Positions 1 to 64,000 of a stretch of 64,000 nucleotides of DNA are shown here, one piece after another. The DNA is from a virus. Where the stretch lies: the IMG/VR virus record IMGVR_UViG_3300009164_000039. One strand, written 5' to 3'. A program made the translations under genes and the position numbers. The notes beneath the pieces were generated by a model. The model was not told where the DNA came from, searched no databases, and worked only from the letters and a program-made list of their open reading frames with translations. Each line of letters begins with the position of its first letter. Positions within the stretch are counted from its first letter, which is position 1.

Positions 1-1574
1 CCAGGTGTGATACCCACGCTACGCAATGCACTGCCACCTTCCTGTGACACTGCGCTTTCTGCTTCGCCGTGTTCTTCTGCCCACATACGATCGTTTTCTG
101 CCATTTCAGCTTCTGTGAGGCCTAGATAGCGTGTGAGCAAGAAGCGTTTGCTAAAGTATGGCAGTGCTTCTAGCTGTGTAAATGTAGCGATACGTGCAGT
201 GTCCACGTCTGCCTGACGATACTGTGCAAAGTTTTGCGGTTCAGTAAAGATCAAATCAAACAACTGTCCGTCAATGTTGACACCGCGCCACTTCATAAAC
301 AGCTTGAATTCTTCGTCTAGCTTGTGTGCCATTGCCGCTTGCAGTCGCTTGCAGTACTGGTTGAAACGCCATTCTTGTATTAGTGCTGTGCCTACTTTAC
401 CGTCAGTAAAGCTGGCTGTACCGTCATCTAGTCCTGTGGGTAAGTAGCTGGACGGTATGCGCAGGCCACGGAACAGCTTGTTGGTAAAGAATCGCAGGTC
501 TGTGATTTCACCTAGGTTAGTACCGCCTGCTAGTGTTTCTACAGAAGATCCACGACCGTCTGCTGTGGTAGGAAAAAAGTAGTCTTCGTTGGTGCTGAGT
601 GGGTTATATGTGGCATCCATCATGTTTGTGCCACCACCTGTTTGTGTGGGTATACGGCGCTGATGCACTTCGTTCTTGATACGTTCCACAAACGCCATGG
701 CCATGTGACTTGGCATGTTGCCCACGTCAATCTTGAAAATTCTACGCTCTGGCGCACGTTGCACACGATAGATAATGATAGCGTCTTCCAGCAGTTCTTT
801 TTGCTTGAACACTTTGAAAATGTTTTCTAGTACACTGATACCAAACGGCCAGTATACATCTAGTCCTTCAGTTAGGCTTAGGTGTAGTATGTGCTGTGCT
901 TCAATTGCACTTTCATTTTTGGCATGAGCAAAACGACTGCCACCTGCAAATGGTGTGTTAGACTGCACATAACTGCCTTGTGCGCCACCCATTTGTGGGT
1001 GATTTGTATATGTGTCACTGGCTGCAACTGCGGTCACTGTCAAATTTTGAAAGTTGATGTTTAGATCTTTAAGCAGGTACTGTTCGGGCTCTTTGCCTTC
1101 TGCTTCGTTTACAATAACTTTGGTAACTTTGGTCATTTCTACCCAGAACAGTTTGAATGTTTCTGGATCACGCAGGAAAATTTGGTCGCCGTACTTTAGT
1201 GTGTTGCGCACAATTTTGAACATGCGCTTGTTGAATTCGTTTAGACTCACCCACTGCTGTAACTGCTCTTTGATGATTTTGATTTCGTTATCAGTAGGTT
1301 GTTCCTTGAAACTGATGTCAAATGGTGTGCCATTGTCTTCATTTGGCTGTGAACAAAATTCCGCAAGAATGTCCAGTGCGGCATTGACCTCACTGTCCAT
1401 ATCCATTTGTTCGTACTGATTGTAGCGTTCTACACGATTTGGGTGCCCAATGTATACTTCAGGCAATTGGCTTTGGTAATTTCTAAAATCGGGGTTGACT
1501 GGCTGTTCTCTTCCAGATATTGGACTGAAGTTGCTGGCCGGCGTTGGCGCCTTAAAGTATTTTTTCCATGACAT
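1..1574 (-). CDS. gp20: Portal protein, T4 gp20-like (3' end runs off the left edge of the window)
   Basis: Manual translation from ATG at 1574 (MSWKKYFKAPTP...) stays open to the window edge. It contains RYNQYEQMDMDSEVNAALDILAEF, LKYGDQIF, LEDAIIIYRVQRAPERRIFKIDVGNMP and EDYFFP, which are typical gp20 motifs. Missing from the ORF track because it has no stop inside the window. Confidence 0.93.
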   Translation of the reverse strand, partial: MSWKKYFKAPTPASNFSPISGREQPVNPDFRNYQSQLPEVYIGHPNRVERYNQYEQMDMDSEVNAALDILAEFCSQPNEDNGTPFDISFKEQPTDNEIKIIKEQLQQWVSLNEFNKRMFKIVRNTLKYGDQIFLRDPETFKLFWVEMTKVTKVIVNEAEGKEPEQYLLKDLNINFQNLTVTAVAASDTYTNHPQMGGAQGSYVQSNTPFAGGSRFAHAKNESAIEAQHILHLSLTEGLDVYWPFGISVLENIFKVFKQKELLEDAIIIYRVQRAPERRIFKIDVGNMPSHMAMAFVERIKNEVHQRRIPTQTGGGTNMMDATYNPLSTNEDYFFPTTADGRGSSVETLAGGTNLGEITDLRFFTNKLFRGLRIPSSYLPTGLDDGTASFTDGKVGTALIQEWRFNQYCKRLQAAMAHKLDEEFKLFMKWRGVNIDGQLFDLIFTEPQNFAQYRQADVDTARIATFTQLEALPYFSKRFLLTRYLGLTEAEMAENDRMWAEEHGEAESAVSQEGGSALRSVGITP

Positions 1575-1597
1575 TATTGGGATTCCCTAGTGTGTTA

Positions 1598-1605
1598 TAT
1601 TTAAC
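1598..1605 (-). promoter_or_regulatory. Putative late promoter (GTTAAATA) upstream of portal gene
   Basis: Reverse complement of tatttaac, about 24 nt upstream of the portal ATG. Matches the TAAATA core found before other structural genes (T4 late consensus TATAAATA). Confidence 0.55.
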
Positions 1606-1611
1606 CCTAGA

Positions 1612-4600
1612 TTACAAACTCGATTGATAATGACGTTCAGCAATGTCTTTATGTCTGCCCAGTGTGTCAATCATTTCACGTTGTTGTTCTATTTGCTTTT
1701 GGCTGATCATCACCAGCTGGCTCATGTTGTCTGTTAGTGTTTTCATTTCTGGGCTTGCTTCTGCTCGAGGCTTATCCTGCTTGGCAAGTTTGGTATCGTC
1801 TGATTTGGCTTCTTCTTTTTTAGGAGCAACTGGTTTCATTGCATCTGTCATTGCTGCCACTTGCCCTGCAAGGCCGCCTACCACTGCACCCATTGGGCCG
1901 CCTACCATAAAGCCAGCGCCTGCGCCGGTCAGTAGATCTTTGTTTTTACTAGCAAAGTCTCCAATGATGCCTTTGTCAGAGAACGCATTCTTGATGCTGT
2001 CCATTGCACCACTCACAGGATCTTTGCCTGCATTGTCTTTGTTGAGTCCCTGTGCCTTGCCCATCAGCTGTGCAAGTTCAGGATTGTCTTTCATGTACTT
2101 GTCAAACTGTTCCTTGCTTGCAGGCTTGCCGTTGATGGTAAATGTTTCTGACTGCTTGCCTGTAACAGGTTGAGTGTTACCAATGTTAAAGAAGCTTTTG
2201 GCTGAGTCTACTAGTCCGCCTAACACACCTTTTTCTTTGTTGTCTTTGGCTGTGACATTTTCAACCAGTGTGCCAATACCCCCGCCAAGTATGGTACCAA
2301 GTCCTGGAAGTAACATTGTGCCAATGGCCGCGCCCACTGCTGTGCCACTGTTTAGTCCCATCTTTTCTAAAAAGTTTGGCTCGTCTTTTTTATCACTGCC
2401 TTTAGTTTTTGCAGTACTAGCTTTTTCTGCTGTCTTGCGCTTCCAGTCTGCAAACTGTTCGTCTGTCATGCTCTTGCGAGCCAACCGTTCTACCTGCAAC
2501 GATTCCATGCGGGCCATGTCTTGCTTGCTCAGGCTGTCTAGTTGTACGTTTACTAGTTTGCTATTGTTGTCTAACTGCTGACCAAACAATGATCTAGTTT
2601 GAGCAAACTGTTCATCAAAGTTTGATTGATTCAAGCTTCTTGTTTTGTCGAGGTCTGCCAGCATTGTGCTGGTTGTTAGCTTGGATCCAACTTGGAAGTC
2701 ATCAAACAACTTGCTGCCAAAATCAGTGGCTTCAAAGTTAACTGGCTGTCTCATGGCTGCAAACATTTTGTCAAAGCTGCCAGTATTTGTATTGCCCTTA
2801 CCTTCGCCGGGTGTTGGTTTGACCATGTCAAACGTTTTACTCAAACTAGATGTCATTGTTGAACCCATGCTACCAAAGCCTGAGTTCAATGTTTCTGTAA
2901 TTGTATTTTTTTGTGCTTCTGCCAATGCCATTGGGTCAATGCTAGGTATACTAACGTCCAATGGTACCTTGCCGCCCACAGTAGGAATAACTGCTTCCTC
3001 TCCGTGCAATGCCACTGCATAGCCACTTTCAGGACCTGATGCTATACCACCACGTGCATATCCGTTTTTCTTAAAATATGCAGTTTCTGCATCAACCCGC
3101 TCTTTTCTTACATCGTCAACTGTTTTACCAGTCATAGCTTGTAGCAGACCACTCATCAACCCACCAGTTAATGTATCAGTTACTGCTCCAGCTTTTTCAA
3201 TACCCCGGGCGGCACCAGACTCTGCTTTCTGGTACCATTTCATCTTCTTCCAGTTTTCGTCGTCTTGCTGGTCAATTTGAGATTTACCAGCTTGTTTGCT
3301 ACCTGCTCCTAATCCAAGTTCATTGATTGCAGTTCTTACACTTTCAAGCATTGCTTTGCTTACTTCAGCAAACTTTGCAATGGCTGGCGTTAGCAGATCT
3401 TGCAGTGCAAGTTTCAAATCTTGTGCGGCTTTTTCGGCACCGATCACACTGTTTGTCAGTGCGTCTGACGTAGTTTTTGCGGCTTCTGTATTTTTCTTTG
3501 CGGCTTCTACACCTTCTGCTGTGTAGGTGTTTGCTTGTGTCAATGCGTCAGCCATTGCTTGCGCGGCACCTTTAACAGACTCTGCGCCTGAGTAGGCAGC
3601 AACACCCAGTGCTTGTTGACCTAGAATACTTTGTTTGATTTGTTCACCGTACTGTTGATTAAGATCTGCATTTGATGTTGCTGTGAGGTTACCTTGTTCA
3701 GCTAGTTTGAATGCTGCCTCGCCTTTAGCTCTTGCTCCATCAATGGTTGCTTCATAGATTGCACCTTCTTTATTGATAACTTCACCAAACACCATGCGGT
3801 CGCGGAAATTTTTCTTTTCCTGATCTGTCATAGTTGCCATGGCCGCGTCAAGTTGAGCACGTTGCTCTTGACTCATGCCAGCTACTTTTTGTTGGAATGC
3901 AAGCACAGCATTTTCCTGCTGTATTGCAGCCATTTTCTTTTTAGCATCCTCACCAGTAATAGAACTAATGAGTCTTAGATTTTCTGCATACTTGGCTGTT
4001 TGTTCTGCTACTTTTTTGTCGTCTAGTTTACCACCGCCTGCTTTACGCATGTTGGCCATGGTTTCTGCTGTGAGTGCTGCCTGTTCTTCAAAACTATACC
4101 CTAGTTTCAATAACTGATCTTGCACACCACTGTTTTTAAGCTGTTGCCCAACTCTACCAATCTGTTTAGCACCTTCTACAACACCAAGCCCTGACGAACC
4201 AATTAGTTCACTATTTGCACTAACTACTTTTGAAAACTGTTCAATCGTGAGTCCTGCTCCTGATGCCGCATTTCGCATACCAGTCATACCGTCGGCAAAT
4301 ATTGCGCCGCTGGCACTCATAGCATTGAATGCGCCAACTGTTTTTTCTACTTCTTTGCTCAGTACTTCAACGCCAAATTTGGCCAGCTTGCCCATGGCGT
4401 CAGATGCGGCACCAGTTACAGTGCCCAATACCTGAAGTCCTATTCCAACAAACTTGGCTGGCCCAGGTAACGCCGATAACGCACCACCTACACCAGACAT
4501 GACGCCACCAAGTGCTTTACCTGCACCGGCAGCAACATCTATACTGGCATTCATCAACCCAGATGCTAGCTCTGTTCCAGATGCATTGGATTGTAATCCT

Positions 4601-5052
4601 TTGATTAGTCCGCCAACGGCTTTGGTGGCACCGCTGGCCAGAGTCTTACTCATTTCTACTGCACCAGTTGTCACTGATGCACGTGCTTGATTTCTAGCTT
4701 CTTGTGCTTGTAATTCGTCTCGTTTGGTTTCTAATGCCGCTTTATCAAATTCACTGGTTGCATGTTTTGCGGCTTCTGACAGTCGATCAATATCAGCCTG
4801 CATGCTCTTGAAGGTGCTTTTGCCTGTGGCCAGTTCTTTGAAGAATGAACCAAATTCTGGCTTGGTTTTTTGTTTTAGATCTGTGCTGAGTTTGCGCAAC
4901 TCAATGTCTAGCTCAGCCGCAGTTAATCCAGCATCACCAATTTCTTTGATTTTCTTGGTAGTTGCGTCTGTCTCACCACGAAGTTTTCCAAAAGCCTCAA
5001 ATAGAGCTTTCATCATCATTTCTTGTTCGGGTGTCATTCCTTCTGCGGCCAT
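1612..5052 (-). CDS. Tail tape-measure-like protein (1146 aa)
   Basis: Long Ala/Gly/Lys/Glu/Gln-rich helical protein with the motif YARGGIASGPESGYAVALHGEEAVIP, common in tape-measure C-terminal regions. Lies next to baseplate-hub assembly genes and has a perfect TATAAATA upstream. Confidence 0.72.
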   Translation of the reverse strand: MAAEGMTPEQEMMMKALFEAFGKLRGETDATTKKIKEIGDAGLTAAELDIELRKLSTDLKQKTKPEFGSFFKELATGKSTFKSMQADIDRLSEAAKHATSEFDKAALETKRDELQAQEARNQARASVTTGAVEMSKTLASGATKAVGGLIKGLQSNASGTELASGLMNASIDVAAGAGKALGGVMSGVGGALSALPGPAKFVGIGLQVLGTVTGAASDAMGKLAKFGVEVLSKEVEKTVGAFNAMSASGAIFADGMTGMRNAASGAGLTIEQFSKVVSANSELIGSSGLGVVEGAKQIGRVGQQLKNSGVQDQLLKLGYSFEEQAALTAETMANMRKAGGGKLDDKKVAEQTAKYAENLRLISSITGEDAKKKMAAIQQENAVLAFQQKVAGMSQEQRAQLDAAMATMTDQEKKNFRDRMVFGEVINKEGAIYEATIDGARAKGEAAFKLAEQGNLTATSNADLNQQYGEQIKQSILGQQALGVAAYSGAESVKGAAQAMADALTQANTYTAEGVEAAKKNTEAAKTTSDALTNSVIGAEKAAQDLKLALQDLLTPAIAKFAEVSKAMLESVRTAINELGLGAGSKQAGKSQIDQQDDENWKKMKWYQKAESGAARGIEKAGAVTDTLTGGLMSGLLQAMTGKTVDDVRKERVDAETAYFKKNGYARGGIASGPESGYAVALHGEEAVIPTVGGKVPLDVSIPSIDPMALAEAQKNTITETLNSGFGSMGSTMTSSLSKTFDMVKPTPGEGKGNTNTGSFDKMFAAMRQPVNFEATDFGSKLFDDFQVGSKLTTSTMLADLDKTRSLNQSNFDEQFAQTRSLFGQQLDNNSKLVNVQLDSLSKQDMARMESLQVERLARKSMTDEQFADWKRKTAEKASTAKTKGSDKKDEPNFLEKMGLNSGTAVGAAIGTMLLPGLGTILGGGIGTLVENVTAKDNKEKGVLGGLVDSAKSFFNIGNTQPVTGKQSETFTINGKPASKEQFDKYMKDNPELAQLMGKAQGLNKDNAGKDPVSGAMDSIKNAFSDKGIIGDFASKNKDLLTGAGAGFMVGGPMGAVVGGLAGQVAAMTDAMKPVAPKKEEAKSDDTKLAKQDKPRAEASPEMKTLTDNMSQLVMISQKQIEQQREMIDTLGRHKDIAERHYQSSL

Positions 5053-5081
5053 ATTTTTTCTCTTGGGTTATTTCTTTACGG

Positions 5082-5088
5082 TTAAATA
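5082..5088 (+). promoter_or_regulatory. Putative late promoter (TTAAATA) for gp26-like gene
   Basis: gttaaatac lies 35 nt upstream of ATG 5123 and forms half of a divergent promoter pair. Confidence 0.5.
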
Positions 5089-5104
5089 CACATGTACTCA
5101 ATTA

Positions 5105-5112
5105 TATTTATA
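5105..5112 (-). promoter_or_regulatory. T4-type late promoter TATAAATA for tape-measure gene
   Basis: Forward tatttata reads TATAAATA on the minus strand, an exact T4 late consensus, 53 nt upstream of ATG 5052. Confidence 0.65.
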
Positions 5113-5122
5113 GGATCAATAT

Positions 5123-5980
5123 ATGGACACTAAATCCGTCAAAGCACCTGCATCAAATCCGCTAGCAAAACATTTTAGACAACCCGCAATTTATCTTGCA
5201 CTACCAAGTCTTGGGCGCTGGTGGCCAGAAGGTTCACTGGACATGCCTGAAAATATGGAGATTCCTGTCTACCCAATGACCACAAAAGACGAAATCTTGC
5301 TTCGCACTCCTGATGCGTTGTTGAATGGATCTGGTGTTGTGGGTGTTATACAAAGCTGTTGCCCAAACATTAAAAATGCATGGGACATGCCTAGCATTGA
5401 TGTGGACCCTGTGCTGATTGCTATTCGCATCGCCAGCTACGGACACCGCATGGATTTTGGCGGACAATGCCCGCACTGCAATGAAAGCAATGATTATGCA
5501 ATTGACTTGCGCACAGTAAGTGACGGAATGAAATGCCCGGACTTTGATATTCCTGTGGAAAGCAATGATCTAAAAATTGTGTTGAAACCACAAAGATATT
5601 TTGCAGTGAATCAAAATAATCAACTGCGCTTTGAAGAACAGCGCATCATGAGCATTGTTACAGATGATTCAGACCCTGAACTAAAAACCAAAATGTTCAA
5701 TGAAAGCATGACCAAACTAAATCAGCTGAACATCGACGGCCTAGTATCCAGTACTACTTCAATCACAGTAGAAGATCAGGAAGTGACCGACGAAGCATTT
5801 ATCCGTGAATTCTTTGAACAAACAGACAGCAAGATTGTGCGACTGATTCAAACACGACTAACTGAAATGGCCATGGAAGCCAACGTCAAACCTGTGCCTG
5901 TCAGTTGCATGGAATGCAAAAAGCCATTCACTATCACAATCACATTTGACTACGCAAGTTTTTTCGCAACCGGCTCCTGA
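5123..5980 (+). CDS. Baseplate hub assembly protein, T4 gp26-like (285 aa)
   Basis: NPLAKHFRQPAIYLALPS, PVYPMTTKDEILLRTPDALLNG, IDVDPVLIAIRIASYG and two CxxC pairs (CPHC, CMEC) fit gp26-like hub/chaperone proteins. Divergent from the tape-measure gene. Confidence 0.7.
   Translation: MDTKSVKAPASNPLAKHFRQPAIYLALPSLGRWWPEGSLDMPENMEIPVYPMTTKDEILLRTPDALLNGSGVVGVIQSCCPNIKNAWDMPSIDVDPVLIAIRIASYGHRMDFGGQCPHCNESNDYAIDLRTVSDGMKCPDFDIPVESNDLKIVLKPQRYFAVNQNNQLRFEEQRIMSIVTDDSDPELKTKMFNESMTKLNQLNIDGLVSSTTSITVEDQEVTDEAFIREFFEQTDSKIVRLIQTRLTEMAMEANVKPVPVSCMECKKPFTITITFDYASFFATGS
5959..5965 (+). other. Candidate -1 programmed ribosomal frameshift site (T TTT TTC)
   Basis: X XXY YYZ heptamer in the correct phase (AGT TTT TTC), five codons before the stop. 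The -1 frame is open from 5950 and continuous with ORF 6007..6195. Confidence 0.55.
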
Positions 5981-6006
5981 CATTAGACAATGACGCAATT
6001 TCTCGT

Positions 6007-6195
6007 ATGATCGAGGGTTACGAGAAAGAGTCACGAGCCATTAGAGAAGAAGCGTTGCGTTTTAGTTGGTGGATGCGTGGAGGTTTATCATATGAAGACG
6101 CAATGATACTCAGTCGAGAAGAACGCGAAATCATTTCAGAAATTATCAAAGACAACTTGGAGAACACCAAGAAGTCAGGCATGCCAATGTTCTAA
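6007..6195 (+). CDS. Small tail/baseplate assembly ORF (gp51-like or chaperone 'T'-like); possibly the C-terminal part of a frameshift fusion
   Basis: 62 aa (WWMRGGLSYEDAMILSREEREII) directly after the gp26-like gene, in its -1 frame, with no clear Shine-Dalgarno before ATG 6007. Confidence 0.6.
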   Translation: MIEGYEKESRAIREEALRFSWWMRGGLSYEDAMILSREEREIISEIIKDNLENTKKSGMPMF

Positions 6196-6222
6196 CCCAT
6201 TCAAGACTTACTGCGTAAGTCT

Positions 6223-6258
6223 ATTGCTTTCGCTATGCGCTCAGCAATGATTTTTCTT
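6223..6258 (+). terminator. Possible intrinsic terminator for the gp26/gp51-like transcript
   Basis: Stem attgct (6223-6228)/agcaat (6243-6248) followed by gatttttctt, preceded by a perfect 8-bp hairpin agacttac/gtaagtct (6204-6222). The loop is large, so the call is weak. Confidence 0.35.
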
Positions 6259-6285
6259 CTACTAATATAAACGAGAGCGAAGCGA

Positions 6286-6661
6286 TAGTAAGTTTCATCT
6301 AGATTCTATGGTCACACTTTGCCCGCACAGGGCAAAGAAAGCTTCATCTGAGTTCTGACAGCACTTAGCGTTACAACAATTACAGAGGCGGTTGTCCGGT
6401 ACCTCGAGTTGCGTCTTTATAACAACGGCGATTTAGTATACATACGCTAACACATACACTAAACGTGTGCAATCGCTTGCACGTCTTTTCAGCCTTAACA
6501 TTTTGTTCAAACAATCAAACTGGGGCATTTAACCAGTCAACATCCTTTCGGGTAGTGATTGAGTACTCTGTACAGCGCAGAGAATTCCGTCCCTGTGATC
6601 CGAGATCCAGGTTTAGGACACCCGAGTTAGGCCGGTGCGAGCCAATACTGTTAACTTGCTA
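6286..6661 (-). ncRNA. Putative large structured non-coding RNA (family not recognised)
   Basis: Only long intergenic region in the window. Hairpins at 6317-6337 (8 bp), 6385-6405, 6432-6463 (13-14 bp with 4-5 G.U pairs only on the minus strand), 6467-6482 (GCGA GNRA loop on minus strand) and 6566-6582. A long-range 8/9-bp closing helix pairs 6653-6661 with 6286-6294. Confidence 0.6.
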
Positions 6662-6670
6662 GACTGAGTG

Positions 6671-7099
6671 TCAGAGTTTGTTGATTATGTGTGAGCCATG
6701 TACACGAACTTGAATGTGTCCGTTATAGTAGTCTGTTGATTCTAGCACTTTGCGTGTGAATTGTTCTCGGGCTTCGATGTATGAGCATTCTGCTTTGGAT
6801 TTACAAATAAAGAGGATTTCTCTGGTGAAGTTTTCTGTGCCCAGAGCAACAACATCTTTTGTTAGTTCCGGGCTTGAGCCATAATAGGTGCGCCAATCAC
6901 TGTCGATCTTGGAGCGGATTTTCTTTTTCTTTTTGGTGCCGTTTTTTAGCTTTACTGTTTTAAGTGTGGTCTTAGAAAATTTTGCTAGTTTTTTACCTAT
7001 GTACTTGCGGCCAGAGATAGTATTAGTGATCATGTAGACAAACCCAATGCAGTCATCGGGCAGTTCCTCTACTGTTTTGCCTTGAAAAGTCCATGTCAT
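6671..7099 (-). CDS. Stand-alone GIY-YIG endonuclease (Seg-like catalytic domain, 142 aa)
   Basis: GFVYMITN...KYIGKK, YYGSS, conserved E (YIEARE) and YYN. Has a Lys-rich insertion (KLKNGTKKKKKIRSK) and no C-terminal NUMOD/HTH DNA-binding modules. Confidence 0.85.
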   Translation of the reverse strand: MTWTFQGKTVEELPDDCIGFVYMITNTISGRKYIGKKLAKFSKTTLKTVKLKNGTKKKKKIRSKIDSDWRTYYGSSPELTKDVVALGTENFTREILFICKSKAECSYIEAREQFTRKVLESTDYYNGHIQVRVHGSHIINKL

Positions 7100-7143
7100 A
7101 ATACGTAAACATAATTATCTCGTGCGTCAGTGGGGTTAAAATA

Positions 7144-8673
7144 TCAGTGTTCTGTGTCAATTTGTGCCAGTTTTACTAGAGGTTTAGTGCGGTCTTGGCC
7201 TATAATCTGCTCCGCAATGATCTTCAATATCTTGAGTTCTTCTGTGCCTTTGGTGATGGGATAGTTTAGTCTAGCACTAAGCTCATGCACCTCTAAACGG
7301 CGCCGCAAGCGTTCTTTTAGTGTTAATGTTGGGTTATTTAGGTTGATCCAGTTGCGTCCATACACCCAGTCTTGATCTTGGTCTTCCAAATGGCTCAAGT
7401 TCAAATCAGGCCATTCAGGCACCAGCTCAAGTCCTAGATTGCTGAGTTCCAGTCTACTGCCGCGATCTATACTGCCTGTGTATCCCCAGCGTATGAGTGC
7501 TATGGTACCTGCTTGCATGTACTTTTGATAGCGTTTCAAGAATTGTAGCTGTTCTTTATGATCAGACATTGTTTCTGTTGGGTAGCCTATGAACATTAAA
7601 AATACGTTTTGTATGCCGTAGCGAGCACACATGCGAATGTGATGATCTAAATCATCGTTGTCAAACTCTTTGCCCATGTGCTGTCTTACAGCCCAGCTGG
7701 CATGTTCAACTCCAGTGATCAACATACGACTGCCACCTGCTGCCATGGCAGCGTACATTGTTTCTGGCATGTCTTTGGCCTTGCGTATGTTAAATTGGCT
7801 CAGCCATGTGGGCTTGAACTCTGGATTTTCTTGTGACAGTCTAGCAATGTTTATATTAAGAGAATAAAACTCTTTGAGGTTACCGTTGATAACGCTGTCG
7901 GTAAACTGAAACAGTTGTACTTTTGTTTCTTTCCAGTGCTGTAACATTTCATTGGCCATGCTCTCACCTGTACGATATTTGTACTTGGGCCAGCGATGTG
8001 GCACATCACAAAATGTACAACGGCGCACACAGCCTCGAGAAGCAGTCAAGTAAATGCCTGCTGTTTGATTGTAAAAGTATTTCCACGGATCTAGCTTGCT
8101 GAAGTCTGCAGGAGGCAAAGATTCAATGTCATCAATTTGCACAGTAGGCCGATCATCTGTTCCGTCTACATCAAAGTTGCCTTGCATCCATTGCTGCCAC
8201 ATGATCTCGCCATCACCCCAGCCCACATGATCCACTAGACTCTGTTCACGCAACCAGTCGCCAAAGCGTTTGGTGCCGTACGGAGTAGTGAGTCCTTGCC
8301 CACCCGCTACCAACATCACTTGACTCATTGGTCGGAAACGTTCACAGAACAATCTAGCCGCACGAGTACTAAACTTTGAAAACACACTCACTGCCACACA
8401 GTCATAGCCGCTGGCAATGATGTTGTCTATAGTGATGTCAAACTCTTCAAACACTCGCTGTGGCAACAGCCTGTCATGTGCTGTGCGCCAGTAGTCACTG
8501 GCTTCTGCAAATTCTTCTGCTGTCAGCTTCTTTGCCAGTTGTAGATTGATATCAAACACCGTGTAATCAATACCCATGTGACGACATAGTCCGCCTAGCA
8601 CAGCAGGTGCGGCAGGTGGTCGTTCAAGCTCTTGGCTTGGGAAAGTTACAATGGCCACACGTTTATACATCAA
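7144..8673 (-). CDS. Cobalamin-binding-domain radical SAM enzyme (class B methyltransferase-like, 509 aa)
   Basis: CxxxCxxC in ASRGCVRRCTFC. The N-terminal region fits a B12-binding fold (PPAAPAVLGG, VAVSVF, LVAGG, VGWGDGE), followed by FTDSVING, GVEHAS and FIGYPTET. Confidence 0.85.
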   Translation of the reverse strand: MMYKRVAIVTFPSQELERPPAAPAVLGGLCRHMGIDYTVFDINLQLAKKLTAEEFAEASDYWRTAHDRLLPQRVFEEFDITIDNIIASGYDCVAVSVFSKFSTRAARLFCERFRPMSQVMLVAGGQGLTTPYGTKRFGDWLREQSLVDHVGWGDGEIMWQQWMQGNFDVDGTDDRPTVQIDDIESLPPADFSKLDPWKYFYNQTAGIYLTASRGCVRRCTFCDVPHRWPKYKYRTGESMANEMLQHWKETKVQLFQFTDSVINGNLKEFYSLNINIARLSQENPEFKPTWLSQFNIRKAKDMPETMYAAMAAGGSRMLITGVEHASWAVRQHMGKEFDNDDLDHHIRMCARYGIQNVFLMFIGYPTETMSDHKEQLQFLKRYQKYMQAGTIALIRWGYTGSIDRGSRLELSNLGLELVPEWPDLNLSHLEDQDQDWVYGRNWINLNNPTLTLKERLRRRLEVHELSARLNYPITKGTEELKILKIIAEQIIGQDRTKPLVKLAQIDTEH

Positions 8674-9265
8674 GAGTTTGTTTTATTTCTTTAATTAATT
8701 GTAAATCTTCGTCGCTGATACTGCGATGGTTATCTCGTATCTGTCCTGTGGGGTCAACCAAGGTACTGAGCACACGCTGAGTGCGTTGTTCTTGATACCA
8801 CGACCAAAAGTCTTGACTGTTGGGCAAGTTCATGATCATGTACCTGCCAGGAAAGTGCCATACCAGCTGACTACGTTGTTCTTTAGGCGCATCAGGATTG
8901 CTCCTAAGGTATCCTTGAAAGTAACTGGGATAGTAGTAGTGATCAGTCCAGAACCAAGACTCCAGTAGAATATCATCAGCGTGTACGCTGAGTAATTCCA
9001 AACTTTGATCACGCACAATCTTTCCGTCTTCTAGCACAGTTTCTGATTCGTATTTGTTAAAGTAACCAATACTGATGTTGTTGGGGACTTGGGCAAAGTC
9101 CACAGTAACACTAGCACTGGTGTCTTTGCTATTAATTTCAAATGTATTAATTTGATAGTTGTTCACGAGAATAAAAATCCTGGGCCATGTTACTCCTGGC
9201 TGTGGATTAAACTTGAATTCAAAAGTTATTTTGTCACCACGAGGTCGCATAGTTTTCATCCACAA
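8663..9265 (-). CDS. Hypothetical protein (200 aa), overlaps both flanking radical SAM genes
   Basis: Long ORF co-oriented with and overlapping its neighbours; no recognised motif. Confidence 0.75.
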   Translation of the reverse strand: MWMKTMRPRGDKITFEFKFNPQPGVTWPRIFILVNNYQINTFEINSKDTSASVTVDFAQVPNNISIGYFNKYESETVLEDGKIVRDQSLELLSVHADDILLESWFWTDHYYYPSYFQGYLRSNPDAPKEQRSQLVWHFPGRYMIMNLPNSQDFWSWYQEQRTQRVLSTLVDPTGQIRDNHRSISDEDLQLIKEIKQTLDV

Positions 9266-10244
9266 ATTTTTGATTGCATTTGGTTGTACACTCCAGCCAC
9301 TTGAACTGTTGGAATTCGTTTTTCCAAAAGTTATCAGCTAGCACACTCTCTAGTGTACTATGTTTAAGGTTGTATGCACGACCTCTATCTAGCCACTCTG
9401 TGTTGTGTCCATAGCGGTTGGCTACCCAACAACACGGAAAGAAGTCGCCTTGACTGTTGATAAACAATCCTTTGTTGCCCACTGCACACAGTGGTAGGAT
9501 GTCTCCGGTGTAGTTTTGTTGCGCTTGTGCATAGTGCTGTTTTGCAAATGGGGTGTCTCTAAGCACTCGTCCGCTTAGATTATCTATATCTCTTTCAAAT
9601 CGCATGCTAGAGCTGATGAGTTGATCTCTAGGCTGTAGCGCATCGCTAGGACCGTATATTGGATATACTTTGGCAAATTTGGTACTGCGAGTAAGCTGGA
9701 ATTGATCCATTTCTAATTCACGTGCTTGCTCACGCATGACATCAACATGATCTTGATTGAATTCAAATGCAATAGCGGCCCAGGTAATGTTTACGGGACT
9801 TGTGCTTCTCAATGCACGTATACCGCGCATGATGCTCTCCCAATCACTATTGACCCTGTAGATGTTATTACTGGCATTATCATAGCCGTCAATGCTGAAA
9901 TGCACTTGATCTTGTGCCCCTAGGAACCGTCCTAGACCCTGCCACCACAGTGCATTGCGATAGCTGCCGTTGGTCACAATAACAATTTGCACAGGGTAAA
10001 TACTCTTGACGTATTCAATTACTGACACCAGCTCATGTGCATATATTGGATCACCATCGTCTCCGCAAAATGTAATCTTACGCACGTTTTCTCTTATAAA
10101 ATCAGGAGTAAAGTTTCGTTGAAAGAATGCCAGGTCCAGTTCTGTGTTGACCAGCCCATCTGGTACTTCTTGTCTACTGCATCTAGGACAGCGTAGAGTA
10201 CACTTGCTTGATATCTCAATGTGCCAGTGCCATGTTGCTAACAC
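9234..10244 (-). CDS. Radical SAM enzyme with C-terminal SPASM/twitch-like Cys cluster (336 aa)
   Basis: HIEISSKCTLRCPRC, FCGDDGDP and FSIDG, with C-terminal LPLC...FFPCCW...CTTKC. Confidence 0.88.
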   Translation of the reverse strand: MLATWHWHIEISSKCTLRCPRCSRQEVPDGLVNTELDLAFFQRNFTPDFIRENVRKITFCGDDGDPIYAHELVSVIEYVKSIYPVQIVIVTNGSYRNALWWQGLGRFLGAQDQVHFSIDGYDNASNNIYRVNSDWESIMRGIRALRSTSPVNITWAAIAFEFNQDHVDVMREQARELEMDQFQLTRSTKFAKVYPIYGPSDALQPRDQLISSSMRFERDIDNLSGRVLRDTPFAKQHYAQAQQNYTGDILPLCAVGNKGLFINSQGDFFPCCWVANRYGHNTEWLDRGRAYNLKHSTLESVLADNFWKNEFQQFKWLECTTKCNQKFVDENYATSW

Positions 10245-11149
10245 AAAGCCTCCTCAGACTTCCATTGTTCTTGAAATGCAGTTTTGTCTTGACCAACAGA
10301 GCAGTGTCGTTTACACACAGCATCTGGTTCGGTGATAATACTGTTGAATGATTCCACTTGTTCTCGTAGTACAGGATTGTCCCACGGCAGTTGTTTACTA
10401 AAAATGTCACTGCCAAAAAAGCAACATGGTAGCACTGCTCCTGTTGCTGTGATATAAATGCTTTGTTCTTTTAATGCATGGCAACTGACAGTGGTGCCTG
10501 CGGCCGGTGCAGTATGCCCAGTTGGAGGACGCAACCATTCCACAGGACGTTCCTGGAATCGCGAGCTTACCTTGGTGCGAAAACGTGTGAAGCCCATGTC
10601 ACGTGCCAGTTCACGGCAAGCATCAACTTGATGTTGATTGTGTTCGTACACCAGCATGTCCCAGTGTGCAGTACCACCTGAGGCAATGTATGCTTCTGCA
10701 TTGGCCATCAGTATGTCCCATTGTACGCCAGCACGGTAGATGTGATTGGTGTCTTCTAGTCCGTCAATGCTGAACACCACATAGTCCAGTTCGTTCTTCA
10801 TGTTGTTGGCCAGCTCTTGCCACCAGTACTTGGTACGCAGGCCGCCATTGGTATTCATGCCTAGCACAATCTTGGAGTTGACTGCACGAAAGTATTGATA
10901 TATCTGTAGTGTGTCTTTTGCTGCCGCTGGGTCGCCAAAGTTACCGCACATGAACATCTTGTCCAGCTGACGTATCAGCTGATCTGGCACTAGTTGTTGT
11001 ACTTGATTGAGTCGTAGTTCACTAGCATGCTGTTCATGAACATACTGCTCAGGATTCATTCGGGCACACTGAGGGCAAGCCGCATTGCAAGTGGTAGTGG
11101 GCTCGATGTGTAGTACTCGGATGTTGTCATAGTTAAACTGCGTCAACAT
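10238..11149 (-). CDS. Radical SAM enzyme, paralog of 9234..10244 (likely start ATG 11149; ORF track gives 11173)
   Basis: HIEPTTTCNAACPQC, MCGNFGDP and FSIDG, with C-terminal VSC...VLPCCF...VCKRHC. Start region overlaps the gp46 stop. Confidence 0.88.
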   Translation of the reverse strand: MLTQFNYDNIRVLHIEPTTTCNAACPQCARMNPEQYVHEQHASELRLNQVQQLVPDQLIRQLDKMFMCGNFGDPAAAKDTLQIYQYFRAVNSKIVLGMNTNGGLRTKYWWQELANNMKNELDYVVFSIDGLEDTNHIYRAGVQWDILMANAEAYIASGGTAHWDMLVYEHNQHQVDACRELARDMGFTRFRTKVSSRFQERPVEWLRPPTGHTAPAAGTTVSCHALKEQSIYITATGAVLPCCFFGSDIFSKQLPWDNPVLREQVESFNSIITEPDAVCKRHCSVGQDKTAFQEQWKSEEALC

Positions 11150-12905
11150 CGGTGTTGTAGGAAGTGAATCCATTTTCTTTTACCACGGTCAGTATGTTGT
11201 TTACACGACTGCTCAGTTCGTCCTTGTGACTCACAAGCCAAATACTCTTGTTACGTTCTCGACTCATCTTTTTAAGAATACCCAGTGCTGATTCAACACC
11301 ACTGGAGTCCATACCCGAATCAATCACTTCGTCAATAAACAACAGGTTGATGGGCTGGTATAAACTTTCCCACACATCGCGGAATGACCAACTTAGACTT
11401 AGAATAAGTCTGTTACGTTCGCCACGACTTAGATTGTCAAAATCTAGTTCTCGACCCAGCTCACTGATATTTACCGTAAGATCGTTTTGAAAAATCACAG
11501 TGTGCGGCAGGCCAATCTTGTCAAGATAGTAGCTTAGTCGTTGGTTTAAGTAGGCCAAGTTCTGATCAATGATGCGTTTGCGCACAAACGAATCTTTGGA
11601 TGTCAGCAATTTAAGCAAGAAGTCTTGATGGTCACGCAGACTAACCAGTCTGTTCATTTCATCATAGTCAATATCTTCTTCTGCTTGTGTTTTCATTTCT
11701 GCAATTTGTTCCACATATGGATCAGCTTCTGCATCCTTGGCCACCAACTGACTCAGGATATTGCCCAAACTTGCACGATGCTCAAATGCATCGGACTCTT
11801 TGTCGTAGTAGGTACGTGGTGCAGGGCCAGGCTCGCCTAGTTCTTTTAGTGCGCCTGTGAGCTCAATCCATTGACCGTTTGTTGCCAAGGCTTGCAGTGC
11901 AGCCTCTTGCAGACTCTTGCGTTTGTCTGCCAGCACCTGCTCGTGCTTTTCGTCATGCATTTCTTGTCCACAAGCATAGCACTTGTGATCTTCTAACTGT
12001 GCAATTTCTGCCTTGAGCTTGTCTACTACCTTGGTTTCTTTTGCTTCGTCTAGCTCACAACGAGCAACAAGTTTTTGTATGTCAGCACGATCTTTAAGCA
12101 GTTGTGAATGCCGTGTTAGATCCTGATGCATCAGTAGTTCTGCTTCAATATCAATCTTGGCCAGTTCGTCGTAGGCTGATTGTAGCTTGCCCAGATCTTC
12201 GTCTTTTTTCTTTTGCCACATGCCTTGTCTGCGTATGAGATTAGACACTTGTTCTTTCAGTCGCTCATTGGCATCCTGTACTGCTTTGATACGGAATTCT
12301 TCTTTGACAATTCCGTCCTTGCTGGCTTTGAGCTGTTCTTTGAGATTTTCTGCTTTTTCACTCAGTTGTGTCACACCCAGCAACTGCTCAATCATTGTGC
12401 GTTGTTCTGCGGCTTTCAAACTAAGGAATGGTTCTGTGTAGGTATTGAGGGCAACAATGTTTCGAAACATGTCATGACTCATACCCAGCATGCGTTCAAT
12501 GGCGGCTTGGGTTTCACGACTGTCGCCTTGACTTTCGTCTGTTACTTCTTGTTCTTCTCCGCCAATGTAAAACTTCACAATGTTGGGTTTGCGGCCACGT
12601 TCAATCTTGTAGCTCACACCATTGGTTTCAAACTCAATAGTGACCAACATGGCCTTGCCGTTGGTTTTGTTGATCAAGTTTTCTTTACGGATGTTGGTCA
12701 GTGCTTGCCCGTACAGTGCAAAACTCAGGGCATTGATGATTGTGGTCTTGCCAGTGCCATTACGTGCGCCTGTGTCATCCCCGCCCAAGTCCAAGTTTTG
12801 TCCCAGTACCAGTGTAAGGTCATTGCGATTGAACTTGATTGCCTGCGTGGAATTGCCCACGCTCATGAAGTTTTTGACCGTAAGGTCTTTGATTACAAAA
12901 CTCAT
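11133..12905 (-). CDS. gp46: Recombination ATPase, T4 gp46/SbcC/Rad50-like (590 aa)
   Basis: Walker A GARNGTGKTT, coiled coil with central CYAC zinc-hook, signature LSRGE, Walker B LLFIDE and H-loop VSH. Confidence 0.95.
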   Translation of the reverse strand: MSFVIKDLTVKNFMSVGNSTQAIKFNRNDLTLVLGQNLDLGGDDTGARNGTGKTTIINALSFALYGQALTNIRKENLINKTNGKAMLVTIEFETNGVSYKIERGRKPNIVKFYIGGEEQEVTDESQGDSRETQAAIERMLGMSHDMFRNIVALNTYTEPFLSLKAAEQRTMIEQLLGVTQLSEKAENLKEQLKASKDGIVKEEFRIKAVQDANERLKEQVSNLIRRQGMWQKKKDEDLGKLQSAYDELAKIDIEAELLMHQDLTRHSQLLKDRADIQKLVARCELDEAKETKVVDKLKAEIAQLEDHKCYACGQEMHDEKHEQVLADKRKSLQEAALQALATNGQWIELTGALKELGEPGPAPRTYYDKESDAFEHRASLGNILSQLVAKDAEADPYVEQIAEMKTQAEEDIDYDEMNRLVSLRDHQDFLLKLLTSKDSFVRKRIIDQNLAYLNQRLSYYLDKIGLPHTVIFQNDLTVNISELGRELDFDNLSRGERNRLILSLSWSFRDVWESLYQPINLLFIDEVIDSGMDSSGVESALGILKKMSRERNKSIWLVSHKDELSSRVNNILTVVKENGFTSYNTDVDAV

Positions 12906-13918
12906 TAACAGTTCCTATAGATGTCTAGCAAGAGATTACGGTCGTAGTGTTCGCTAGATATTGCATTGATTTGATTTTGCACAATAGTGTCAATGCTTTC
13001 AAATTTGATTTCGCCAGTTTGCACATCACCCACAATAACTTCTTTCTTGGGCAACAGGCTCAGTTCACGCAGTTTGTAGGTGTCCAGGAATGTTTCACGA
13101 ATAAAGTTGGCTTCTTCATAGCTGAGATCAATGTCAATGTTGATGCGAGCATGCATTTTGGGTTTGAGTATCTTGTCTGCATGATCCACAATGCTTGATA
13201 AACTCAGCACACGATATGTGGGTTGATCTGGCCAAGCATGATATTCGGGCTCTTTGCCCCATTCCAAGATCATCATGCCACGCTCTTCATCTCCGTCATC
13301 TGCGTAGTTGTGCGGAAATGCATTGCCAATATAGGTAATGTTGTTGGCTGATTGGCGCTTGTGGAAATGCCCAGAAAACACATGCTCAAAGCCCACAAAG
13401 TCTTCACGTCTAGCTTCGCCTGTGTCCGGCATCTGCACCATGGCATTCATGTAGTAACCGGGCAATTCAAAATGCCCAAAGCAGTACTTGCCTTTTTTCT
13501 TTAACAGTTTTTTGTGATCATCGCCTACCAGCCAAGGTGCAATAGTTACATCGCCTTGACTGAACCAGTCGTTTACTATCTGTACATTGGGAATATGCTT
13601 TGCCCAAGAAGCGGATTGAATATCACGCTTGTCACGGTAATACAAATCATGATTGCCAGGAATAAAATATACAATATCAAAATTCTCACTCATGTGCTCC
13701 AGTGCTCGAACAGAATAGTTCAAGGTCAAAATATTAATGGCAGCTCGATTGTTGTGCCAGTCGCCCATCATAATACAAGTTTCACAACCGGCTTCTTTGG
13801 CCTTGTCTGTGGCCCACTTTACAAAAGCCAAACAGTCCTCGTTGTGAGTTGTGCTGTTTGACTTCAAGCCAAAATGAATGTCAGTGAAGACCGCAGCCTT
13901 CTTAAAAAGATTTGTCAT
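12905..13918 (-). CDS. gp47: Recombination nuclease, T4 gp47/SbcD/Mre11-like (337 aa)
   Basis: Metallophosphoesterase motifs DIH, GDWHN, GNHD and GHFH; TAATG overlap with the gp46 start. Confidence 0.95.
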   Translation of the reverse strand: MTNLFKKAAVFTDIHFGLKSNSTTHNEDCLAFVKWATDKAKEAGCETCIMMGDWHNNRAAINILTLNYSVRALEHMSENFDIVYFIPGNHDLYYRDKRDIQSASWAKHIPNVQIVNDWFSQGDVTIAPWLVGDDHKKLLKKKGKYCFGHFELPGYYMNAMVQMPDTGEARREDFVGFEHVFSGHFHKRQSANNITYIGNAFPHNYADDGDEERGMMILEWGKEPEYHAWPDQPTYRVLSLSSIVDHADKILKPKMHARINIDIDLSYEEANFIRETFLDTYKLRELSLLPKKEVIVGDVQTGEIKFESIDTIVQNQINAISSEHYDRNLLLDIYRNC

Positions 13919-13968
13919 AGTACTCCATTATAGACGAACAGTCCGGCAAACGCAAGAGTCTTGATAGC

Positions 13969-14847
13969 CTATTCTTCGTAACTGCCACCACCGCCACCAC
14001 TACCTTGTGCCTGGCGTGTGTAACTTGGGTTTAGGTTGTTCATTTGCAAAATGTCATCACGTAAGTTTTGATTGCGCTTTTCGATGTTTAGCACACGAGT
14101 AAAGCTGTTAGTGATAGCGGCAGTATAATACGCAAAAGGATTCTGCGATTTTGACTCGTCAAATTGCAATCCAATTTGGCTGAGTTGTAACAAGGCTTGG
14201 CTTCGCATTTCGTCATTGTAGGTGTATCCTCTCCAGTTTGATCTTGTGGCATAACGTTCACACAGTTTCATAAACATCAGTGCCAACTTTTTGGTCATTG
14301 CACCGTGGTCACGACAATATGCACCTGTGTCTGGATCGCCTTTCCAGTGACTGATGCCTGCACACACAAGTTCGCCTTCTTCGTTTAGCTTGTAGTGCTT
14401 GAATGGAGGAAAGTTTACTTTCACATACTTTGCGGCAAGCGGCACACGTACAACAGGTTCATCGTACTCAGTGTCAGCATCTTCTGCTTCATCTAGCAAG
14501 TCCTGCGCATCCTGCTGTTTTTTAGTTTTAACTTCGTCGATAGGAACATGTTCCCATGTCATCACACGAAACACAACATCTGTATCAGCCACGTCCTTGA
14601 GCTTTACTTCAAATTCGTCCAGCTTGTGTTTGGTACCATCTGCTGTTGCAACATCTAGTGCGGCTTTGGCAAGACGTACTGCACGGTCTTTGCGGGCCTG
14701 TAACGTGTTCTTTTTGTTAATCTGCTTGATGTCAGGCAAGATCATGTCAAAATCTGCATCTGCGGGAGTAGTAAACCAACAGTAGGTTGATTTGCTTTTG
14801 TGTATCTCCTTCAGGATGTCTTTGTTATTAAGGTAGTTGTGTTTCAT
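13969..14847 (-). CDS. gp55: Late-transcription sigma factor, T4 gp55-like (292 aa)
   Basis: HNYLNNKDILKEI N-terminus and RSNWRGYTYNDEM...FDESKSQNPFAYYT...F..V..IEKRNQ. The gp55-gp47-gp46 order is as in T4-like phages. Confidence 0.88.
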   Translation of the reverse strand: MKHNYLNNKDILKEIHKSKSTYCWFTTPADADFDMILPDIKQINKKNTLQARKDRAVRLAKAALDVATADGTKHKLDEFEVKLKDVADTDVVFRVMTWEHVPIDEVKTKKQQDAQDLLDEAEDADTEYDEPVVRVPLAAKYVKVNFPPFKHYKLNEEGELVCAGISHWKGDPDTGAYCRDHGAMTKKLALMFMKLCERYATRSNWRGYTYNDEMRSQALLQLSQIGLQFDESKSQNPFAYYTAAITNSFTRVLNIEKRNQNLRDDILQMNNLNPSYTRQAQGSGGGGGSYEE

Positions 14848-14881
14848 TGGGTATCCTATAAATTACCACTTATTGTAGCGA

Positions 14882-14888
14882 ATAAATA
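14882..14888 (+). promoter_or_regulatory. Putative late promoter ATAAATA at start of baseplate module
   Basis: ataaatac 27 nt upstream of ATG 14915, with a GAGGA SD between them. Confidence 0.6.
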
Positions 14889-14914
14889 CTAAAAGAGCAA
14901 GAGGAATCTTAAAC

Positions 14915-15889
14915 ATGGCGCTATTAGATGGACAGGGTAATCCTGTTCGATCCGGTGATGGATCAATTGTACAAACAGGGTCGGACATACCAAATGACGG
15001 GCCTGCAGGACCACGTCCGCCACCTCCGAGCTGGGCTGACTTCAAAGAAAAAGCAGGTAGTCTACTTAAAAAAGGTGCTGACCTATTAGATCCTAGCAAA
15101 GCGCGAATGGCCATTGCTGGGTTGCTATCTGGTGGAGCAAACAGCGACGCCACCCGAGATCCGGCAGCAACAAAAGCAGGATTTGCGTCAGGTGGCGGCG
15201 GAACAAACCTAGGATTAGGTATATCAAACGGACAAGTTAGCTTGTCTGAAGACTGGAGAGTGGCCATTAGTTTACCTTCTGGTGCAAGAACATTGTTTTG
15301 GCGTAACGGTGAAAACTCAATCATGAGTCCGTTGGTCACAACAGACGGCGTTATATTTCCATACACGCCAAACATCACAGTAACACATAATGCTCGTTAC
15401 GGCGAAACTAAACTCACACATAGTAATTATTCCGCATTCTTCTACGAGGGATCAGAAGTTCAAGCAATTAGTATTTCTGGCGAATTCACTGTGCAAACAG
15501 AGTGGGAAGGACGTTACCTGTTGGCGGCCATTTACTTTTTTAGATCTGCTACAAAAATGTTCTTTGGTCGAGATATGAATCCAGTAGCAGGTACACCTCC
15601 ACCAATGGTCACACTAGACGGGTACGGAGCACACTACTTTCCAGGAGTTAACTGTGTGATCACAAGTTTTGCACACACCATGCCGGCAGACGTAGACTAT
15701 GTGGAAATTCCAACAGGACTAGAAGGACAAGAGCCAGGCAAAGCCAGCTATGTTACCAGCACAAGATTGCCCACAGTGAGTACTATTGCTATTACCCTAC
15801 AGCCAATCTATAGTAGGAATCAAGTTGCTGACTTTAGTCTTAATGATTTTTCTAGTGGTACCATGCTCAAGCGCGGAGGCTTTATCTAA
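14915..15889 (+). CDS. Baseplate/tail-tube initiator protein, gp48/gp54-like (324 aa)
   Basis: GVIFPYTP.I...H.A.Y, ISISGEFTVQ, FFRSATKMFFG, PPP.V.LDGYG and P.VSTIAITLQP are tube-like initiator motifs. First gene of the baseplate cluster. Confidence 0.65.
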   Translation: MALLDGQGNPVRSGDGSIVQTGSDIPNDGPAGPRPPPPSWADFKEKAGSLLKKGADLLDPSKARMAIAGLLSGGANSDATRDPAATKAGFASGGGGTNLGLGISNGQVSLSEDWRVAISLPSGARTLFWRNGENSIMSPLVTTDGVIFPYTPNITVTHNARYGETKLTHSNYSAFFYEGSEVQAISISGEFTVQTEWEGRYLLAAIYFFRSATKMFFGRDMNPVAGTPPPMVTLDGYGAHYFPGVNCVITSFAHTMPADVDYVEIPTGLEGQEPGKASYVTSTRLPTVSTIAITLQPIYSRNQVADFSLNDFSSGTMLKRGGFI

Positions 15890-16191
15890 TGTCAGCAAAC
15901 TATAACAAAACCAGTCCATACTATGGAACAGATAAATTTGGACCTTTCTTGGACATAATGAAATTCCGAGCAATACCAAAACGTCCAGATGATGTGACTT
16001 ACATAATTGACCGGGTGTACAAGTATCGGCCTGATTTATTGGCATATGACTTGTACAACGATACATCACTGTGGTGGGTGTTTGCTGTGCGCAATCCCAA
16101 TGTTCTTAAAGATCCAGTTTTTGATTTTGTGCCAGGCGCAACTATTAGAATTCCTAAAAAAGAAACACTAGCCGAAGCACTGGGGGTCTAA
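15889..16191 (+). CDS. Baseplate wedge protein, gp53/LysM-like (100 aa)
   Basis: YKYRPDLLAYDLYNDTSLWWVFAVRNP and FVPGATIRIP. Confidence 0.78.
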   Translation: MSANYNKTSPYYGTDKFGPFLDIMKFRAIPKRPDDVTYIIDRVYKYRPDLLAYDLYNDTSLWWVFAVRNPNVLKDPVFDFVPGATIRIPKKETLAEALGV

Positions 16192-16194
16192 CAC

Positions 16195-19100
16195 ATGGCA
16201 GCGGTCAACAAAACAGACTCGGCAAATGGCGCCAGCATAATTTACGCCTACAACAGCGATACTGTCAAAACAGTTGAAGTTACCGGCCCTGATGGCACAC
16301 TATTGGCCACGGCCAATACCAGCCTGTTGACCGCAGCCGACATTGTCAAAAAACTAAACGTTGAACAAACAAATCAGTTGGGCTTGGCAAAAGAATTCCA
16401 GACAAGCGTAAATCAAATACAACAGCAACTACAAGCCACAGACCTTACTCCTCGACAAAAAACAACATTAGACTATCAGTTGAAACTTGCGCAGGGTGGA
16501 GCCGCCCGTGCTGACGCCAATGCCACTGCCGTTGCAGCCGCCATACAAAGTATACAAGCAAATTTTGATTCTAACTTTGCTGGACTAGAAAAACAACTCA
16601 AAGACAATCCGTCGGCTGAAGACACAGCCGCCAAAGAAGAAGCACAGTCCGACACAGCAGATGCTGATGAAGACGTTGCTGAGGACGACGATAATACAGA
16701 CCCTGAAGATTTGGATGATGACGAAACATCAAACATTGACGATGAAGAAGATGGTGGCCAAGACGGCAACGAATCAGACACAGACTGGGATAGCCCGGGC
16801 CAAGAAGATCCAGACAACGAAGCCAGTGATCTAAACTCAGACGAATCGTCTGCTGAAACTGCTCAACTGCAAGCACAAAACGACGGTACCACTACTGGTG
16901 ATACCACTGCTAAAAAATATCGATTGGTTGACAATCCCTTACACGATTTTGCAAGTTACACATATCAATTGGCTTTGCATGCATTGTCTGACTCAGACTA
17001 CAATAGATTAGTGGACAATGATTCAGGGTGGGTACCAACATCAACCCTGATTGTTAGTGCTGGTCGCAGAGGCGGCGCAGGATCTGGTTTTGAGCGACAA
17101 CCTTTATTTTACGAAGACTTTTATTTCAACGACTTTAAGATGACAACTATTGTGGGATTAAACAATGGTAAAAAATCAACCAATGCAGTTGATATTGCTT
17201 TTTCACTATTTGAACCCACTGGACTCACGCTGATCAATCGATTGGTAGATGTTAGTGCAAGCGCAGGCATTGGCGCTAAAAACTATCTTGAAATGCCATA
17301 CCTGTTGCAAATAGATTTTCATGGCTACACTGACATCGAAGGACAGACTGGAGAAGCAATACAGTTACTCAACGAACGCAAGTACATTCCTATCAGGATA
17401 ACTGAGATGAAAATCAAAGTTGGTGTGAATGGCGCAGAGTATGCATGCAAGGCTATTCCCTTTAACCATCAAGCATTCAACGATACAGTGAGTGCTACTC
17501 CTGCAAACTTTGAGGTAAGTGCAAAAAACCTACAGCAATTTTTTGAAAACACAGTGGCAGACAATGTGGTAAAGCAAAAAGAACGTGAAGAGCAAGACAA
17601 AAAAGAACTAGAACGATTGCAAAGAGCGTCTGCTACTCCAGAACTCACTGCACGTGAATCAGAAGACATTGACAAGAGCATTGCGGCAAAAAAAGAACAG
17701 TTGGCCAAAGACGGCACATACACTGTGACCAGTTATACTGCGGCATACAATGCATGGCAGAAGGCCGCAGCCGAACATCAGAAAGGTAAAAATCAACAGC
17801 AGGTTACCTACAACGAAGTGCGGGTGGTATTTGCAGATGAGATTTTAGCCAACGATGGCGGCACAATGGTTATTTCAGAGGAGCAGTCACCAAAGAAAGT
17901 ACCAATGGCCAATGCGTCAGACCCCAAGCAAGTGCAAGCCGCTAGACGTGCCAATGCTGGCGCAGGTAACTCTGGCCCGGACTTCCAACGAGGTACATTC
18001 AACATGTACATGGGCACCAGCGTGATGGAAGTGATCAACGTTGCCATGCGAAACAGCAAGTTCATTAGAGACCAAGTCAAAGATCCAACCCAGGAAGGCA
18101 ATGACGCACAAAAAATAGCTGACAAGATGGACGAAAACAAACCACTTGTTTGGTGGAAGATTGTGCCACATATCAAGCTCAAAGATTTTGACCCTGACAA
18201 AAACAAGTACAGCAAAATTATCACCTACTATGTGAACACACACGAATACTATAATAGAAAACACCCATATGGTCCACAGGGTTTGCCCAAAGGCTGGGTC
18301 AAGAAGTATAGTTACATGTACACCGGACAAAACAGAGATGTATTAGATTTCAACATTGACTTTGACACCCTGTACTACACTGCAATCAACATTGACCGTG
18401 GCAAGAGCACAGCCACACAAAGCACCAAGCAAGGTGGCAGTCAAGAAGATGAATTGAACAAGCAAGGAGATACCGTTACTCCAAAACCAAACAGTGCATC
18501 TCCGATCATGCGAGAAAACGTTGCAGAACTCCCTGCGGTAACTGGGTCTGGTGATGCCAAGCGCGACAGCAAAACACAAGCAGTGGCCGGCCTTGCCAAC
18601 GACATCTACAGCGGCAGTCGTGGCGACATGATCAACCTCAAGATCAAAATCATCGGCGATCCTACATTTATCAAACAAGATGATATTTTTATTAATCCAG
18701 GGCAAGCACAGTACAATGCCAACATGAAAGACGATCCGGTTGTTACCAAGAACAACAGCATTCGCACAGACACCGGAGAAATACATTGTCTAGTAGAATT
18801 TTACAGCCCCACAGACCTCGACGAAAAAACAGGGCTGTTGACCTACGAAGGGCGTTGGCGCAGAAGTTTGTTCAGCGGAATCTATCGTATACTTACTGTG
18901 GAAAGTACATTCAGCAAAGGTAAATTTGAACAGTCATTGGACATGATACGATTGTTTAATCAACCCGAGTACGATTACGAAATCAAGCGTGACGCAGACA
19001 TGAGCAAAGAGCGACAGCCAGATCAGACCATAGATCAAGGTAACGAACAGAGTGACACTGAACCATTGGCACTGCCTGAAACAGCAGACTATACCGAGTC

Positions 19101-19770
19101 CGATGGCGGCGGTAGCGATGCTGAAGAAGATTTTGACGATCCAAATCAAATTGAAGACGAAGAGCCCAATGACGAACCAGAGTTGTTAAATCCTGAGGAT
19201 GAGGATGAGTACAATGAACTCAATACTGATCTTGAAGATGCAGACGAACAAGATATCGACGACTGGGACGAGGACAATGCAGATGATCCTGAAGATGAAG
19301 AAGCGGTGCTTGACGATGCTGATCAAGAAGAAGCCGGTGGTAGTGACGCAGTTGATGAAACCCTGGCACAGGCCGAGAACTCACTGGCAGAAGTCCAAGC
19401 AAACTTAGATGACACCGCTGAACTACAAGCGCAAGCAAACGCAATGGCAGCAGACCTAACCAGTACAGACCCTGTTGTTCGTCAACGTGCAGCGCAGGCA
19501 TTCTTAGACGGCCCTGCAAGTGCTCTTGCTACTGGAGCTGAAGGAATTGTTACGCTGACGGAAGACTTAATCAGCACAATGAGAACCGCACAGTCTAGTG
19601 CAGAATTCCAAGAAAAAGCAACAGATGACGAAAAAGCCGAAGTTGAAGCGGCAATCACTCAAATGGAAGGTGATCTACCTAAACTTAGACAAGGCGCAAC
19701 TGATGCAAGAGCCGCACTTGTTAAAGCCAAAGCTGAATTGATCGCCAACCCAATTAGCAATCAAGGATAA
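16195..19770 (+). CDS. Baseplate hub protein (gp27-like core) with long acidic insertions (1191 aa)
   Basis: Core motifs NPLHDFASYTYQLAL, PYLLQIDFHGY, YSYMYTGQNRDVLDFNIDF, IIGDPTFI, FSGIYRILTVESTFSKGKFEQSL. Lies between gp53-like and gp5-like genes. Confidence 0.65.
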   Translation: MAAVNKTDSANGASIIYAYNSDTVKTVEVTGPDGTLLATANTSLLTAADIVKKLNVEQTNQLGLAKEFQTSVNQIQQQLQATDLTPRQKTTLDYQLKLAQGGAARADANATAVAAAIQSIQANFDSNFAGLEKQLKDNPSAEDTAAKEEAQSDTADADEDVAEDDDNTDPEDLDDDETSNIDDEEDGGQDGNESDTDWDSPGQEDPDNEASDLNSDESSAETAQLQAQNDGTTTGDTTAKKYRLVDNPLHDFASYTYQLALHALSDSDYNRLVDNDSGWVPTSTLIVSAGRRGGAGSGFERQPLFYEDFYFNDFKMTTIVGLNNGKKSTNAVDIAFSLFEPTGLTLINRLVDVSASAGIGAKNYLEMPYLLQIDFHGYTDIEGQTGEAIQLLNERKYIPIRITEMKIKVGVNGAEYACKAIPFNHQAFNDTVSATPANFEVSAKNLQQFFENTVADNVVKQKEREEQDKKELERLQRASATPELTARESEDIDKSIAAKKEQLAKDGTYTVTSYTAAYNAWQKAAAEHQKGKNQQQVTYNEVRVVFADEILANDGGTMVISEEQSPKKVPMANASDPKQVQAARRANAGAGNSGPDFQRGTFNMYMGTSVMEVINVAMRNSKFIRDQVKDPTQEGNDAQKIADKMDENKPLVWWKIVPHIKLKDFDPDKNKYSKIITYYVNTHEYYNRKHPYGPQGLPKGWVKKYSYMYTGQNRDVLDFNIDFDTLYYTAINIDRGKSTATQSTKQGGSQEDELNKQGDTVTPKPNSASPIMRENVAELPAVTGSGDAKRDSKTQAVAGLANDIYSGSRGDMINLKIKIIGDPTFIKQDDIFINPGQAQYNANMKDDPVVTKNNSIRTDTGEIHCLVEFYSPTDLDEKTGLLTYEGRWRRSLFSGIYRILTVESTFSKGKFEQSLDMIRLFNQPEYDYEIKRDADMSKERQPDQTIDQGNEQSDTEPLALPETADYTESDGGGSDAEEDFDDPNQIEDEEPNDEPELLNPEDEDEYNELNTDLEDADEQDIDDWDEDNADDPEDEEAVLDDADQEEAGGSDAVDETLAQAENSLAEVQANLDDTAELQAQANAMAADLTSTDPVVRQRAAQAFLDGPASALATGAEGIVTLTEDLISTMRTAQSSAEFQEKATDDEKAEVEAAITQMEGDLPKLRQGATDARAALVKAKAELIANPISNQG

Positions 19771-19773
19771 TGT

Positions 19774-22044
19774 ATGGCAATTGATAAAAGAACAGGCTCA
19801 CGACCACCCAAGTGGACAGATCGCAACAACAGTCCCGGCATACGATTAGATTCGGGTCCTTACGAAGCTGTGGTCAAAAACAATCTTGATCCCACACGAT
19901 CTGGTAGACTGCAGATATGGATACCTGACATGGGTGGTGATCAGAACAATCCCTTAAACTGGCGCACAGTAAACTATGCCAGTCCTTACATGGGTGTGAC
20001 CAATCAGCCTACTGGGGAGAAAAATGTAAACAATGCCTACGAGAACACTCGCAACACCTACGGGTTCTGGGCAGTGCCACCTGACATTGGTAACACAGTA
20101 TTGTGTACATTCATTGCAGGCGATCCTGATCGTGGCTACTGGTTTGCTTGTGTGCTAAACAACCTTAGTCATGGCATGATTCCAGCCAATGGTGGCAGTC
20201 AGATATTTGACAAGAGCTTGATCAAAGACGAAGAGCTTAAAAAAGCAGTGACTGATCAATCAGTCATGCCACTGAGTGAGTTCAATGAAAACGACAAGAA
20301 AAACATCAACAGCGATTTTTATTATACCAAGCGTCCAATACACGAGTTCCAGGCCAAAATTTTAGTTAATCAAGGACTAGATAGAGATCCTATTCGTGGC
20401 GCAATTGGTAGCTCTAGCATGCGAGATATTCCTAGTCAAGTTGTGGGTATCAGCACACCGGGCCGCCCTTTTGACAAAGATCCGGTCGACGATCCCAACT
20501 ACGCAACCAAGATAAATGAAGGCAAGATCAAAGAAGAAGACTATGCAGTGCGTGTGCGCAAAGGTGGACACAGTATAGTCATGGACGATGGCGAGCCAAA
20601 CGAAACTGGTGCAAATCAGCTCATGCGTTTCCGTACAGCCGCTGGTCACCAGATATTGATGAACGACACCGACCGTGTGATTTACATTGCCAACAGTGAT
20701 GGGTCTGCATACGTAGAACTAGCTGGATCGGGGCATGTTCACTTGTTTGCCGGCCGTGGACTCAACATTAGATCAGTGGGAGACATAAATCTGCACACTG
20801 ACACGTCAATGAATATAAATGTGGGCAAAGATTTTAATCTTTCTGTTGCTGGTAAAATCAACATAGAAAGCAATGAGCTCAATCAAACCAGCGTAGGTGC
20901 TAGTACATTGTTTGGTGCAACTTATAATATTGGTAGCACAGGCGGCATCAATGTACAAAGCAGTGCTGGAACAAATATCACTGCCGGTGGCGACATACGT
21001 CAACAAGGTAGTAAAGTTTATCTCAACTCTGGCGCAGGGCAAGGTGTCACTGCGCCCAAAGCTATTCCCAAACTCACACATGATAACGTGGAGCCAGATT
21101 CAAGACTTGGTGGCCGCTATGAGATCAAAGCTGGCAAAATAACAAGTATTGTGGGCATTGCACCCACACATGAACCTTGGGCACGTGGCGCAGGCACTCC
21201 ACAGTCTGGTGGTGCTACTGCCACTCCTGCTGCCACCGCTGCTGCCACACAAGCCGCTGCCGCTGGTACTACCACTGGTAAACAAAGTGTTAACGATTTA
21301 CCACCTCCGGTGGGCAATGTTACCGCAGCCGCAGAGTGCGTGACTAAAAACGTGGTAACAACCGGCTCAGGTGGCAAATTAACAGACGGTCAAGGCAAGC
21401 CAGTCACAACTGGCAGTGGTGGACTGGATCCTGGTCCAGCTGCCGCACAAGGCAAAGCTGTACAGAAGGCAGCACCGCGTAGTTATCTCACACGTACAGA
21501 CAATCCAAGTCCCCCAGGCGGCGTTGGTCCATTGAGCCAGTATCAGGTAAAATGCATAATGACAGCCATGGGCTATACAGAAAGTAACTTTAACTATGCT
21601 ATTAGCAACACCATTGGCTATGTGGGCAAGTATCAATTTGGCGCTGCCGCACTGGTAGAAACCAAGTTCCTTAAACGTGATTACTATACTAACCAAGCTG
21701 GTAATAAAAATGGCTGTTGTAAGGTACAGCAAGCATGGACAGGACGATCTGGTTGCAACTCGCTAGACGACTGGTTCAAGAACCCAGGCGCTCAAGAACA
21801 AGCAATGTTTGAATTGATCACAATGAACTACAAGCAAATGGTCGGTGCCAAAGCAATCAAACCCGATGATGACTTGTGTACCATTGCTGGAATGATCTGT
21901 GTGGCACAATTATTGGGTGGTGCAGGTGCTAGAAAATGGCGGTCAACTGCCGCAGGCGCAGATGCATACGGCAGCACAGGTGAAAAGTATTTCAATATTG
22001 GACGCTATGCCATTGACGTTTTAGCTAATCCTAATGCCAAATAA
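19774..22044 (+). CDS. Central spike, gp5/VgrG-like (OB-fold, beta-helix) with C-terminal lysozyme-like domain (756 aa)
   Basis: DPTRSGRLQIWIP...W..V.YASP...YGFWAVPPDIGN.VL..F (gp5 OB-fold), GHSIVMDD and GHQILMND repeats, PTHEPW, then GYTES...GKYQFG (lysozyme-like). Confidence 0.82.
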   Translation: MAIDKRTGSRPPKWTDRNNSPGIRLDSGPYEAVVKNNLDPTRSGRLQIWIPDMGGDQNNPLNWRTVNYASPYMGVTNQPTGEKNVNNAYENTRNTYGFWAVPPDIGNTVLCTFIAGDPDRGYWFACVLNNLSHGMIPANGGSQIFDKSLIKDEELKKAVTDQSVMPLSEFNENDKKNINSDFYYTKRPIHEFQAKILVNQGLDRDPIRGAIGSSSMRDIPSQVVGISTPGRPFDKDPVDDPNYATKINEGKIKEEDYAVRVRKGGHSIVMDDGEPNETGANQLMRFRTAAGHQILMNDTDRVIYIANSDGSAYVELAGSGHVHLFAGRGLNIRSVGDINLHTDTSMNINVGKDFNLSVAGKINIESNELNQTSVGASTLFGATYNIGSTGGINVQSSAGTNITAGGDIRQQGSKVYLNSGAGQGVTAPKAIPKLTHDNVEPDSRLGGRYEIKAGKITSIVGIAPTHEPWARGAGTPQSGGATATPAATAAATQAAAAGTTTGKQSVNDLPPPVGNVTAAAECVTKNVVTTGSGGKLTDGQGKPVTTGSGGLDPGPAAAQGKAVQKAAPRSYLTRTDNPSPPGGVGPLSQYQVKCIMTAMGYTESNFNYAISNTIGYVGKYQFGAAALVETKFLKRDYYTNQAGNKNGCCKVQQAWTGRSGCNSLDDWFKNPGAQEQAMFELITMNYKQMVGAKAIKPDDDLCTIAGMICVAQLLGGAGARKWRSTAAGADAYGSTGEKYFNIGRYAIDVLANPNAK

Positions 22045-22052
22045 ATACTATT
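22041..22052 (+). promoter_or_regulatory. Putative late promoter ATAAATACTATT immediately before gp25 ATG
   Basis: Overlaps the gp5-like stop codon; ATG follows 5 nt after TAAATA. Confidence 0.6.
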
Positions 22053-22439
22053 ATGGCTAAAAATATATATCGCGGATTCAGCACACACAATCGTCGAAAC
22101 AACTTTCAAGTGAGCGACTATGACCTGGTACGCCAGGATCTATTCAATCACTTTAATATCCGTAAAGGTGAAAAACTCATGAACCCAAATTTTGGAACTA
22201 TTATTTGGAACATGCTGTTTGACCCTCTTACCACAGAAACAAAGAAGATTATGATTGACGATGTACGGCGTATTGTAAACTACGATCCTAGGATCGCAGT
22301 ACAAAACGTGATATTGAACGAATTTGATCGCGGACTACAAATTGAAATAGAACTAACCTATCTTACCACCAATCAGACTGACAGACTAAGTATGAATTTT
22401 GATAGAGATAGCATGAAACTGACCCGATCATCACAATAA
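22053..22439 (+). CDS. gp25: Baseplate wedge subunit, gp25-like (128 aa)
   Basis: DLVRQDLFNHFNIRKGEKLMNPNFGT..W..LFDP and YDPRI. Confidence 0.92.
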   Translation: MAKNIYRGFSTHNRRNNFQVSDYDLVRQDLFNHFNIRKGEKLMNPNFGTIIWNMLFDPLTTETKKIMIDDVRRIVNYDPRIAVQNVILNEFDRGLQIEIELTYLTTNQTDRLSMNFDRDSMKLTRSSQ

Positions 22440-22460
22440 AATACCGTTATTATTGTGCCA

Positions 22461-22467
22461 ATAAATA
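22461..22467 (+). promoter_or_regulatory. Putative late promoter ATAAATA upstream of gp6
   Basis: ataaatac 22 nt upstream of ATG 22489. Confidence 0.55.
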
Positions 22468-22488
22468 CGATAACAGGGCAAAAAATAC

Positions 22489-25400
22489 ATGGCTATCACT
22501 ACTCGGCAAACAGATTTACTAGTACAGCAGGACTGGAAAAAGATATATCAGACGTTTCAAAACGCTGACTTCACTGCTTACGACTTTGAAACCTTGCGCA
22601 AGTCAATGATTGACTACTTGCGTACATACTACCCTGAAGACTTTAACGACTTTATTGAAAGCAGTGAATACGTTGCCCTGATTGATTTGATTGCTTTCCT
22701 AGGACAAAGCCTGGCCTTTCGCGCAGACTTGAATGCACGTGAAAACTTCCTGGACACCGCAGAACGCCGAGACAGCATTCTCAAGCTAGCCCGCTTGATC
22801 AGCTACAACCCAAAGCGCAATATATCATCAGCTGGTGTGTTGAAGTTTGATGCAATCCAAACAACTGAAACTTTATTTGACAGTCAAGGACTAAACCTAA
22901 GTAACATTCCTGTTACCTGGAACGATCCGGGCAATGATAACTGGCAGGAACAGTTTTACACTGTGCTAAATGCAGCCTTTGTTGACAGCCAGGTGATTGG
23001 CAAACCAGGTGGCACTGGAACCATTGCTGGCGTAAAAACTGACGAGTATGCAATCAACATGCTGCCAAACATTGTGCCAACATTCAAATTTGAATCCACT
23101 GTGAACGGTAGTTTAACAAAGTTTGAATTGCTCAGTGCAACTACTGCGGGCAAAGAATACATCTACGAAAAAGACCCCAAGCCTACTAGGATTTTCAACA
23201 TTCTTTATCGTAACGACAATCTAGGCAACGATAGCATCAACACAGGTTTCTTCTTGTACTTCAAACAAGGTGAACTTAAAACGCTGGACTTTACACTGAC
23301 AGAACGCTTACCAAACCGCGTGGTGTCAGTCAATGTGGACAATATCAACAATACCGATGTTTGGTTGTATGGTTTGGACAGCAATGGTAACATCAATGAG
23401 CTGTGGGAGAAAGTTCCTGCTGTTAGTGGTACCAACGTGATTTATAATTCTAGTACCAACAAGAACTTGTACCAAATCAATACTCGTGCAAACGATCAAA
23501 TTGATCTAGTGTTTGGTGACGGCGCACTGGCCAATGTACCACAAGGCTCATATCGTGCATTTTATCGTGTGAGCAACGGAATTGGCTATCGCATTACTCC
23601 AGACGAAATGCAGAACATTGTTCTACCTATTGCCTATGTAAACCGTAATGGCCGCACAGAGCAATTGACTATTCGTTGCAGTTTGCAGTCCACGGTAACC
23701 AATGCACAAGCACGTGAAACACTAGATGAGATACGTACCAAAGCACCACAACAGTACTACACACAGAATCGTATGATCACCGGGGAGGACTATAACATCC
23801 TTCCTTACACACAATTTTCAAGTATACTCAAAGCCAAAGCCACCAACCGATCAAGTTCTGGTGTGAGTCGGTATCTTGACACGCTAGATATCACAGGCAA
23901 GTATTCTAGCACAAACATCTTTGCACAAGATGGATTGTTGTACCGCCAGGAAAGTGTAGATGCAGTGGCGTTTACTAATTCAGCGTCTGGTAATTTGCTG
24001 GCAGTGCTTAAAGATCAGATCAACAATAAACTGTTGAACGAAAATAACATTCCGTTCTCACACTTTTACTACGAAAAATTTGGACGCTTTACTACCACCG
24101 ATCCAGTTATCAATGGATCTTTGTTCTATGCTGTATGGATACAAATGAGCCTGGCAACAGGACAAAGCAAAGGCTACCTCACACTAAAACAAACATACGA
24201 AGACACACTGGATGCGCAAGGCAATGTAATTAATTCATCAGTGTTACCATTGCCACCATTGAAACTAAGTTCAGCCGCATCTACTGCGCTACGATTTGTG
24301 ACACCGGGCTCTATTATTGTATTTGCCGCAAGTAACGATGTAACCAATTTACCAAAATGTTTTGATGTCGACAACAAGATCAAACTTGGTTTACCATCAG
24401 TTGCAGGAGACAAATTGTATTTGTATGCAACAGTCTTGAGTTTCCAAGGTGACGGCACAGCCGGTGGTATTCTACAACCTGGTGACGAAGGCCCTGTTGC
24501 TATTTCGGTATATGTGCCAAACGGTGCTGTGATTAAAGAAATTATTCCTAAGATTTATAACGAAGTCGATGACGATACCCTGCGTGATGCAGTGGCATTG
24601 ATTAACAGTAAAAAGAATCTAGGCATAAGATATGACTCTGTTGCTAAGTTATGGAAAGTTGTTCAGCCGCAGAATTTGAAACTAACACAGACTGACAGTA
24701 CTCTTATTGCAAACCCAGCTGCCAATTCTGAATACGATATAACCTACGCCGGCGACACTGCTGGTCTTGCTCAAGACAGCAGTTGGATTATTGCTTTTGT
24801 AAACAGCATCAATGGATACACCATTTACTATCGCCAATTGAACTATGTGTTTGAAAGCACAAGAGAAACTAAATTTTATTTTGATCCACGTATACGTGTG
24901 TATGACACTCGCACTGGAACAGTATTAGATGATCAAATCAAGATTCTCAAGATCAACAGCCAACCCAACAGCACTAGTGCATTCTTTGATGACCGCACAT
25001 ACTTCATTTACAAAATGATTGTTGACGCCGACGGATACGAAAACACTAGTAAGATTCTTCTAAAATTTCCAGATGTGAATCGCGATGGCGTCCCAGATAA
25101 TCCTGACATTTTCAGAGAAATTGTTGATCCGGCCACAAATACTGCCAACAAGTATGTGTACTTTGAAAAGACCACAGGACTGTACAATTTTGTAAAATTT
25201 GTACCAATTGATGGCACAACAATCAACACACAGTACCAGATCCAAGGCGATATTGAGCGTAATGCTAGCTTGTATCTAGATGGACAAATTTTTTATGCAA
25301 CCACTGATGATGCATTTTATGTGTTGAGTGTCACTGTGTCCAATGGTGCAGTAAGTCGCCGAGCCGTACTAAGTCAAAACTATTTTAGATATCAAGGACG

Positions 25401-26022
25401 TCAACAGTTGTATTTCCAGTATCGACACAATGCCCCGAGCACTCGTCGTATTGATCCTGCACCCAACAACATTATTGATCTGTACTTGCTGACAAAAGTA
25501 TATGCAACAGATTACCAAGCATGGATTCAAGACACGTCGGGCAAAGTAATCAAACCAACTGCGGCTAACAATGCCGAACTTAGCATTGAGTTTGGTGCAT
25601 TGGAAAATATCAAAGCACTTAGCGACACAATCATTTATAATCCAGCACGATTCAAACCACTGTTTGGAGCCAAGGCAGATCCTGCACTTCGTGCCACATT
25701 TAAGGTTGTTAAAAATCCCAATGTGATTATCAGTGACAACGATGTCAAGACCACAGTGGTTGCCGCAATCAATCGATACTTTGACATTAACAACTGGGAT
25801 TTTGGCGAGAGCTTTTATTTCAGTGAGTTAAGTGCATATTTGCATAATATATTGTTGCCTAACATCTCCAGTATTATTATTGTACCAACCAGCGCCCAAC
25901 TTGGCTTTGGTAATTTGTATCAAATCAATGCCGAAGCTGATGAAATTTTAATCAGTGCGGCAACTGTGGACAACATAGAAGTAATACCAGCTATCACATC
26001 AAGTCAGCTGGGACAAGTTTAA
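22489..26022 (+). CDS. gp6: Baseplate wedge protein, gp6-like (1177 aa)
   Basis: DFTAYDFETLRKSMIDYL...DF..SSE...LIDL.A, ENFLDTAERRDS...LA..ISYNPKR, ETLDEIR..AP..Y.TQNRM.T.EDY and C-terminal FGE.FYFSEL. Confidence 0.9.
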   Translation: MAITTRQTDLLVQQDWKKIYQTFQNADFTAYDFETLRKSMIDYLRTYYPEDFNDFIESSEYVALIDLIAFLGQSLAFRADLNARENFLDTAERRDSILKLARLISYNPKRNISSAGVLKFDAIQTTETLFDSQGLNLSNIPVTWNDPGNDNWQEQFYTVLNAAFVDSQVIGKPGGTGTIAGVKTDEYAINMLPNIVPTFKFESTVNGSLTKFELLSATTAGKEYIYEKDPKPTRIFNILYRNDNLGNDSINTGFFLYFKQGELKTLDFTLTERLPNRVVSVNVDNINNTDVWLYGLDSNGNINELWEKVPAVSGTNVIYNSSTNKNLYQINTRANDQIDLVFGDGALANVPQGSYRAFYRVSNGIGYRITPDEMQNIVLPIAYVNRNGRTEQLTIRCSLQSTVTNAQARETLDEIRTKAPQQYYTQNRMITGEDYNILPYTQFSSILKAKATNRSSSGVSRYLDTLDITGKYSSTNIFAQDGLLYRQESVDAVAFTNSASGNLLAVLKDQINNKLLNENNIPFSHFYYEKFGRFTTTDPVINGSLFYAVWIQMSLATGQSKGYLTLKQTYEDTLDAQGNVINSSVLPLPPLKLSSAASTALRFVTPGSIIVFAASNDVTNLPKCFDVDNKIKLGLPSVAGDKLYLYATVLSFQGDGTAGGILQPGDEGPVAISVYVPNGAVIKEIIPKIYNEVDDDTLRDAVALINSKKNLGIRYDSVAKLWKVVQPQNLKLTQTDSTLIANPAANSEYDITYAGDTAGLAQDSSWIIAFVNSINGYTIYYRQLNYVFESTRETKFYFDPRIRVYDTRTGTVLDDQIKILKINSQPNSTSAFFDDRTYFIYKMIVDADGYENTSKILLKFPDVNRDGVPDNPDIFREIVDPATNTANKYVYFEKTTGLYNFVKFVPIDGTTINTQYQIQGDIERNASLYLDGQIFYATTDDAFYVLSVTVSNGAVSRRAVLSQNYFRYQGRQQLYFQYRHNAPSTRRIDPAPNNIIDLYLLTKVYATDYQAWIQDTSGKVIKPTAANNAELSIEFGALENIKALSDTIIYNPARFKPLFGAKADPALRATFKVVKNPNVIISDNDVKTTVVAAINRYFDINNWDFGESFYFSELSAYLHNILLPNISSIIIVPTSAQLGFGNLYQINAEADEILISAATVDNIEVIPAITSSQLGQV

Positions 26023-26041
26023 CTAGGTAAAAGCAAACAAC

Positions 26042-29000
26042 ATGGCAATCATTAAAACAATAGATTTACTGCCGATAGTATTTCGATCAGACTCGAACAA
26101 AAAGTTCTTGTCGGCCACACTTGATCAATTGGTTTCCGAACCAAACTTCCAGCGAGTCAATGGTTATATTGGTCGACAGTTTGCTCCAACATACAAAGCC
26201 GGCGACAGCTACATAACCGAACCTGATAAACTACGTCAACATTATCAACTTGAACCCAGTGTGGTTATTCGTGACGACAGTAACAATATTCTGCATTACA
26301 GCAACTACCGCGACCTACTGAATCAATTAAAATATCACGGGGCCAATGTTACCAATCACGATCGTTTGTTTGCCAACGAGCAATATAACTTTGATGGCTC
26401 AATTGACTTTGACAAATTCATTAACTTCAGTCAGTATTACTGGTTGCCAAGCGGCCCACCGGAGGTAACAGTTACCGGAAGTAATTTCCGTAACATCTTG
26501 AACTACGATGTCAAGCGTGACACCGCAACTAATAGTTTTAAGTTCACTGGATTTAGCACCGACAGAAATCCACTAATCACTCTAGTGAGAGGAAATACAT
26601 ATACTTTCGATCTTAATTCATCAGGTAACAAGTTTTGGATTCAAACTCGTCCTGGTGTGGGCGGAACACGTAGTGTTGAAGCTGAAGTTAACCAAAGAGA
26701 CATACTAGGAGTTCAACGAAACGGTACTGATATCGGCCAAGTACAATTCTCTGTACCAGCGAGTGATGCACAAGATTTTTATGCACGAGCACCATTGGCG
26801 ACCAATGTTGACTTTGCAATTGGTGGCACATATCGATCTTTTCAAAATAACCTGTTAAACGTGATCAATTCACGCGGCGGGTTTGACGGTGTTATTGATA
26901 ATATTGCCAACAAAACACTTATCTTCTTAACACGAGATGAAACAGCAGAAGATTGGACAGATCCAGGTAACTTTGACCTTGACAAGTTTGACCAAGGCCC
27001 ACCTGAGTCAAGTGCAATCCCGTATGAAGCAGGTAATCTTGTGCCCGAAGCAGACCGTTACCAAGTATGGCTGATCACACTAGTTGACGTTGGTGCCGGC
27101 CGCAAGGTTGTTAAATTAATTCCTCGCTATACTGTTAACACCAATGAAAAAGTTTATGTGCGCGAAGGTAAAACCAATGCCGGACTAGAGTACGTAAAAA
27201 ATCGTAGCGGAAATTGGGACGAAGCACCAAACATCACAGCACCACTTGATACACTGTATTATCAAGACAGCAAAAATCCATTAATGTATGGTACAATCAA
27301 GCTAATTGAACCTAATGCAAACTTTGTAAATGTTACTACAGAAATACTTGGTAAGAAAAACTACACAAGTCCCAATGGAATTGTGTTCACAAATGGCCTT
27401 AGAATTACATTTGATTCTACTGCAACCCCTGTGGCATACATAGGAAATAGTTATATTGTTGAAGGAGTTGGTCGCGCAATTAAATTAATTAGTGCAACCA
27501 ACTTGATTGTTCCTGAAGGATATGCAATCAGTGGGCTAACACAGCCTGATTATATCACTGTGAATAGAGCAAGCATTGATCAAAATCCGTGGAGTCGTAG
27601 CAATCGTTGGTTCCACAGTGCGTTAATCAACTTGAGTGCTACTTATAACAATGCACCTGATCAATTGATAGTTGAAGGACTAGTCAGAGCTACTCGTCCA
27701 ATTATAGAGTTTGACTCAGATATCAAACTCTATAACTTTGGCACACAAGCCAAAGCCCCAATTGATGTAATTGATTTCACAGTCACTGATGCATTTAATC
27801 AAGTTGAAGGCAAAACATCATACACTGTAAAATTACCTGGCGGTCAGGCGCCTAAAAAGTTAACAGAAGGCACACGAATTATATTTGCAAACGATATCGA
27901 TCCTGATGTTCGTAATCGCATTTATAATGTCACTTTCATTACCACTGACACTGGCACACAAATTCATTTGGTATCACTGAATACCACACTGTTGCCTACG
28001 TTCAAAGTTGATTCAATTGAAGTAGTGGACAGCAAGCCTTATACTTTTATTCCAACCGTGACACTTACTTCGCCATTGCCAGGTCTTGGTGAAGAAACTG
28101 CTAATGCCCAAGCACTAATGAGCAACACCACTATTGCTTCCTTTAGTGTAAGCGGCGGCGGAACTAATTATATCGCAACACCAGATATTCAAGTTGCAAC
28201 AGCATACGATGTCCGTGCAAATACTACTGTGGTATTTGATACTACCAAAAAAATAGATTATGTACGTATCACTGAAGCAGGCACTGGATACTCGACTATT
28301 CCTACAATTACTATTGCGCATCCTGAGGCAGTGGTACGCACAAATGCAAACACCACAGTAGAAGGTAATTTTCTTAGAATGTCTGCGGTTTCGTCGGCGC
28401 TGGTCGGTAATTATATCATTGGCGAAGGCATGCCCGGAGGCAGCATTGTATCAAACGTAAACCTAAGTGATAACAATGTTGGATTTAGCATTCGTACCAC
28501 TGTGACTTCTAGTGGTAATGAATATGTGTTCAAGACTCTGGGCACATTAGGAACCGATTATCATGTTCAAACAACTACAGAAGTTTTTACTGCGACACTG
28601 ACACTAGACGACACAGCTCTAGCACACGAAGGCATGTATGTGTCTGGTCCACGTATTCCTTATGGAACAGAAGTTCTAAAAGTAATTAGCCCCACTCAAA
28701 TTGAAATCAGTCGCGAAGTGAGTACTACTATTGGAGACAAAGTTGTATTTGTTGGTCGTAGAGCCACAGCAACTCCAAAAGTTGATGGCGGTAGAATTTT
28801 GGCAGTGACTGTTGATTATCCTGGCGCCGGGTATTTTGCACAACCATCCTACAGTATAACTGCTCCAGCGAGTGGACCAACAGCAACATTTTACCTAGTG
28901 ATGTCGGACCAGTTTATTCGCTACATTACATTAGATACTGCTGGCAGTGGGTATCAGTTGACCGCTAACAACAGTGTGAATATAATAAACACTGTGTCCT

Positions 29001-32000
29001 CAGTTACCTCAACTGCAACAGTCAACGGAGCAACTCAAATTGAGTTTGCGACTGCAGATGAAATCAGCTCAGTTGGCGCCGGCTGGCTGTGTTTTTATGT
29101 AATTAAATCAGCAGCCGGCATAAAATACGGAGACTTTGCACTAAACACTTATACAGACCGTGCAATAACTGGACCAGAACTTAAAGGAACAATATCAACT
29201 TATCGCGATTATATGGATATTGCATTAACCAGCTCGACTGTCTATACAGTAACAGGAGTTGATAGCAATGTAGTTAATCTTGACAAGGCAGTTGAAATAC
29301 TTGACGAAGATGGAAATCTAATAGATCTCCCAGCCGGTAGTGAGTTGGTGTTTACTTGTCAAAGTAGATATTTCACTGATGACTTGACTGGTAGTGGCGC
29401 ACCTGTTGGCGACTTTCAAACTTACCAAACTGCTGTTGACATTGACAGTAGTACAACTGTGCCGGTTTTAACAGCCCAGGGATTGCAACCCGGCATGCTG
29501 ATCAGTGACGAATATGGATCAATACCGGATGGCATAAAAATTATTTCAGTTGATTACATTACCAATACCATTGTAGTGTCCGGTGAGCTACGAGTGAGTG
29601 CGAATACACCATTTAGAGTAAGTCAGTCTGCACTGGTAAAAGTTACATATCAACCATCCACAATTGAAAGTATTATTGTTACTGTGCCTGGTCGTGGTTA
29701 CACCTCTGCTCCTTTAGTGACCATCCAGCCGACTGTGCCCGCAGTCACAGTAGTTGGTGAACAGTCTGAAACTACTGATTCATATTATGTTGTGGTTGAA
29801 AGCTTGGTGGGTATCCTAGTAGGCTCTAGGGTCACCAGCGACTACGACGGTTTTGGTATCGGTATAACTGTAGGGGACACAATTCCTGAAGTGCAAGAAC
29901 TGATTACCACAATTGATGCAGTTGGCGTCGAAACGTACAAGGTTCGACTGGATGTGCTCCAGCCACCATTTATTTCTAGAAACATTACATTTACCTACGC
30001 TTCTGAAGCCATTGCCAGAGTTGCTCCAATTAACAACATTGATATAACATCAATTGACACCACACCTGATACATATGATGCAGGCAACAACGTACTGCTA
30101 ACGACCCCTACGAATATTCAACAGTTGATAACTGATGTTCCGGTCTACCACGAATACTGGTACAACGGCACCAGCTGGCAACCAGGTCAACAAAAAACTG
30201 GATATACACAATCTCCGTTGTTTGATATTTTCGATGATACCGGCGTTAGTGTAGCTGATGCCGACAGCTATCCTGGCAGTAAGTTCGTTGGCACTAAAAT
30301 CTTTGGGTACAAAATTGGAACAGGATCAATTGATTCTGTACTTGGCGTTCCATTGAGCTACCGCAATTTCCAGGCAGTTGGTGATATACAATTTCAGAAT
30401 TACTGGGACACTGATCAGTTTAACTACCTAGTGGGATCTACGGAACAAACTGTTACTGTGAACACTTTTTATCTTAAAGAAACAAGCGCAGATGGGTCAG
30501 CATCATATCGAAATATCTGGAGAAAGACCAGCGAAAAAACACATCAATACCAGGTAATAAATCATGTGTTTGATGACCGTACAAATTATTTTGAAATTGA
30601 TGTTTTACCAATTGATAGTTTAACTGTACCTTACATTAAAGTTTACCTTAACAACAATTTGTTAAGTGAAAGTAGTTTTTCAATTGAATCAGTTGGTGTA
30701 CGTACCGCTGTGGTGATTGAACCTGCGCTGTTATCAACAGGTGCTAAAGTTGATATTAGAATTTACAGCAATAGCATAAGCAAACTTGGCTATTATGAGA
30801 TTCCGTCAAACCTTGATAACAATAGCTCAAACTCAAACTTTGAAGTACTAACACTAGGACAAATGAGAAATCATTATACCACCATGGCCGAAAACAATTA
30901 CGGTCTCGAGGGTGTTGTGCTAGGGTCTAATAATGTACGTGACATTGATATAAAAAGCTGGGCTGGTAGTATCCTACAACACGCCAGTCCAATTCCATTG
31001 GCAAACGTGTTCTTATTGCAACGAGAGTTTAATCTAGTAGAAGCAGTTGAGCTGGCACAAAAAGAATATACCAAGTTCAAGAATAGATTTTCAGAACTTG
31101 CGATTACACAACAAAACACAATTCTAGATATTCCAAAGGCAGTTGATGCAATACTTGAGCAGATGAATTCTGCCAAGAGCACATACTCACCGTGGTACGA
31201 TAGCGATATGTTACCGTGGGGCACCAAATACCGCACTGAATTATTGTATCCTGTTATCAACGTGCAACAACGCATTTATCAGATTCCAACTTTTTATGAT
31301 GACAAACTAGTTTCAAATCGTGCGGTACTGGTATATCTAGTCAACAAAGTAACTGGCGAAGATCGACTGCTGGTTAAAGATACTGATTACTCATTTAGCA
31401 CAACCACTGCGGGCATACTGTTGTCAGACAGTTTGTTATTAACCGTTAACAATGTTGTAAAGGTATTGTACTTTAATTCCACTGAAGGCAATTATGTACC
31501 TGAGACACCAACCAAACTAGGATTATATCCAAAGTTCAAGCCTCAGATATTTGAAGATACCACATATCAAAATCCTGTGCGAGTTATACAAGGACACGAT
31601 GGCAGCTTGACTCCGGTGTTCAATGATTTTAGAGATCAGATGTTGCTAGAAATTGAAACTAGGATCTACAACAACATCAAAGTCAACTATGCTGAAAACA
31701 TTTTTGATCTATACGAATTTATTCCGGGCAAGTTTAGAAAAACAGCATATGATCGAAAAGAGTTCACTCGTGTGCTTACCAAGAACTTCTTAAAATGGTT
31801 GGGAACCAATCAAGTTGATTATGCTGACAGCAGTTTTTTCCAGAGTAACAATGCATGGACATGGAACTATAAGAAATTAAAAGATCGTATTGATGGCGAA
31901 AATCTACCAGGATTCTGGAGAGGAATTTATCAATACTTCTACGACACAGACCGCCCAAATCTAATGCCGTGGGAAATGTTGGGCTTTAGTGAGCGCCCAG

Positions 32001-35000
32001 ACTGGTGGGTGGCACGTTATGGCAATGCTCCGTACACTGGTGGTAACAATGTATTGTGGGCGGACCTAGAACAAGGTTATATCTACAGCGGCTCACGTAC
32101 AGGAATAGATCTGCGTTTTGCAAGACCTGGCTTGAGTAAACTAATCCCTGTTGATGAGTACGGTTTATTGATTAGTCCTGAAAAACTATTTCCTAAACAG
32201 TTCAATGGTAGAAACCTTGGCGGAGCATTTGCCATTGGCGATCAAGCACCTGCTGAAACTGCATGGCGTCGTAGCAGTGATTTTCCTTATGCAATGCAAA
32301 TTGCATTGATGCTAACAAACCCTGCTTACTATTTTGGTAGCCTGGTCAACACACATGCTTACTATCGTAATATCAACTTGGATCAATTGGTAGTCAGAAA
32401 TAACAAACAGCGACTTACTAAAGACACTGTTGAAATCCCTAACGTTGGATCCAATGGAGATCCAGTTGTTCACACCTCAGGTTATATCAATTGGGTGAGA
32501 GATTTCTTAGTGAATCGCGGTATTGACCCAGCGCCTAAGATTAAATCATATTTGAAAAATGTCAATGTAAATCTCAGCTATGCAACAGCTGGATTTGCGG
32601 ATAAAAATTATCTAAATGTATTGGCAGAACAAGGTTCTCCTACCTACAACAATGAAAGTGTAATCATACCCGACGAAAATTACGAAGTATATCTGCATAA
32701 GAGTGCTCCGGTTAATCGTGCGGTTTATAGCGCAGTCATAATTGAAAAAGGCGACAACGGATGGAAAGTAACCGGATATGATTTGGCTAATCCTTACTTT
32801 ACTATTGTACCAAGTGAAGCTCAAGGCCGCAGTTATCAAATTAGCGTGGCTGGTACTGGTGCAACAATCTACAGAGATTATCGTTCTGTAAAAATTACTG
32901 TGCCTTATGGTCACGAGTTCAACAGTCGTCAACAAGTTGTTGACTTTTTGGTTGCCCACGGTCGTTATATGGTAAGTCAAGGATTTGTGTTTGACACCAT
33001 GAACAACGATATGGCATCCAAGCAAGATTGGATATTGAGTGCAAAAGAATTCCTGACCTGGAGTCAGCAAGGGTGGCAGTCAGGAAACATTCTTGTACTA
33101 AGTCCTGCATTTAACAACCTCAAAGTTCAAGGTGCAATGAGTGTGGTTGACTTTGTTGAGAACCGCACCAGTGGCAGCAAAGTACTAGATCAAAATTTCC
33201 AAATTATTCGAAACAACCAGTTCTCAATCACTAGATCAGACAATGTGTTTACATTCACAGCAAACTTTGGGCAGACCATTGGCTATGCTGAATTTAATCT
33301 AGTGCAGTACGAGCACATCTTGGTGTTTGATAACGAAACAGTGTTCAATGACGTGATCTACAAACCAGCTGAAGGTATCAGACAATTCCGGTTCAAGCTG
33401 GTTGGAAACAAAACTGGTAACTGGACAGGTGCATTGAATCCTCCGGGATTCATGTACAATTCCACTACCATCCAGACCTGGAAAGCTGATATAACATATA
33501 AAAAGGGCGACTTTGTTGATGTCAATGGCATTGTGTACCTTGCATTGATTGACATTGACGCCACGCAAAAATTTGAGTTCAGCAGCAGCTGGCAAGAAGT
33601 AAATCGCAAAGATATCAAAACAGGCTTGCTACCTAACTTTGCATCTCTGGCGCAAAAGTTTGAAAATATCTATGACGTGGACAATTTGCCAGCCGCTGAA
33701 GATCTGCGCAAGTTTAGTAACGGGTTGATTGGATTCCGCCAACGTCAATTCTTTAGTGACTTTAGTCTAAGCGATGAATCTCAAGTGAAGTTTTACCAAG
33801 GCTATATTACACAAAAAGGAACACTAGATTCTATCACTGCACTTACCCGAGCAACTTTTAACAATATCACCAGTGAGATTGAGGTGTTTGAAGAGTGGGC
33901 AGTTCGTGTCGGTGAATATGGTGCGTTAGACAGTGACCAGTCTGTTGAAGTATTATTAAAAGAATCACAACTGACAGATGATCCAACCACACTAATACTA
34001 TTGGATAATGCTGACGCCGACGTGCCAGGCGCAGTGCCTATTCGTACCAACGATATGTATCAAATTCCAGTAGACTACAGTAAAAACATTATTCCTACTA
34101 GAGCCAGTTACCAGCCGCAGATCACTGATTTTGTTACTGCTGGTTATGTTAACCTTGATGATATCAATGGTACTATCTTTGATATACAAAATTTCAGTGA
34201 GTTAGTGAATGTGTTGCCAGACATTGGCAGTGGATATAAACTATGGGTAGCTAAAGATTTCAGCAGTAGCTGGAACGTGTATCGTGTTACAGAAACTAAC
34301 AACCTAGTAACCAGCTTGACATATAACCTAGACAATTTTATGATTGTGGGGTTTGATAACCCGCACGATTTTGTTGTTGGTGAAGTAATGGGTATCAAAG
34401 GATTTGATACAGATTTTGATGGATTCTATCAAGTGATTGGTATCGATGGACTTAAGAGTGTTCTGACTATTGCCACTAGAAATATTGATGTTCTAAAAAG
34501 TGCGCAAACAATAACAGACACAGGTGTGTTGTTTAGATTAAAATCAGTACGATTTAATCTAGCCAGCGACATCAACAACTTCACTCCACCAAACGGGTGG
34601 AAAGATGCTGATCGCGTTTGGATTGATAACAATGATGCGATCAACAGTTGGGCAGTGTACCAAAAAGCCAATGCATGGAAAACTGCTGGAAATCTAGTAC
34701 TACGCCCAGGCGAGTACACATCTGACGAAGGATATGGTCGTGCAGTTTCTACCAACTATGACAACACACTGTTAATGGTTGGATCACCGTTGAACAACTC
34801 TGGACAAGTTGCCAAGATTAATATTTCTGATCCTGGGCAAAACTATGGATCTACTGTAGTTTCTTTCTCTTACCCAGATCGTGAAACTGGTGGAATACGT
34901 GCTCAAGGAACTGCACTTCGCGAGTCCGGCACAATCCTACAAGCCAATTTGGTAACCGGTGGGTCGGGATTTACAAAAATTCCAACAGTGATTATTTCAG

Positions 35001-38000
35001 ATTTTAGCAATCTAACTTCAACCTCTACTAGAGTTGGTTCACCGTATGTTAACGTTGCTAGTACATCAACGCTAAAGGTTCTTGACCGCGTGACATCTGC
35101 AAACCTTGCCAATGTATCTAACACTGTGGTTACAGAGATTGTAAGCACAACAAATGTAAGATTGAATGCCGCTACAACAATTTCTACAGGCGACTGGGTC
35201 AGATTTGATCGTGGCACGAACGGAAACGTACAAGCAAGATTAACTCCGACCAGTATTGCTAGTATTAGCATTATCAATGGTGGGTCGGGTTATGTAACTG
35301 CACCAGCGATTGAAATAATCGGCGGCGGTGGCACAGGCGTGGTTGCCAACACTGTGATCACAGCTGGAGTAATCACTGCTTGCTATGTTATTAGCAACGG
35401 GGCAGGATTCACTGAGCCGCCGGCTGTTCGGGTGATATCACCCACTATTAGTCTTGCCACTAATCTAGTTGCGGTACTGACTTCCACTAGCGTAGCATCA
35501 CTAGAAGTTATTAACAAAGGACTATCTATAGAAAGTTCTTATTCCGGATACAGCTCTAATGCCACAATAGCAATCACTGCGGTAGCAGGAGACACAGGCG
35601 TTGGCGCAACTGGTAATATTCGTGTAAGCTACCTAAGCATTGGTGGAATTGAAATTTCAGTGCAAGGACAGGGTTACCTTGAACCACCGTCTATTACAAT
35701 AACTGACTTGACTGCGGTAGGAACTGGGTTTGCTGCCAACACTGTGTTAACAACCGGTGTAGTTAAAACATTCTTGAGAAATAAAGAAACACTAGCATAT
35801 AGCCAAATTGATACGATTCGTGCATTTGGCCCAGACGCCGGAGAATTTGGCGCAGATATTAAAATGGGAGTTTACTCAAGTGCAATTGGTGCACCGGGTA
35901 GTTTTTCTGATCGGGGTACAGTCACACTATTTCAATTTGCCGGAGGAGTAAGTTGGAATACTCAACAAATTTTACAACCAGTATCAACAAATGCCGGCGC
36001 AAGATTTGGTGAAAGTGTTGCAATGAGCAAAGATGAAAATTGGTTGTATGTTGGCGCACCGGGTATCAACCGAGTGTATGCATACGCACAAAAACAAACA
36101 TCATTGTCTAGAACAACTATTACACTGGCCGGTGGCGCATCTACTTACTTTATAAATCTTCCTGGGGCAACTCAAACAGCTGAAGTTTCTATTGTTGGTG
36201 ACAGTGGTAAAGTGTACCAACCAGGCCTGGAGTTTTCGTTGATTGGTAGCACACTGTCGTTTGTTAGTTTAGCTGTACTAGCAAGAGATACCAAGTTGTT
36301 TGTGGCACAACAGAGCAACACAACAACAATTAGATGCAATACTTCGATCACCACCTATGCACTGTCGAGTCTTCCAGAATCTGTGGACGCAATAACAGTA
36401 ATTGATTCATCGGGCCGCATATTTGTTCCACAAGCCGAATATTATCTAAATGGGCAAAATCTTGTGTTCCGTAACTCTGCCGAGCTTGTTGCAGTAACCA
36501 TCACAGTGCGACCATTATTGACCTACTATACATTGATGGGCACTATTGCACCACCTGAAACAATTGAAAGTTCTGCAAAGTTTGGCGCATCATTGGCAAC
36601 TACAGAATACGGATATCAACTGTTGATTGGTGCACCGGATGCCAGCGTCAATGGCGTTATCCGTGCAGGTCGTGCATATGCGTACGATAGAAATTATGAA
36701 TTGTTCCAGGCATTTGGTAACAATCGAAGCTTTAATGCTCGCGAGGCCCTTAAACAAGTAACACGAGTAACAGTCGACGGCATTGCTAAAGTTGAGTCTG
36801 TTGACTACACTAAATCTGGGTCAACAATCGTGTTTGATGCTATTCCTGACAGCGGAAGTTTGGTTAGAATTGATCTTAACGATTTCAACTTGATCCAAAA
36901 ACTAACTCCACCAGATCCAGTTACACAAGGAAGATTTGGTGCTAGTGTTACCATCTCTGACGATAACACAGGTTTATTTGTTGGATCCCCGGGATACAAC
37001 CTTCCAGGCTACTACTTTGGGTCAGTGTATCGTTATGTCAACCGAGGCAAAGTATACGGTGATGCAGCCAGCACAATCTCAACTGCTAGCATTTTGTTGG
37101 CTGTTGGCGACACTATACGTATCAACGAACAACACGTATCTGTTGGTCTCACATCTGGGGAAGATTTTATCAATCAGATTAATGCTATTGGTATTCCGGG
37201 TGTGGTTGCTGCCAACATCAATGGTAATGTGGTTATCACTGGGGATAATGTTTTAACAAATAACAAACTGGATATTTTACCTAGTGACGGTGCAGTACTG
37301 GCCGACTTAGGATTGTCAGTTTACAGTTACATCCAAGAAATTCGCCACCCAGGTGTGGGTAACCCAGAACGATTTGGCTCTAAGATTAAAATTAGTGACA
37401 ATCTTGAGACATTGGTAATCAGCAGTGAGCAAGGCGCTACTCTTAAGATTACCACGTTTGATGAACTAACAACTACATTTGACAAAACAACCACATCATT
37501 ACTTGACGCACTTAAACAAGCCGGTGCAGTATATGTGTATGATTTCTTGAGCGTACCAAATGACAGTTTAGCGCAACCTTCACAATTTGTTTTTAGTCAG
37601 GTGTTGCAAAATGCGTACATCAATGCAAGAGACAATTTTGGATCAAGTCTTGACATCAACAAAGATGTGATTATCATTGGTGCAGAATTCAACGATAACT
37701 TTGGTAACAACACTGGACTAGTACACATATTCACCAACCCTGACTTGAAGAAAAGCTGGACAGTCACACGCAATCGCACAGACAAAGTTGACACCAATCA
37801 TGTTAACAAGATCTTTGCCTACGACACCCGCACACAAACGATTGTGGCTCAATTTGATTATCTTGATCCTGTTAAAGGAAAAATACTTGGCGTGGCAGAT
37901 CAAGACATTGATTATAAAACAGTAGATGATCCTGCAACATACAATCTTGGCGCCGAAGCTCGCGTGAATATCGACGCTACTGGACCATGGGGTGATTTCC

Positions 38001-41000
38001 AACTTGGACAAGTTTGGTGGGACCTAAGCACAGTCAAGTACATTGACTACGAACAAGATACAGTGAGCTATCGCGCTATCAATTGGGGAGCAACATTCCC
38101 GGGTTCTAGCATTGATGTTTATGAATGGGTGTCTAGCGACTTTTTACCTAGCCAGTATATAACAATCGGCGGCGACGGCGTACCTAAGCACCCAGCTGAC
38201 ACTGCTTACGTTCGTCGTGCATACATTGATGATGCCACTGGATTGGCCAGAGTAAAATATTATTTCTGGGTAAAAAACAAACGCAGTATTACTTTCAATG
38301 CAACCCGCAGAACAAATAGTGTAACTGGTATTGCTGATTTAATCGCCAATCCAGCGTCACAAGACATTCCGTATGTTTCGTTTATTCAAAGCAATGCGTT
38401 CAATGTTTATAACTCTAAATCACTGCTTCAAGGTGATTATATTGCGCTTCACATTGAATACAGCAAAGTACAAAACAGCAACATTGTTCACAGTGAGTTC
38501 CAACTGGTACAACAGAACAATCCCAAGAGCAAGATTCCAACTCGCGTGATTAATAAAATTGTTGACAGTATCTCTGGAGAAGACTCTGTTGGTAACATTG
38601 TTCCAGATTTACGTTTGCCGGCAGCAGGACGAGTTGGCTTGAGTTTGCGCCCTCGACAGACGTTGATACTTGACAACGAAGCAGCCACCAAAGTGTTTGT
38701 GAGTTTTGTAAATTCAGTATTTGCTTCATATCAGGTAGTTGGTAAATTTGATCTGGCAAACATGCTAGATAACGAAGCTATTCCTGCATCGGACTCTGGA
38801 TGGTACCACATCGAAATCGACATCATTGACCAATTGATGTACATTCCAACAGAACAACTATTAGTAGGTACAAGAAGTACTTCTGGGTTCCGGGTGCTAG
38901 TGGATCGCGATTCCACCTACCAAAACTTCTGGACCATTTACGAATGGCAAGGTGTTGTTAAAGGCTGGGTGCTGATTCGTATCCAAAGCTATGATAACAG
39001 TCGTTACTGGAGTTATGTAAACTGGTATGCCACAGGTTACAATGACACTGTGCTGATTGACACAGTGGTTAACACGGTGAATGATATTTCAACTTTGAAC
39101 TTAACGTCTGGACAAATTGTCAAGGTACTAGACAACGGGCTGGGTAATTATGAAATTTATGAAATTGATTCTACTCTACGTGCAATACCGGTCATAAGTG
39201 AAAAAGGAACGATTGAAGTAACTGCTGATGCATTTGATGTTCTTAAAGCCAAAATTGGATTTGATAACTCTGCATTCGACAGTCAAGGGTTTAGCAAAAA
39301 TGCCGCACAAGAGTTGCGTAACATTTTTGTTGCAATCTACAACGAAATTTTTGTAAATGACCTACAAGGTAAAACCAATGAACTGTTCTTTAGTTTAGTT
39401 AACTATATCTTTACTGAGCAACGTAGTCTAGATTGGATCTTAAAGACCAGCTTCTTAACAGTGGCACACAAACTAAGAAAGCTGTTGCAGTTTCCTGCAT
39501 TTATCAAAGACAATCAAGATTACTATCAACAGTACATTGATGAAGTCAAGCCATATCGTTCACAGGTGCGTGAATACGTGCTTAACTACGAAGGAGTTGA
39601 TGAATCATATAGCAAAACCACTGACTTTGATTTTTACAGTTACTACGATAAAGCACAATCAGCTAGAAGAAATCTTGACACAAACAATGCAGATGATCGT
39701 GCAGTTATACGTGCAACCAATCGCAGTGACTGGTACAGTAGTTACAGCTACCAGATACAAGAGATTGTGATCACACGCTCAGGATCAGGATACACAGTTG
39801 CCCCTGCGGTAACTGTGACCGGCGGCGGCGGATCCGGTGCAAAAGCACAAGCAATACTTGGCGCAGTTGGAACAGCAACCGAAGGACAGATTATTGGTGT
39901 AGAGTTGTTGAATGCAGGAACTGGATTCACTAGCACTCCAACAGTTGAATTTGCAATCAGTAGCGGAACTGGCGTGTCAGCCTATGCAAGACTGTCTGTA
40001 CCAGCTGGTACAGTGATAGCACCAAACGACATACGGAATCGCATGGTACGAAATATTTCTACCAAGTTAAAATTTGACCGTGTTTCGTATTATGCAACTG
40101 GGGTGCGTCCTTGGATTTCATACACAACCTACTCCGCTGGTCAAGTTATAACAGTGAACGATCAAAAGACAATTGAGTTTGCAAACTACCCTGGCGATCG
40201 ATTCCCAGGAACTCGTCGCGCATACTTGCTTAACCAAAATTTCTTGGGCGCAAGTATCCTGAACGAAAAAACACTGCAAGACTCCACTCAAGCAACGCTA
40301 CTTGATGGCAGCTATTTTGACAATGCAAACGACCGGTTGATGGCATACTGGCAACCGGGTAGTACAGACCTTGGCACAGTGTTCTGGAGTGAAGATGCGA
40401 TGCGTGTTAGAGAGTCGGACGTCAAGACCAGTCTCCAATCACTTTACACACGTATTGAACGTGTGGCACACAGCACATTGTCTCCTGTGAGTAGCAACTT
40501 TGCCTACATGGCAGTTGGCTTTGATGGTGCGATTCTTGCCAGCGTGGACGGCAAGCACTGGGTAGATGCTAATACTGTAGAAATATCTACAAACCTACGT
40601 GGTGTTGAAAACTACGGTGGTGTGTACTGGGTAGCAGTAGGTGCGCAAGCAACAGTACTACTGTCAGAGAATGGGCTAGACTGGGGATCGTTTGCAGTGC
40701 AATCATTCTACTACAGTCCTGTTGGATCTGGCGCATCAGCACAAACTCCGGCCCTGGGTCTTCCATATGGATTAGTAAGCGAGAACACACAGTCATCGGT
40801 TGACTTTACTGACCTTACTACATTCACCAGCACCGCGGCCACGTATGCAGTTGCGGTAGGAAACAACGGAACTATTTTAATTAACCCGTTTACTACATTC
40901 ACCGGGTTAATTCCTTCTTGGTACAGTGTGACTCCACAAGGAGTAACCTCTGCGCAAAATACACAATACCTGCGTGTGATAAACAAAGCCACCGGATACT

Positions 41001-43189
41001 TGGCCGATCCAAATGGGTTACCATACCTGGTAAAATTATCCGCTGATGGTTATTATTATCTTGATATCAATGGCAAGCCATTGTTAACCGGATATATGAT
41101 GGTTGCTGGTATACAAGGAAAGAGTTCACTGATTCCGTTCAGCGGAGTTGACGCGGCAATGCAAGGTTATGTGTACGGATACAACTATGATAGTCAAGAG
41201 ACTTATCCTTACACAGTATTCAACGAACCTACACAAGTTACTGGGCTAGGATTAGGGTATATTGGTGAACAAGTGAACGGTATAGCATTCACTGACACCA
41301 CTGACTTTGTTGTCATGGTTGGATCGGGTGGAACACTGTTGTGGAACAGTGTTGATACGGCTTACAAGATTCAAAATGGTACTGGTGTTGCTGCCGATAC
41401 AGTTGGACGCATTATTGTAAACTACCAGCCGGTGAGTTACAAAAACTTCAAGTATTTCTCTGACAGTGAATTTGAATACCCATTGAAGAGAGAAGATGTC
41501 AAACACAACTTCCAGGATATTGTGTACGATGGTGAGAAATACATTGTCACCGGCGATAGAGATATTGTGCTATGGGGATACCCAGACACTAAACCAACAG
41601 GAGACTTTGGATTAACCAGCACCACGTTCATCAACATCAATGCTAATATTGCAGCCGGTGCTACCATGACACTACGATCACAGACCAGTAATGTTACTAT
41701 ACAAACCGCTGGTGTGTTATCACGTGGAGCAAGCATAATTACCACAGCCAACTTAAATCTAGTAAACAGCAATTACATGATCACTGCAATTAATGGTAAT
41801 GCCAGTGCAGTGGTTGGAAATGTCGGCTTCACTGGAAAGTTAATTGGATCAGCTGTGTACGGCGCGGCACGTCATGACTTGGTGACATTTACTAATCCAG
41901 TTACCTCAGCATCGTTTAGTCTCAAAACTTCATTGAATAGTGCAAACGGATCAAGCACACTAAGCTTCACGGCAGCAAACTTGTTCTACCCAAATAATAC
42001 CTGTAAGATCACGACTGGCATGATTATTAGTCATGCCAATGTATCTGCAAGTATCGGAGCCTATGCATTTGTTACCAACTACGGCCCAATGGTTGAGTTT
42101 ACAAACAAAGAGCCTGCATTTACTTGGAAGTATGCACCAGGGTTTAATAGAAATCCTGATTTGGATTTTGTGTCAACTGCAATTAACAGAAATACCATTC
42201 AAATTGACCTACCACTTCAAGCTAATCTAGTGGCTGGCACAACTATCACATTCAACGACACTGCTGGTGCCGCATACAACTTTAACCTGTTGAGCAATGT
42301 TTATATTGGTAGCAACATACTGGCTTTTTCAAATCTTGCAGTGACATCAATTGTTCAATCAGGGTGGACCGTGGCCAACACTGTGTATCCTGCTATACAA
42401 CCAAACAGCAATGTAATCTCATCTGGCACTTACTTGTTCAGTGGTGTGCGCAATCGTCAATTCAAAGACATTCCTGACAATATTCCAGGTACAGAGTATG
42501 CCGGAGTCAAAGTACAAGGCAGTGAGTTTGACGATGCTATTCAACTTGATACGGTTATGTCCAGCGAGTTTGGAGATGATGCACTAGGTGTTCGCGCTGA
42601 AGATATTGTTGTTGATGGTGGTCAATTTATTGACACATATTCAAGTTTTGCACCACAGGAATTAATTCCTGGACGATTAACAGACAACTTACAGATCTCA
42701 GTGTTTACCAATAACCCTGCTAATGTGGCAGCAGTTGCTGGTTACAGAATTAGTTACAATGGCCGCGATCCTGCTACATACTATAGAATCAGCGCAGCCA
42801 ACACAACTACACTGGCTGAAGATTTGCCCTACTCGGCATTGAGTATCAAGCTAACTGATGTAAGTGGATTACCAACGCCAAGTCCGGACCAAAACAAGGC
42901 TGGTGTGTTGTTTGTAAATGGCGAGATGATCAATTACTTTACTATCAACCGAGGCAATAACACAGTTGGACAACTTCGCAGAGGTGTAAACCGTACAGGT
43001 ACACCGTTGATACATAAAGTAGGTAGCTTGGTAACGGATTCGTCTAGACTGTCTTATGTGACACAGGACGTGGCAGTTGCAATCACACAAGACTTTACAG
43101 CCAACAACATGATCAACAATGAGAGCTTGTTCCGTGCTGCGATTGACAAAGAAATTGTACAGGGTCAAACCTGGTACATTGTACCATAA
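26042..43189 (+). CDS. Giant baseplate wedge/fibre-like structural protein (gp7-position, 5715 aa)
   Basis: Single 17.1-kb ORF directly after gp6. Contains many G.GY...P.V.I repeats, about seven FG-GAP-like repeats (approx. 34730-37690), BNR-like AVG..G.IL.S..G..W repeats (approx. 40500-41600) and YI.EVKPY.S.VREY. Confidence 0.85.
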   Translation: MAIIKTIDLLPIVFRSDSNKKFLSATLDQLVSEPNFQRVNGYIGRQFAPTYKAGDSYITEPDKLRQHYQLEPSVVIRDDSNNILHYSNYRDLLNQLKYHGANVTNHDRLFANEQYNFDGSIDFDKFINFSQYYWLPSGPPEVTVTGSNFRNILNYDVKRDTATNSFKFTGFSTDRNPLITLVRGNTYTFDLNSSGNKFWIQTRPGVGGTRSVEAEVNQRDILGVQRNGTDIGQVQFSVPASDAQDFYARAPLATNVDFAIGGTYRSFQNNLLNVINSRGGFDGVIDNIANKTLIFLTRDETAEDWTDPGNFDLDKFDQGPPESSAIPYEAGNLVPEADRYQVWLITLVDVGAGRKVVKLIPRYTVNTNEKVYVREGKTNAGLEYVKNRSGNWDEAPNITAPLDTLYYQDSKNPLMYGTIKLIEPNANFVNVTTEILGKKNYTSPNGIVFTNGLRITFDSTATPVAYIGNSYIVEGVGRAIKLISATNLIVPEGYAISGLTQPDYITVNRASIDQNPWSRSNRWFHSALINLSATYNNAPDQLIVEGLVRATRPIIEFDSDIKLYNFGTQAKAPIDVIDFTVTDAFNQVEGKTSYTVKLPGGQAPKKLTEGTRIIFANDIDPDVRNRIYNVTFITTDTGTQIHLVSLNTTLLPTFKVDSIEVVDSKPYTFIPTVTLTSPLPGLGEETANAQALMSNTTIASFSVSGGGTNYIATPDIQVATAYDVRANTTVVFDTTKKIDYVRITEAGTGYSTIPTITIAHPEAVVRTNANTTVEGNFLRMSAVSSALVGNYIIGEGMPGGSIVSNVNLSDNNVGFSIRTTVTSSGNEYVFKTLGTLGTDYHVQTTTEVFTATLTLDDTALAHEGMYVSGPRIPYGTEVLKVISPTQIEISREVSTTIGDKVVFVGRRATATPKVDGGRILAVTVDYPGAGYFAQPSYSITAPASGPTATFYLVMSDQFIRYITLDTAGSGYQLTANNSVNIINTVSSVTSTATVNGATQIEFATADEISSVGAGWLCFYVIKSAAGIKYGDFALNTYTDRAITGPELKGTISTYRDYMDIALTSSTVYTVTGVDSNVVNLDKAVEILDEDGNLIDLPAGSELVFTCQSRYFTDDLTGSGAPVGDFQTYQTAVDIDSSTTVPVLTAQGLQPGMLISDEYGSIPDGIKIISVDYITNTIVVSGELRVSANTPFRVSQSALVKVTYQPSTIESIIVTVPGRGYTSAPLVTIQPTVPAVTVVGEQSETTDSYYVVVESLVGILVGSRVTSDYDGFGIGITVGDTIPEVQELITTIDAVGVETYKVRLDVLQPPFISRNITFTYASEAIARVAPINNIDITSIDTTPDTYDAGNNVLLTTPTNIQQLITDVPVYHEYWYNGTSWQPGQQKTGYTQSPLFDIFDDTGVSVADADSYPGSKFVGTKIFGYKIGTGSIDSVLGVPLSYRNFQAVGDIQFQNYWDTDQFNYLVGSTEQTVTVNTFYLKETSADGSASYRNIWRKTSEKTHQYQVINHVFDDRTNYFEIDVLPIDSLTVPYIKVYLNNNLLSESSFSIESVGVRTAVVIEPALLSTGAKVDIRIYSNSISKLGYYEIPSNLDNNSSNSNFEVLTLGQMRNHYTTMAENNYGLEGVVLGSNNVRDIDIKSWAGSILQHASPIPLANVFLLQREFNLVEAVELAQKEYTKFKNRFSELAITQQNTILDIPKAVDAILEQMNSAKSTYSPWYDSDMLPWGTKYRTELLYPVINVQQRIYQIPTFYDDKLVSNRAVLVYLVNKVTGEDRLLVKDTDYSFSTTTAGILLSDSLLLTVNNVVKVLYFNSTEGNYVPETPTKLGLYPKFKPQIFEDTTYQNPVRVIQGHDGSLTPVFNDFRDQMLLEIETRIYNNIKVNYAENIFDLYEFIPGKFRKTAYDRKEFTRVLTKNFLKWLGTNQVDYADSSFFQSNNAWTWNYKKLKDRIDGENLPGFWRGIYQYFYDTDRPNLMPWEMLGFSERPDWWVARYGNAPYTGGNNVLWADLEQGYIYSGSRTGIDLRFARPGLSKLIPVDEYGLLISPEKLFPKQFNGRNLGGAFAIGDQAPAETAWRRSSDFPYAMQIALMLTNPAYYFGSLVNTHAYYRNINLDQLVVRNNKQRLTKDTVEIPNVGSNGDPVVHTSGYINWVRDFLVNRGIDPAPKIKSYLKNVNVNLSYATAGFADKNYLNVLAEQGSPTYNNESVIIPDENYEVYLHKSAPVNRAVYSAVIIEKGDNGWKVTGYDLANPYFTIVPSEAQGRSYQISVAGTGATIYRDYRSVKITVPYGHEFNSRQQVVDFLVAHGRYMVSQGFVFDTMNNDMASKQDWILSAKEFLTWSQQGWQSGNILVLSPAFNNLKVQGAMSVVDFVENRTSGSKVLDQNFQIIRNNQFSITRSDNVFTFTANFGQTIGYAEFNLVQYEHILVFDNETVFNDVIYKPAEGIRQFRFKLVGNKTGNWTGALNPPGFMYNSTTIQTWKADITYKKGDFVDVNGIVYLALIDIDATQKFEFSSSWQEVNRKDIKTGLLPNFASLAQKFENIYDVDNLPAAEDLRKFSNGLIGFRQRQFFSDFSLSDESQVKFYQGYITQKGTLDSITALTRATFNNITSEIEVFEEWAVRVGEYGALDSDQSVEVLLKESQLTDDPTTLILLDNADADVPGAVPIRTNDMYQIPVDYSKNIIPTRASYQPQITDFVTAGYVNLDDINGTIFDIQNFSELVNVLPDIGSGYKLWVAKDFSSSWNVYRVTETNNLVTSLTYNLDNFMIVGFDNPHDFVVGEVMGIKGFDTDFDGFYQVIGIDGLKSVLTIATRNIDVLKSAQTITDTGVLFRLKSVRFNLASDINNFTPPNGWKDADRVWIDNNDAINSWAVYQKANAWKTAGNLVLRPGEYTSDEGYGRAVSTNYDNTLLMVGSPLNNSGQVAKINISDPGQNYGSTVVSFSYPDRETGGIRAQGTALRESGTILQANLVTGGSGFTKIPTVIISDFSNLTSTSTRVGSPYVNVASTSTLKVLDRVTSANLANVSNTVVTEIVSTTNVRLNAATTISTGDWVRFDRGTNGNVQARLTPTSIASISIINGGSGYVTAPAIEIIGGGGTGVVANTVITAGVITACYVISNGAGFTEPPAVRVISPTISLATNLVAVLTSTSVASLEVINKGLSIESSYSGYSSNATIAITAVAGDTGVGATGNIRVSYLSIGGIEISVQGQGYLEPPSITITDLTAVGTGFAANTVLTTGVVKTFLRNKETLAYSQIDTIRAFGPDAGEFGADIKMGVYSSAIGAPGSFSDRGTVTLFQFAGGVSWNTQQILQPVSTNAGARFGESVAMSKDENWLYVGAPGINRVYAYAQKQTSLSRTTITLAGGASTYFINLPGATQTAEVSIVGDSGKVYQPGLEFSLIGSTLSFVSLAVLARDTKLFVAQQSNTTTIRCNTSITTYALSSLPESVDAITVIDSSGRIFVPQAEYYLNGQNLVFRNSAELVAVTITVRPLLTYYTLMGTIAPPETIESSAKFGASLATTEYGYQLLIGAPDASVNGVIRAGRAYAYDRNYELFQAFGNNRSFNAREALKQVTRVTVDGIAKVESVDYTKSGSTIVFDAIPDSGSLVRIDLNDFNLIQKLTPPDPVTQGRFGASVTISDDNTGLFVGSPGYNLPGYYFGSVYRYVNRGKVYGDAASTISTASILLAVGDTIRINEQHVSVGLTSGEDFINQINAIGIPGVVAANINGNVVITGDNVLTNNKLDILPSDGAVLADLGLSVYSYIQEIRHPGVGNPERFGSKIKISDNLETLVISSEQGATLKITTFDELTTTFDKTTTSLLDALKQAGAVYVYDFLSVPNDSLAQPSQFVFSQVLQNAYINARDNFGSSLDINKDVIIIGAEFNDNFGNNTGLVHIFTNPDLKKSWTVTRNRTDKVDTNHVNKIFAYDTRTQTIVAQFDYLDPVKGKILGVADQDIDYKTVDDPATYNLGAEARVNIDATGPWGDFQLGQVWWDLSTVKYIDYEQDTVSYRAINWGATFPGSSIDVYEWVSSDFLPSQYITIGGDGVPKHPADTAYVRRAYIDDATGLARVKYYFWVKNKRSITFNATRRTNSVTGIADLIANPASQDIPYVSFIQSNAFNVYNSKSLLQGDYIALHIEYSKVQNSNIVHSEFQLVQQNNPKSKIPTRVINKIVDSISGEDSVGNIVPDLRLPAAGRVGLSLRPRQTLILDNEAATKVFVSFVNSVFASYQVVGKFDLANMLDNEAIPASDSGWYHIEIDIIDQLMYIPTEQLLVGTRSTSGFRVLVDRDSTYQNFWTIYEWQGVVKGWVLIRIQSYDNSRYWSYVNWYATGYNDTVLIDTVVNTVNDISTLNLTSGQIVKVLDNGLGNYEIYEIDSTLRAIPVISEKGTIEVTADAFDVLKAKIGFDNSAFDSQGFSKNAAQELRNIFVAIYNEIFVNDLQGKTNELFFSLVNYIFTEQRSLDWILKTSFLTVAHKLRKLLQFPAFIKDNQDYYQQYIDEVKPYRSQVREYVLNYEGVDESYSKTTDFDFYSYYDKAQSARRNLDTNNADDRAVIRATNRSDWYSSYSYQIQEIVITRSGSGYTVAPAVTVTGGGGSGAKAQAILGAVGTATEGQIIGVELLNAGTGFTSTPTVEFAISSGTGVSAYARLSVPAGTVIAPNDIRNRMVRNISTKLKFDRVSYYATGVRPWISYTTYSAGQVITVNDQKTIEFANYPGDRFPGTRRAYLLNQNFLGASILNEKTLQDSTQATLLDGSYFDNANDRLMAYWQPGSTDLGTVFWSEDAMRVRESDVKTSLQSLYTRIERVAHSTLSPVSSNFAYMAVGFDGAILASVDGKHWVDANTVEISTNLRGVENYGGVYWVAVGAQATVLLSENGLDWGSFAVQSFYYSPVGSGASAQTPALGLPYGLVSENTQSSVDFTDLTTFTSTAATYAVAVGNNGTILINPFTTFTGLIPSWYSVTPQGVTSAQNTQYLRVINKATGYLADPNGLPYLVKLSADGYYYLDINGKPLLTGYMMVAGIQGKSSLIPFSGVDAAMQGYVYGYNYDSQETYPYTVFNEPTQVTGLGLGYIGEQVNGIAFTDTTDFVVMVGSGGTLLWNSVDTAYKIQNGTGVAADTVGRIIVNYQPVSYKNFKYFSDSEFEYPLKREDVKHNFQDIVYDGEKYIVTGDRDIVLWGYPDTKPTGDFGLTSTTFININANIAAGATMTLRSQTSNVTIQTAGVLSRGASIITTANLNLVNSNYMITAINGNASAVVGNVGFTGKLIGSAVYGAARHDLVTFTNPVTSASFSLKTSLNSANGSSTLSFTAANLFYPNNTCKITTGMIISHANVSASIGAYAFVTNYGPMVEFTNKEPAFTWKYAPGFNRNPDLDFVSTAINRNTIQIDLPLQANLVAGTTITFNDTAGAAYNFNLLSNVYIGSNILAFSNLAVTSIVQSGWTVANTVYPAIQPNSNVISSGTYLFSGVRNRQFKDIPDNIPGTEYAGVKVQGSEFDDAIQLDTVMSSEFGDDALGVRAEDIVVDGGQFIDTYSSFAPQELIPGRLTDNLQISVFTNNPANVAAVAGYRISYNGRDPATYYRISAANTTTLAEDLPYSALSIKLTDVSGLPTPSPDQNKAGVLFVNGEMINYFTINRGNNTVGQLRRGVNRTGTPLIHKVGSLVTDSSRLSYVTQDVAVAITQDFTANNMINNESLFRAAIDKEIVQGQTWYIVP

Positions 43190-43198
43190 GGCAAAAAA

Positions 43199-43564
43199 AT
43201 GAGTGTAACCGTATTAGCAACTGGACTTTTTCAAAGCAACACGCTGGCCGCACAAAATGTGCGATCATCATTGAGTTACAGCCCAGACATTGATCCAAGA
43301 CTGCCCAAGCATACTGTGACCAGTTCGTTGCTGGTAGTGACTCCAAACACTGCAATTAGTACAACCCTGGTACTTGGTGATATTAGTTTAGTATCACAGC
43401 CAGCTGTTGGAAACCTAGGCTACCTGCGTGTGGGCGGAACTGTATGGAGTTACGCCAATGTACACACAGCAAATGCCACAGTAAGTGGGCTAGCCAACGT
43501 ACAAGTTCGTCCAGCGTCAAATGTGGCAATCGCCACAGTGGTCAGCGTACTTGGAACCAGGTAA
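43199..43564 (+). CDS. Hypothetical structural protein (121 aa)
   Basis: Co-oriented ORF filling the gap between the giant protein and the next gene; Val/Thr/Ser-rich. Confidence 0.7.
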   Translation: MSVTVLATGLFQSNTLAAQNVRSSLSYSPDIDPRLPKHTVTSSLLVVTPNTAISTTLVLGDISLVSQPAVGNLGYLRVGGTVWSYANVHTANATVSGLANVQVRPASNVAIATVVSVLGTR

Positions 43565-43585
43565 ACTTTTATGCTAAATAACGAT

Positions 43586-44284
43586 ATGAACCCAAAAGTG
43601 GAAAAACTGGACACATCTGAAATGCAAGAACTTGATCAAAACGCGGAACAAAAAAAGCCCGATGACGTAGGTGGTGTACATCTACAGGGCCATATCAAAA
43701 TCTGGAATCCAGAAACTGGCGAAATTTTTGTAAACAAGCGCAATGCTATTCATTATGAAAACATGAGCGAAGCCATTGCCTATGCTCTTAGCCATAGAGA
43801 TGCACGTTTTATGTACGAAATGCACTTTGGTAACGGTGGCACCGCAGTAGACGCAACAGGTGTGATCACCTATTTGCAACCAAACACAACCAGCCAAAAT
43901 GCCGCACTGTACAACCCAACATTTGCAAAAATTGTTGATGACACAGACACAGTAAACAACCCAGACCCAGACAATAACAAAATGGAAATCAGGCATGTGC
44001 CCGGTAACCCATATTCGGATATCTTAATCACGTGTTTGCTGGACTATGGTGAGCCTGCTACTCAAGCAGTGTTTGACAACAGCACTACATTAAACGACAC
44101 ATTCACTTTTGACGAGTTAGGAATCAAGGCAAAATCCACTGACGGTACAACTGGTGTAACATCAACAGGTAAACTACTTACCCATGTTATTTTTCACCCA
44201 GTACAGAAATCACTCAACCGCTTGGTACAAATCGACTATACTGTGAGGATCCAGACTCTAACCAATCTGAGCACAATAGGATAA
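43586..44284 (+). CDS. Conserved virion structural protein (likely start 43586; ORF track gives 43571)
   Basis: GHIKIWNPETGEIFVNKRNAIHYEN, FGNGGT, LDYGEP, FDELG and LLTHVIFHPVQKSLNR..QIDYTVRIQ. CTAAATA at 43574-43580 suggests a promoter and the later ATG. Confidence 0.78.
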   Translation: MNPKVEKLDTSEMQELDQNAEQKKPDDVGGVHLQGHIKIWNPETGEIFVNKRNAIHYENMSEAIAYALSHRDARFMYEMHFGNGGTAVDATGVITYLQPNTTSQNAALYNPTFAKIVDDTDTVNNPDPDNNKMEIRHVPGNPYSDILITCLLDYGEPATQAVFDNSTTLNDTFTFDELGIKAKSTDGTTGVTSTGKLLTHVIFHPVQKSLNRLVQIDYTVRIQTLTNLSTIG

Positions 44285-44290
44285 TAACAA

Positions 44291-46885
44291 ATGGCAAATT
44301 ACAGTATACGCAACACTAGAGGACAGATTATTGCTAACGTGGCAGATACCACGTTGGATTCAACTACCGCAGTTTATTTGGTAGGTCGTAACTATTCAGG
44401 TTACGGTATCTACTTGAATGACAACAGCGTGAGGTTGATGGAAAACTTTGCATCTAACACTGCTCCAAGCAATCCACTAGAAGGTCAAATCTGGTACAAC
44501 ACCGGCGTTGATCGAATGAAGTGGTGGGATGGAGTAACTTGGAAACAGGTACAAAGTACAGAAGTAGCAGACACAAATCCAACGTCAATTGGCCGTCAAG
44601 ATGGCGACATGTGGTATGATATCACAGCTGAACAGTTGAAAGTTTGGAATGCAAGCCCAAGTGGTAATCTGACCCTGGCACGTTGGGACACAATTGGCCC
44701 GCAGTACACAGCAGGTACACCAAAGTCGGGTGTGTTTGTTGAAACTATTTACGATACTGGCATGATCCCACACTATGTTCTGGCCAGCTATGCCAACGGT
44801 AGCATTGTTACTATCTTGAATCCTGATGCAGAATTTACACCCACGCCAGGCAATGTAGTTGCTGGGTTTGACACAATCAAACGTGGTCTACAAATGACTG
44901 CTAACATTGGTCCATATACTTTTGCTGGCACAGCCAACAACTCAATTGAGCTAGGCAGCATCCACAACAGTTTTTATCTACGCAGTAACGCAACTGCTAA
45001 TTTTTCTAACATTGCACCAGTGTACATTACCAGCAACACTGGATTGACATTTGGCGAAGCAACAACAGCCAATGTGCGAGTAGACTACAGCACAGGCGAT
45101 TTGATTGTGCAAAATATTGGCAGTGGTGGCAAAATAAGTTTGTTGTCGCGTTCAGCAGCCAATGCAGATGTACGTGCTTTGTATATTGACAGCGGTAATG
45201 TTATCCTTAACGATGACCCAACTGGCGACCTACATGCAGTGACCAAGCGTTATGTTGACGTTCGTGTTGCTGCCACAAATCAAAATATTGACAACAACGT
45301 CACGGTGTTAACCTCGTATATTACTGCGGCCAACGCTCAGATTTCACAACAGTGGTCAAATGCCGCAACTCAGCAATCACAAATTAACCTACGTGCAACA
45401 ATTGATAGTCCTGCACTAACAGGTAATCCAACTGCACCAACTCCGTCTATAGGTGACAACGACACCAGCATTGCAACCACTGCATTTGTATTTGAAGCCA
45501 ACGCAGGTGTACGTGCCGCATTGTTAAGCAACACAGCAGCCATTGCCAATGATGTAAAAACAAATTATGCACCATTAGCAAGTCCTGCGTTGATTGGTAC
45601 ACCTACTGCTCCAACTGCCGCAATCAGTGCCAACACCACACAGATTGCAACCACAGCATTTGTGTCAACTTCAGTTGACCAACTAAACAGCACAGTTACA
45701 GCGGCGCTGTCTCTAAAAGCACCACTGGCAAGTCCAGCGTTGACTGGAACTCCTGTTGCGCCGACCGCAACAGCAGGTACAAACACAACACAATTGGCAA
45801 CAACTGCATTTGTGTTCCAAGCCAATGCTGGATTGTTAGCACGTACACTGGCCAACACAGGTGCTATTGCAAACGATTTAAGAACAAACTATGCTCCACT
45901 AGCAAGTCCCGCATTAACAGGCGCACCAACTGCACCTACCGCAAGCTCTGCTACCAACACCACACAAATTGCATCAACTGCATTTGTTGGCACAGCAATT
46001 GATAATTTGAATACTGCGGTACAGAATGCATTGAATTTGAAGGCACCATTGGCAAGTCCTGCATTAACAGGCAACGCAACAGCGCCAACTGCTGCCGCTG
46101 GTACCAACACAACACAATTGGCAACAACTGCATTTGTGTTTCAAGCCAATGCAGGTGTACTAGCTCGTGTGCTAGCAAACACAGGTGCTATTGCCGACGA
46201 CCTAGTAACCAACTATGCTCCACTAGCAAGTCCTGCACTGACAGGAACACCAACTGTACCAACTGCAAGCTCAAGTACCAATACCACACAAGTTGCGAGT
46301 ACTGCGTTTGTAGGCACAGCAATTGACGCATTGAATACCGCAGTGACAAACGCATTGAGTTTGAAAGCACCGCTGGCAAGTCCTGCATTGACAGGTACAC
46401 CAACTGCACCAAATGCCGCAGTTGGTACCAACACCACACAGATTGCAACCACTGCATTTGTACAAACTGCCAACGTTGGACTACGTGCCAACTTGCTGGC
46501 CAACACAGCTCTTATTGCAAGTGATCTAGCAACCAATTATGCATTAAAAGCAAGTCCTGCACTAACAGGTACACCAACTGCTCCAACTGCTACTGCTGGT
46601 ACAAACACCACACAAGTTGCTACCACAGCCTATGCTGACACTGCTGTAAGCACATTGAGTAGTACGGTGACCACGGCATTGAATCTAAAAGCGGCACTAG
46701 CAAGTCCTGCACTGACAGGTACACCAACTGCTCCTACTGCTGATGCATCAGACAAGTCAACAAAAATTGCTACCACTGCATTTGTACAAGCAAACGCAAT
46801 GTGGCAGGGTTCTCGCAAGCTGGTCAGTACTGTAGCACCAGGTGCTGGCGACGGGAACAACGGTGATATTTGGTTCCAGGTGTAA
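44291..46885 (+). CDS. Tail fibre protein 1 (864 aa)
   Basis: N-terminal GRNYSGYG..LN.N...LMENF...P.NP..GQIWY module and nine SPAL(T/I)G.PTAPT...TTQ.ATTAFV fibre repeats. Confidence 0.85.
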   Translation: MANYSIRNTRGQIIANVADTTLDSTTAVYLVGRNYSGYGIYLNDNSVRLMENFASNTAPSNPLEGQIWYNTGVDRMKWWDGVTWKQVQSTEVADTNPTSIGRQDGDMWYDITAEQLKVWNASPSGNLTLARWDTIGPQYTAGTPKSGVFVETIYDTGMIPHYVLASYANGSIVTILNPDAEFTPTPGNVVAGFDTIKRGLQMTANIGPYTFAGTANNSIELGSIHNSFYLRSNATANFSNIAPVYITSNTGLTFGEATTANVRVDYSTGDLIVQNIGSGGKISLLSRSAANADVRALYIDSGNVILNDDPTGDLHAVTKRYVDVRVAATNQNIDNNVTVLTSYITAANAQISQQWSNAATQQSQINLRATIDSPALTGNPTAPTPSIGDNDTSIATTAFVFEANAGVRAALLSNTAAIANDVKTNYAPLASPALIGTPTAPTAAISANTTQIATTAFVSTSVDQLNSTVTAALSLKAPLASPALTGTPVAPTATAGTNTTQLATTAFVFQANAGLLARTLANTGAIANDLRTNYAPLASPALTGAPTAPTASSATNTTQIASTAFVGTAIDNLNTAVQNALNLKAPLASPALTGNATAPTAAAGTNTTQLATTAFVFQANAGVLARVLANTGAIADDLVTNYAPLASPALTGTPTVPTASSSTNTTQVASTAFVGTAIDALNTAVTNALSLKAPLASPALTGTPTAPNAAVGTNTTQIATTAFVQTANVGLRANLLANTALIASDLATNYALKASPALTGTPTAPTATAGTNTTQVATTAYADTAVSTLSSTVTTALNLKAALASPALTGTPTAPTADASDKSTKIATTAFVQANAMWQGSRKLVSTVAPGAGDGNNGDIWFQV
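45407..46790 (+). repeat. Coding tandem repeat: nine units alternating 174 and 150 nt (324-nt higher-order period)
   Basis: agtcc motif starts at 45407, 45581, 45731, 45905, 46055, 46229, 46379, 46553 and 46703. Confidence 0.92.
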
Positions 46886-46888
46886 CAC

Positions 46889-48220
46889 ATGCCTAGATCA
46901 GGACTTACCCGGATTAAGGATAGCGGCACTTGGAAGTCGCTAAAAGGACTTTGGATCAAGGACAAAGGCGCATGGTCGCCTGTTCAAAACGCCTGGACCA
47001 AAGTCAACGGAGTATGGACCAAAGTATATCCTACTCCAATTGCCATTGGGTCAAGTACTCCTACCAGCGCAACGTTTAGTGTTTATACCAGTGAAACATC
47101 TGGGTCACAATCATTTACTATTAACAATACTGGTGACGAAGATCTTATTGTAAAAGCAGTAGCAAATACAGCCACTGGGTTTACCATAAATTTTGACTGG
47201 ACAACATTTGGCGGTGCACCGACTGCACTAAATCAAATTACCATACCTCCAGGCACAACCAAGTCTTTTTCTGTCACTGTCACTGCTGGAGTAAGCACCG
47301 GTGCAAAGTCTGGATCGTTTACATTAACAGCCAATGCAGGTACGCTGGGCGACACTACCATTACTGCAAGTTTGTCAGTAACAGTACTGCAACGATATAG
47401 CCGTGCAAGCTCAGTGGCTTCTTTGAACTTTGCATACGACAGTAACTCAGCATTGCCGGCTCAATTGATACGTATTACAAACATAGGCAATCAAACATTA
47501 AACGTGACCGGAGTAGTTGGAGCAAAGTTTACATACACTGGTGTACCAACAACTATAGCCGCTGGTAGTTTTGCAACATTTACAGCAACGTATATTGCAA
47601 CCAATATAGCTGGTGCCAAATCGGGCACAATAACAATCAACAGTGACAGCGACCAAGGCGCAGTGGTAATTAATTGCACCATGACAGAGGTGCGGCATGC
47701 CACGGTTAGAGATAGTATTGCCGGCACAAGATCGTTTACAGTTCCTTACGGAATCACGTCGTTAACTTACACTCTCAAAGGTGGAGGCGGAGGCGGAGGC
47801 GGCGCAGCCGACAACGAAGAGCCAGTACAACTTGGCGGCGGTGGTGGCGAAGGTGGTACCAGCACAGGTACAATGACAGTTACCGCAGGGCAATCTGTTT
47901 CCTACACAGTGGGTGCTGGTGGTGCTGGTGGCGGAGTTCCTGGAACAGGTGCAACTGGCGTAACATCAACAATGAATTCCACCAATGCACCAGGTGGTGC
48001 TGGTGGTGCCTCCTCGGGTGTGGGCGGCGCAGGCGGTGTGGGTAGTACAAACACCGGCGGTAAAGGCAGTAACGGACAATATTGGACAGATTCATCATCT
48101 GTATCACAAGGTGGCGCAGGAGCTGGAAACGGTGGCGCAGGTGGCGGATATAATGAAAATGCTGAACAGGGATTACCGGGCACAGCAGGCACAGCAGGCT
48201 ATGTGGAAATACGCTATTAA
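46889..48220 (+). CDS. Fibre-associated protein with Ig-like (ASH-type) domains and glycine-rich C-terminal domain (443 aa)
   Basis: Trp-rich N-terminus (KDSGTWK...KGAWS...NGVWTKVY), FTINNTGDEDL and IRITNIGNQTL Ig-like strands, FTVPYGITS...GGGGGGG domain. Confidence 0.7.
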   Translation: MPRSGLTRIKDSGTWKSLKGLWIKDKGAWSPVQNAWTKVNGVWTKVYPTPIAIGSSTPTSATFSVYTSETSGSQSFTINNTGDEDLIVKAVANTATGFTINFDWTTFGGAPTALNQITIPPGTTKSFSVTVTAGVSTGAKSGSFTLTANAGTLGDTTITASLSVTVLQRYSRASSVASLNFAYDSNSALPAQLIRITNIGNQTLNVTGVVGAKFTYTGVPTTIAAGSFATFTATYIATNIAGAKSGTITINSDSDQGAVVINCTMTEVRHATVRDSIAGTRSFTVPYGITSLTYTLKGGGGGGGGAADNEEPVQLGGGGGEGGTSTGTMTVTAGQSVSYTVGAGGAGGGVPGTGATGVTSTMNSTNAPGGAGGASSGVGGAGGVGSTNTGGKGSNGQYWTDSSSVSQGGAGAGNGGAGGGYNENAEQGLPGTAGTAGYVEIRY

Positions 48221-48249
48221 ATCATAATAATATGCTTTTTAATATGCCC

Positions 48250-48290
48250 ATAAATAACTGTAACCCATGTGCTGAACAAGCAAATAAATA
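48250..48290 (+). promoter_or_regulatory. Two ATAAATA late-promoter motifs upstream of fibre 2
   Basis: ATAAATA at 48250-48256 and 48284-48290 in the AT-rich intergenic gap; GGAGT SD before ATG 48315. Confidence 0.55.
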
Positions 48291-48314
48291 CTAGATAAAA
48301 TCGGAGTCTAAGGA

Positions 48315-50783
48315 ATGAGCTATAATTTAACAAGAACTGACGGGACGCCACTGTTGACCCTGGCCGATGGTCAGACCAACACAACAACGACCAGTCTTAC
48401 GCTGATCGGCAAGAACTATGCCGGATATGGCACATTCTTAAACGAAAACTTCGTGAAACTGCTGGAGCATTTTAGCAGTGTCACTGCACCAGACAATCCT
48501 AGTGTGGGACAACTATGGTGGCAGAGTTCAACCAAGATACTTAAGGTATATATTGGTAACAACTCATGGAAAAGTATCACTGGTGCCCAAGCTGAAGCAA
48601 GTTCTCCGACTTATAAAGTAACAGGCGATCTATGGTGGGACACCACAAATCAACAGTTGAAAGTTTGGTCAGGCGCCAGCTGGATCACAATTGGTCCTAG
48701 CTTTACACAAACAACAGGTACATCAGGTGCTGTGGCAGATACCATCGTTGACGATGCCTTGGTCACACACGTGGTAGTTAAATTCTTTGTTAACAATGGC
48801 TTGGTAGCCATGATGAGCAAGGACAGTACATTTACTCCGGGTAACGCTATTCCTGGATTCAGCACAGTCAAACCAGGTATGAACTTGGCCACAGGAACTG
48901 TGCCAGGGTTGAAATATTGGACCACAGCAGAAAATGCTGACTACTTGGGTAACGTGGCAGCAGCCAATTACTTGCGTAGTGATGTGTCGGTTCCACTCAC
49001 AACCCAATTAGAAATTCGTAACCTAAACGGTATCGCAATTGAAGAACCAAACGGTACAATTGACTTTACACTGGGTGTGGCTAGTAACTATGTTAACATG
49101 ATCAGCTTGGTTCGTGGCAATGGTATGAAACTTACTACCAAGCCAGACAACGCTGCCGGCGCCACAATTGACGCACTCACTGTTGATCGCAACAGCGGAT
49201 TGATTCGTGTGTACAACGATCCACAAGATGCACTGGGCATTGCCACAAAGAACTATGTGGATTCTGGTTTGACCACAGTATTATCGGGCACCAATGCCAA
49301 CCTTGTTATTTTAGGAAGTCAGCTGGCATCTAACGTGGCAGCAATCAACAGCAACGTTGGTGATATTCGACTGTTAAAATCCACTGGTACTGTGAGCACA
49401 CCAAACGGTAACGTAGTTGCTAACATTGTGTCATTGAGTGCAAACGTAGGTCCATTCAGTGGAGTTATTGCCAACCAAGGCAGCATCACAGCCAACATCA
49501 AGGCACTAGCAGGCAACATTGGTTGGACTGGCTTGCTGTCAAGTGATGACCTAACAGTGACTGGCAACATTGCCAAGTTTGCAGCCAACGTAGGTGCAAT
49601 GACATTTATTGCGCACCAAGCAGACATTACTTCCAACATCAAATCTATTGCCGGCAATATTGGGTGGACTGGATTATTATCTAGTGACGATCTAACAGTG
49701 ACCGGTAACATTGCCAAGTTTGCAGCCAATGTGGGTGCAATGAGCCGTATTGCCAACCAAGGCAGCATCACAGCCAACATTCAGGCACTAGCAGGTAATA
49801 TTGGTTGGACTGGTAAATTATCCAGTGATGATCTAACAGTTACCGGTAACATTGCCAAGTTTGCTGCCAATGTGGGTCCACTCAACTTGGTTGGCCTACA
49901 AAGCGTCACCGCCAACGTCAATGCACTGTGGGGCAACGTTATCCCTGCAGGTGGTACACCAGGCGGACAAACATTGTCGGCCAACATCACTGCAATCTGG
50001 GGCAACATTGGATCAGTTCCAACAGCCGGTGTAGCTAATTCAGTGTTTGGTGGACAAACCATCACTGCCAACGTCAATGCCATCTGGGGCAACATCGTAT
50101 CCTTGGTCACCACAGCTGGATCTATTTCTGGCAACACAGATTCTGTGTTACGTTCGGGCACACGATCAATGACAGGTAACTTGGTACCAGACGCCGACGG
50201 TACTCGAGCATTGGGCGCACTGGCCACACGTTTTGACTTGCTTGGTGATACTTTTGACTTCACAGGAACAGGACAATTCCATTCCAGTATCACTACCAAA
50301 GCAGGTATCAACATGGGCAACACCAGTGTTAATGGACGCATGGGAACAATCTATGCAACAACGTTTAACGGAACTGCTACCACAGCACAATACGCTGACT
50401 TGGCAGAACGTTTTGAATCAGACTCAGCTTATCCACCGGGCACAGTTGTGATGCTGGGCGGTGTGGCTGAAATCACAGCAGCCATGGATGACGCCAGTGA
50501 TGAAGTGTTTGGGGTTATCAGCACTAGACCTGCGCACTTGATGAACAACCAAGACGGTTACACAGACCAAACACATCCGCCAGTGGCCATGACAGGTCGT
50601 GTGCCAGTTCGTGTGACAGGCACAGTGAAAAAAGGTGATCGATTGATCAGTGCAGGCAACGGTGTTGCACGTGCTGCCAAATCAGGCGAGTACACTGCAT
50701 TTAACACAATTGGTCGTTCACTAGAAAATAAAACTACAACAGACGAAGGCGTTGTAGAAGCAACAGTAAAGTTGAATAGTTAA
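48315..50783 (+). CDS. Tail fibre protein 2 with C-terminal intramolecular-chaperone-like domain (822 aa)
   Basis: Same N-terminal module as fibre 1 (GKNYAGYG.FLNENFVKLLE), internal 47-aa repeats and C-terminal AQYADLAERF...GTVV.LGG..EIT...GRVPVRV.G...KGD.L. Confidence 0.82.
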   Translation: MSYNLTRTDGTPLLTLADGQTNTTTTSLTLIGKNYAGYGTFLNENFVKLLEHFSSVTAPDNPSVGQLWWQSSTKILKVYIGNNSWKSITGAQAEASSPTYKVTGDLWWDTTNQQLKVWSGASWITIGPSFTQTTGTSGAVADTIVDDALVTHVVVKFFVNNGLVAMMSKDSTFTPGNAIPGFSTVKPGMNLATGTVPGLKYWTTAENADYLGNVAAANYLRSDVSVPLTTQLEIRNLNGIAIEEPNGTIDFTLGVASNYVNMISLVRGNGMKLTTKPDNAAGATIDALTVDRNSGLIRVYNDPQDALGIATKNYVDSGLTTVLSGTNANLVILGSQLASNVAAINSNVGDIRLLKSTGTVSTPNGNVVANIVSLSANVGPFSGVIANQGSITANIKALAGNIGWTGLLSSDDLTVTGNIAKFAANVGAMTFIAHQADITSNIKSIAGNIGWTGLLSSDDLTVTGNIAKFAANVGAMSRIANQGSITANIQALAGNIGWTGKLSSDDLTVTGNIAKFAANVGPLNLVGLQSVTANVNALWGNVIPAGGTPGGQTLSANITAIWGNIGSVPTAGVANSVFGGQTITANVNAIWGNIVSLVTTAGSISGNTDSVLRSGTRSMTGNLVPDADGTRALGALATRFDLLGDTFDFTGTGQFHSSITTKAGINMGNTSVNGRMGTIYATTFNGTATTAQYADLAERFESDSAYPPGTVVMLGGVAEITAAMDDASDEVFGVISTRPAHLMNNQDGYTDQTHPPVAMTGRVPVRVTGTVKKGDRLISAGNGVARAAKSGEYTAFNTIGRSLENKTTTDEGVVEATVKLNS
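49467..49889 (+). repeat. Coding tandem repeat, 3 x 141 nt (47 aa)
   Basis: Units start at 49467, 49608 and 49749: IANQGSITANIKALAGNIGWTGLLSSDDLTVTGNIAKFAANVG. Confidence 0.92.
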
Positions 50784-50784
50784 T

Positions 50785-52860
50785 ATGGCATACGCATCAG
50801 GCAGCTCAATCGAAGCAATTGATTACAATAACCTAGCATGGGGATCTGATGCTGGTGGCACCTATGTGACCACCAGCACTAATAAAAACATTGCAGTTGT
50901 TTGGGGTGTAGGTACTGGACGATTTGGTTGGGGACAAAACACAAGCTCTATACCCAAAGCAATAATTAATGCAATCACTACTGCAACCGCGTGTACCGGT
51001 TCCACAATCACTGTTGGGGACTCTACCACAATTGGTGTGAATGAAGCAATTAAATTTGGCAGTGCTATTGGGGGGCTAACTGCCGGCGCAACATACTATG
51101 TGTATGACAAGCCAACCACCAATACCTTACGAGTTGCTGCCACAGTTAATGCAACTGCGCCAATTGATCTAACCACACAAAGCAGTTTATCAGTCACAGT
51201 TCTGCCAGTTGATTTTGCCACAGGCAGTCTCACACAAGTTGCAGCCACTAATAATGTAACAGCCGCTCAATGGAACGGTCTCATACTGGCAACAAACAAA
51301 GCATTATATCACACAGGTGGTGCAAACGTTGCAGTGACTGGTGTGTCGGTTGGCACACCAATTGCCTATTACAGTGCTGTATCTACTGCGGTAACCACAG
51401 TGTGGAACAATGCCAACACTGGTTCGGTAGGATTCACCACAGACGATGCGGCCTTGACATCAACCAACACCGTTACCTGGGCCAACAGCATTGGGTTCGT
51501 ATACACTGTGGATTTTGGCAGTGCCGACGAAATGCGGTATTTTTTCAATGCTGGCGGGAAAATAAAATTCAGCCTCACTGGGCCTGCAGGCACAGGACGC
51601 AATCTAGATTGGCGAACACTTTGTACTGCAATGGGTACCATAGTATTTGGATACAACACCACTACCAAATCTGGTGGGTCAGGTACTCCAGATACTCTAC
51701 TAAGCACAGTAGGCAACGGTGGCTTCTGGGGACCTCATACATCAGGAGTGGACCGAGAAGATTTCCAACAGACTTCCACAGGCACTGCATACACAACCAA
51801 TTACATTGAAATTCTTACTAAAGTGTCTGGTGTCACTGCTGGCAGCAGTGGCGGTAAAGGTACTAGATTGACTTTTACTATTAATCTGGTAGATGCTAAT
51901 AGCAACATCTATCAACCTGCGGTGGCAACAGGCACAGTGGCCAGCATGGTGGTTGTTAGACCAACATCAAGTGCAGTGAGTGTGACAGGCCCCAGTGGCA
52001 CTGGCGTGACCAAGACCACAGACGCCGGTACTACCACAGCGTATGCGATTCCAACCGGAAGCCAAACGTTTACCACAGTCGGGGATACCACTTTTACTGT
52101 ACCTGCCGATGTAACATCAGTTAGTGCTTTTGTTGTTGCGCCTGGAGGATTTGCAGGTGCCACCGCAGGTGGTGGCGGTGGCGGCTCAGCTTACATAGGA
52201 ACGGTCACAGTGACTCCGGGCCAAACTCTCTATGTCAGAGTAGGAGATAAAAATGCATCAGGTGCCAGCACTGCGTCGTTGTCTATAGTGTCAACTACTA
52301 CACCAATTGACAGTTCACTTAATTATCTAGTTGCAACTGCTGGTGCAAGCACCGGCACCGGTAATGGTGGCTCTGGCGCAGGTGTTGGTGCGTTTGCCGC
52401 AGGTGTTGGTGCAAATGCTGGGCAAGGTGGGCAGAATCCTCTTGGTGGAGGAGGTGGCGCAGCGGGCTATGGTGGCACTGCTGGTAATGGTGGCTATCCA
52501 TATGTAAGCGGAAACCAACAACTGCAAGGCGCTTATATCTATGGTGCTCAAGGTGGCGGCACCGGTGCTGGTGGTGGTGGCGGTGGTGTACTCTCTGCGT
52601 CAGCGGCTGGAGGTGGTGGTGGTGTGGGACTTAATGGAATTGGTACACCTGGTAGCAGTGGTGGCGGCACAAGTACACCGACCACTCAAACTGCTGGAAC
52701 GCCCGGCGGCGGCGGATCTGGTGGTGCCAGTGGTAGTGTTAAAAATGGTGGAGACTTTGGTGGTGGTGGCGGCGGAACGGCTATCAGCGGCACACCTGGT
52801 GGCGGCGCCGTTAGAATAATCTGGGGGCCAAGCCGAAGTTACCCGAGCCAGGCAGCATAA
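50785..52860 (+). CDS. Fibre-associated protein with glycine-rich C-terminal domain (691 aa)
   Basis: Thr/Gly-rich; F.S.DEMRYFFNAGG motif; FTVPADVTSVSAFVVAPGG...GGGGGG and terminal GGGAVRIIWG. Confidence 0.75.
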   Translation: MAYASGSSIEAIDYNNLAWGSDAGGTYVTTSTNKNIAVVWGVGTGRFGWGQNTSSIPKAIINAITTATACTGSTITVGDSTTIGVNEAIKFGSAIGGLTAGATYYVYDKPTTNTLRVAATVNATAPIDLTTQSSLSVTVLPVDFATGSLTQVAATNNVTAAQWNGLILATNKALYHTGGANVAVTGVSVGTPIAYYSAVSTAVTTVWNNANTGSVGFTTDDAALTSTNTVTWANSIGFVYTVDFGSADEMRYFFNAGGKIKFSLTGPAGTGRNLDWRTLCTAMGTIVFGYNTTTKSGGSGTPDTLLSTVGNGGFWGPHTSGVDREDFQQTSTGTAYTTNYIEILTKVSGVTAGSSGGKGTRLTFTINLVDANSNIYQPAVATGTVASMVVVRPTSSAVSVTGPSGTGVTKTTDAGTTTAYAIPTGSQTFTTVGDTTFTVPADVTSVSAFVVAPGGFAGATAGGGGGGSAYIGTVTVTPGQTLYVRVGDKNASGASTASLSIVSTTTPIDSSLNYLVATAGASTGTGNGGSGAGVGAFAAGVGANAGQGGQNPLGGGGGAAGYGGTAGNGGYPYVSGNQQLQGAYIYGAQGGGTGAGGGGGGVLSASAAGGGGGVGLNGIGTPGSSGGGTSTPTTQTAGTPGGGGSGGASGSVKNGGDFGGGGGGTAISGTPGGGAVRIIWGPSRSYPSQAA

Positions 52861-52869
52861 GGAACATGT

Positions 52870-53199
52870 ATGAAATTTGATATTACATTTATTAATCCGG
52901 TAGGTAATCCAGAAACATACGTTGCTATTGAGGCTGAAAACGAACAAGCGGCTCGAGAAATGAAAGACAGCTTGTTGACAGCAGCCGGATCATTTTGGCC
53001 AGTTGATCAATGGACCATTGCATCAGTGGGACCCACACCAACTGAAACTCCGCCTGCTGATCCAACTCTGATGCCAATGTATTACCCAACAACTGAGCCA
53101 GTTCTAACTCTTGAGCAAATGATGGCCAAGCTGACTGCAGATTCACAAAAGGCCGCGGCAGCCCAACTTGCCGCACAACAAGCAAACCCACCAACTTGA
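52870..53199 (+). CDS. Hypothetical protein (109 aa)
   Basis: AGGA SD upstream; co-oriented; no recognised motif. Confidence 0.7.
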   Translation: MKFDITFINPVGNPETYVAIEAENEQAAREMKDSLLTAAGSFWPVDQWTIASVGPTPTETPPADPTLMPMYYPTTEPVLTLEQMMAKLTADSQKAAAAQLAAQQANPPT

Positions 53200-53231
53200 C
53201 ATAGTTTTAAGATAGGGCACACTACTCTATC

Positions 53232-53238
53232 TTAAATA
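53232..53238 (+). promoter_or_regulatory. Putative late promoter TTAAATA heading the glycosyltransferase/radical SAM operon
   Basis: TAAATA followed 4 nt later by ATG 53243; lies in the 3' arm of a 12-bp hairpin (53206-53236). Confidence 0.55.
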
Positions 53239-53242
53239 CTGT

Positions 53243-53563
53243 ATGGATGTCAATAAACTAAAAATTCAAGCTGATCAGGCATTTGATCGAGACACTGCAC
53301 GACTAGCACTAAAAGAAAAGATTGATGCACGACTGTGTGTGGCCATCAATGGCGGACTGTTTCGAGCCACGCCCGAACTCATTGCATTCCTCAGCACCTG
53401 GCCAATAGAAACTGTTTATCTCCAAGACATACACGATCAGCCCATTGAACTAGATCGTGTGCTTGCGCTGGCCCAGCTGAGCCAAGCATATCAATATGCC
53501 ATGAACTCCTGGCACGAAGAACACACTCAACAGCAAAAAATCAGGAAAGGTCGTCATGCGTGA
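53243..53563 (+). CDS. Hypothetical protein (106 aa)
   Basis: First ORF of the overlapping operon; overlaps the next gene by 8 nt. Confidence 0.75.
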   Translation: MDVNKLKIQADQAFDRDTARLALKEKIDARLCVAINGGLFRATPELIAFLSTWPIETVYLQDIHDQPIELDRVLALAQLSQAYQYAMNSWHEEHTQQQKIRKGRHA

Positions 53564-54356
53564 TGGTGCTCTTGTATTTGCTCATGCCACCGCAGTAGAC
53601 TATCTGCAAATGGCTCAGGTTGCGGCTCGACTAGTACGCAGGCATTTGAACATGCCTGTGTGCCTGGTAACAGATGGTGATGTTGAGTCCACAGCATTTG
53701 ATCAAGTTGTGCATGTACCAAAACCCTTAGCAATGAATCAACGCAACTACTGGGTCAACGGTGTCAAAAAAACAGCACCCTGGTACAACAGTACCAGATC
53801 AATGGCGCTGGATCTGTCACCATGGGATCGCACACTGTTGATTGATGCAGATTACTTTGTGATGTCTGACCAATTGAAACTGCTACAAAAAACAAATCTA
53901 GGTTTTGTGTGTTATACAAATGCACATGACATTCGCGACAACAAACCAATTGATGTCAGTTGTGGCTATCGGCACATGGCCTGGGCCACAGTGTGTTGGT
54001 TTGATAGATCAGAGCATTCGCAAGGTGTGTTTGCCATGTGGAAGCACGTGGTAAAAAATTGGGCCTACTATAATCTTGCCAATGACTTTGGCAAACCGGG
54101 CTTGCGTAACGACCATGCGTTAACTATTGCATTAGAAACAATGAGCGGACATTCTGCCACGTATCCAACCATACCAGGATCAATGGCCACAGTTGTACCC
54201 GGTACACAACTGTATGATATTAGAGCAGATGGCACAGTGTTATTCAAAACACATGATAAATTTTCATTAATCAAAAATCAAGACTTGCACATGGTAGACA
54301 AACAGATTGCATGCGACTCGCAATGGTTAGAATTGTTAGAGGCAGTTCATGCGTGA
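53556..54356 (+). CDS. Glycosyltransferase-like protein (GT-A fold, DxD) (266 aa)
   Basis: DLSPWDRTLLIDADY (DxD), WATVCWF and RNDHAL.IA resemble nucleotide-diphospho-sugar transferases. Confidence 0.65.
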   Translation: MRDGALVFAHATAVDYLQMAQVAARLVRRHLNMPVCLVTDGDVESTAFDQVVHVPKPLAMNQRNYWVNGVKKTAPWYNSTRSMALDLSPWDRTLLIDADYFVMSDQLKLLQKTNLGFVCYTNAHDIRDNKPIDVSCGYRHMAWATVCWFDRSEHSQGVFAMWKHVVKNWAYYNLANDFGKPGLRNDHALTIALETMSGHSATYPTIPGSMATVVPGTQLYDIRADGTVLFKTHDKFSLIKNQDLHMVDKQIACDSQWLELLEAVHA

Positions 54357-55221
54357 GTTTGCAGGAGAGCAAGGCTACTTGACATTTGCACAAAACACTG
54401 ACACAGTTGACTATCTACGACTGGCATACGCACAAGCATTGAGTATCAAATGCACACAGAAGATCAACAGTTATGCAGTGATAGTTGATGCATACACAGC
54501 TGAACAAATACAACACTGCCATAGGAAAGTGTTTGACTACATCATAGTACTAGAGCAAGATGATGCCAAAGAACATGACTGGAAGCTGGCAAACGAATGG
54601 CAAGCATTTGATCTTACACCATTTAGAGAAACGGTCAAACTAGAATCCGACATATTGTTTACCAGGAACATTGACCATTGGTGGACAGGCATGCGATCAC
54701 AAGAAGTCACATTCACTACCTGCATACGCAACTATCGCGGCCAAGTAAGCAACAGTAGAGAATATAGAAGATTGTTTGATGAAAGCAATTTACCTGATAT
54801 CTATACCGGCATGTTTTATTTTAGACACAGTCAAACAGCACGTGATCTATTTAATGCAGCCGCCACAGTGTACCAGCAATGGCCCATGTTTAGGGACAGT
54901 GTGTTAACTAGATGCAATAGCAAACACGCCTCAACAGACGAAGCCTTTGCAGTAGCCGCCAAATTAATCGGTGTAGAACGTGTGACTAATCCTGCACTTG
55001 ATTATCCAAGTTTTGTGCATATGAAAGGTGCAGTCAATGGGTTGGGCGCAAATGACAAGTGGAATGAATTGTTGTTTCATCAATGGACAGATGAAATGGA
55101 TCTAAGCATTGAGTTTCTTCGCCAACAGTATCCAGTACACTATTATCAAAAAGATTTTGTCACAGATAAAACAATAGGTGCATATGAACAAAGATTATCC
55201 AAACTTAATAACAGCGTTTGA
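54349..55221 (+). CDS. Glycosyltransferase-like protein, paralog of 53556..54356 (290 aa)
   Basis: DLTPFRETVKLESDILF aligns with the neighbour's DLSPWDRTLLIDADYF; also LPDIYTGMFYF, STDEAFAVA and FVHMK. Confidence 0.6.
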   Translation: MREFAGEQGYLTFAQNTDTVDYLRLAYAQALSIKCTQKINSYAVIVDAYTAEQIQHCHRKVFDYIIVLEQDDAKEHDWKLANEWQAFDLTPFRETVKLESDILFTRNIDHWWTGMRSQEVTFTTCIRNYRGQVSNSREYRRLFDESNLPDIYTGMFYFRHSQTARDLFNAAATVYQQWPMFRDSVLTRCNSKHASTDEAFAVAAKLIGVERVTNPALDYPSFVHMKGAVNGLGANDKWNELLFHQWTDEMDLSIEFLRQQYPVHYYQKDFVTDKTIGAYEQRLSKLNNSV

Positions 55222-55531
55222 ATCCTCAACATGGCAACCACCGGTACCTGAATATCGGGTGTACTATGACAAGTCTGGAACCATAACAACCAAAACAACA
55301 GCACCATTGATAGGTGACTATATTGTGGTGTCTAGAGAAATGTATGACAGCATTGTGATGCACACACAGTGGCATGTGATAAATGGACAAGTTGAAATAA
55401 GACCGGTTGTGGAAATCCCACGTCATATGTTACAATACACAGCTGAAGGCCCGTACCGATCACTGCCAGGAAATGCTATATTTTTGGTAGATGACGATTA
55501 TGCTGGCTCCACTGATAATTGGACAATATGA
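55178..55531 (+). CDS. Hypothetical protein (117 aa)
   Basis: Co-oriented and overlaps both neighbours; YRVYYDKSG.I motif. Confidence 0.7.
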   Translation: MHMNKDYPNLITAFESSTWQPPVPEYRVYYDKSGTITTKTTAPLIGDYIVVSREMYDSIVMHTQWHVINGQVEIRPVVEIPRHMLQYTAEGPYRSLPGNAIFLVDDDYAGSTDNWTI

Positions 55532-56418
55532 AAACTGTAGACATTGCAGACCTAGATGTAATTTTTCTAACCTACGACGAACCTCGCAGAGAAGAGTCAT
55601 GGGCCAAAATCAAAAACATGGTACCTTGGGCCAAGCGTGTGGATGGCATAAAAGGCAGTGATGCCGCACACAAAGCCGCAGGTGCGGCCAGCGATACAGA
55701 TCGCTTTATACTAATTGACGGCGACAATATTCCTGACCCAGAGTTCTTTAACAAACAAATCACACTGGATCCACATCATGAAAGATGTGTGTTGCGTTGG
55801 AGAGCAAGAAACGCCATCAACGGACTCATGTACGGCAATGGTGGACTCAGCTCGTGGACCAAAAGTTTTGTAGAAAGCATGCGCACACACGAAGCCACTG
55901 ATGGTCGTAATGAAACACTGGTGGAGTTTTGCTTTGAACCTGACTACTGGGCCATGCATGACTGCTACTCAACCACGTATCCTAATGCCAGTCCATTTCA
56001 GGCCTGGCGAGCAGGCTTCCGTGAAGGTGTTAAAATGTGTCTGGATCGCGGAGCAAGACCCAACTTGGACGAGTTTGAAAAACGTGCCCACAATCGTAAT
56101 CTTGATCATTTGACCATTTGGCAAAGTGTGGGTGCTGATGCAGAGAATGGCTTCTGGGCCATATACGGTGCTAGACGTGGCACACAAATGACCATGCTTA
56201 CAGACTGGGATTACACCCAGGTACAAGACTTTGATGAACTGGCAAAACTTTGGACTGTGTACCAAAATGACGGCCCTGACGAATGCACTGAAGTAGGCAA
56301 CATGCTACGCAAACGCCTGGGACTTAACATTGTGGATCTAGACCCCGAACCCAGTGCATTTTTCAAACATCACTACAAGTCAAATTTTGTCAATAGAGGA
56401 ATAATGAGTCGTGAGTAA
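55528..56418 (+). CDS. Glycosyltransferase-like protein (GT2-like, DGD) (likely start ATG 55528)
   Basis: DVIFLTYDEP...VDGIKGSDAAH.AA...FILIDGDN, N.INGLMYGNGG and AWRAGFREGVKM; ATGA overlap with the previous stop. Confidence 0.7.
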   Translation: MKTVDIADLDVIFLTYDEPRREESWAKIKNMVPWAKRVDGIKGSDAAHKAAGAASDTDRFILIDGDNIPDPEFFNKQITLDPHHERCVLRWRARNAINGLMYGNGGLSSWTKSFVESMRTHEATDGRNETLVEFCFEPDYWAMHDCYSTTYPNASPFQAWRAGFREGVKMCLDRGARPNLDEFEKRAHNRNLDHLTIWQSVGADAENGFWAIYGARRGTQMTMLTDWDYTQVQDFDELAKLWTVYQNDGPDECTEVGNMLRKRLGLNIVDLDPEPSAFFKHHYKSNFVNRGIMSRE

Positions 56419-57793
56419 AAGTGATTTCATGACAGCCGCAGAACAAATGCGCCACACACTAGGCGAAGGTCTTTGCTTGGCCAAATGGAAACAGGTTAGC
56501 TTGCACTTGCCCACAGGATTGAACAATTCATGCTATCATCCTCCACTACACAAGATTCCTGTGGAACTGCTAGCAGGCAATCCTGGCGCACTGCACAATA
56601 CTCCACATAAAAAAGCTCAGCGCAAGATCATGTTGAAACATGAACGTCCAGACGAGTGTAGTTACTGCTGGTCAGCAGAAGACAATGGACAACTCAGTGA
56701 CAGGCACTACAGGTCAGGCGAGGAGTGGGCCGCAGAGGATCTTGACAAGATATTGGCCTCAACCGGAGACGAAGATGCATTACCTAGCTATGTGGAAGTT
56801 AATTTTAATCATGCTTGTAATCTTAAATGTAGCTATTGCAGTCCGCAATTTAGTTCAAGCTGGGCCGCTGAAGTTGCACAACATGGCGGATTCCCTACGT
56901 CCAGCCCTCACAATAGTCCTGAGTATTTTACTGGTAGTCGTCGCCCTATTCCTGCCCGAGAACACAACCCCTACGTTGATACCTTCTGGGAATGGTGGCC
57001 AGAGCTGTACCCCAAGCTAAGACATTTTAGAATGACAGGTGGTGAGCCACTGATGGATCACAATACCTATCGTGTGTTTGAATACGTGCTGACCTTGCCG
57101 CATCCATTGTTGCATTTGGATGTGACCAGCAACTTCAGTGTGGAGCCTGTGTTGTTTGAAAAGTATCTTGGCTATGTCAAACAGTTATGCAACACACAGA
57201 TTGAACACTTCATGCAGTATGTGAGCCTGGACACCTGGGGCAGTCAAGCAGAGTACATACGCAATGGCATGGACTTTGTGAGAGTGTGTGACTATGTGGA
57301 ACGCTATTTAGAGGAAGTACCCAATCGCAACAGCCTTACGTTTATCATGACCATGAACAATCTCAGTGTCACGGGCATGCATGACATGCTGGATTGGATA
57401 CTGGAACTACGTGCCAAGTACAGTAAAACATATCAGCGTGTGTGGTTTGACACACCGTTGCTGAGACAACCACGTTGGCAAAGCCTGCAGATACTGCCGC
57501 CTGCGTATGCCAACAGAATGAAAATAAACCTAGAGTTCATGCGAGCACACCTAATCACAGATGATAGTTTTGTGGGATTCAAAGATTATGAAATACAGCG
57601 CATGGAACGAGACATTGCCTGGATGACTGAGCCACAAGACGCACAAGAAGTCAATCATGCACGTGCTGACTTCTATAGATTCTTCAACGAACACGACCGT
57701 AGACGCGGTACTAACTTTTTACAAACATTTCCAGAGATGAGCCATTTCTGGTGGGAATGCAAACATCATGCCGAAACTGAACAACGAAACTGA
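56411..57793 (+). CDS. Radical SAM enzyme with N-terminal twitch-like Cys domain (460 aa)
   Basis: N-terminal CLAKW...SCYHP...CSYC; core CNLKCSYC; TGGEPL. Confidence 0.9.
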   Translation: MSKSDFMTAAEQMRHTLGEGLCLAKWKQVSLHLPTGLNNSCYHPPLHKIPVELLAGNPGALHNTPHKKAQRKIMLKHERPDECSYCWSAEDNGQLSDRHYRSGEEWAAEDLDKILASTGDEDALPSYVEVNFNHACNLKCSYCSPQFSSSWAAEVAQHGGFPTSSPHNSPEYFTGSRRPIPAREHNPYVDTFWEWWPELYPKLRHFRMTGGEPLMDHNTYRVFEYVLTLPHPLLHLDVTSNFSVEPVLFEKYLGYVKQLCNTQIEHFMQYVSLDTWGSQAEYIRNGMDFVRVCDYVERYLEEVPNRNSLTFIMTMNNLSVTGMHDMLDWILELRAKYSKTYQRVWFDTPLLRQPRWQSLQILPPAYANRMKINLEFMRAHLITDDSFVGFKDYEIQRMERDIAWMTEPQDAQEVNHARADFYRFFNEHDRRRGTNFLQTFPEMSHFWWECKHHAETEQRN

Positions 57794-59123
57794 TATAGAA
57801 TTCAAACGCAGAGTGATTGACATCAAGTCAACCAGCTTCTGCGGAGCCAAATGGTACAATGCTACCATATGGTTGGGTAGTGGACAAACAACCAGCTGCC
57901 ACCACCCACCTGCACACTCAATTGACTTGCAAGAAATAAAAACCAATCCTGCCGCACTGCACAATACCACTCGTAAAAAAGCTGATCGTGAAATGATGCA
58001 AAAAGGTGAACGCCCAGCAGGCTGTGAATACTGCTGGAAGATAGAAGACATGGGCCCTGAGTCTGTCAGTGACCGTGTGTACAAAACTGTAATACATTCC
58101 GAGGAGGACCTAAATGTTGCATTTGCCAGACCCAGCTACACAGACTTCAACCTTCGCACGTTGGAAATTGCGTTTGACAGAACTTGTCAGTTCGCTTGTT
58201 CTTATTGCAACCCTGCTTTTAGTAGCACATGGGTTAAGGACATTGGTAATAACGGGCCATACACAGGATTGGTATCTGACGGCAGGAACCATTTTACTCA
58301 CGCTCATGATAGTAGTCAACTGTATAAATTCAATGAAGTTAATCCGTACGTGGAAGCATTCTTCCAGTGGTGGGAAACAGATCTCCACCAGACACTAACA
58401 GAGCTTCGCATCACCGGAGGCGAGCCACTCATGTCAGGCTACACCTGGCAGCTGATTGACTGGTTCAAAGCCAATCAAGGCAAGAGCCATACCAAACTGG
58501 CCATCAACAGCAATCTTGGCATGGAGCCGGTCAAGATGCTGGATTTTATTCGGCGTGTGGAAGGTATTCCGCATCTGGAAATCTACACCAGCAACGAAGC
58601 ACTGGGCGCACAAGCAGAGTATATTCGTGACGGATTGAATTACCGGCAATGGCTCAGCAACATGGAGATGTTGATCAATTCAGGCGCAGTAAATCAAATG
58701 CATGTGATGTGTACAGTCAATGCATTGTGTCTGGAAAGCCTGCCTGAATTTTTAGATGAATTGGTTGTGTTGAAGAAAAAGTACAGCAGAGACTTTCCTA
58801 ACTTCACGTTGAACATCTTGCGTTTTCCTAGTTTTCAAAGTCCACTGGTATTACCATATGAGATTAGACAAAAGCATGCAGACCGCCTGGCACAGTTTTT
58901 GGTACGCCACAAAGGACAAAACTACTTGCATGAGCATGAGATAAACCACGTGGAACGTCTAGTAAAGTATTTGCTTGAAGTAGATACACCTCATGCAGAA
59001 GCATTTGAAATGCCTAAATTGTTGAATGACTTCCGACAGTTTTATATCCAATATGATCAGCGCCGCGGAAAAAACTTTGTAAATACATTCCCGGCTCTCA
59101 AGGATTGGTATGAAACACTCTAA
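57768..59123 (+). CDS. Radical SAM enzyme with N-terminal twitch-like Cys domain (451 aa)
   Basis: CGAKW...SCHHP...CEYC; core CQFACSYC; TGGEPL. Confidence 0.9.
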   Translation: MPKLNNETDIEFKRRVIDIKSTSFCGAKWYNATIWLGSGQTTSCHHPPAHSIDLQEIKTNPAALHNTTRKKADREMMQKGERPAGCEYCWKIEDMGPESVSDRVYKTVIHSEEDLNVAFARPSYTDFNLRTLEIAFDRTCQFACSYCNPAFSSTWVKDIGNNGPYTGLVSDGRNHFTHAHDSSQLYKFNEVNPYVEAFFQWWETDLHQTLTELRITGGEPLMSGYTWQLIDWFKANQGKSHTKLAINSNLGMEPVKMLDFIRRVEGIPHLEIYTSNEALGAQAEYIRDGLNYRQWLSNMEMLINSGAVNQMHVMCTVNALCLESLPEFLDELVVLKKKYSRDFPNFTLNILRFPSFQSPLVLPYEIRQKHADRLAQFLVRHKGQNYLHEHEINHVERLVKYLLEVDTPHAEAFEMPKLLNDFRQFYIQYDQRRGKNFVNTFPALKDWYETL

Positions 59124-60324
59124 GACATTTTGCATATTGCCATGGATACATCTTCATGCATTCCCTGATGGCCGTGCGTATCCTTGTTGTATGGGAGAAT
59201 ATCACTCACCCATTGGCGATCTTAAAACACACACAATGGAGCAGGTGTGGAATCAAGCGCCACTAGCTACCATGCGAAAGAACATGCTACAGAATGTCAA
59301 GTCCAAAGAGTGTGTCAAATGCTATGAGCTAGAAGAAAATGGTTTTGTCGGCATGCGACAAAGCATGAACCGTGCGTTTGCACATCACATGCCATTGGCA
59401 GATCAAACACTTCCTGATGGCACACTGCCTGACTTTCGACTACGCTACTATGACATTAGATTTAGTAATCTGTGTAATTTCCGTTGCCGCAGTTGTGGCA
59501 GTGTGTTTTCCAGCAACTGGTATGATGACGAAGTTGCCGCACATGGTCAAGTACAGCATCCCAAGATCATGTTTGCTGGCCAACACAAACAAGACATGTG
59601 GGAGCAAATGCAACCGCATATACCACATCTAGAACAAGTGTACTTTGCAGGCGGCGAACCCTTGATCATGGAAGAACATTATCGTGTGCTAAAAGAACTA
59701 GTACAGAGAGAAATGTTTGATGTCAGACTGGTATACAACACCAACTTTAGTGAATTAGATTTCAAAGATGAAAGTGTACTGGAGTTATGGAAACTGTTTA
59801 AGAATGTCAGCGTTGGTGCTAGTCTAGACGCCAGCGGCACACGAGCAGAGTACATTCGCAAAGGCACAGTATGGCACAAGATTGTACACAATAGAGAACG
59901 CATGTTGTCTGTGTGCCCTCAAGTTGACTTCTATATAAGTAGTACCGTGGGCATACTAAATGTATGGCACTTGCCAGACTTTCATCGTGAATGGGTTGAC
60001 TTGGGATTGATACGCCCGCAAGATTTCAACATCAACATGTTACAATCACCTGAATGGCAACGTGCAAATCATCTGTCACCGGAGTTGAAACAACAAGTGA
60101 AAGAACGCATACACAATCACCTTGAGTGGCTTGGTCCATTGGATCACATGAATCGTGCAACCAATGGTTATCGGAGTATTATAAAGTTTATTGATCAACC
60201 TGCTGATGCAGATCAACTAAAAGAGTTTTTTAGAGAAACTGATCAATTTGATCAAATACGCAATGAGAGTTTTGATGCTACCTTTCCTGAACTGACTGGA
60301 TTGAGAGACCATGCTACCAAATAA
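59110..60324 (+). CDS. Radical SAM enzyme with N-terminal twitch-like Cys domain (404 aa)
   Basis: CILPW...PCC...CVKC; core CNFRCRSC; AGGEPL. Confidence 0.9.
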   Translation: MKHSKTFCILPWIHLHAFPDGRAYPCCMGEYHSPIGDLKTHTMEQVWNQAPLATMRKNMLQNVKSKECVKCYELEENGFVGMRQSMNRAFAHHMPLADQTLPDGTLPDFRLRYYDIRFSNLCNFRCRSCGSVFSSNWYDDEVAAHGQVQHPKIMFAGQHKQDMWEQMQPHIPHLEQVYFAGGEPLIMEEHYRVLKELVQREMFDVRLVYNTNFSELDFKDESVLELWKLFKNVSVGASLDASGTRAEYIRKGTVWHKIVHNRERMLSVCPQVDFYISSTVGILNVWHLPDFHREWVDLGLIRPQDFNINMLQSPEWQRANHLSPELKQQVKERIHNHLEWLGPLDHMNRATNGYRSIIKFIDQPADADQLKEFFRETDQFDQIRNESFDATFPELTGLRDHATK

Positions 60325-61525
60325 CAATATATGTGTGCTACCGTGGATGAGCATAGAAGTAACCCCAATGGGTAACAGTCGCCCGTGTTGTTTGGCCATT
60401 GATGAAATACCAGACAACACTGGTAAATCCTACGACCTTACCGCAGTGCCTATTCGTGAAGTATATCACAGCAAATACATGCAGGATCTAAGGCAACAGT
60501 TTCGTGCAGGAGAAAAACCCAGCACATGCACACGATGCTGGACAGAAGAATCTGCAGGACGTACCAGCAAACGTATGAACATGTTGGCCAAATTCAACAA
60601 TGATATCCAATCAATTGAATGGGACACAGACACCCCTGAACAATTATGGTTCTTGGATCTTAAACTAGGCAACATCTGTAATCTCAAATGTCGTATCTGT
60701 GGATCCTGGAGCAGTAGTAAATGGGCACAAGAAGAACTAGACTACTACCCAACAGCCACTAGAGAAGAACGCAAAAAACATTCAGCGTATGTATGGCTAC
60801 GTCAGGGTCAGTGGCCACGTGAAAGCATTGACTTTTGGAACAACATTGATCAAGTGCTGCCTGGTGTGCGCTACTATGAATTTACCGGTGGCGAACCATT
60901 CTTGATTCAAGAACATTTTGATTTGTTACAACGCACAGTAGATCAAGGCTATGCATATCTTGTGGATGTACACTACAACACCAATGGCACACAGTATCCA
61001 GAAGCCGCAGTGGAGATGTGGAAAAAGTTCAAGCATGTGAACATTGCATTCAGCATTGACGATCTTGGCGCACGATTTGAATATCAGCGTTATGGCGCCA
61101 ACTGGGCAGAAGTGGAACAAAATCTAGACCGTTACTTAGAGTTAAGCAAAACACACACCAACATCACGCTACAAATGTGTATAACTGCAAATATACAAAA
61201 CGTATTGTACTTGCCTGAAGTCATGGACCATGTGTGGGCAAAAGGTTTTCGTGACGTATACATCAACATGTTACATGATCCAATTCAACTCAACATCAAG
61301 CAAATGACTCCAGTGGCGATTGAACTGGTATGTAACAGACTAAATCAAGTTCCGACCAGCAACAGATTCTATCGTGATTTCCAACAGTTAATAACGGTGA
61401 TACAAACAGGTACTGGTAGTGATGGTCAAGAGTTTTGCAAAACTATCAAACAAGGTGACGTGTATCGCAAACAAAATTTTGCTGACCATCACCCAGACAT
61501 AGCAAAGGCCATGGGATATGAATAA
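60311..61525 (+). CDS. Radical SAM enzyme with N-terminal twitch-like Cys domain (404 aa)
   Basis: CVLPW...PCC...CTRC; core CNLKCRIC; TGGEPF. Confidence 0.9.
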   Translation: MLPNNNICVLPWMSIEVTPMGNSRPCCLAIDEIPDNTGKSYDLTAVPIREVYHSKYMQDLRQQFRAGEKPSTCTRCWTEESAGRTSKRMNMLAKFNNDIQSIEWDTDTPEQLWFLDLKLGNICNLKCRICGSWSSSKWAQEELDYYPTATREERKKHSAYVWLRQGQWPRESIDFWNNIDQVLPGVRYYEFTGGEPFLIQEHFDLLQRTVDQGYAYLVDVHYNTNGTQYPEAAVEMWKKFKHVNIAFSIDDLGARFEYQRYGANWAEVEQNLDRYLELSKTHTNITLQMCITANIQNVLYLPEVMDHVWAKGFRDVYINMLHDPIQLNIKQMTPVAIELVCNRLNQVPTSNRFYRDFQQLITVIQTGTGSDGQEFCKTIKQGDVYRKQNFADHHPDIAKAMGYE

Positions 61526-62675
61526 AGTTATCCCGTTGGTTAATGTTAGTGCATTGCAAGCCCTGACGCCCGCACCTCTTGGTCGCGCAGAGGTTGACTC
61601 TGACTACATGACACGGTATATACAAACTGGAATGGATTTTAACAAGGATCTTGGACTAGCAGGCAAATATTGTTATCACCCATTTAACACAGTCACGATA
61701 GACCATCGAGGTCGTTGCTATGTATGCACCTGTCAGGCATGGTTACCAATCAGCGTAGGTAACATTTTAGATTTTAATTCGCTGAGTGAAATTGTTCACA
61801 GCTCACGTGCTAGAGAGATACAACGAAGTATCGTAGATGGCAGTTATCGTTACTGTGACAATAAAACTTGCGGGTTATTAATCAGCGACGCAATGGAAAC
61901 TAGAATTGAGCACAAACCAGACACTGTGAATTGGATCAATTTCTGTATCGATGACAGTTGCAACTTACAGTGTCCTAGCTGTCGCACAGATTTAATATTT
62001 CATAAACAAGGTCCAGAATTTGATCTACGTATGAAAATATCACAGCATGTGAGCAAGCTGATCAGCGAACACAATCATTTTTTACGATTTACACTAAGCA
62101 ACGATGGGGATCCATTTGCTAGTCATGTGTACAGAAACCTAATGACAACTATTGCGCCACAACTGGTCAATCAGCTGGAGATTGAAATAGTAACTAACGG
62201 CATATTAATGAAGTCACATTGGCACGAAATTGAAAACATATACCCTAACCTCACACTAATCAAAGTCAGTTTTGATGCTGCCACCGAACAAACATACAAC
62301 AAAACACGATGCGGCGGCAGTTGGAACAAAGTAACTGAAAGCACTAGATTTGTAGCTGATTGGCTGGCTCAACGCAAAGCACAGCATCTCAATGCATATA
62401 CTAGATTGGTAGCTAATTTTGTAGTGCAACAAACAAACTATCATGAGATGATTGACTTTGTAACACTGTGCAATTCGTTGGGTGTTGATCAGATCTTGTT
62501 TCAAAAAGTAACTAACTGGAATACGTGGATTGATGCCAACGGCACAGATCAGTACAGCGCACATGCAGTATGGCAACAGTCGCATCCTGAATATCACAAG
62601 CTGAAAGAAATACTAAAAGATCCTGTGTTTCAACAGCACAATGTTAAACTAACTAACCTAGCGGATCTACTATGA
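61518..62675 (+). CDS. Radical SAM enzyme, divergent N-terminal Cys domain (385 aa)
   Basis: CYHPF...CYVCTC...YCDNKTC; core CNLQCPSC; NDGDPF in place of GGEP. Confidence 0.85.
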   Translation: MNKVIPLVNVSALQALTPAPLGRAEVDSDYMTRYIQTGMDFNKDLGLAGKYCYHPFNTVTIDHRGRCYVCTCQAWLPISVGNILDFNSLSEIVHSSRAREIQRSIVDGSYRYCDNKTCGLLISDAMETRIEHKPDTVNWINFCIDDSCNLQCPSCRTDLIFHKQGPEFDLRMKISQHVSKLISEHNHFLRFTLSNDGDPFASHVYRNLMTTIAPQLVNQLEIEIVTNGILMKSHWHEIENIYPNLTLIKVSFDAATEQTYNKTRCGGSWNKVTESTRFVADWLAQRKAQHLNAYTRLVANFVVQQTNYHEMIDFVTLCNSLGVDQILFQKVTNWNTWIDANGTDQYSAHAVWQQSHPEYHKLKEILKDPVFQQHNVKLTNLADLL

Positions 62676-63961
62676 ACAAACCTGATTCGTTATGCTTGGC
62701 TCCTTGGACACACACATATCTTAGTCCGCAGACTGAGCGCCGCATGTGTTGTGCAAGTCGCGAGCCTGCACAAAACTTTCAACAGTATATTGACACCAGC
62801 GCCGGTTCTGGCAAGTATATACCTATCACTCTGGACGAACATTGGAACGGTGACCACATGCGCTCCGTACGAAAACGCATGCTGTCCGGCGAAACATTAC
62901 CCGAGTGCGAAGTATGTAATGATAAACTGTTGAATACCTCTGTGTATAGAGATTACTTCACGCACTTGTTTGCACACAAACTTGACCAAGTACATGCCAG
63001 TACAGATGACACCGGGCACACTACAATGCAACCGATCAGCTGGGACTATAGATTTAGTAATCTTTGTAATTTCAAATGTCGCATGTGTGGAGACATGTTG
63101 AGCAGTGCATGGGAAAGCGAGCAACGTGTACATGGCATGATAGATTGGAACAATCCAAAGAACAACTGGATGAAGCCAGTCATACGCGATGAAATACATC
63201 AGTTTCAAACCACGCAGGTTGAACATGAGTTCAGTCAGGCAGTTGAAGAACATCGTGTTGAGGAGATATATTGGGTGGGTGGCGAACCCTTGATGTACGA
63301 ACAACATTGGAAGTACATGAAAAGAATAATTGAATTAGGGGACGGACCAAATGTCTATGCAAGATATAATACAAATCTCAGCCGTGTTGATTATCGCGGT
63401 GTCAATCTTTATCGGGATATTTTATCTGGGTTACGGGATTGGCAAATCTGCGCATCGCTCGACGGAACAGGTAAAATTGGTGAGTACATTAGATCAGGTC
63501 TCGACTTCGATGCTTGGCTTGAGAACTTCGCTCAAGGAGTTGCGATTGCGACTAATCCTAGACAGATGCGAATCGACTACACCCTTACCCTGCCAGGAAT
63601 GTTTGAGGTTGAACGGATTGAACGACTGTCCGCAACCTACGGAGTACAAGTTCTGGCGAAGGTAGTTTTTAGTTTCAGTCCGGACATAGTTATGTCACCT
63701 TTAGCCCTACCTCGGGACATGTTACACTCTTGGGTAGATGAAATACTTTCTGTGGTGAAGACCGACTCGTTAAAGGATATCTTGGTTCAGCTGAAAACTA
63801 GACCTACGTTTGCGGAACAGTGGCCCGACCAATATCAAACAGCACTGCGCCGTGGTAAAGACCGTGTGTTGAAATTAGAAAGCATACGAGACAATCCTAT
63901 CACAATGGCAGAGATATTGAGTGAACGATCGGATGTATTGCACTGGTGGAATAACATATGA
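62672..63961 (+). CDS. Radical SAM enzyme with N-terminal twitch-like Cys domain (429 aa)
   Basis: CLAPW...MCC...CEVC; core CNFKCRMC; VGGEPL. Confidence 0.9.
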   Translation: MNKPDSLCLAPWTHTYLSPQTERRMCCASREPAQNFQQYIDTSAGSGKYIPITLDEHWNGDHMRSVRKRMLSGETLPECEVCNDKLLNTSVYRDYFTHLFAHKLDQVHASTDDTGHTTMQPISWDYRFSNLCNFKCRMCGDMLSSAWESEQRVHGMIDWNNPKNNWMKPVIRDEIHQFQTTQVEHEFSQAVEEHRVEEIYWVGGEPLMYEQHWKYMKRIIELGDGPNVYARYNTNLSRVDYRGVNLYRDILSGLRDWQICASLDGTGKIGEYIRSGLDFDAWLENFAQGVAIATNPRQMRIDYTLTLPGMFEVERIERLSATYGVQVLAKVVFSFSPDIVMSPLALPRDMLHSWVDEILSVVKTDSLKDILVQLKTRPTFAEQWPDQYQTALRRGKDRVLKLESIRDNPITMAEILSERSDVLHWWNNI

Positions 63962-64000
63962 TATTATTAAGTTCTGGCGATAGCTTTACATATGGCAACG
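63958..64000 (+). CDS. Start of a probable SGNH/GDSL-like hydrolase (truncated by window edge)
   Basis: ATGA overlap with the previous stop; translates MILLSSGDSFTYGN, matching SGNH block I (GDS.T.G). Only 14 codons are visible. Confidence 0.55.
   Translation, partial: MILLSSGDSFTYGN

What the first reader, a model, noticed from the sequence alone, without database searches (positions are those of the whole stretch)
6286..7099. Minimal GIY-YIG nuclease followed by a ~375-nt structured minus-strand RNA: candidate nuclease-RNA system
Seen: the only long non-coding stretch in 64 kb begins 9 nt after the GIY-YIG stop and is packed with helices. Hairpin 6432-6463 pairs fully only on the minus strand (4-5 G.U pairs that would be A.C mismatches on the plus strand), a stem is capped by a GCGA GNRA tetraloop (6467-6482), and a 8/9-bp helix joins its two ends (6653-6661 with 6286-6294). 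The 142-aa nuclease is catalytic domain only, with a poly-Lys insertion and none of the NUMOD/HTH specificity modules. Known: Seg/I-TevI-type GIY-YIG enzymes get specificity from C-terminal DNA-binding modules, and other compact nucleases (IscB, TnpB) use adjacent structured RNAs. Inference: the RNA may partner or guide the nuclease, or be an independent phage ncRNA or ribozyme.
Basis: partly seen in the sequence, partly recalled or inferred. Interest (0 to 1): 0.85.

Follow-up and report, generated by a model that had tools for sequence, protein, structure and literature searches.

The report
Knotted twin-box phage RNA beside nuclease
The gene-free gap behind a small nuclease gene of this uncultured T4-like phage encodes a real, multiply knotted non-coding RNA of about 360-450 bases; its first third is the catalogued but unexplained Polynucleobacter-1 motif, the rest carries one 7-letter word twice, and the nuclease looks like a usual neighbour, not a partner.

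Summary
Observation confirmed. Window 6671-7099 (-) encodes a 142-aa GIY-YIG nuclease (Pfam PF19835, E 4e-34). The gap behind it holds a minus-strand structured RNA. Rfam matches 6509-6643 (-) to RF01718, Polynucleobacter-1, an orphan motif (110.9 bits, cut-off 37). That is only the 5' third. In 83 distinct relatives the RNA runs from about 6653 to 6291: 87 pairs in 17 helices, four of them pseudoknots. 95.7% of cells pair, against 81% when shuffled, and 58 pairs show compensatory changes. A less conserved 3' hairpin pair lies at 6248-6203.

The core holds two 7-nt boxes (6349-6343 and 6300-6294, AGAUGAA). They differ between phages but are identical within almost every RNA (about 106 of 110). 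No complementary partner was found.

The guide-RNA reading is not supported. Distant relatives of the nuclease lack the RNA. Some RNAs follow an unrelated PD-(D/E)XK nuclease, follow inserted genes, or have no nuclease upstream. Best reading: an independent ornate phage ncRNA at the 3' end of a gene string; function unknown. This scan found the same RNA on other DNA many times. The tool for sequencing runs was closed, so expression is untested.

The parts
6671..7099 (-). 142-aa GIY-YIG nuclease gene: catalytic domain plus a Lys-rich beta-hairpin insertion. It is the usual upstream neighbour of the RNA.
   Evidence: PF19835 E 4.3e-34. phrog_447 E 1.5e-38. AlphaFold pLDDT 86.9. VIA-align to I-TevI 1ln0 Z 7.4, rmsd 2.9, 82 residues aligned.
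6291..6653 (-). Conserved core of the structured RNA (domains D1-D3): 17 helices, four of them pseudoknots.
   Evidence: D1, D2 and D3 lie next to each other in about 105 of 119 loci. 87 pairs: 95.7% paired against 81.0% shuffled (0 of 500 shuffles reach it) and 35-40% when partners are slid. 58 pairs show compensatory changes.
6509..6643 (-). Domain D1, the Rfam family RF01718 (Polynucleobacter-1 RNA).
   Evidence: cmscan 110.9 bits against a gathering score of 37, E 3e-23, model positions 1-141 of 141.
6647..6651 (-). 5' leader strand (ACAGU) of pseudoknot PK0. It pairs with the loop of helix P3 (GCUGU, 6572-6576). Rfam's model does not include it.
   Evidence: Own-sequence complementarity 4.51 against 3.76 permuted (sd 0.08, maximum 3.95 in 200 permutations). 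Covarying duplexes include ACGGU/GCCGU, UCAGU/GCUGA and GUAGU/GCUAC.
6467..6482 (-). Helix H6, a hairpin capped by a GNRA (GCGA) tetraloop.
   Evidence: Pairs 224-226 with 250-252 covary: GC, UA, CG and AU types.
6430..6465 (-). Helix H7, a 13-bp hairpin. Its 6-nt loop (6445-6450) pairs with 6365-6371 to form pseudoknot H8.
   Evidence: H7: 12 of 13 pairs change on both sides. H8: all 6 pairs change on both sides and 98.1% of cells pair.
6373..6426 (-). Helices H9 (6426-6422 with 6395-6391), H10 (6412-6408 with 6377-6373) and H11 (6404-6401 with 6389-6386). H9 crosses H10 and H11, which makes a pseudoknot.
   Evidence: 96-100% of cells pair, with compensatory changes in each helix.
6343..6349 (-). 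Twin box 1: AGAUGAA, preceded by the constant CUC and followed by G.
   Evidence: Identical to box 2 in about 106 of 110 RNAs. Word variants: RGAURAW in seven forms, plus GCAUAAU, GGAAAAU and AUCGAAA.
6317..6337 (-). Helix H12, an 8-bp hairpin between the boxes, followed by the conserved UGUGAC.
   Evidence: 96.7% of cells pair and 4 pairs show compensatory changes.
6294..6300 (-). Twin box 2: AGAUGAA, preceded by the constant UCU and followed by A.
   Evidence: Same evidence as box 1. Mutual information 0.78-0.99 with 99-100% identity at the three variable positions.
6203..6248 (-). Domain D4: two 3' hairpins. The first has an internal loop and a GNRA-type cap. The last looks like a terminator and abuts the stop of the convergent orf62. 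Detected in about half of the relatives.
   Evidence: nhmmer block D4. Covariation seen in the 20-sequence alignment. Terminator-like site at 6204-6222.
6007..6195 (+). Convergent 62-aa ORF, conserved in nearly all relatives. Then comes the baseplate-hub gene 5123-5980 (+). These mark the end of the transcription unit that holds the RNA.
   Evidence: tblastn synteny. PF12322 and phrog_150, baseplate hub.

Best explanation
The gap encodes an independent, trans-acting 'ornate' non-coding RNA of a T4-like aquatic phage. It is the full-length form of the orphan Rfam motif Polynucleobacter-1.

Shown: the RNA lies on the minus strand at the very end of a same-strand gene string. The upstream ORF's stop codon lies from 6 nt inside to 40 nt before the Rfam domain. 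A conserved pseudoknotted scaffold (D1-D3) carries two unpaired 7-nt boxes, each behind a constant handle (GAA-CUC or GAA-UCU), on either side of a hairpin. The two boxes are kept identical while their sequence drifts between lineages.

Inferred: the RNA is made by read-through of the upstream gene or from a promoter inside it. The scaffold presents both boxes to one sequence-reading partner. That partner is most simply a complementary nucleic acid encoded elsewhere, by the phage or the host, bound twice or alternately. The GIY-YIG nuclease is a conserved neighbour and is not needed for the RNA's function.
For: - Rfam RF01718 at 110.9 bits.
- More than 119 viral contigs hold the core motif, and D1-D3 are contiguous in about 105 of them.
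- 87 pairs: 95.7% paired, 58 with compensatory changes, 0 of 500 shuffles reach the observed values.
- 637 G.U cells against 74 A.C cells fix the strand.
- Pseudoknots PK0 and H8 are supported.
- The twin boxes are identical in about 106 of 110 RNAs. This holds through word changes at 5 or more of the 7 positions, and for entirely different words in a divergent lineage.
- No column inside the RNA covaries in a complementary way with the boxes.
- Independence from the nuclease: no RNA next to relatives of 37-51% identity. A PF24608 PD-(D/E)XK nuclease takes the same slot. Genes are inserted between nuclease and RNA. The L129-L131 lineage has a divergent DUF6641 gene upstream and no nuclease.
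- The distance from stop codon to D1 is -6 to +40 nt, median 12.
Against: - Transcript ends, processing and abundance are unknown.
- No partner for the boxes was found, either within about 1 Mb of flanks or in the 64-kb window.
- Within this clade the nuclease-RNA order is very tight. Both alternative upstream genes are nucleases, so a looser functional tie is not excluded.
- All the relatives come from one related group of phages, so conserved gene order alone says little either way.
Confidence: 0.5

Rival explanations
1. Nuclease-RNA system. The RNA binds the GIY-YIG enzyme, or the PD-(D/E)XK enzyme that replaces it. The twin boxes act as a duplicated short guide that directs cleavage to a repeated or symmetric target.
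For: - The RNA follows the nuclease directly in about 80% of clade members, whether loci are seeded on the RNA or on the protein.
- The gene that replaces it in the same slot is also a nuclease.
- The boxes behave as a variable segment within a constant scaffold.
- The ORF's 3' end overlaps the RNA's 5' pseudoknot strand in many loci.
Against: - The nuclease family works without the RNA in 462 isolate records, and five whole genomes lack RF01718.
- RNAs with twin boxes exist with no nuclease upstream or with other genes in between.
- Seven nucleotides is very short for a guide.
- The test for nuclease changes that track box changes could not decide: no pair of loci has an identical nuclease and different boxes.
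Confidence: 0.1
2. A cis-acting 3' element of the upstream mRNA. It would be a stabiliser against 3' exonucleases, a terminator complex at the point where transcription converges, or a device coupled to translation termination, since the ribosome stops within or next to the 5' pseudoknot.
For: - The RNA always sits at the 3' end of a same-strand gene string, whatever the last gene is.
- The stop codon lies 6 nt inside to 40 nt before D1.
- A terminator-like hairpin ends the element next to the convergent gene.
Against: - About 360 nt with four pseudoknots, plus boxes that are identical but variable, is far more than stabilisation or termination needs.
- In L129-L131 the element follows a 170-240-nt intergenic region behind a divergent gene, so it is not a 3' UTR there.
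Confidence: 0.15
3. A processed RNA or ribozyme. The two identical boxes are two copies of one cleavage site, cut by the RNA itself or by a phage or host endoribonuclease. Cleavage would release or circularise the roughly 50-nt hairpin segment, or splice it out.
For: - Two identical sites flank a conserved hairpin followed by UGUGAC.
- Each box sits in the same repeated module: helix, GUGAC, linker, A, three pyrimidines, box.
Against: - No Rfam ribozyme or intron model matches, even at E up to 1.
- A protein-read site should not drift freely between lineages.
- No internal guide covaries with the boxes.
Confidence: 0.1
4. A DNA-level element. The transcript would prime replication through an R-loop, as at T4 ori(uvsY) or with ColE1 RNA II. 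Or the direct repeats are recombination or crossover sites that must stay identical.
For: - The element lies beside baseplate-hub genes. By my own knowledge T4 ori(uvsY) lies in a comparable region.
- Identical direct repeats are what site-specific recombination requires.
Against: - The strong excess of G.U over A.C in 87 pairs, and the pseudoknots, point to a folded RNA rather than a DNA structure.
- The constant differences beside the boxes, CUC against UCU and G against A, argue against simple homogenisation of the repeats.
Confidence: 0.07

Closest known systems
Polynucleobacter-1 RNA motif (Rfam RF01718; Weinberg et al. 2010, Genome Biol 11:R31, PMC2864571)
   Same: Window 6509-6643 (-) matches the full model at 110.9 bits. 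The 2010 supplement already notes that most examples lie downstream of one gene family (GOS11034, possibly related to PSSM2_218 of cyanophage P-SSM2) and that the 3' half is not always detected.
   Different: - The catalogued motif is only the 5' third.
- The leader/P3-loop pseudoknot, domains D2-D3 with three more pseudoknots, and the twin boxes are not in Rfam or in the paper.
- The paper rated the motif as probably cis-regulatory and found none in sequenced phages. Here the next gene is convergent and all contexts are phage-like.
Large 'ornate' orphan RNAs often carried by phages: GOLLD, ROOL, OLE (Kretsch et al. 2025, Nature, PMC12286853)
   Same: Several hundred nucleotides long, many covarying helices and pseudoknots, phage-borne, function unknown.
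   Different: No sequence or model match. Smaller. No evidence here for homo-oligomers. The twin identical boxes have no described counterpart in those RNAs, by my own knowledge.
omega-RNAs and reRNAs of IscB and TnpB (HEARO RNA was an orphan of the same 2010 survey)
   Same: A structured RNA beside a compact nuclease gene, overlapping or abutting the ORF's 3' end, with a variable segment in a constant scaffold.
   Different: - The nuclease has a GIY-YIG fold, not RuvC or HNH.
- The RNA and the nuclease occur without each other.
- The variable part is 7 nt, internal and duplicated, not a terminal guide of 12-20 nt.
- No transposon ends were seen.
Stand-alone GIY-YIG nucleases: T4 endonuclease II (DenA, PDB 2wsh) and the I-TevI catalytic domain (1ln0)
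   Same: A GIY-YIG fold (Z 7.4 to 1ln0, 4.7 to 2wsh). It is about as small as EndoII and has no DNA-binding module.
   Different: No sequence-level match to PDB. It carries a 25-residue Lys-rich beta-hairpin insertion. It is not sporadic like Seg or Tev homing enzymes.

Membership tests
Rfam RF01718 Polynucleobacter-1 RNA | Covariance-model score at or above the curated gathering score of 37 bits over the whole model | tested here: met
   110.9 bits, E 3.4e-23, model positions 1-141 of 141, minus strand 6509-6643.
Rfam RF01718 Polynucleobacter-1 RNA | The family's helices are kept through compensatory changes | tested here: met
   P1, P3, P4 and P5 pair in 96-100% of cells and have 3-5 compensated pairs each.
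Rfam RF01718 as a cis-regulatory leader (tentative 2010 rating) | Lies in the 5' UTR of a same-strand downstream gene | tested here: not met
   In the window the next gene, orf62 at 6007-6195, is convergent. Elsewhere the downstream content varies from 0.3 to 3 kb.
GIY-YIG nuclease superfamily (Pfam PF19835 SegE_GIY-YIG) | Profile match above the cut-off, and the GIY-YIG fold | tested here: met
   117.8 bits against a cut-off of 25. VIA-align to I-TevI Z 7.4, UvrC 4.8, EndoII 4.7.
GIY-YIG nuclease superfamily (Pfam PF19835 SegE_GIY-YIG) | Motif residues conserved (GIY Tyr, YIG, Glu, Asn) | tested here: met
   Invariant in 33 sequences: G19, V21, Y22, Y33, G35, R93, E109, E112, N126. Which of them are catalytic is inferred from the I-TevI pattern. 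Activity was not assayed.
Free-standing homing endonuclease (Seg or Mob type) | Sporadic presence among close relatives, plus a C-terminal DNA-binding module | tested here: not met
   One copy per record in 462 phage records. Present in about 90% of RNA-bearing loci. 142 aa with no further domain.
RNA-guided nuclease systems (OMEGA: IscB or TnpB with omega-RNA) | Nuclease and RNA always occur together | tested here: not met
   The nuclease occurs without the RNA. The RNA occurs without the nuclease.
RNA-guided nuclease systems (OMEGA: IscB or TnpB with omega-RNA) | A terminal variable guide of about 12-20 nt next to a conserved scaffold | tested here: not met
   The only freely variable, conserved-in-place segments are two internal 7-nt boxes.
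Group I intron or known self-cleaving ribozymes | Match to an Rfam intron or ribozyme model; for an intron, an interrupted host gene on the same strand | tested here: inconclusive
   No Rfam hit other than RF01718 at E up to 1 over 6100-7200. No same-strand exon candidates flank the element. Self-cleavage was not assayed.
Type III toxin-antitoxin RNA (ToxI-like repeats) | Tandem near-identical repeats next to a ToxN-type endoribonuclease gene | tested here: not met
   Only 7-13 nt are duplicated, inside a large unique scaffold. The neighbours are GIY-YIG or PD-(D/E)XK DNA-nuclease families.

The most novel reading that the evidence does not exclude
The twin boxes are a duplicated, programmable specifier. 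The knotted scaffold would hold two copies of one 7-8-nt guide, so the RNA recognises two identical nucleic-acid sites at once, or a direct repeat. It could recruit the nuclease encoded just upstream (GIY-YIG, or PD-(D/E)XK in some phages). That would be a new kind of RNA-directed recognition in phages.
Probability: 0.1. Interest if true: 0.9.

Novelty: new variant of a known kind. Interest (0 to 1): 0.6.

Why it matters
Polynucleobacter-1 has been an orphan motif since 2010. This work shows four things. It is the 5' third of a much larger, multiply pseudoknotted RNA. The RNA is phage-borne. Its core carries two short sequences that evolve freely yet stay identical to each other.

Ordinary RNA folding gives complementary covariation, not identical covariation. 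Identity therefore points to an external reader, or to a copying or processing step that has not been described. That yields clear experiments: change one box, change both, then look for what binds them.

For annotation, the widespread 142-aa GIY-YIG family, often labelled 'NAD synthetase', is a core phage nuclease. It is neither a homing enzyme nor, on present evidence, RNA-guided.

Tried and rejected
- blastn of the gap against 50,697 phage records: no match.
- RF01718 in seven loci and five whole genomes of isolates that carry the nuclease family: none.
- tRNA or tmRNA in the window: none.
- Any other Rfam family at E up to 1 over 6100-7200: none.
- Folding energy of the single sequence: not better than shuffles on either strand.
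- A cis partner for the boxes: no complementary covarying column. No reverse complement at a consistent position within 3 kb either side. No own-haplotype enrichment of wobble-tolerant complements; one bin scored 0.39 own against 0.28 other.
- A trans partner in the window: an 18-mer able to pair with both boxes through wobble matches only the boxes' own opposite strand.
- The box word as a genome-wide motif such as a promoter or operator: the phage's own word is not enriched in about 0.86 Mb of flanks.
- The box-2 palindrome AUCURGAU as a dimerisation site: rejected, because L115 and L060 (GCAUAAU) break it.
- Hammerhead-like reading of UGAUGAGCG...GCGAAA in D4: rejected. The position that would be A6 pairs and covaries (A-U to C-G), and the window has C there.
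- Co-variation of nuclease and boxes: inconclusive. The closest pairs with different boxes still differ in the nuclease, at most 96% identity.
- phmmer of the nuclease against PDB, and Foldseek: nothing significant. VIA-align was needed.
- Literature: only the 2010 paper names the motif.

Full report
WHAT IS THERE

The window is phage DNA. A 1146-aa tape-measure-like gene lies at 1612-5052 (-). A baseplate-hub gene lies at 5123-5980 (+) (PF12322, phrog_150). A conserved 62-aa ORF lies at 6007-6195 (+). After a 475-nt gap come a 142-aa GIY-YIG gene at 6671-7099 (-) and a radical-SAM gene at 7144-8673 (-). No tRNA is present.

THE RNA IS PARTLY KNOWN

A scan of the whole window against Rfam gives one hit: RF01718, Polynucleobacter-1, at 6509-6643 on the minus strand. 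It scores 110.9 bits against a gathering score of 37 and covers the full model. The only paper in the library that names this motif is Weinberg et al. 2010. Its table rates the motif as probably an RNA, probably cis-regulatory, and possibly a switch. Its supplement says most examples lie downstream of genes of family GOS11034, with possible homology to PSSM2_218 of cyanophage P-SSM2. It also says the 3' half is not always detected, and that no example was found in a sequenced purified phage.

THE RNA IS MUCH LARGER THAN THE RFAM MOTIF

I built profile blocks from a 20-sequence alignment of the whole gap. They show that D1 (the Rfam part), D2 and D3 lie next to each other in about 105 of 119 loci. 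A fourth block, D4, made of two hairpins, is detected in about half.

I aligned 83 distinct sequences (A1). RNAalifold predicted 65 pairs. Mutual information added long-range helices and pseudoknots. The final structure has 87 pairs in 17 helices. On it:
- 95.7% of cells form standard pairs, against 81.0% in shuffles and 35-40% when partners are slid;
- 58 pairs change on both sides;
- the covariation score is 0.435 against 0.165;
- 0 of 500 shuffles reach any observed measure.

The sequences are related, so these numbers overstate independence. Still, many pairs show three to five pair types.

Four pseudoknots are supported:
- GGC with GCC across helix P1;
- the 5' leader with the loop of P3 (own 4.51 against permuted 3.76, sd 0.08);
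- the six loop bases of hairpin H7 with 6365-6371 (all six pairs compensated);
- H9 crossing H10 and H11.

The sense strand is the window's minus strand: 637 G.U cells against 74 A.C cells. In the window, 86 of 87 pairs form, 9 of them G.U. In window coordinates the conserved core runs from about 6653 to 6291, and D4 covers 6248-6203.

The hairpin at 6432-6463 and the GCGA-capped stem at 6467-6482 are real and covary. The helix said to join the two ends is present in this sequence but shows no conservation signal. Single-sequence folding energy is unremarkable.

THE TWIN BOXES

In D3 an 8-bp hairpin followed by UGUGAC is flanked by two 7-nt boxes: 6349-6343 and 6300-6294, both AGAUGAA here.
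- Across relatives the word varies: GGAUAAU, GGAUGAU, AGAUGAA, AGAUAAU, GGAUGAA, AGAUGAU, AGAUGAG. Divergent members have GCAUAAU or GGAAAAU. A lineage binned with Burkholderiales MAGs has AUCGAAA.
- The two copies are identical in about 106 of 110 complete RNAs.
- The flanks are constant and differ only by transitions. Box 1 follows CUC and is followed by G. Box 2 follows UCU and is followed by A. The three bases before that are often identical as well.
- Each box ends a repeated module: helix, GUGAC, linker, A, three pyrimidines, box.
- No column of the RNA covaries with the boxes in a complementary way.
- Searches for a partner found nothing. I looked in cis, in about 1 Mb of flanks, in the 64-kb window, and for the word as a motif enriched in the flanks.

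Identity rather than complementarity cannot come from folding. It calls for one external reader of both boxes, or for a copying or processing step. The constant CUC/UCU and G/A differences argue against simple homogenisation of a repeat.

A second oddity: position 6418 is identical to 6320, and both are complementary to 6334 in the hairpin. That suggests a base triple or an alternative pairing.

IS THE NUCLEASE A PARTNER?

For a link:
- In loci seeded on the RNA, a relative of the nuclease (66-83% identity) ends 35-90 nt before the motif core, on the same strand, in about 105 of 119.
- In loci seeded on the protein, 46 of 75 have D1 directly downstream. About 14 more have twin boxes at the expected distance, and about 9 have a gene inserted right after the nuclease.
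- The upstream ORF's stop codon lies from 6 nt inside D1 to 40 nt before it, median 12. So the ORF's end often overlaps the leader strand of the first pseudoknot.

Against a link:
- The protein family is very large: at least 8000 clusters. It is single-copy in 462 isolated phage records, including cyanomyoviruses, Melnitz, and phages of Stenotrophomonas and Sinorhizobium, and is often mislabelled 'NAD synthetase'.
- In seven such genomes the next gene follows within 0-150 nt and no RF01718 is found there. Five whole genomes also have none.
- In L046, L094, L113, L119 and L086 the slot is filled by an unrelated 172-aa PF24608 PD-(D/E)XK nuclease, annotated as a resolvase in phrog_244.
- In seven loci, one or two other genes sit between nuclease and RNA: two radical-SAM genes, a second ORF that looks GIY-YIG-like by eye but has no Pfam hit, and unknowns.
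- In L129-L131 the upstream gene is a divergently transcribed DUF6641 gene, and the twin boxes are intact.
- Fold comparison places the protein with stand-alone and modular GIY-YIG nucleases. T4 EndoII shows that such a domain can work alone.
- That a PD-(D/E)XK resolvase-type enzyme can take its place suggests, as inference only, that both serve a general DNA-processing role.

VERDICT

The RNA is real, and its 5' third is a known orphan family. The full-length form and the twin boxes are not in Rfam and appear in no paper of the library searched. The guide-RNA idea is not supported, but it is not fully excluded.

The best reading, at about 0.5, is an independent ornate phage ncRNA at the end of a gene string. 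Its scaffold would display two identical short specifier boxes to an unknown reader.

Earlier notes of this scan describe the same 'twin-box / extended Polynucleobacter-1' RNA on many other genomes and reach the same view of the nuclease. I reached these points independently before reading them.

Noticed in passing
L046:13758-14273:- (also L094, L113, L119, L086): In some relatives the GIY-YIG gene is replaced, at the same spot just before the RNA, by an unrelated 172-aa PF24608 PD-(D/E)XK phage endonuclease (phrog_244, 'resolvase'). A non-homologous nuclease takes the same slot.
   Followed up: partly
window 7144-8673 (-); L093:241-2375:-: A 509-aa radical-SAM gene lies upstream of the nuclease in the window. 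In L093 two other radical-SAM genes lie between the nuclease and the RNA. The flanks of the RNA seem to be a hotspot for variable cargo genes.
   Followed up: no
window 6552 and 6542 (alignment A1 columns 127 and 140): A perfectly coupled non-Watson-Crick exchange, C/U in 49 sequences and U/C in 34, beside the small hairpin inside helix P4. It could be a conserved non-canonical pair or tertiary contact.
   Followed up: no
window 6418, 6320, 6334: Position 6418 in D2 is identical to 6320 in 90% of sequences (A, G or U). Both are complementary to 6334 in the inter-box hairpin. This suggests a base triple or an alternative pairing.
   Followed up: partly
phage records (e.g. NC_041997.1, NC_028945.1, NC_015290.1): Relatives of the 142-aa GIY-YIG protein are annotated 'NAD synthetase' in many RefSeq phage records and in phrog_447. 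That looks like a propagated misnomer.
   Followed up: partly
L129, L130, L131 (MAG contigs labelled Haliscomenobacter, 'Bordetella parapertussis', Limnohabitans): A divergent form of the RNA sits on contigs binned with freshwater bacterial MAGs, next to DUF6641 genes. This is either a host clue (Burkholderiales) or phage contigs mis-binned.
   Followed up: partly
L125:486-532:+ (Prochlorococcus phage P-SSM7): A sub-threshold match to the glutamine riboswitch (RF01739, 31 bits against a cut-off of 35), about 1.5 kb upstream of that phage's copy of the nuclease gene.
   Followed up: no
L016:7481-8061:+ (also L095): Here the RNA, with twin boxes AGAUGAA, lies between a small winged-HTH gene and genes for a D-Ala-D-Ala carboxypeptidase (PF00768) and an IscA-like protein. 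There is no nuclease within 3.6 kb upstream.
   Followed up: partly

Follow-up and report, generated by a model that had tools for sequence, protein, structure and literature searches.

We find that a giant uncultured T4-like phage (IMG/VR virus record IMGVR_UViG_3300009164_000039) carries, behind its tail-fibre genes, a compact row of genes that is conserved in many relatives. We propose, at a probability of roughly 0.75, that this row is a phage-encoded pathway for building and tailoring a sugar or glycan, whatever its acceptor. The glycosyltransferase folds, the set of radical SAM enzymes, the recurring gene order, and the sugar-tailoring neighbours together make a sugar or glycan pathway well supported. 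In the literature, we found no paper on this gene island.

Within the window, which is the whole 64,000-nt stretch of DNA that was analysed, twelve consecutive ORFs (Table 1) lie on the plus strand behind the fibre genes with overlaps of 4-44 nt, as the earlier note had described. From O1 to ORF12 the successive overlaps are 8, 8, 44, 4, 8, 26, 14, 14, 8, 4, and 4 nt, and no opposite-strand ORF in the window breaks the series. Because all junctions from O1-O2 onward overlap, translational coupling is suggested. The gene order fibre-O1-O2-O3-O4-O5-R1-R2-R3-R4-R6 is found in about 80 IMG/VR loci, with homologues of F3 and F4 standing ahead of the island, and this order from F3 to R6 is repeated in the cultured Ralstonia phage RsoM2USA (ORF355-348), which has the island core.

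Table 1. Features of the island and its upstream region, with positions in the 64,000-nt window
Feature	Position	Strand	Description
Fibre block (F1-F4 and 109-aa ORF)	44291-53199	+	Four tail-fibre-like genes and a 109-aa ORF
F1	44291-46885	+	Matches many PHROG tail-fibre families
F2	46889-48220	+	Ig-like and Gly-rich domains
F3	48315-50783	+	Peptidase_G2 intramolecular-chaperone domain
F4	50785-52860	+	Tail-fibre-like
109-aa ORF	52870-53199	+	Between F4 and O1
Inverted repeat	53207-53235	unassigned	Perfect, 9 bp: TTAAGATAG, 11 nt, CTATCTTAA
TAAATAC, operon head	53233-53239	+	Promoter-like motif; ends 3 nt ahead of O1 ATG (TAAATA 53233-53238, 4 nt ahead)
O1	53243-53563	+	106 aa, first operon gene, conserved protein
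O2	53556-54356	+	266 aa, GT8-like (glycogenin-like) GT-A glycosyltransferase
O3	54349-55221	+	290 aa, GT8-like O2 paralogue
O4	55178-55531	+	117 aa, GTG start, small, fast-evolving, position conserved
O5	55528-56418	+	296 aa from ATG; GT-A N-domain and helical C-domain
R1	56411-57793	+	N-terminal-twitch radical SAM, NF033640
R2	57768-59123	+	N-terminal-twitch radical SAM, NF033640
Second TAAATAC	59080-59086	+	Inside R2 3' end, 23 nt ahead of R3 ATG
R3	59110-60324	+	N-terminal-twitch radical SAM, NF033640
R4	60311-61525	+	N-terminal-twitch radical SAM, NF033640
R5	61518-62675	+	Divergent radical SAM, N-terminal SPASM/twitch-like domain, accessory
R6	62672-63961	+	N-terminal-twitch radical SAM, best-conserved island gene (69-84%)
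ORF12 start	63958-64000	+	SGNH/GDSL-like, MILLSSGDSFTYGN; interrupted by window end

Three glycosyltransferase-like genes had been noted in the row, and fold or homology bears out all of them (O2, O3, and O5). In a test for a GT-A fold that was set in advance, O2 and the O5 N-domain gave the fold by structure and O3 by homology. No CAZy-type Pfam model matched these three proteins, and Pfam Glyco_transf_8 gave no match to the island's GT8-like proteins at E 0.01. With the AF2 model of O2 (pLDDT 93), Foldseek finds GlyE and glycogenin (E 2e-6), and the alignment with glycogenin covers the full length (VIA; Z 16.3, rmsd 3.3, 198 residues). O2 resembles the GT8 family (glycogenin, GlyE, Skp1 alpha-galactosyltransferase, LgtC) in this full-length superposition and in keeping DxD as an invariant D97-x-D99 (DAD); however, identity to the family is 11-13%, and O3 has E99-S-D101 where DxD is expected. 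O3 is linked to O2 by profile comparison (hhalign, 99.5%, E 4e-23) and to glycogenin-1 at E 1.5e-3. The best structural matches of O2 are protein-directed GT8 enzymes, namely glycogenin, Skp1 galactosyltransferase, GlyE (serine-rich-repeat adhesins), and UGGT.

O5 is the best-conserved glycosyltransferase of the island, with more than 8000 homologue clusters at 90% identity, and its homologues are likewise 296 aa long. In its AF2 model (pLDDT 94.9), residues 3-157 form a GT-A domain with a nearly invariant D64-x-D66 (VIA Z 8-9.6). In relatives of about 740 aa, fusions of this domain with GT-B (GT1/GT28) domains recur. Foldseek places the PBCV-1 capsid glycosyltransferase A64R (PDB 2P6W) first, followed by RmlT, TarP, and SunS; O5 also aligns with Mimivirus R699 (PDB 9DZS, Z 8.0) and matches viral glycosyltransferases in BFVD. 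Capsid and fibril glycosylation in PBCV-1 and giant viruses is like the pathway proposed here in that the virus itself encodes the glycan machinery, GT-A enzymes included, and does not depend on the host for it, but these are eukaryotic viruses and their identity to O5, at about 10-15%, reflects a common fold only. Giant-virus sugar pathways include sugar aminotransferases, and we know of no radical SAM enzymes in chlorovirus or giant-virus glycosylation pathways. Of the two small proteins, O1 has no match in Pfam, NCBIfam, PHROG, or PDB; its orthologues, 25-50% identical, come from 65 loci and from RsoM2USA (ORF354). O4 has no family match in profile searches, and 69 distinct relatives have an ORF that stops where O5 begins, with common motifs EYRxYY, VKNHAG, and EYY.

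All six radical SAM genes listed in the earlier note have the CxxxCxxC motif and N-terminal Cys clusters. Membership in the N-terminal-twitch family (NCBIfam NF033640, cut-off 170 bits) holds for five of them, which score 287-404 bits (R1 320, R2 301, R3 404, R4 330, R6 287), and fails for R5 (28.9 bits). R5 keeps CxxxCxxC, lacks GGEP, matches Pfam SPASM at residues 52-114, and has homologues (28-54% identity) at few loci only; it is a divergent cousin of the family. Orthologues of R1 in relatives are 61-72% identical, and R2 is 51% identical to ORF202 of RsoM2USA. As in other NF033640 (N_Twi_rSAM) members, R1-R4 and R6 have an auxiliary Cys domain ahead of the CxxxCxxC core, whereas the island differs in holding five old paralogues in a fixed array within a sugar locus, with R5 outside the family. 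We found no paper in which any enzyme of this family was assayed.

BtrN, DesII, and AprD4 carry out H-atom abstraction chemistry on sugars, and BtrN (butirosin 2-deoxy-scyllo-inosamine dehydrogenase, PDB 4M7T) and DesII are radical SAM editors of sugars or sugar nucleotides. Among solved structures, only the twitch domain of BtrN matches the R3 N-terminal domain (profile positions 5-72), weakly and marginally at E 0.009, and it is C-terminal in BtrN but N-terminal in the island enzymes. Most SPASM/twitch enzymes modify peptides or proteins, and it could be argued that fibre or other virion proteins are the direct substrates of all six radical SAM enzymes, which would be forming thioether or carbon-carbon cross-links or epimerising residues as SPASM/twitch peptide maturases do, while the glycosyltransferases serve a separate function. 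The weak NCBIfam matches of R3-R5 are indeed to sactipeptide and ranthipeptide maturases, and the genes adjoin the fibre genes. However, we consider this very improbable: the radical SAM genes are interspersed with sugar-enzyme genes and share translational coupling with these, searches gave no RiPP recognition element, no leader-peptide-like gene, and no PqqD-like domain, and the scarcity of cysteines in the fibre proteins (none in F1 and F3, 1-2 in F2 and F4) argues against thioether chemistry on fibres.

In relatives the row runs on beyond R6 into genes for an SGNH-like protein, a carbamoyltransferase of NodU type, a P-loop kinase, and an aminotransferase of the DegT family. Among the 64 loci with enough downstream DNA, all 64 have the NodU/CmcH-type carbamoyltransferase, 44 the DegT/PseC-like aminotransferase, 41 the kinase, and 41 the SGNH gene. 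The island of one near-complete relative has at its far end a radical SAM gene that is DesII-like (339 bits), and variable insertions in relatives consist of extra radical SAM and SGNH-like genes. The earlier SGNH-like call for ORF12 depends on the 14 residues that lie in the window; this N-terminus resembles that of a 212-aa gene in relative L083 (MIYCIGDSFTYGEE), which has sub-threshold Pfam matches only (Lipase_GDSL and DUF6071). Together with the enzyme assignments, the carbamoyltransferase, kinase, aminotransferase, and DesII-like gene uphold the glycan-tailoring reading first made from this DNA.

We propose that an unusual sugar or short glycan is made, transferred, and decorated by a phage pathway about 20 kb long, of which the row would be the front half. 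The aminotransferase, kinase, and radical SAM enzymes would act on a nucleotide-sugar from the host, or on the glycan as it grows, and convert it through H-atom abstraction, with oxidation, epimerisation, deoxygenation, or C-C coupling as candidate radical steps on the model of BtrN, DesII, and AprD4. O2, O3, and O5 would transfer sugars to the acceptor, and the SGNH and carbamoyl enzymes would add O-acyl and O-carbamoyl groups.

The island enzymes are more conserved than the fibre genes upstream and are under strong purifying selection. Identity in relatives is about 67% for O5 and 70-80% for R6, compared to 44-56% for the baseplate wedge. This conservation fits a conserved small-molecule or nucleotide-sugar substrate and is silent on the final target. 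A fixed small substrate would also be expected if the product were a free compound, similar to an aminoglycoside, nucleoside, or cofactor, that targets the host or competing phages or cells and is attached to no macromolecule. Solved twitch radical SAM enzymes use small sugar-like molecules (BtrN being the weak best match), and DesII-like, DegT, and NodU/CmcH enzymes are typical of antibiotic sugar pathways. In addition, three N-twitch radical SAM genes in a Bdellovibrionales genome are neighbours of genes for an amidohydrolase and a B12 radical SAM enzyme, an arrangement that resembles a metabolite cluster. We nevertheless find a free product quite unlikely, given that three glycosyltransferases with protein- or glycan-directed relatives point to transfer onto an acceptor, that no exporter or self-resistance gene was seen, and that the fixed position behind the fibre genes would be left unexplained.

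Returning to a transferred glycan, the earlier note had it decorating virion proteins or packaged DNA. That claim rests on gene position, and no tool result points to an acceptor. We tentatively suggest virion proteins, at somewhat less than even odds, with the Ser/Thr-rich fibres encoded directly upstream and exposed on the virion surface as the most likely acceptor. These fibre genes are Ser/Thr/Gly-rich as described before (S+T 20-26%; Gly 18-20% in F2 and F4). The closest phage parallel is virion glycosylation in mycobacteriophages (Freeman et al. 2023, Cell Host Microbe, via PMC12619734), where phage glycosyltransferase genes also lie beside structural genes and a virion-protein glycan is proposed. 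Those systems have one to few glycosyltransferases and no radical SAM, carbamoyltransferase, and SGNH set, whereas the island extends over about 20 kb and includes 5-7 radical SAM enzymes; they also belong to siphoviruses of actinobacteria, and their glycosylation is shown experimentally.

XacN1, a sister of RsoM2USA, has no O5 and no N-twitch radical SAM gene, so the island is dispensable for building a virion of this type. In Vibrio phage K566, which has no O5, there are five or six genes of the N-twitch radical SAM type, distant from the annotated structural genes. Both phages were counted against a virion acceptor, as were the promoter type at the operon head and the chance that fibre adjacency is nothing but inherited gene order.

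The row had also been called a late-promoter operon. The TAAATAC motif is indeed present at its head and elsewhere in this window, but relatives mostly do not keep it at the operon head: among them, TAAATA lies ahead of the F3 fibre gene in 68 of 106 cases and ahead of O1 in only 5 of 53. The window holds 8 TAAATAC, every one on the plus strand (chance expectation 8.8 over both strands), and their placement is non-random because 7 of the 8 sit within 60 nt upstream of plus-strand ORF starts, zones that cover about 2.5% of the sequence. Besides O1 and R3, the ORFs so preceded start at 5123, 14915, 22053, and 22489 (the latter two baseplate genes), and 48315 (a fibre gene). The motif ahead of R3 is unconserved (TAAATA in 0/64 leaders of relatives). 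A sigma-70-type -35/-10 promoter, by comparison, is predicted in 46 of 62 distinct O1 leaders, where its position fits a leaderless transcript; the rate in shuffled sequences is 8.7%, and 11/62 F3 leaders have one. In T4-like phages, sigma-70-type promoters are the early class. The timing evidence thus appears mixed, with a late-type motif here and a sigma-70-type operon head in most relatives; the case for late expression is weak, and the relatives fit poorly with a role that is confined to late infection and coupled to assembly.

Expression from the start of infection, as these promoters suggest, would suit remodelling of the host envelope, in which the island alters an LPS core, O-antigen, or capsule sugar during a long infection, possibly blocking superinfection or changing the cell surface, and the virion is not the target. 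GT8 includes LPS/LOS core transferases (LgtC aligns with O2 at Z 14.5), O5 has three wall teichoic acid enzymes, RmlT, TarP, and TarS, among its GT-A matches, and surface polysaccharides are typically tailored with O-acyl and O-carbamoyl groups (NodU family; AlgX-like SGNH match). We judge this unlikely. To our knowledge, seroconversion systems belong to temperate phages and not to lytic T4-like ones; no flippase, polymerase, lipid-carrier transferase, or membrane-anchored glycosyltransferase was seen in the island, where the sole membrane domain is a DUF2061 on the kinase; and the enzymes keep 65-80% identity between phages that have diverged widely, though surface glycans vary greatly among hosts. 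The latent period of RsoM2USA, 270 min (PMC8504454), speaks for such remodelling.

Early-type promoters are also compatible with DNA-modifying enzymes, and the glycosyltransferases and tailoring enzymes could put an elaborate sugar on a modified phage base to evade restriction. Thymidine hypermodification clusters reportedly include radical SAM, P-loop kinase, and PLP enzymes, and two relatives have a gene of the thymidylate synthase family 11-14 kb beyond R6 on its downstream side. Phage glycosyltransferases that hypermodify DNA with diverse glycans are a precedent (Pyle et al. 2024, as mentioned in PMC12619734). On balance DNA is a decidedly improbable target: three of the five island-bearing relatives that are at least 93% complete have no thymidylate synthase/hydroxymethylase family member, none of the five has a TGT/DpdA-family match (though DpdA may escape the Pfam model used), signatures of a 5-hmdU kinase or pyrophosphorylase were not recognised, O2 is most similar to GT8 enzymes that act on proteins or glycans and not to DNA glycosyltransferases, and the island lies within the structural block, not the replication block.

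Lastly, the inverted repeat between the 109-aa ORF and O1 shares 3 nt with the TAAATA motif. It has no T-run and the terminator scan makes no call there; in relatives, T-run hairpins are found at this junction.

We find that the window derives from an uncultured T4-like jumbo myophage, which encodes gp46/47-like SbcCD, a gp5-like hub and a gp6-like baseplate wedge in addition to a gp55-type late sigma factor. By gp6, its nearest cultured phages are Phosso, SCTP-2, Atu_ph07 and GAP32, at ~35% identity. The row of twelve co-strand ORFs proposed in the earlier note is upheld, with eleven complete genes, the start of a twelfth and overlaps of 4-44 nt at all junctions, and so is its placement directly behind fibre genes (F1-F4; 20-26% Ser + Thr). 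Upstream of these fibre genes, a single ORF of 5715 aa follows the baseplate wedge gene; in Ralstonia phage RsoM2USA the same position is occupied by ORF361, a 2541-aa "structural protein" detected in virions (PMC8504454). Three radical SAM genes of the row, R1, R2 and R6, also contain alternative-frame ORFs of 94-126 aa.

Features of the window, and genes downstream of R6 in relatives with the number of loci in which each was found
Feature	Position	Strand	Remark
gp55-type late sigma factor gene	13969-14847	-	PHROG 12791, E 2e-78
5715-aa ORF	26042-43189	+	
F1-F4, tail-fibre-like	44291-52860		
Island (O1-O5, R1-R6, start of ORF12)	53243-64000	+	
O1	53243-53563	+	
O2	53556-54356	+	
O3	54349-55221	+	
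O4	55178-55531	+	
O5	55528-56418	+	
R1-R6, radical SAM	56411-63961	+	
ORF12, SGNH-like	63958-	+	runs past window end
Alternative-frame ORF in R1	56640-57020	+	
Alternative-frame ORF in R2	58114-58398	+	
Alternative-frame ORF in R6	63351-63665	+	
Second TAAATAC	59080-59086	+	
Hairpin upstream of O1	53207-53235		
D1	downstream of R6 in relatives		64/64
D2 and SGNH/DUF6071-like gene	downstream of R6 in relatives		about 2/3 of loci
NodU/CmcH-type carbamoyltransferase	downstream of R6 in relatives		64/64
P-loop kinase with DUF2061	downstream of R6 in relatives		41/64
Two genes without assigned function	downstream of R6 in relatives		listed between kinase and aminotransferase
DegT/PseC-like sugar aminotransferase	downstream of R6 in relatives		44/64
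Thymidylate-synthase-family gene	G002:C1:254452-255294; G001:C1:63397-64302		loci L164, L165; full-length, ~355-360 bits, 11-14 kb downstream of R6
Three N-twitch genes, amidohydrolase and B12-binding radical SAM gene	L178:1904-9197		Bdellovibrionales MAG, 229-kb contig
Four adjacent N-twitch genes	Vibrio phage K566 (L002):161548-168284		interleaved with unannotated genes of ~310-360 aa

The island is very widespread. A megablast search of the island against cultured phages gave no match; proteins at least 70% identical to O5 form more than 8000 clusters (90% identity), on contigs of up to ~360 kb, and O5 has 1209 representatives at 50% identity. The clade that carries the island consists of aquatic jumbo phages and is very abundant. 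A synteny check, which the earlier note had suggested, recovers the order F3-F4-O1-O2-O3-O4-O5-[variable insert]-R1-R2-R3-R4-(R5)-R6 in ~80 IMG/VR loci. In these loci each radical SAM paralogue is matched by its own orthologue, five N-twitch (N-terminal-twitch radical SAM) paralogues are fixed, and the variable inserts hold further radical SAM and SGNH-like genes. Compared with near-complete relatives, identity is 44-56% for the baseplate wedge, ~67% for O5 and 70-80% for R6, so that the island is under stronger constraint than the wedge, the sole core structural gene in this comparison. O4 is a genuine gene that evolves fast; 69 distinct relatives carry it in this position, with motifs in common. 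O1 is conserved across orthologues. A candidate assignment of O1 as a DUF4376 fibre-assembly-type protein (protein-atlas score 0.90) was rejected, as none of 41 orthologues matches PF14301 even at an E of 1, and the O1 profile has no match in the PDB.

Searches of O1-O5 against Pfam, NCBIfam and PHROG gave no family match, and we used predicted structures and profiles to examine the three genes described earlier as glycosyltransferase-like. All three are GT-A, O2 and the N-terminal domain of O5 by fold and O3 by homology to O2. The O2 model (pLDDT 93) superposes over its full length on glycogenin (Z 16.3; Foldseek E 2e-6) and on LgtC (Z 14.5), and the D97 and D99 of its metal motif, DAD, are invariant. 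O3, paralogous to O2 (hhalign 99.5%), has an invariant variant of DxD, E99 and D101, and a sequence search with its profile detects glycogenin (E 1.5e-3). Neither protein matches a Pfam family at E 0.01, and so neither belongs to PF01501 (Glyco_transf_8); given that the O3 profile provides the only sequence link to glycogenin, we file both as GT8-like by fold and not as GT8 members. The O5 model (pLDDT 94.9) has a GT-A Rossmann-like domain at residues 3-157, for which Foldseek ranks the PBCV-1 capsid glycosyltransferase A64R first, followed by RmlT, TarP/TarS and SunS. Superpositions over ~140 residues give VIA Z scores of 8-9.6 with B4GALNT1, SunS/ThuS, SpsA and PBCV-1 A64R, and a BFVD search with the model returns viral glycosyltransferases. 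O5 and O2 profiles show no detectable relation (hhalign 4%). O5 has no Pfam match and lies outside PF00535, to which one two-domain relative has a sub-threshold match (19.5 bits). Because nucleotidyltransferases of the GT-A superfold, IspD and MobA, score similarly against O5, its assignment as a transferase and not a nucleotidyltransferase rests on D64-x-D66, conserved in at least 90% of sequences, and on relatives of ~740 aa in which an O5-type domain is fused to a GT1/GT28-type GT-B domain. In P0165, P0167, P0205, P0224 and similar proteins (~715-810 aa), the GT-B domain forms the N-terminal half and the O5-type domain the C-terminal half; other relatives, for example P0121 (876 aa), have two tandem O5-type domains.

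Radical SAM enzymes use a [4Fe-4S] cluster to cleave SAM reductively. The earlier note counted six radical SAM genes and pointed to the N-twitch family, to which five of the six belong. The CxxxCxxC motif is present in all six, and whole-protein HMM scores place R1, R2, R3, R4 and R6 (320, 301, 404, 330 and 287 bits) above the curated cut-off of 170 bits for membership in NF033640 (N_Twi_rSAM); at 28.9 bits R5 is outside the family, yet it has the layout of the other five. R1-R6 share without exception the core cysteines C122/C126/C129 and, N-terminally, C8, C26 and C71, and the N-termini of R3, R4, R5 and R6 match Pfam SPASM. The sole solved twitch relative of these enzymes is BtrN, a sugar-type enzyme (E 0.009). 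For bacterial contexts of the family, R3 alone as query found nothing and an alignment of the six paralogues was too diverged; a profile of R3 orthologues identified 18 loci. Close matches come from short contigs binned into MAGs of many different phyla: seven (L166-L171 and L173, genome_contigs), with R3 orthologues at 50-55% identity, are binned as Legionellales, Verrucomicrobia TMED56, Flavobacterium, Betaproteobacteria TMED41, Polynucleobacter, Rickettsiales and Porticoccaceae. These contigs are probably phage DNA mis-binned into bacterial genomes. Truly bacterial copies are uninformative on context, for instance a Cytophagales copy that stands alone. The Bdellovibrionales cluster at L178 is a possible cellular equivalent of the array in phages.

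Past the window end, which cuts ORF12, we read the genes 3' of R6 in relatives, counting 64 loci. The visible 14 residues of ORF12 include the SGNH block I GDS(L) motif (SSGDSFTYGN, residues 5-14); in one relative (L083), the score of a gene resembling it stays under the cut-offs for Lipase_GDSL, Lipase_GDSL_2 and DUF6071. At the distal end of the island, one near-complete relative encodes a DesII-like radical SAM enzyme (339 bits). PDB sequence searches with three conserved downstream genes, D1, X374 and X820, gave no match. Based on the combined enzyme set, in which three GT-A transferases stand with aminotransferase, kinase, carbamoyltransferase, SGNH acyl and radical SAM enzymes, we propose that the island encodes a pathway that builds and tailors a sugar or glycan (probability roughly 0.75).

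Phage virion glycosylation systems are defined by a glycan covalently bound to virion proteins, and we tentatively favor virion proteins as the acceptor here, at somewhat less than even odds. This reading is favored by the linkage to fibre genes, which persists out to RsoM2USA, by the best matches of O2, which are protein-directed GT8 enzymes (glycogenin, Skp1 galactosyltransferase, GlyE and UGGT), and by the best match of O5, a viral capsid glycosyltransferase. It is disfavored by the early-type promoters of relatives, by the lack of an island in phage XacN1, and by N-twitch arrays that exist elsewhere without fibres or O5. Two other destinations for the product are a remodelled host envelope, which we consider unlikely, and release as a free small molecule, if anything less likely. 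If virion proteins are the acceptor, an old phage-specific array of 5-7 N-twitch enzymes might edit a sugar by successive radical steps, and the three GT-A transferases might attach the edited sugar to tail fibres or other virion surface proteins; we regard this full scheme as possible but doubtful.

Modification of DNA in place of protein is quite unlikely: a thymidylate-synthase-family gene (ThyA or hydroxymethylase) is present in two near-complete relatives but missing from three of the five that are at least 93% complete, and none of these five has a TGT-family match, although the TGT model may miss DpdA. It is very improbable that the radical SAM enzymes directly mature a protein, given that the fibres have few or no cysteines and that a search for a RiPP recognition element found none.

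Cultured phages offer a way to examine the glycan pathway. Among them, the island core is found only in RsoM2USA, whose ORF355-348 match a fibre-like gene, O1, O2, O3, O4 (by position, ORF351), O5, R1 and another gene of O5 type; the R2 orthologue is ORF202 (51% identity). All of these homologues are annotated as hypothetical proteins, and mass spectrometry of the virion covered ten abundant bands only (PMC8504454). Its sister phage XacN1 has neither O5 nor an N-twitch radical SAM gene, and the two form a cultured pair in which the function of the island is directly testable. In Vibrio phage K566, five or six N-twitch radical SAM genes occur with no O5, and its array has genes for a PagP-like protein and a nicotinamide phosphoribosyltransferase in the vicinity.

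To our knowledge, virus-encoded glycosylation comprises few systems (mycobacteriophages, chloroviruses, giant viruses and DNA glucosylation), none of which involves radical SAM chemistry. Phage and virus glycosylation is thus already known; what is new is a fixed array of untested N-twitch enzymes within such a system, and its abundance. Literature searches for the island itself, for the N-twitch family and for islands of radical SAM and glycosyltransferase genes in jumbo phages found no paper describing them. One paper mentions in passing 12 radical SAM genes in a marine genome of T4-like type (PMC5332604), and a "moraphage" paper on another aquatic jumbo-phage lineage describes four core glycosyltransferase groups and leaves radical SAM genes unmentioned (PMC12619734); we looked for a link between that lineage and the clade of the window and established none. 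If the full scheme with virion proteins as acceptor is true, the island would make the first radical-SAM-dependent virion glycan and provide the first chemistry for NF033640. Its product, once worked out, would give this family a function, add a new kind of sugar chemistry, and tell whether big environmental phages coat virions, DNA or hosts with a self-made glycan, a coat that matters for host range, for evasion of immunity and defences, and for the stability of the particle.

A T4-type late promoter is a -10-type element, TATAAATA, with no -35 and read by a gp55-type sigma factor. The motif of the window is (A/T)TAAATAC; the full TATAAATA never occurs on its + strand, and use of the motif is predicted from position. 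As claimed earlier, a TAAATA heads the operon; it lies 4 nt ahead of the ATG of O1. The window has eight copies of TAAATAC, all on the + strand and equal in number to chance expectation, and seven are placed no more than 60 nt in front of an ORF start, among them those of two baseplate genes and F3. Across the clade TAAATA is the main upstream motif (15-fold enriched; 75 of 362 distinct leaders). In relatives it precedes F3 in 68 of 106 cases, in agreement with a late-type signal read with gp55, but O1 in only 5 of 53. Comparing window positions 53207-53243 with the 60 nt upstream of O1 orthologues in relatives L003-L082, we find a sigma-70-type -35/-10 promoter in 46 of 62 distinct O1 leaders, 39 of them matching at least 10 of 12 positions, versus 8.7% and 1.6%, respectively, of shuffled leaders, and 11 of 62 F3 leaders. 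Therefore, the late operon of the earlier note has a late-type motif at its head in the window and is unsupported clade-wide.

The -10 box of 28 of the 46 sigma-70-type leaders ends 5-7 nt before the ATG, implying a leaderless O1 message, and in the window and a few relatives TAAATA lies 4-5 nt before it; both layouts imply a leaderless O1 mRNA. In many relatives O1 is closely preceded by a hairpin that has a T-run. Given that the window hairpin has no T-run, that no + strand terminator was called and that TAAATAC is at the head, the island in this phage may be expressed late, or through transcription that continues from the fibre genes. The class of promoter ahead of O1 changes from member to member of the clade: most relatives have the sigma-70 type, and the window and a few others have TAAATA. 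The second TAAATAC of the island, kept in none of 64 relatives, falls within the 3'-terminal part of R2, 23 nt ahead of the R3 start, and is a possible internal promoter.
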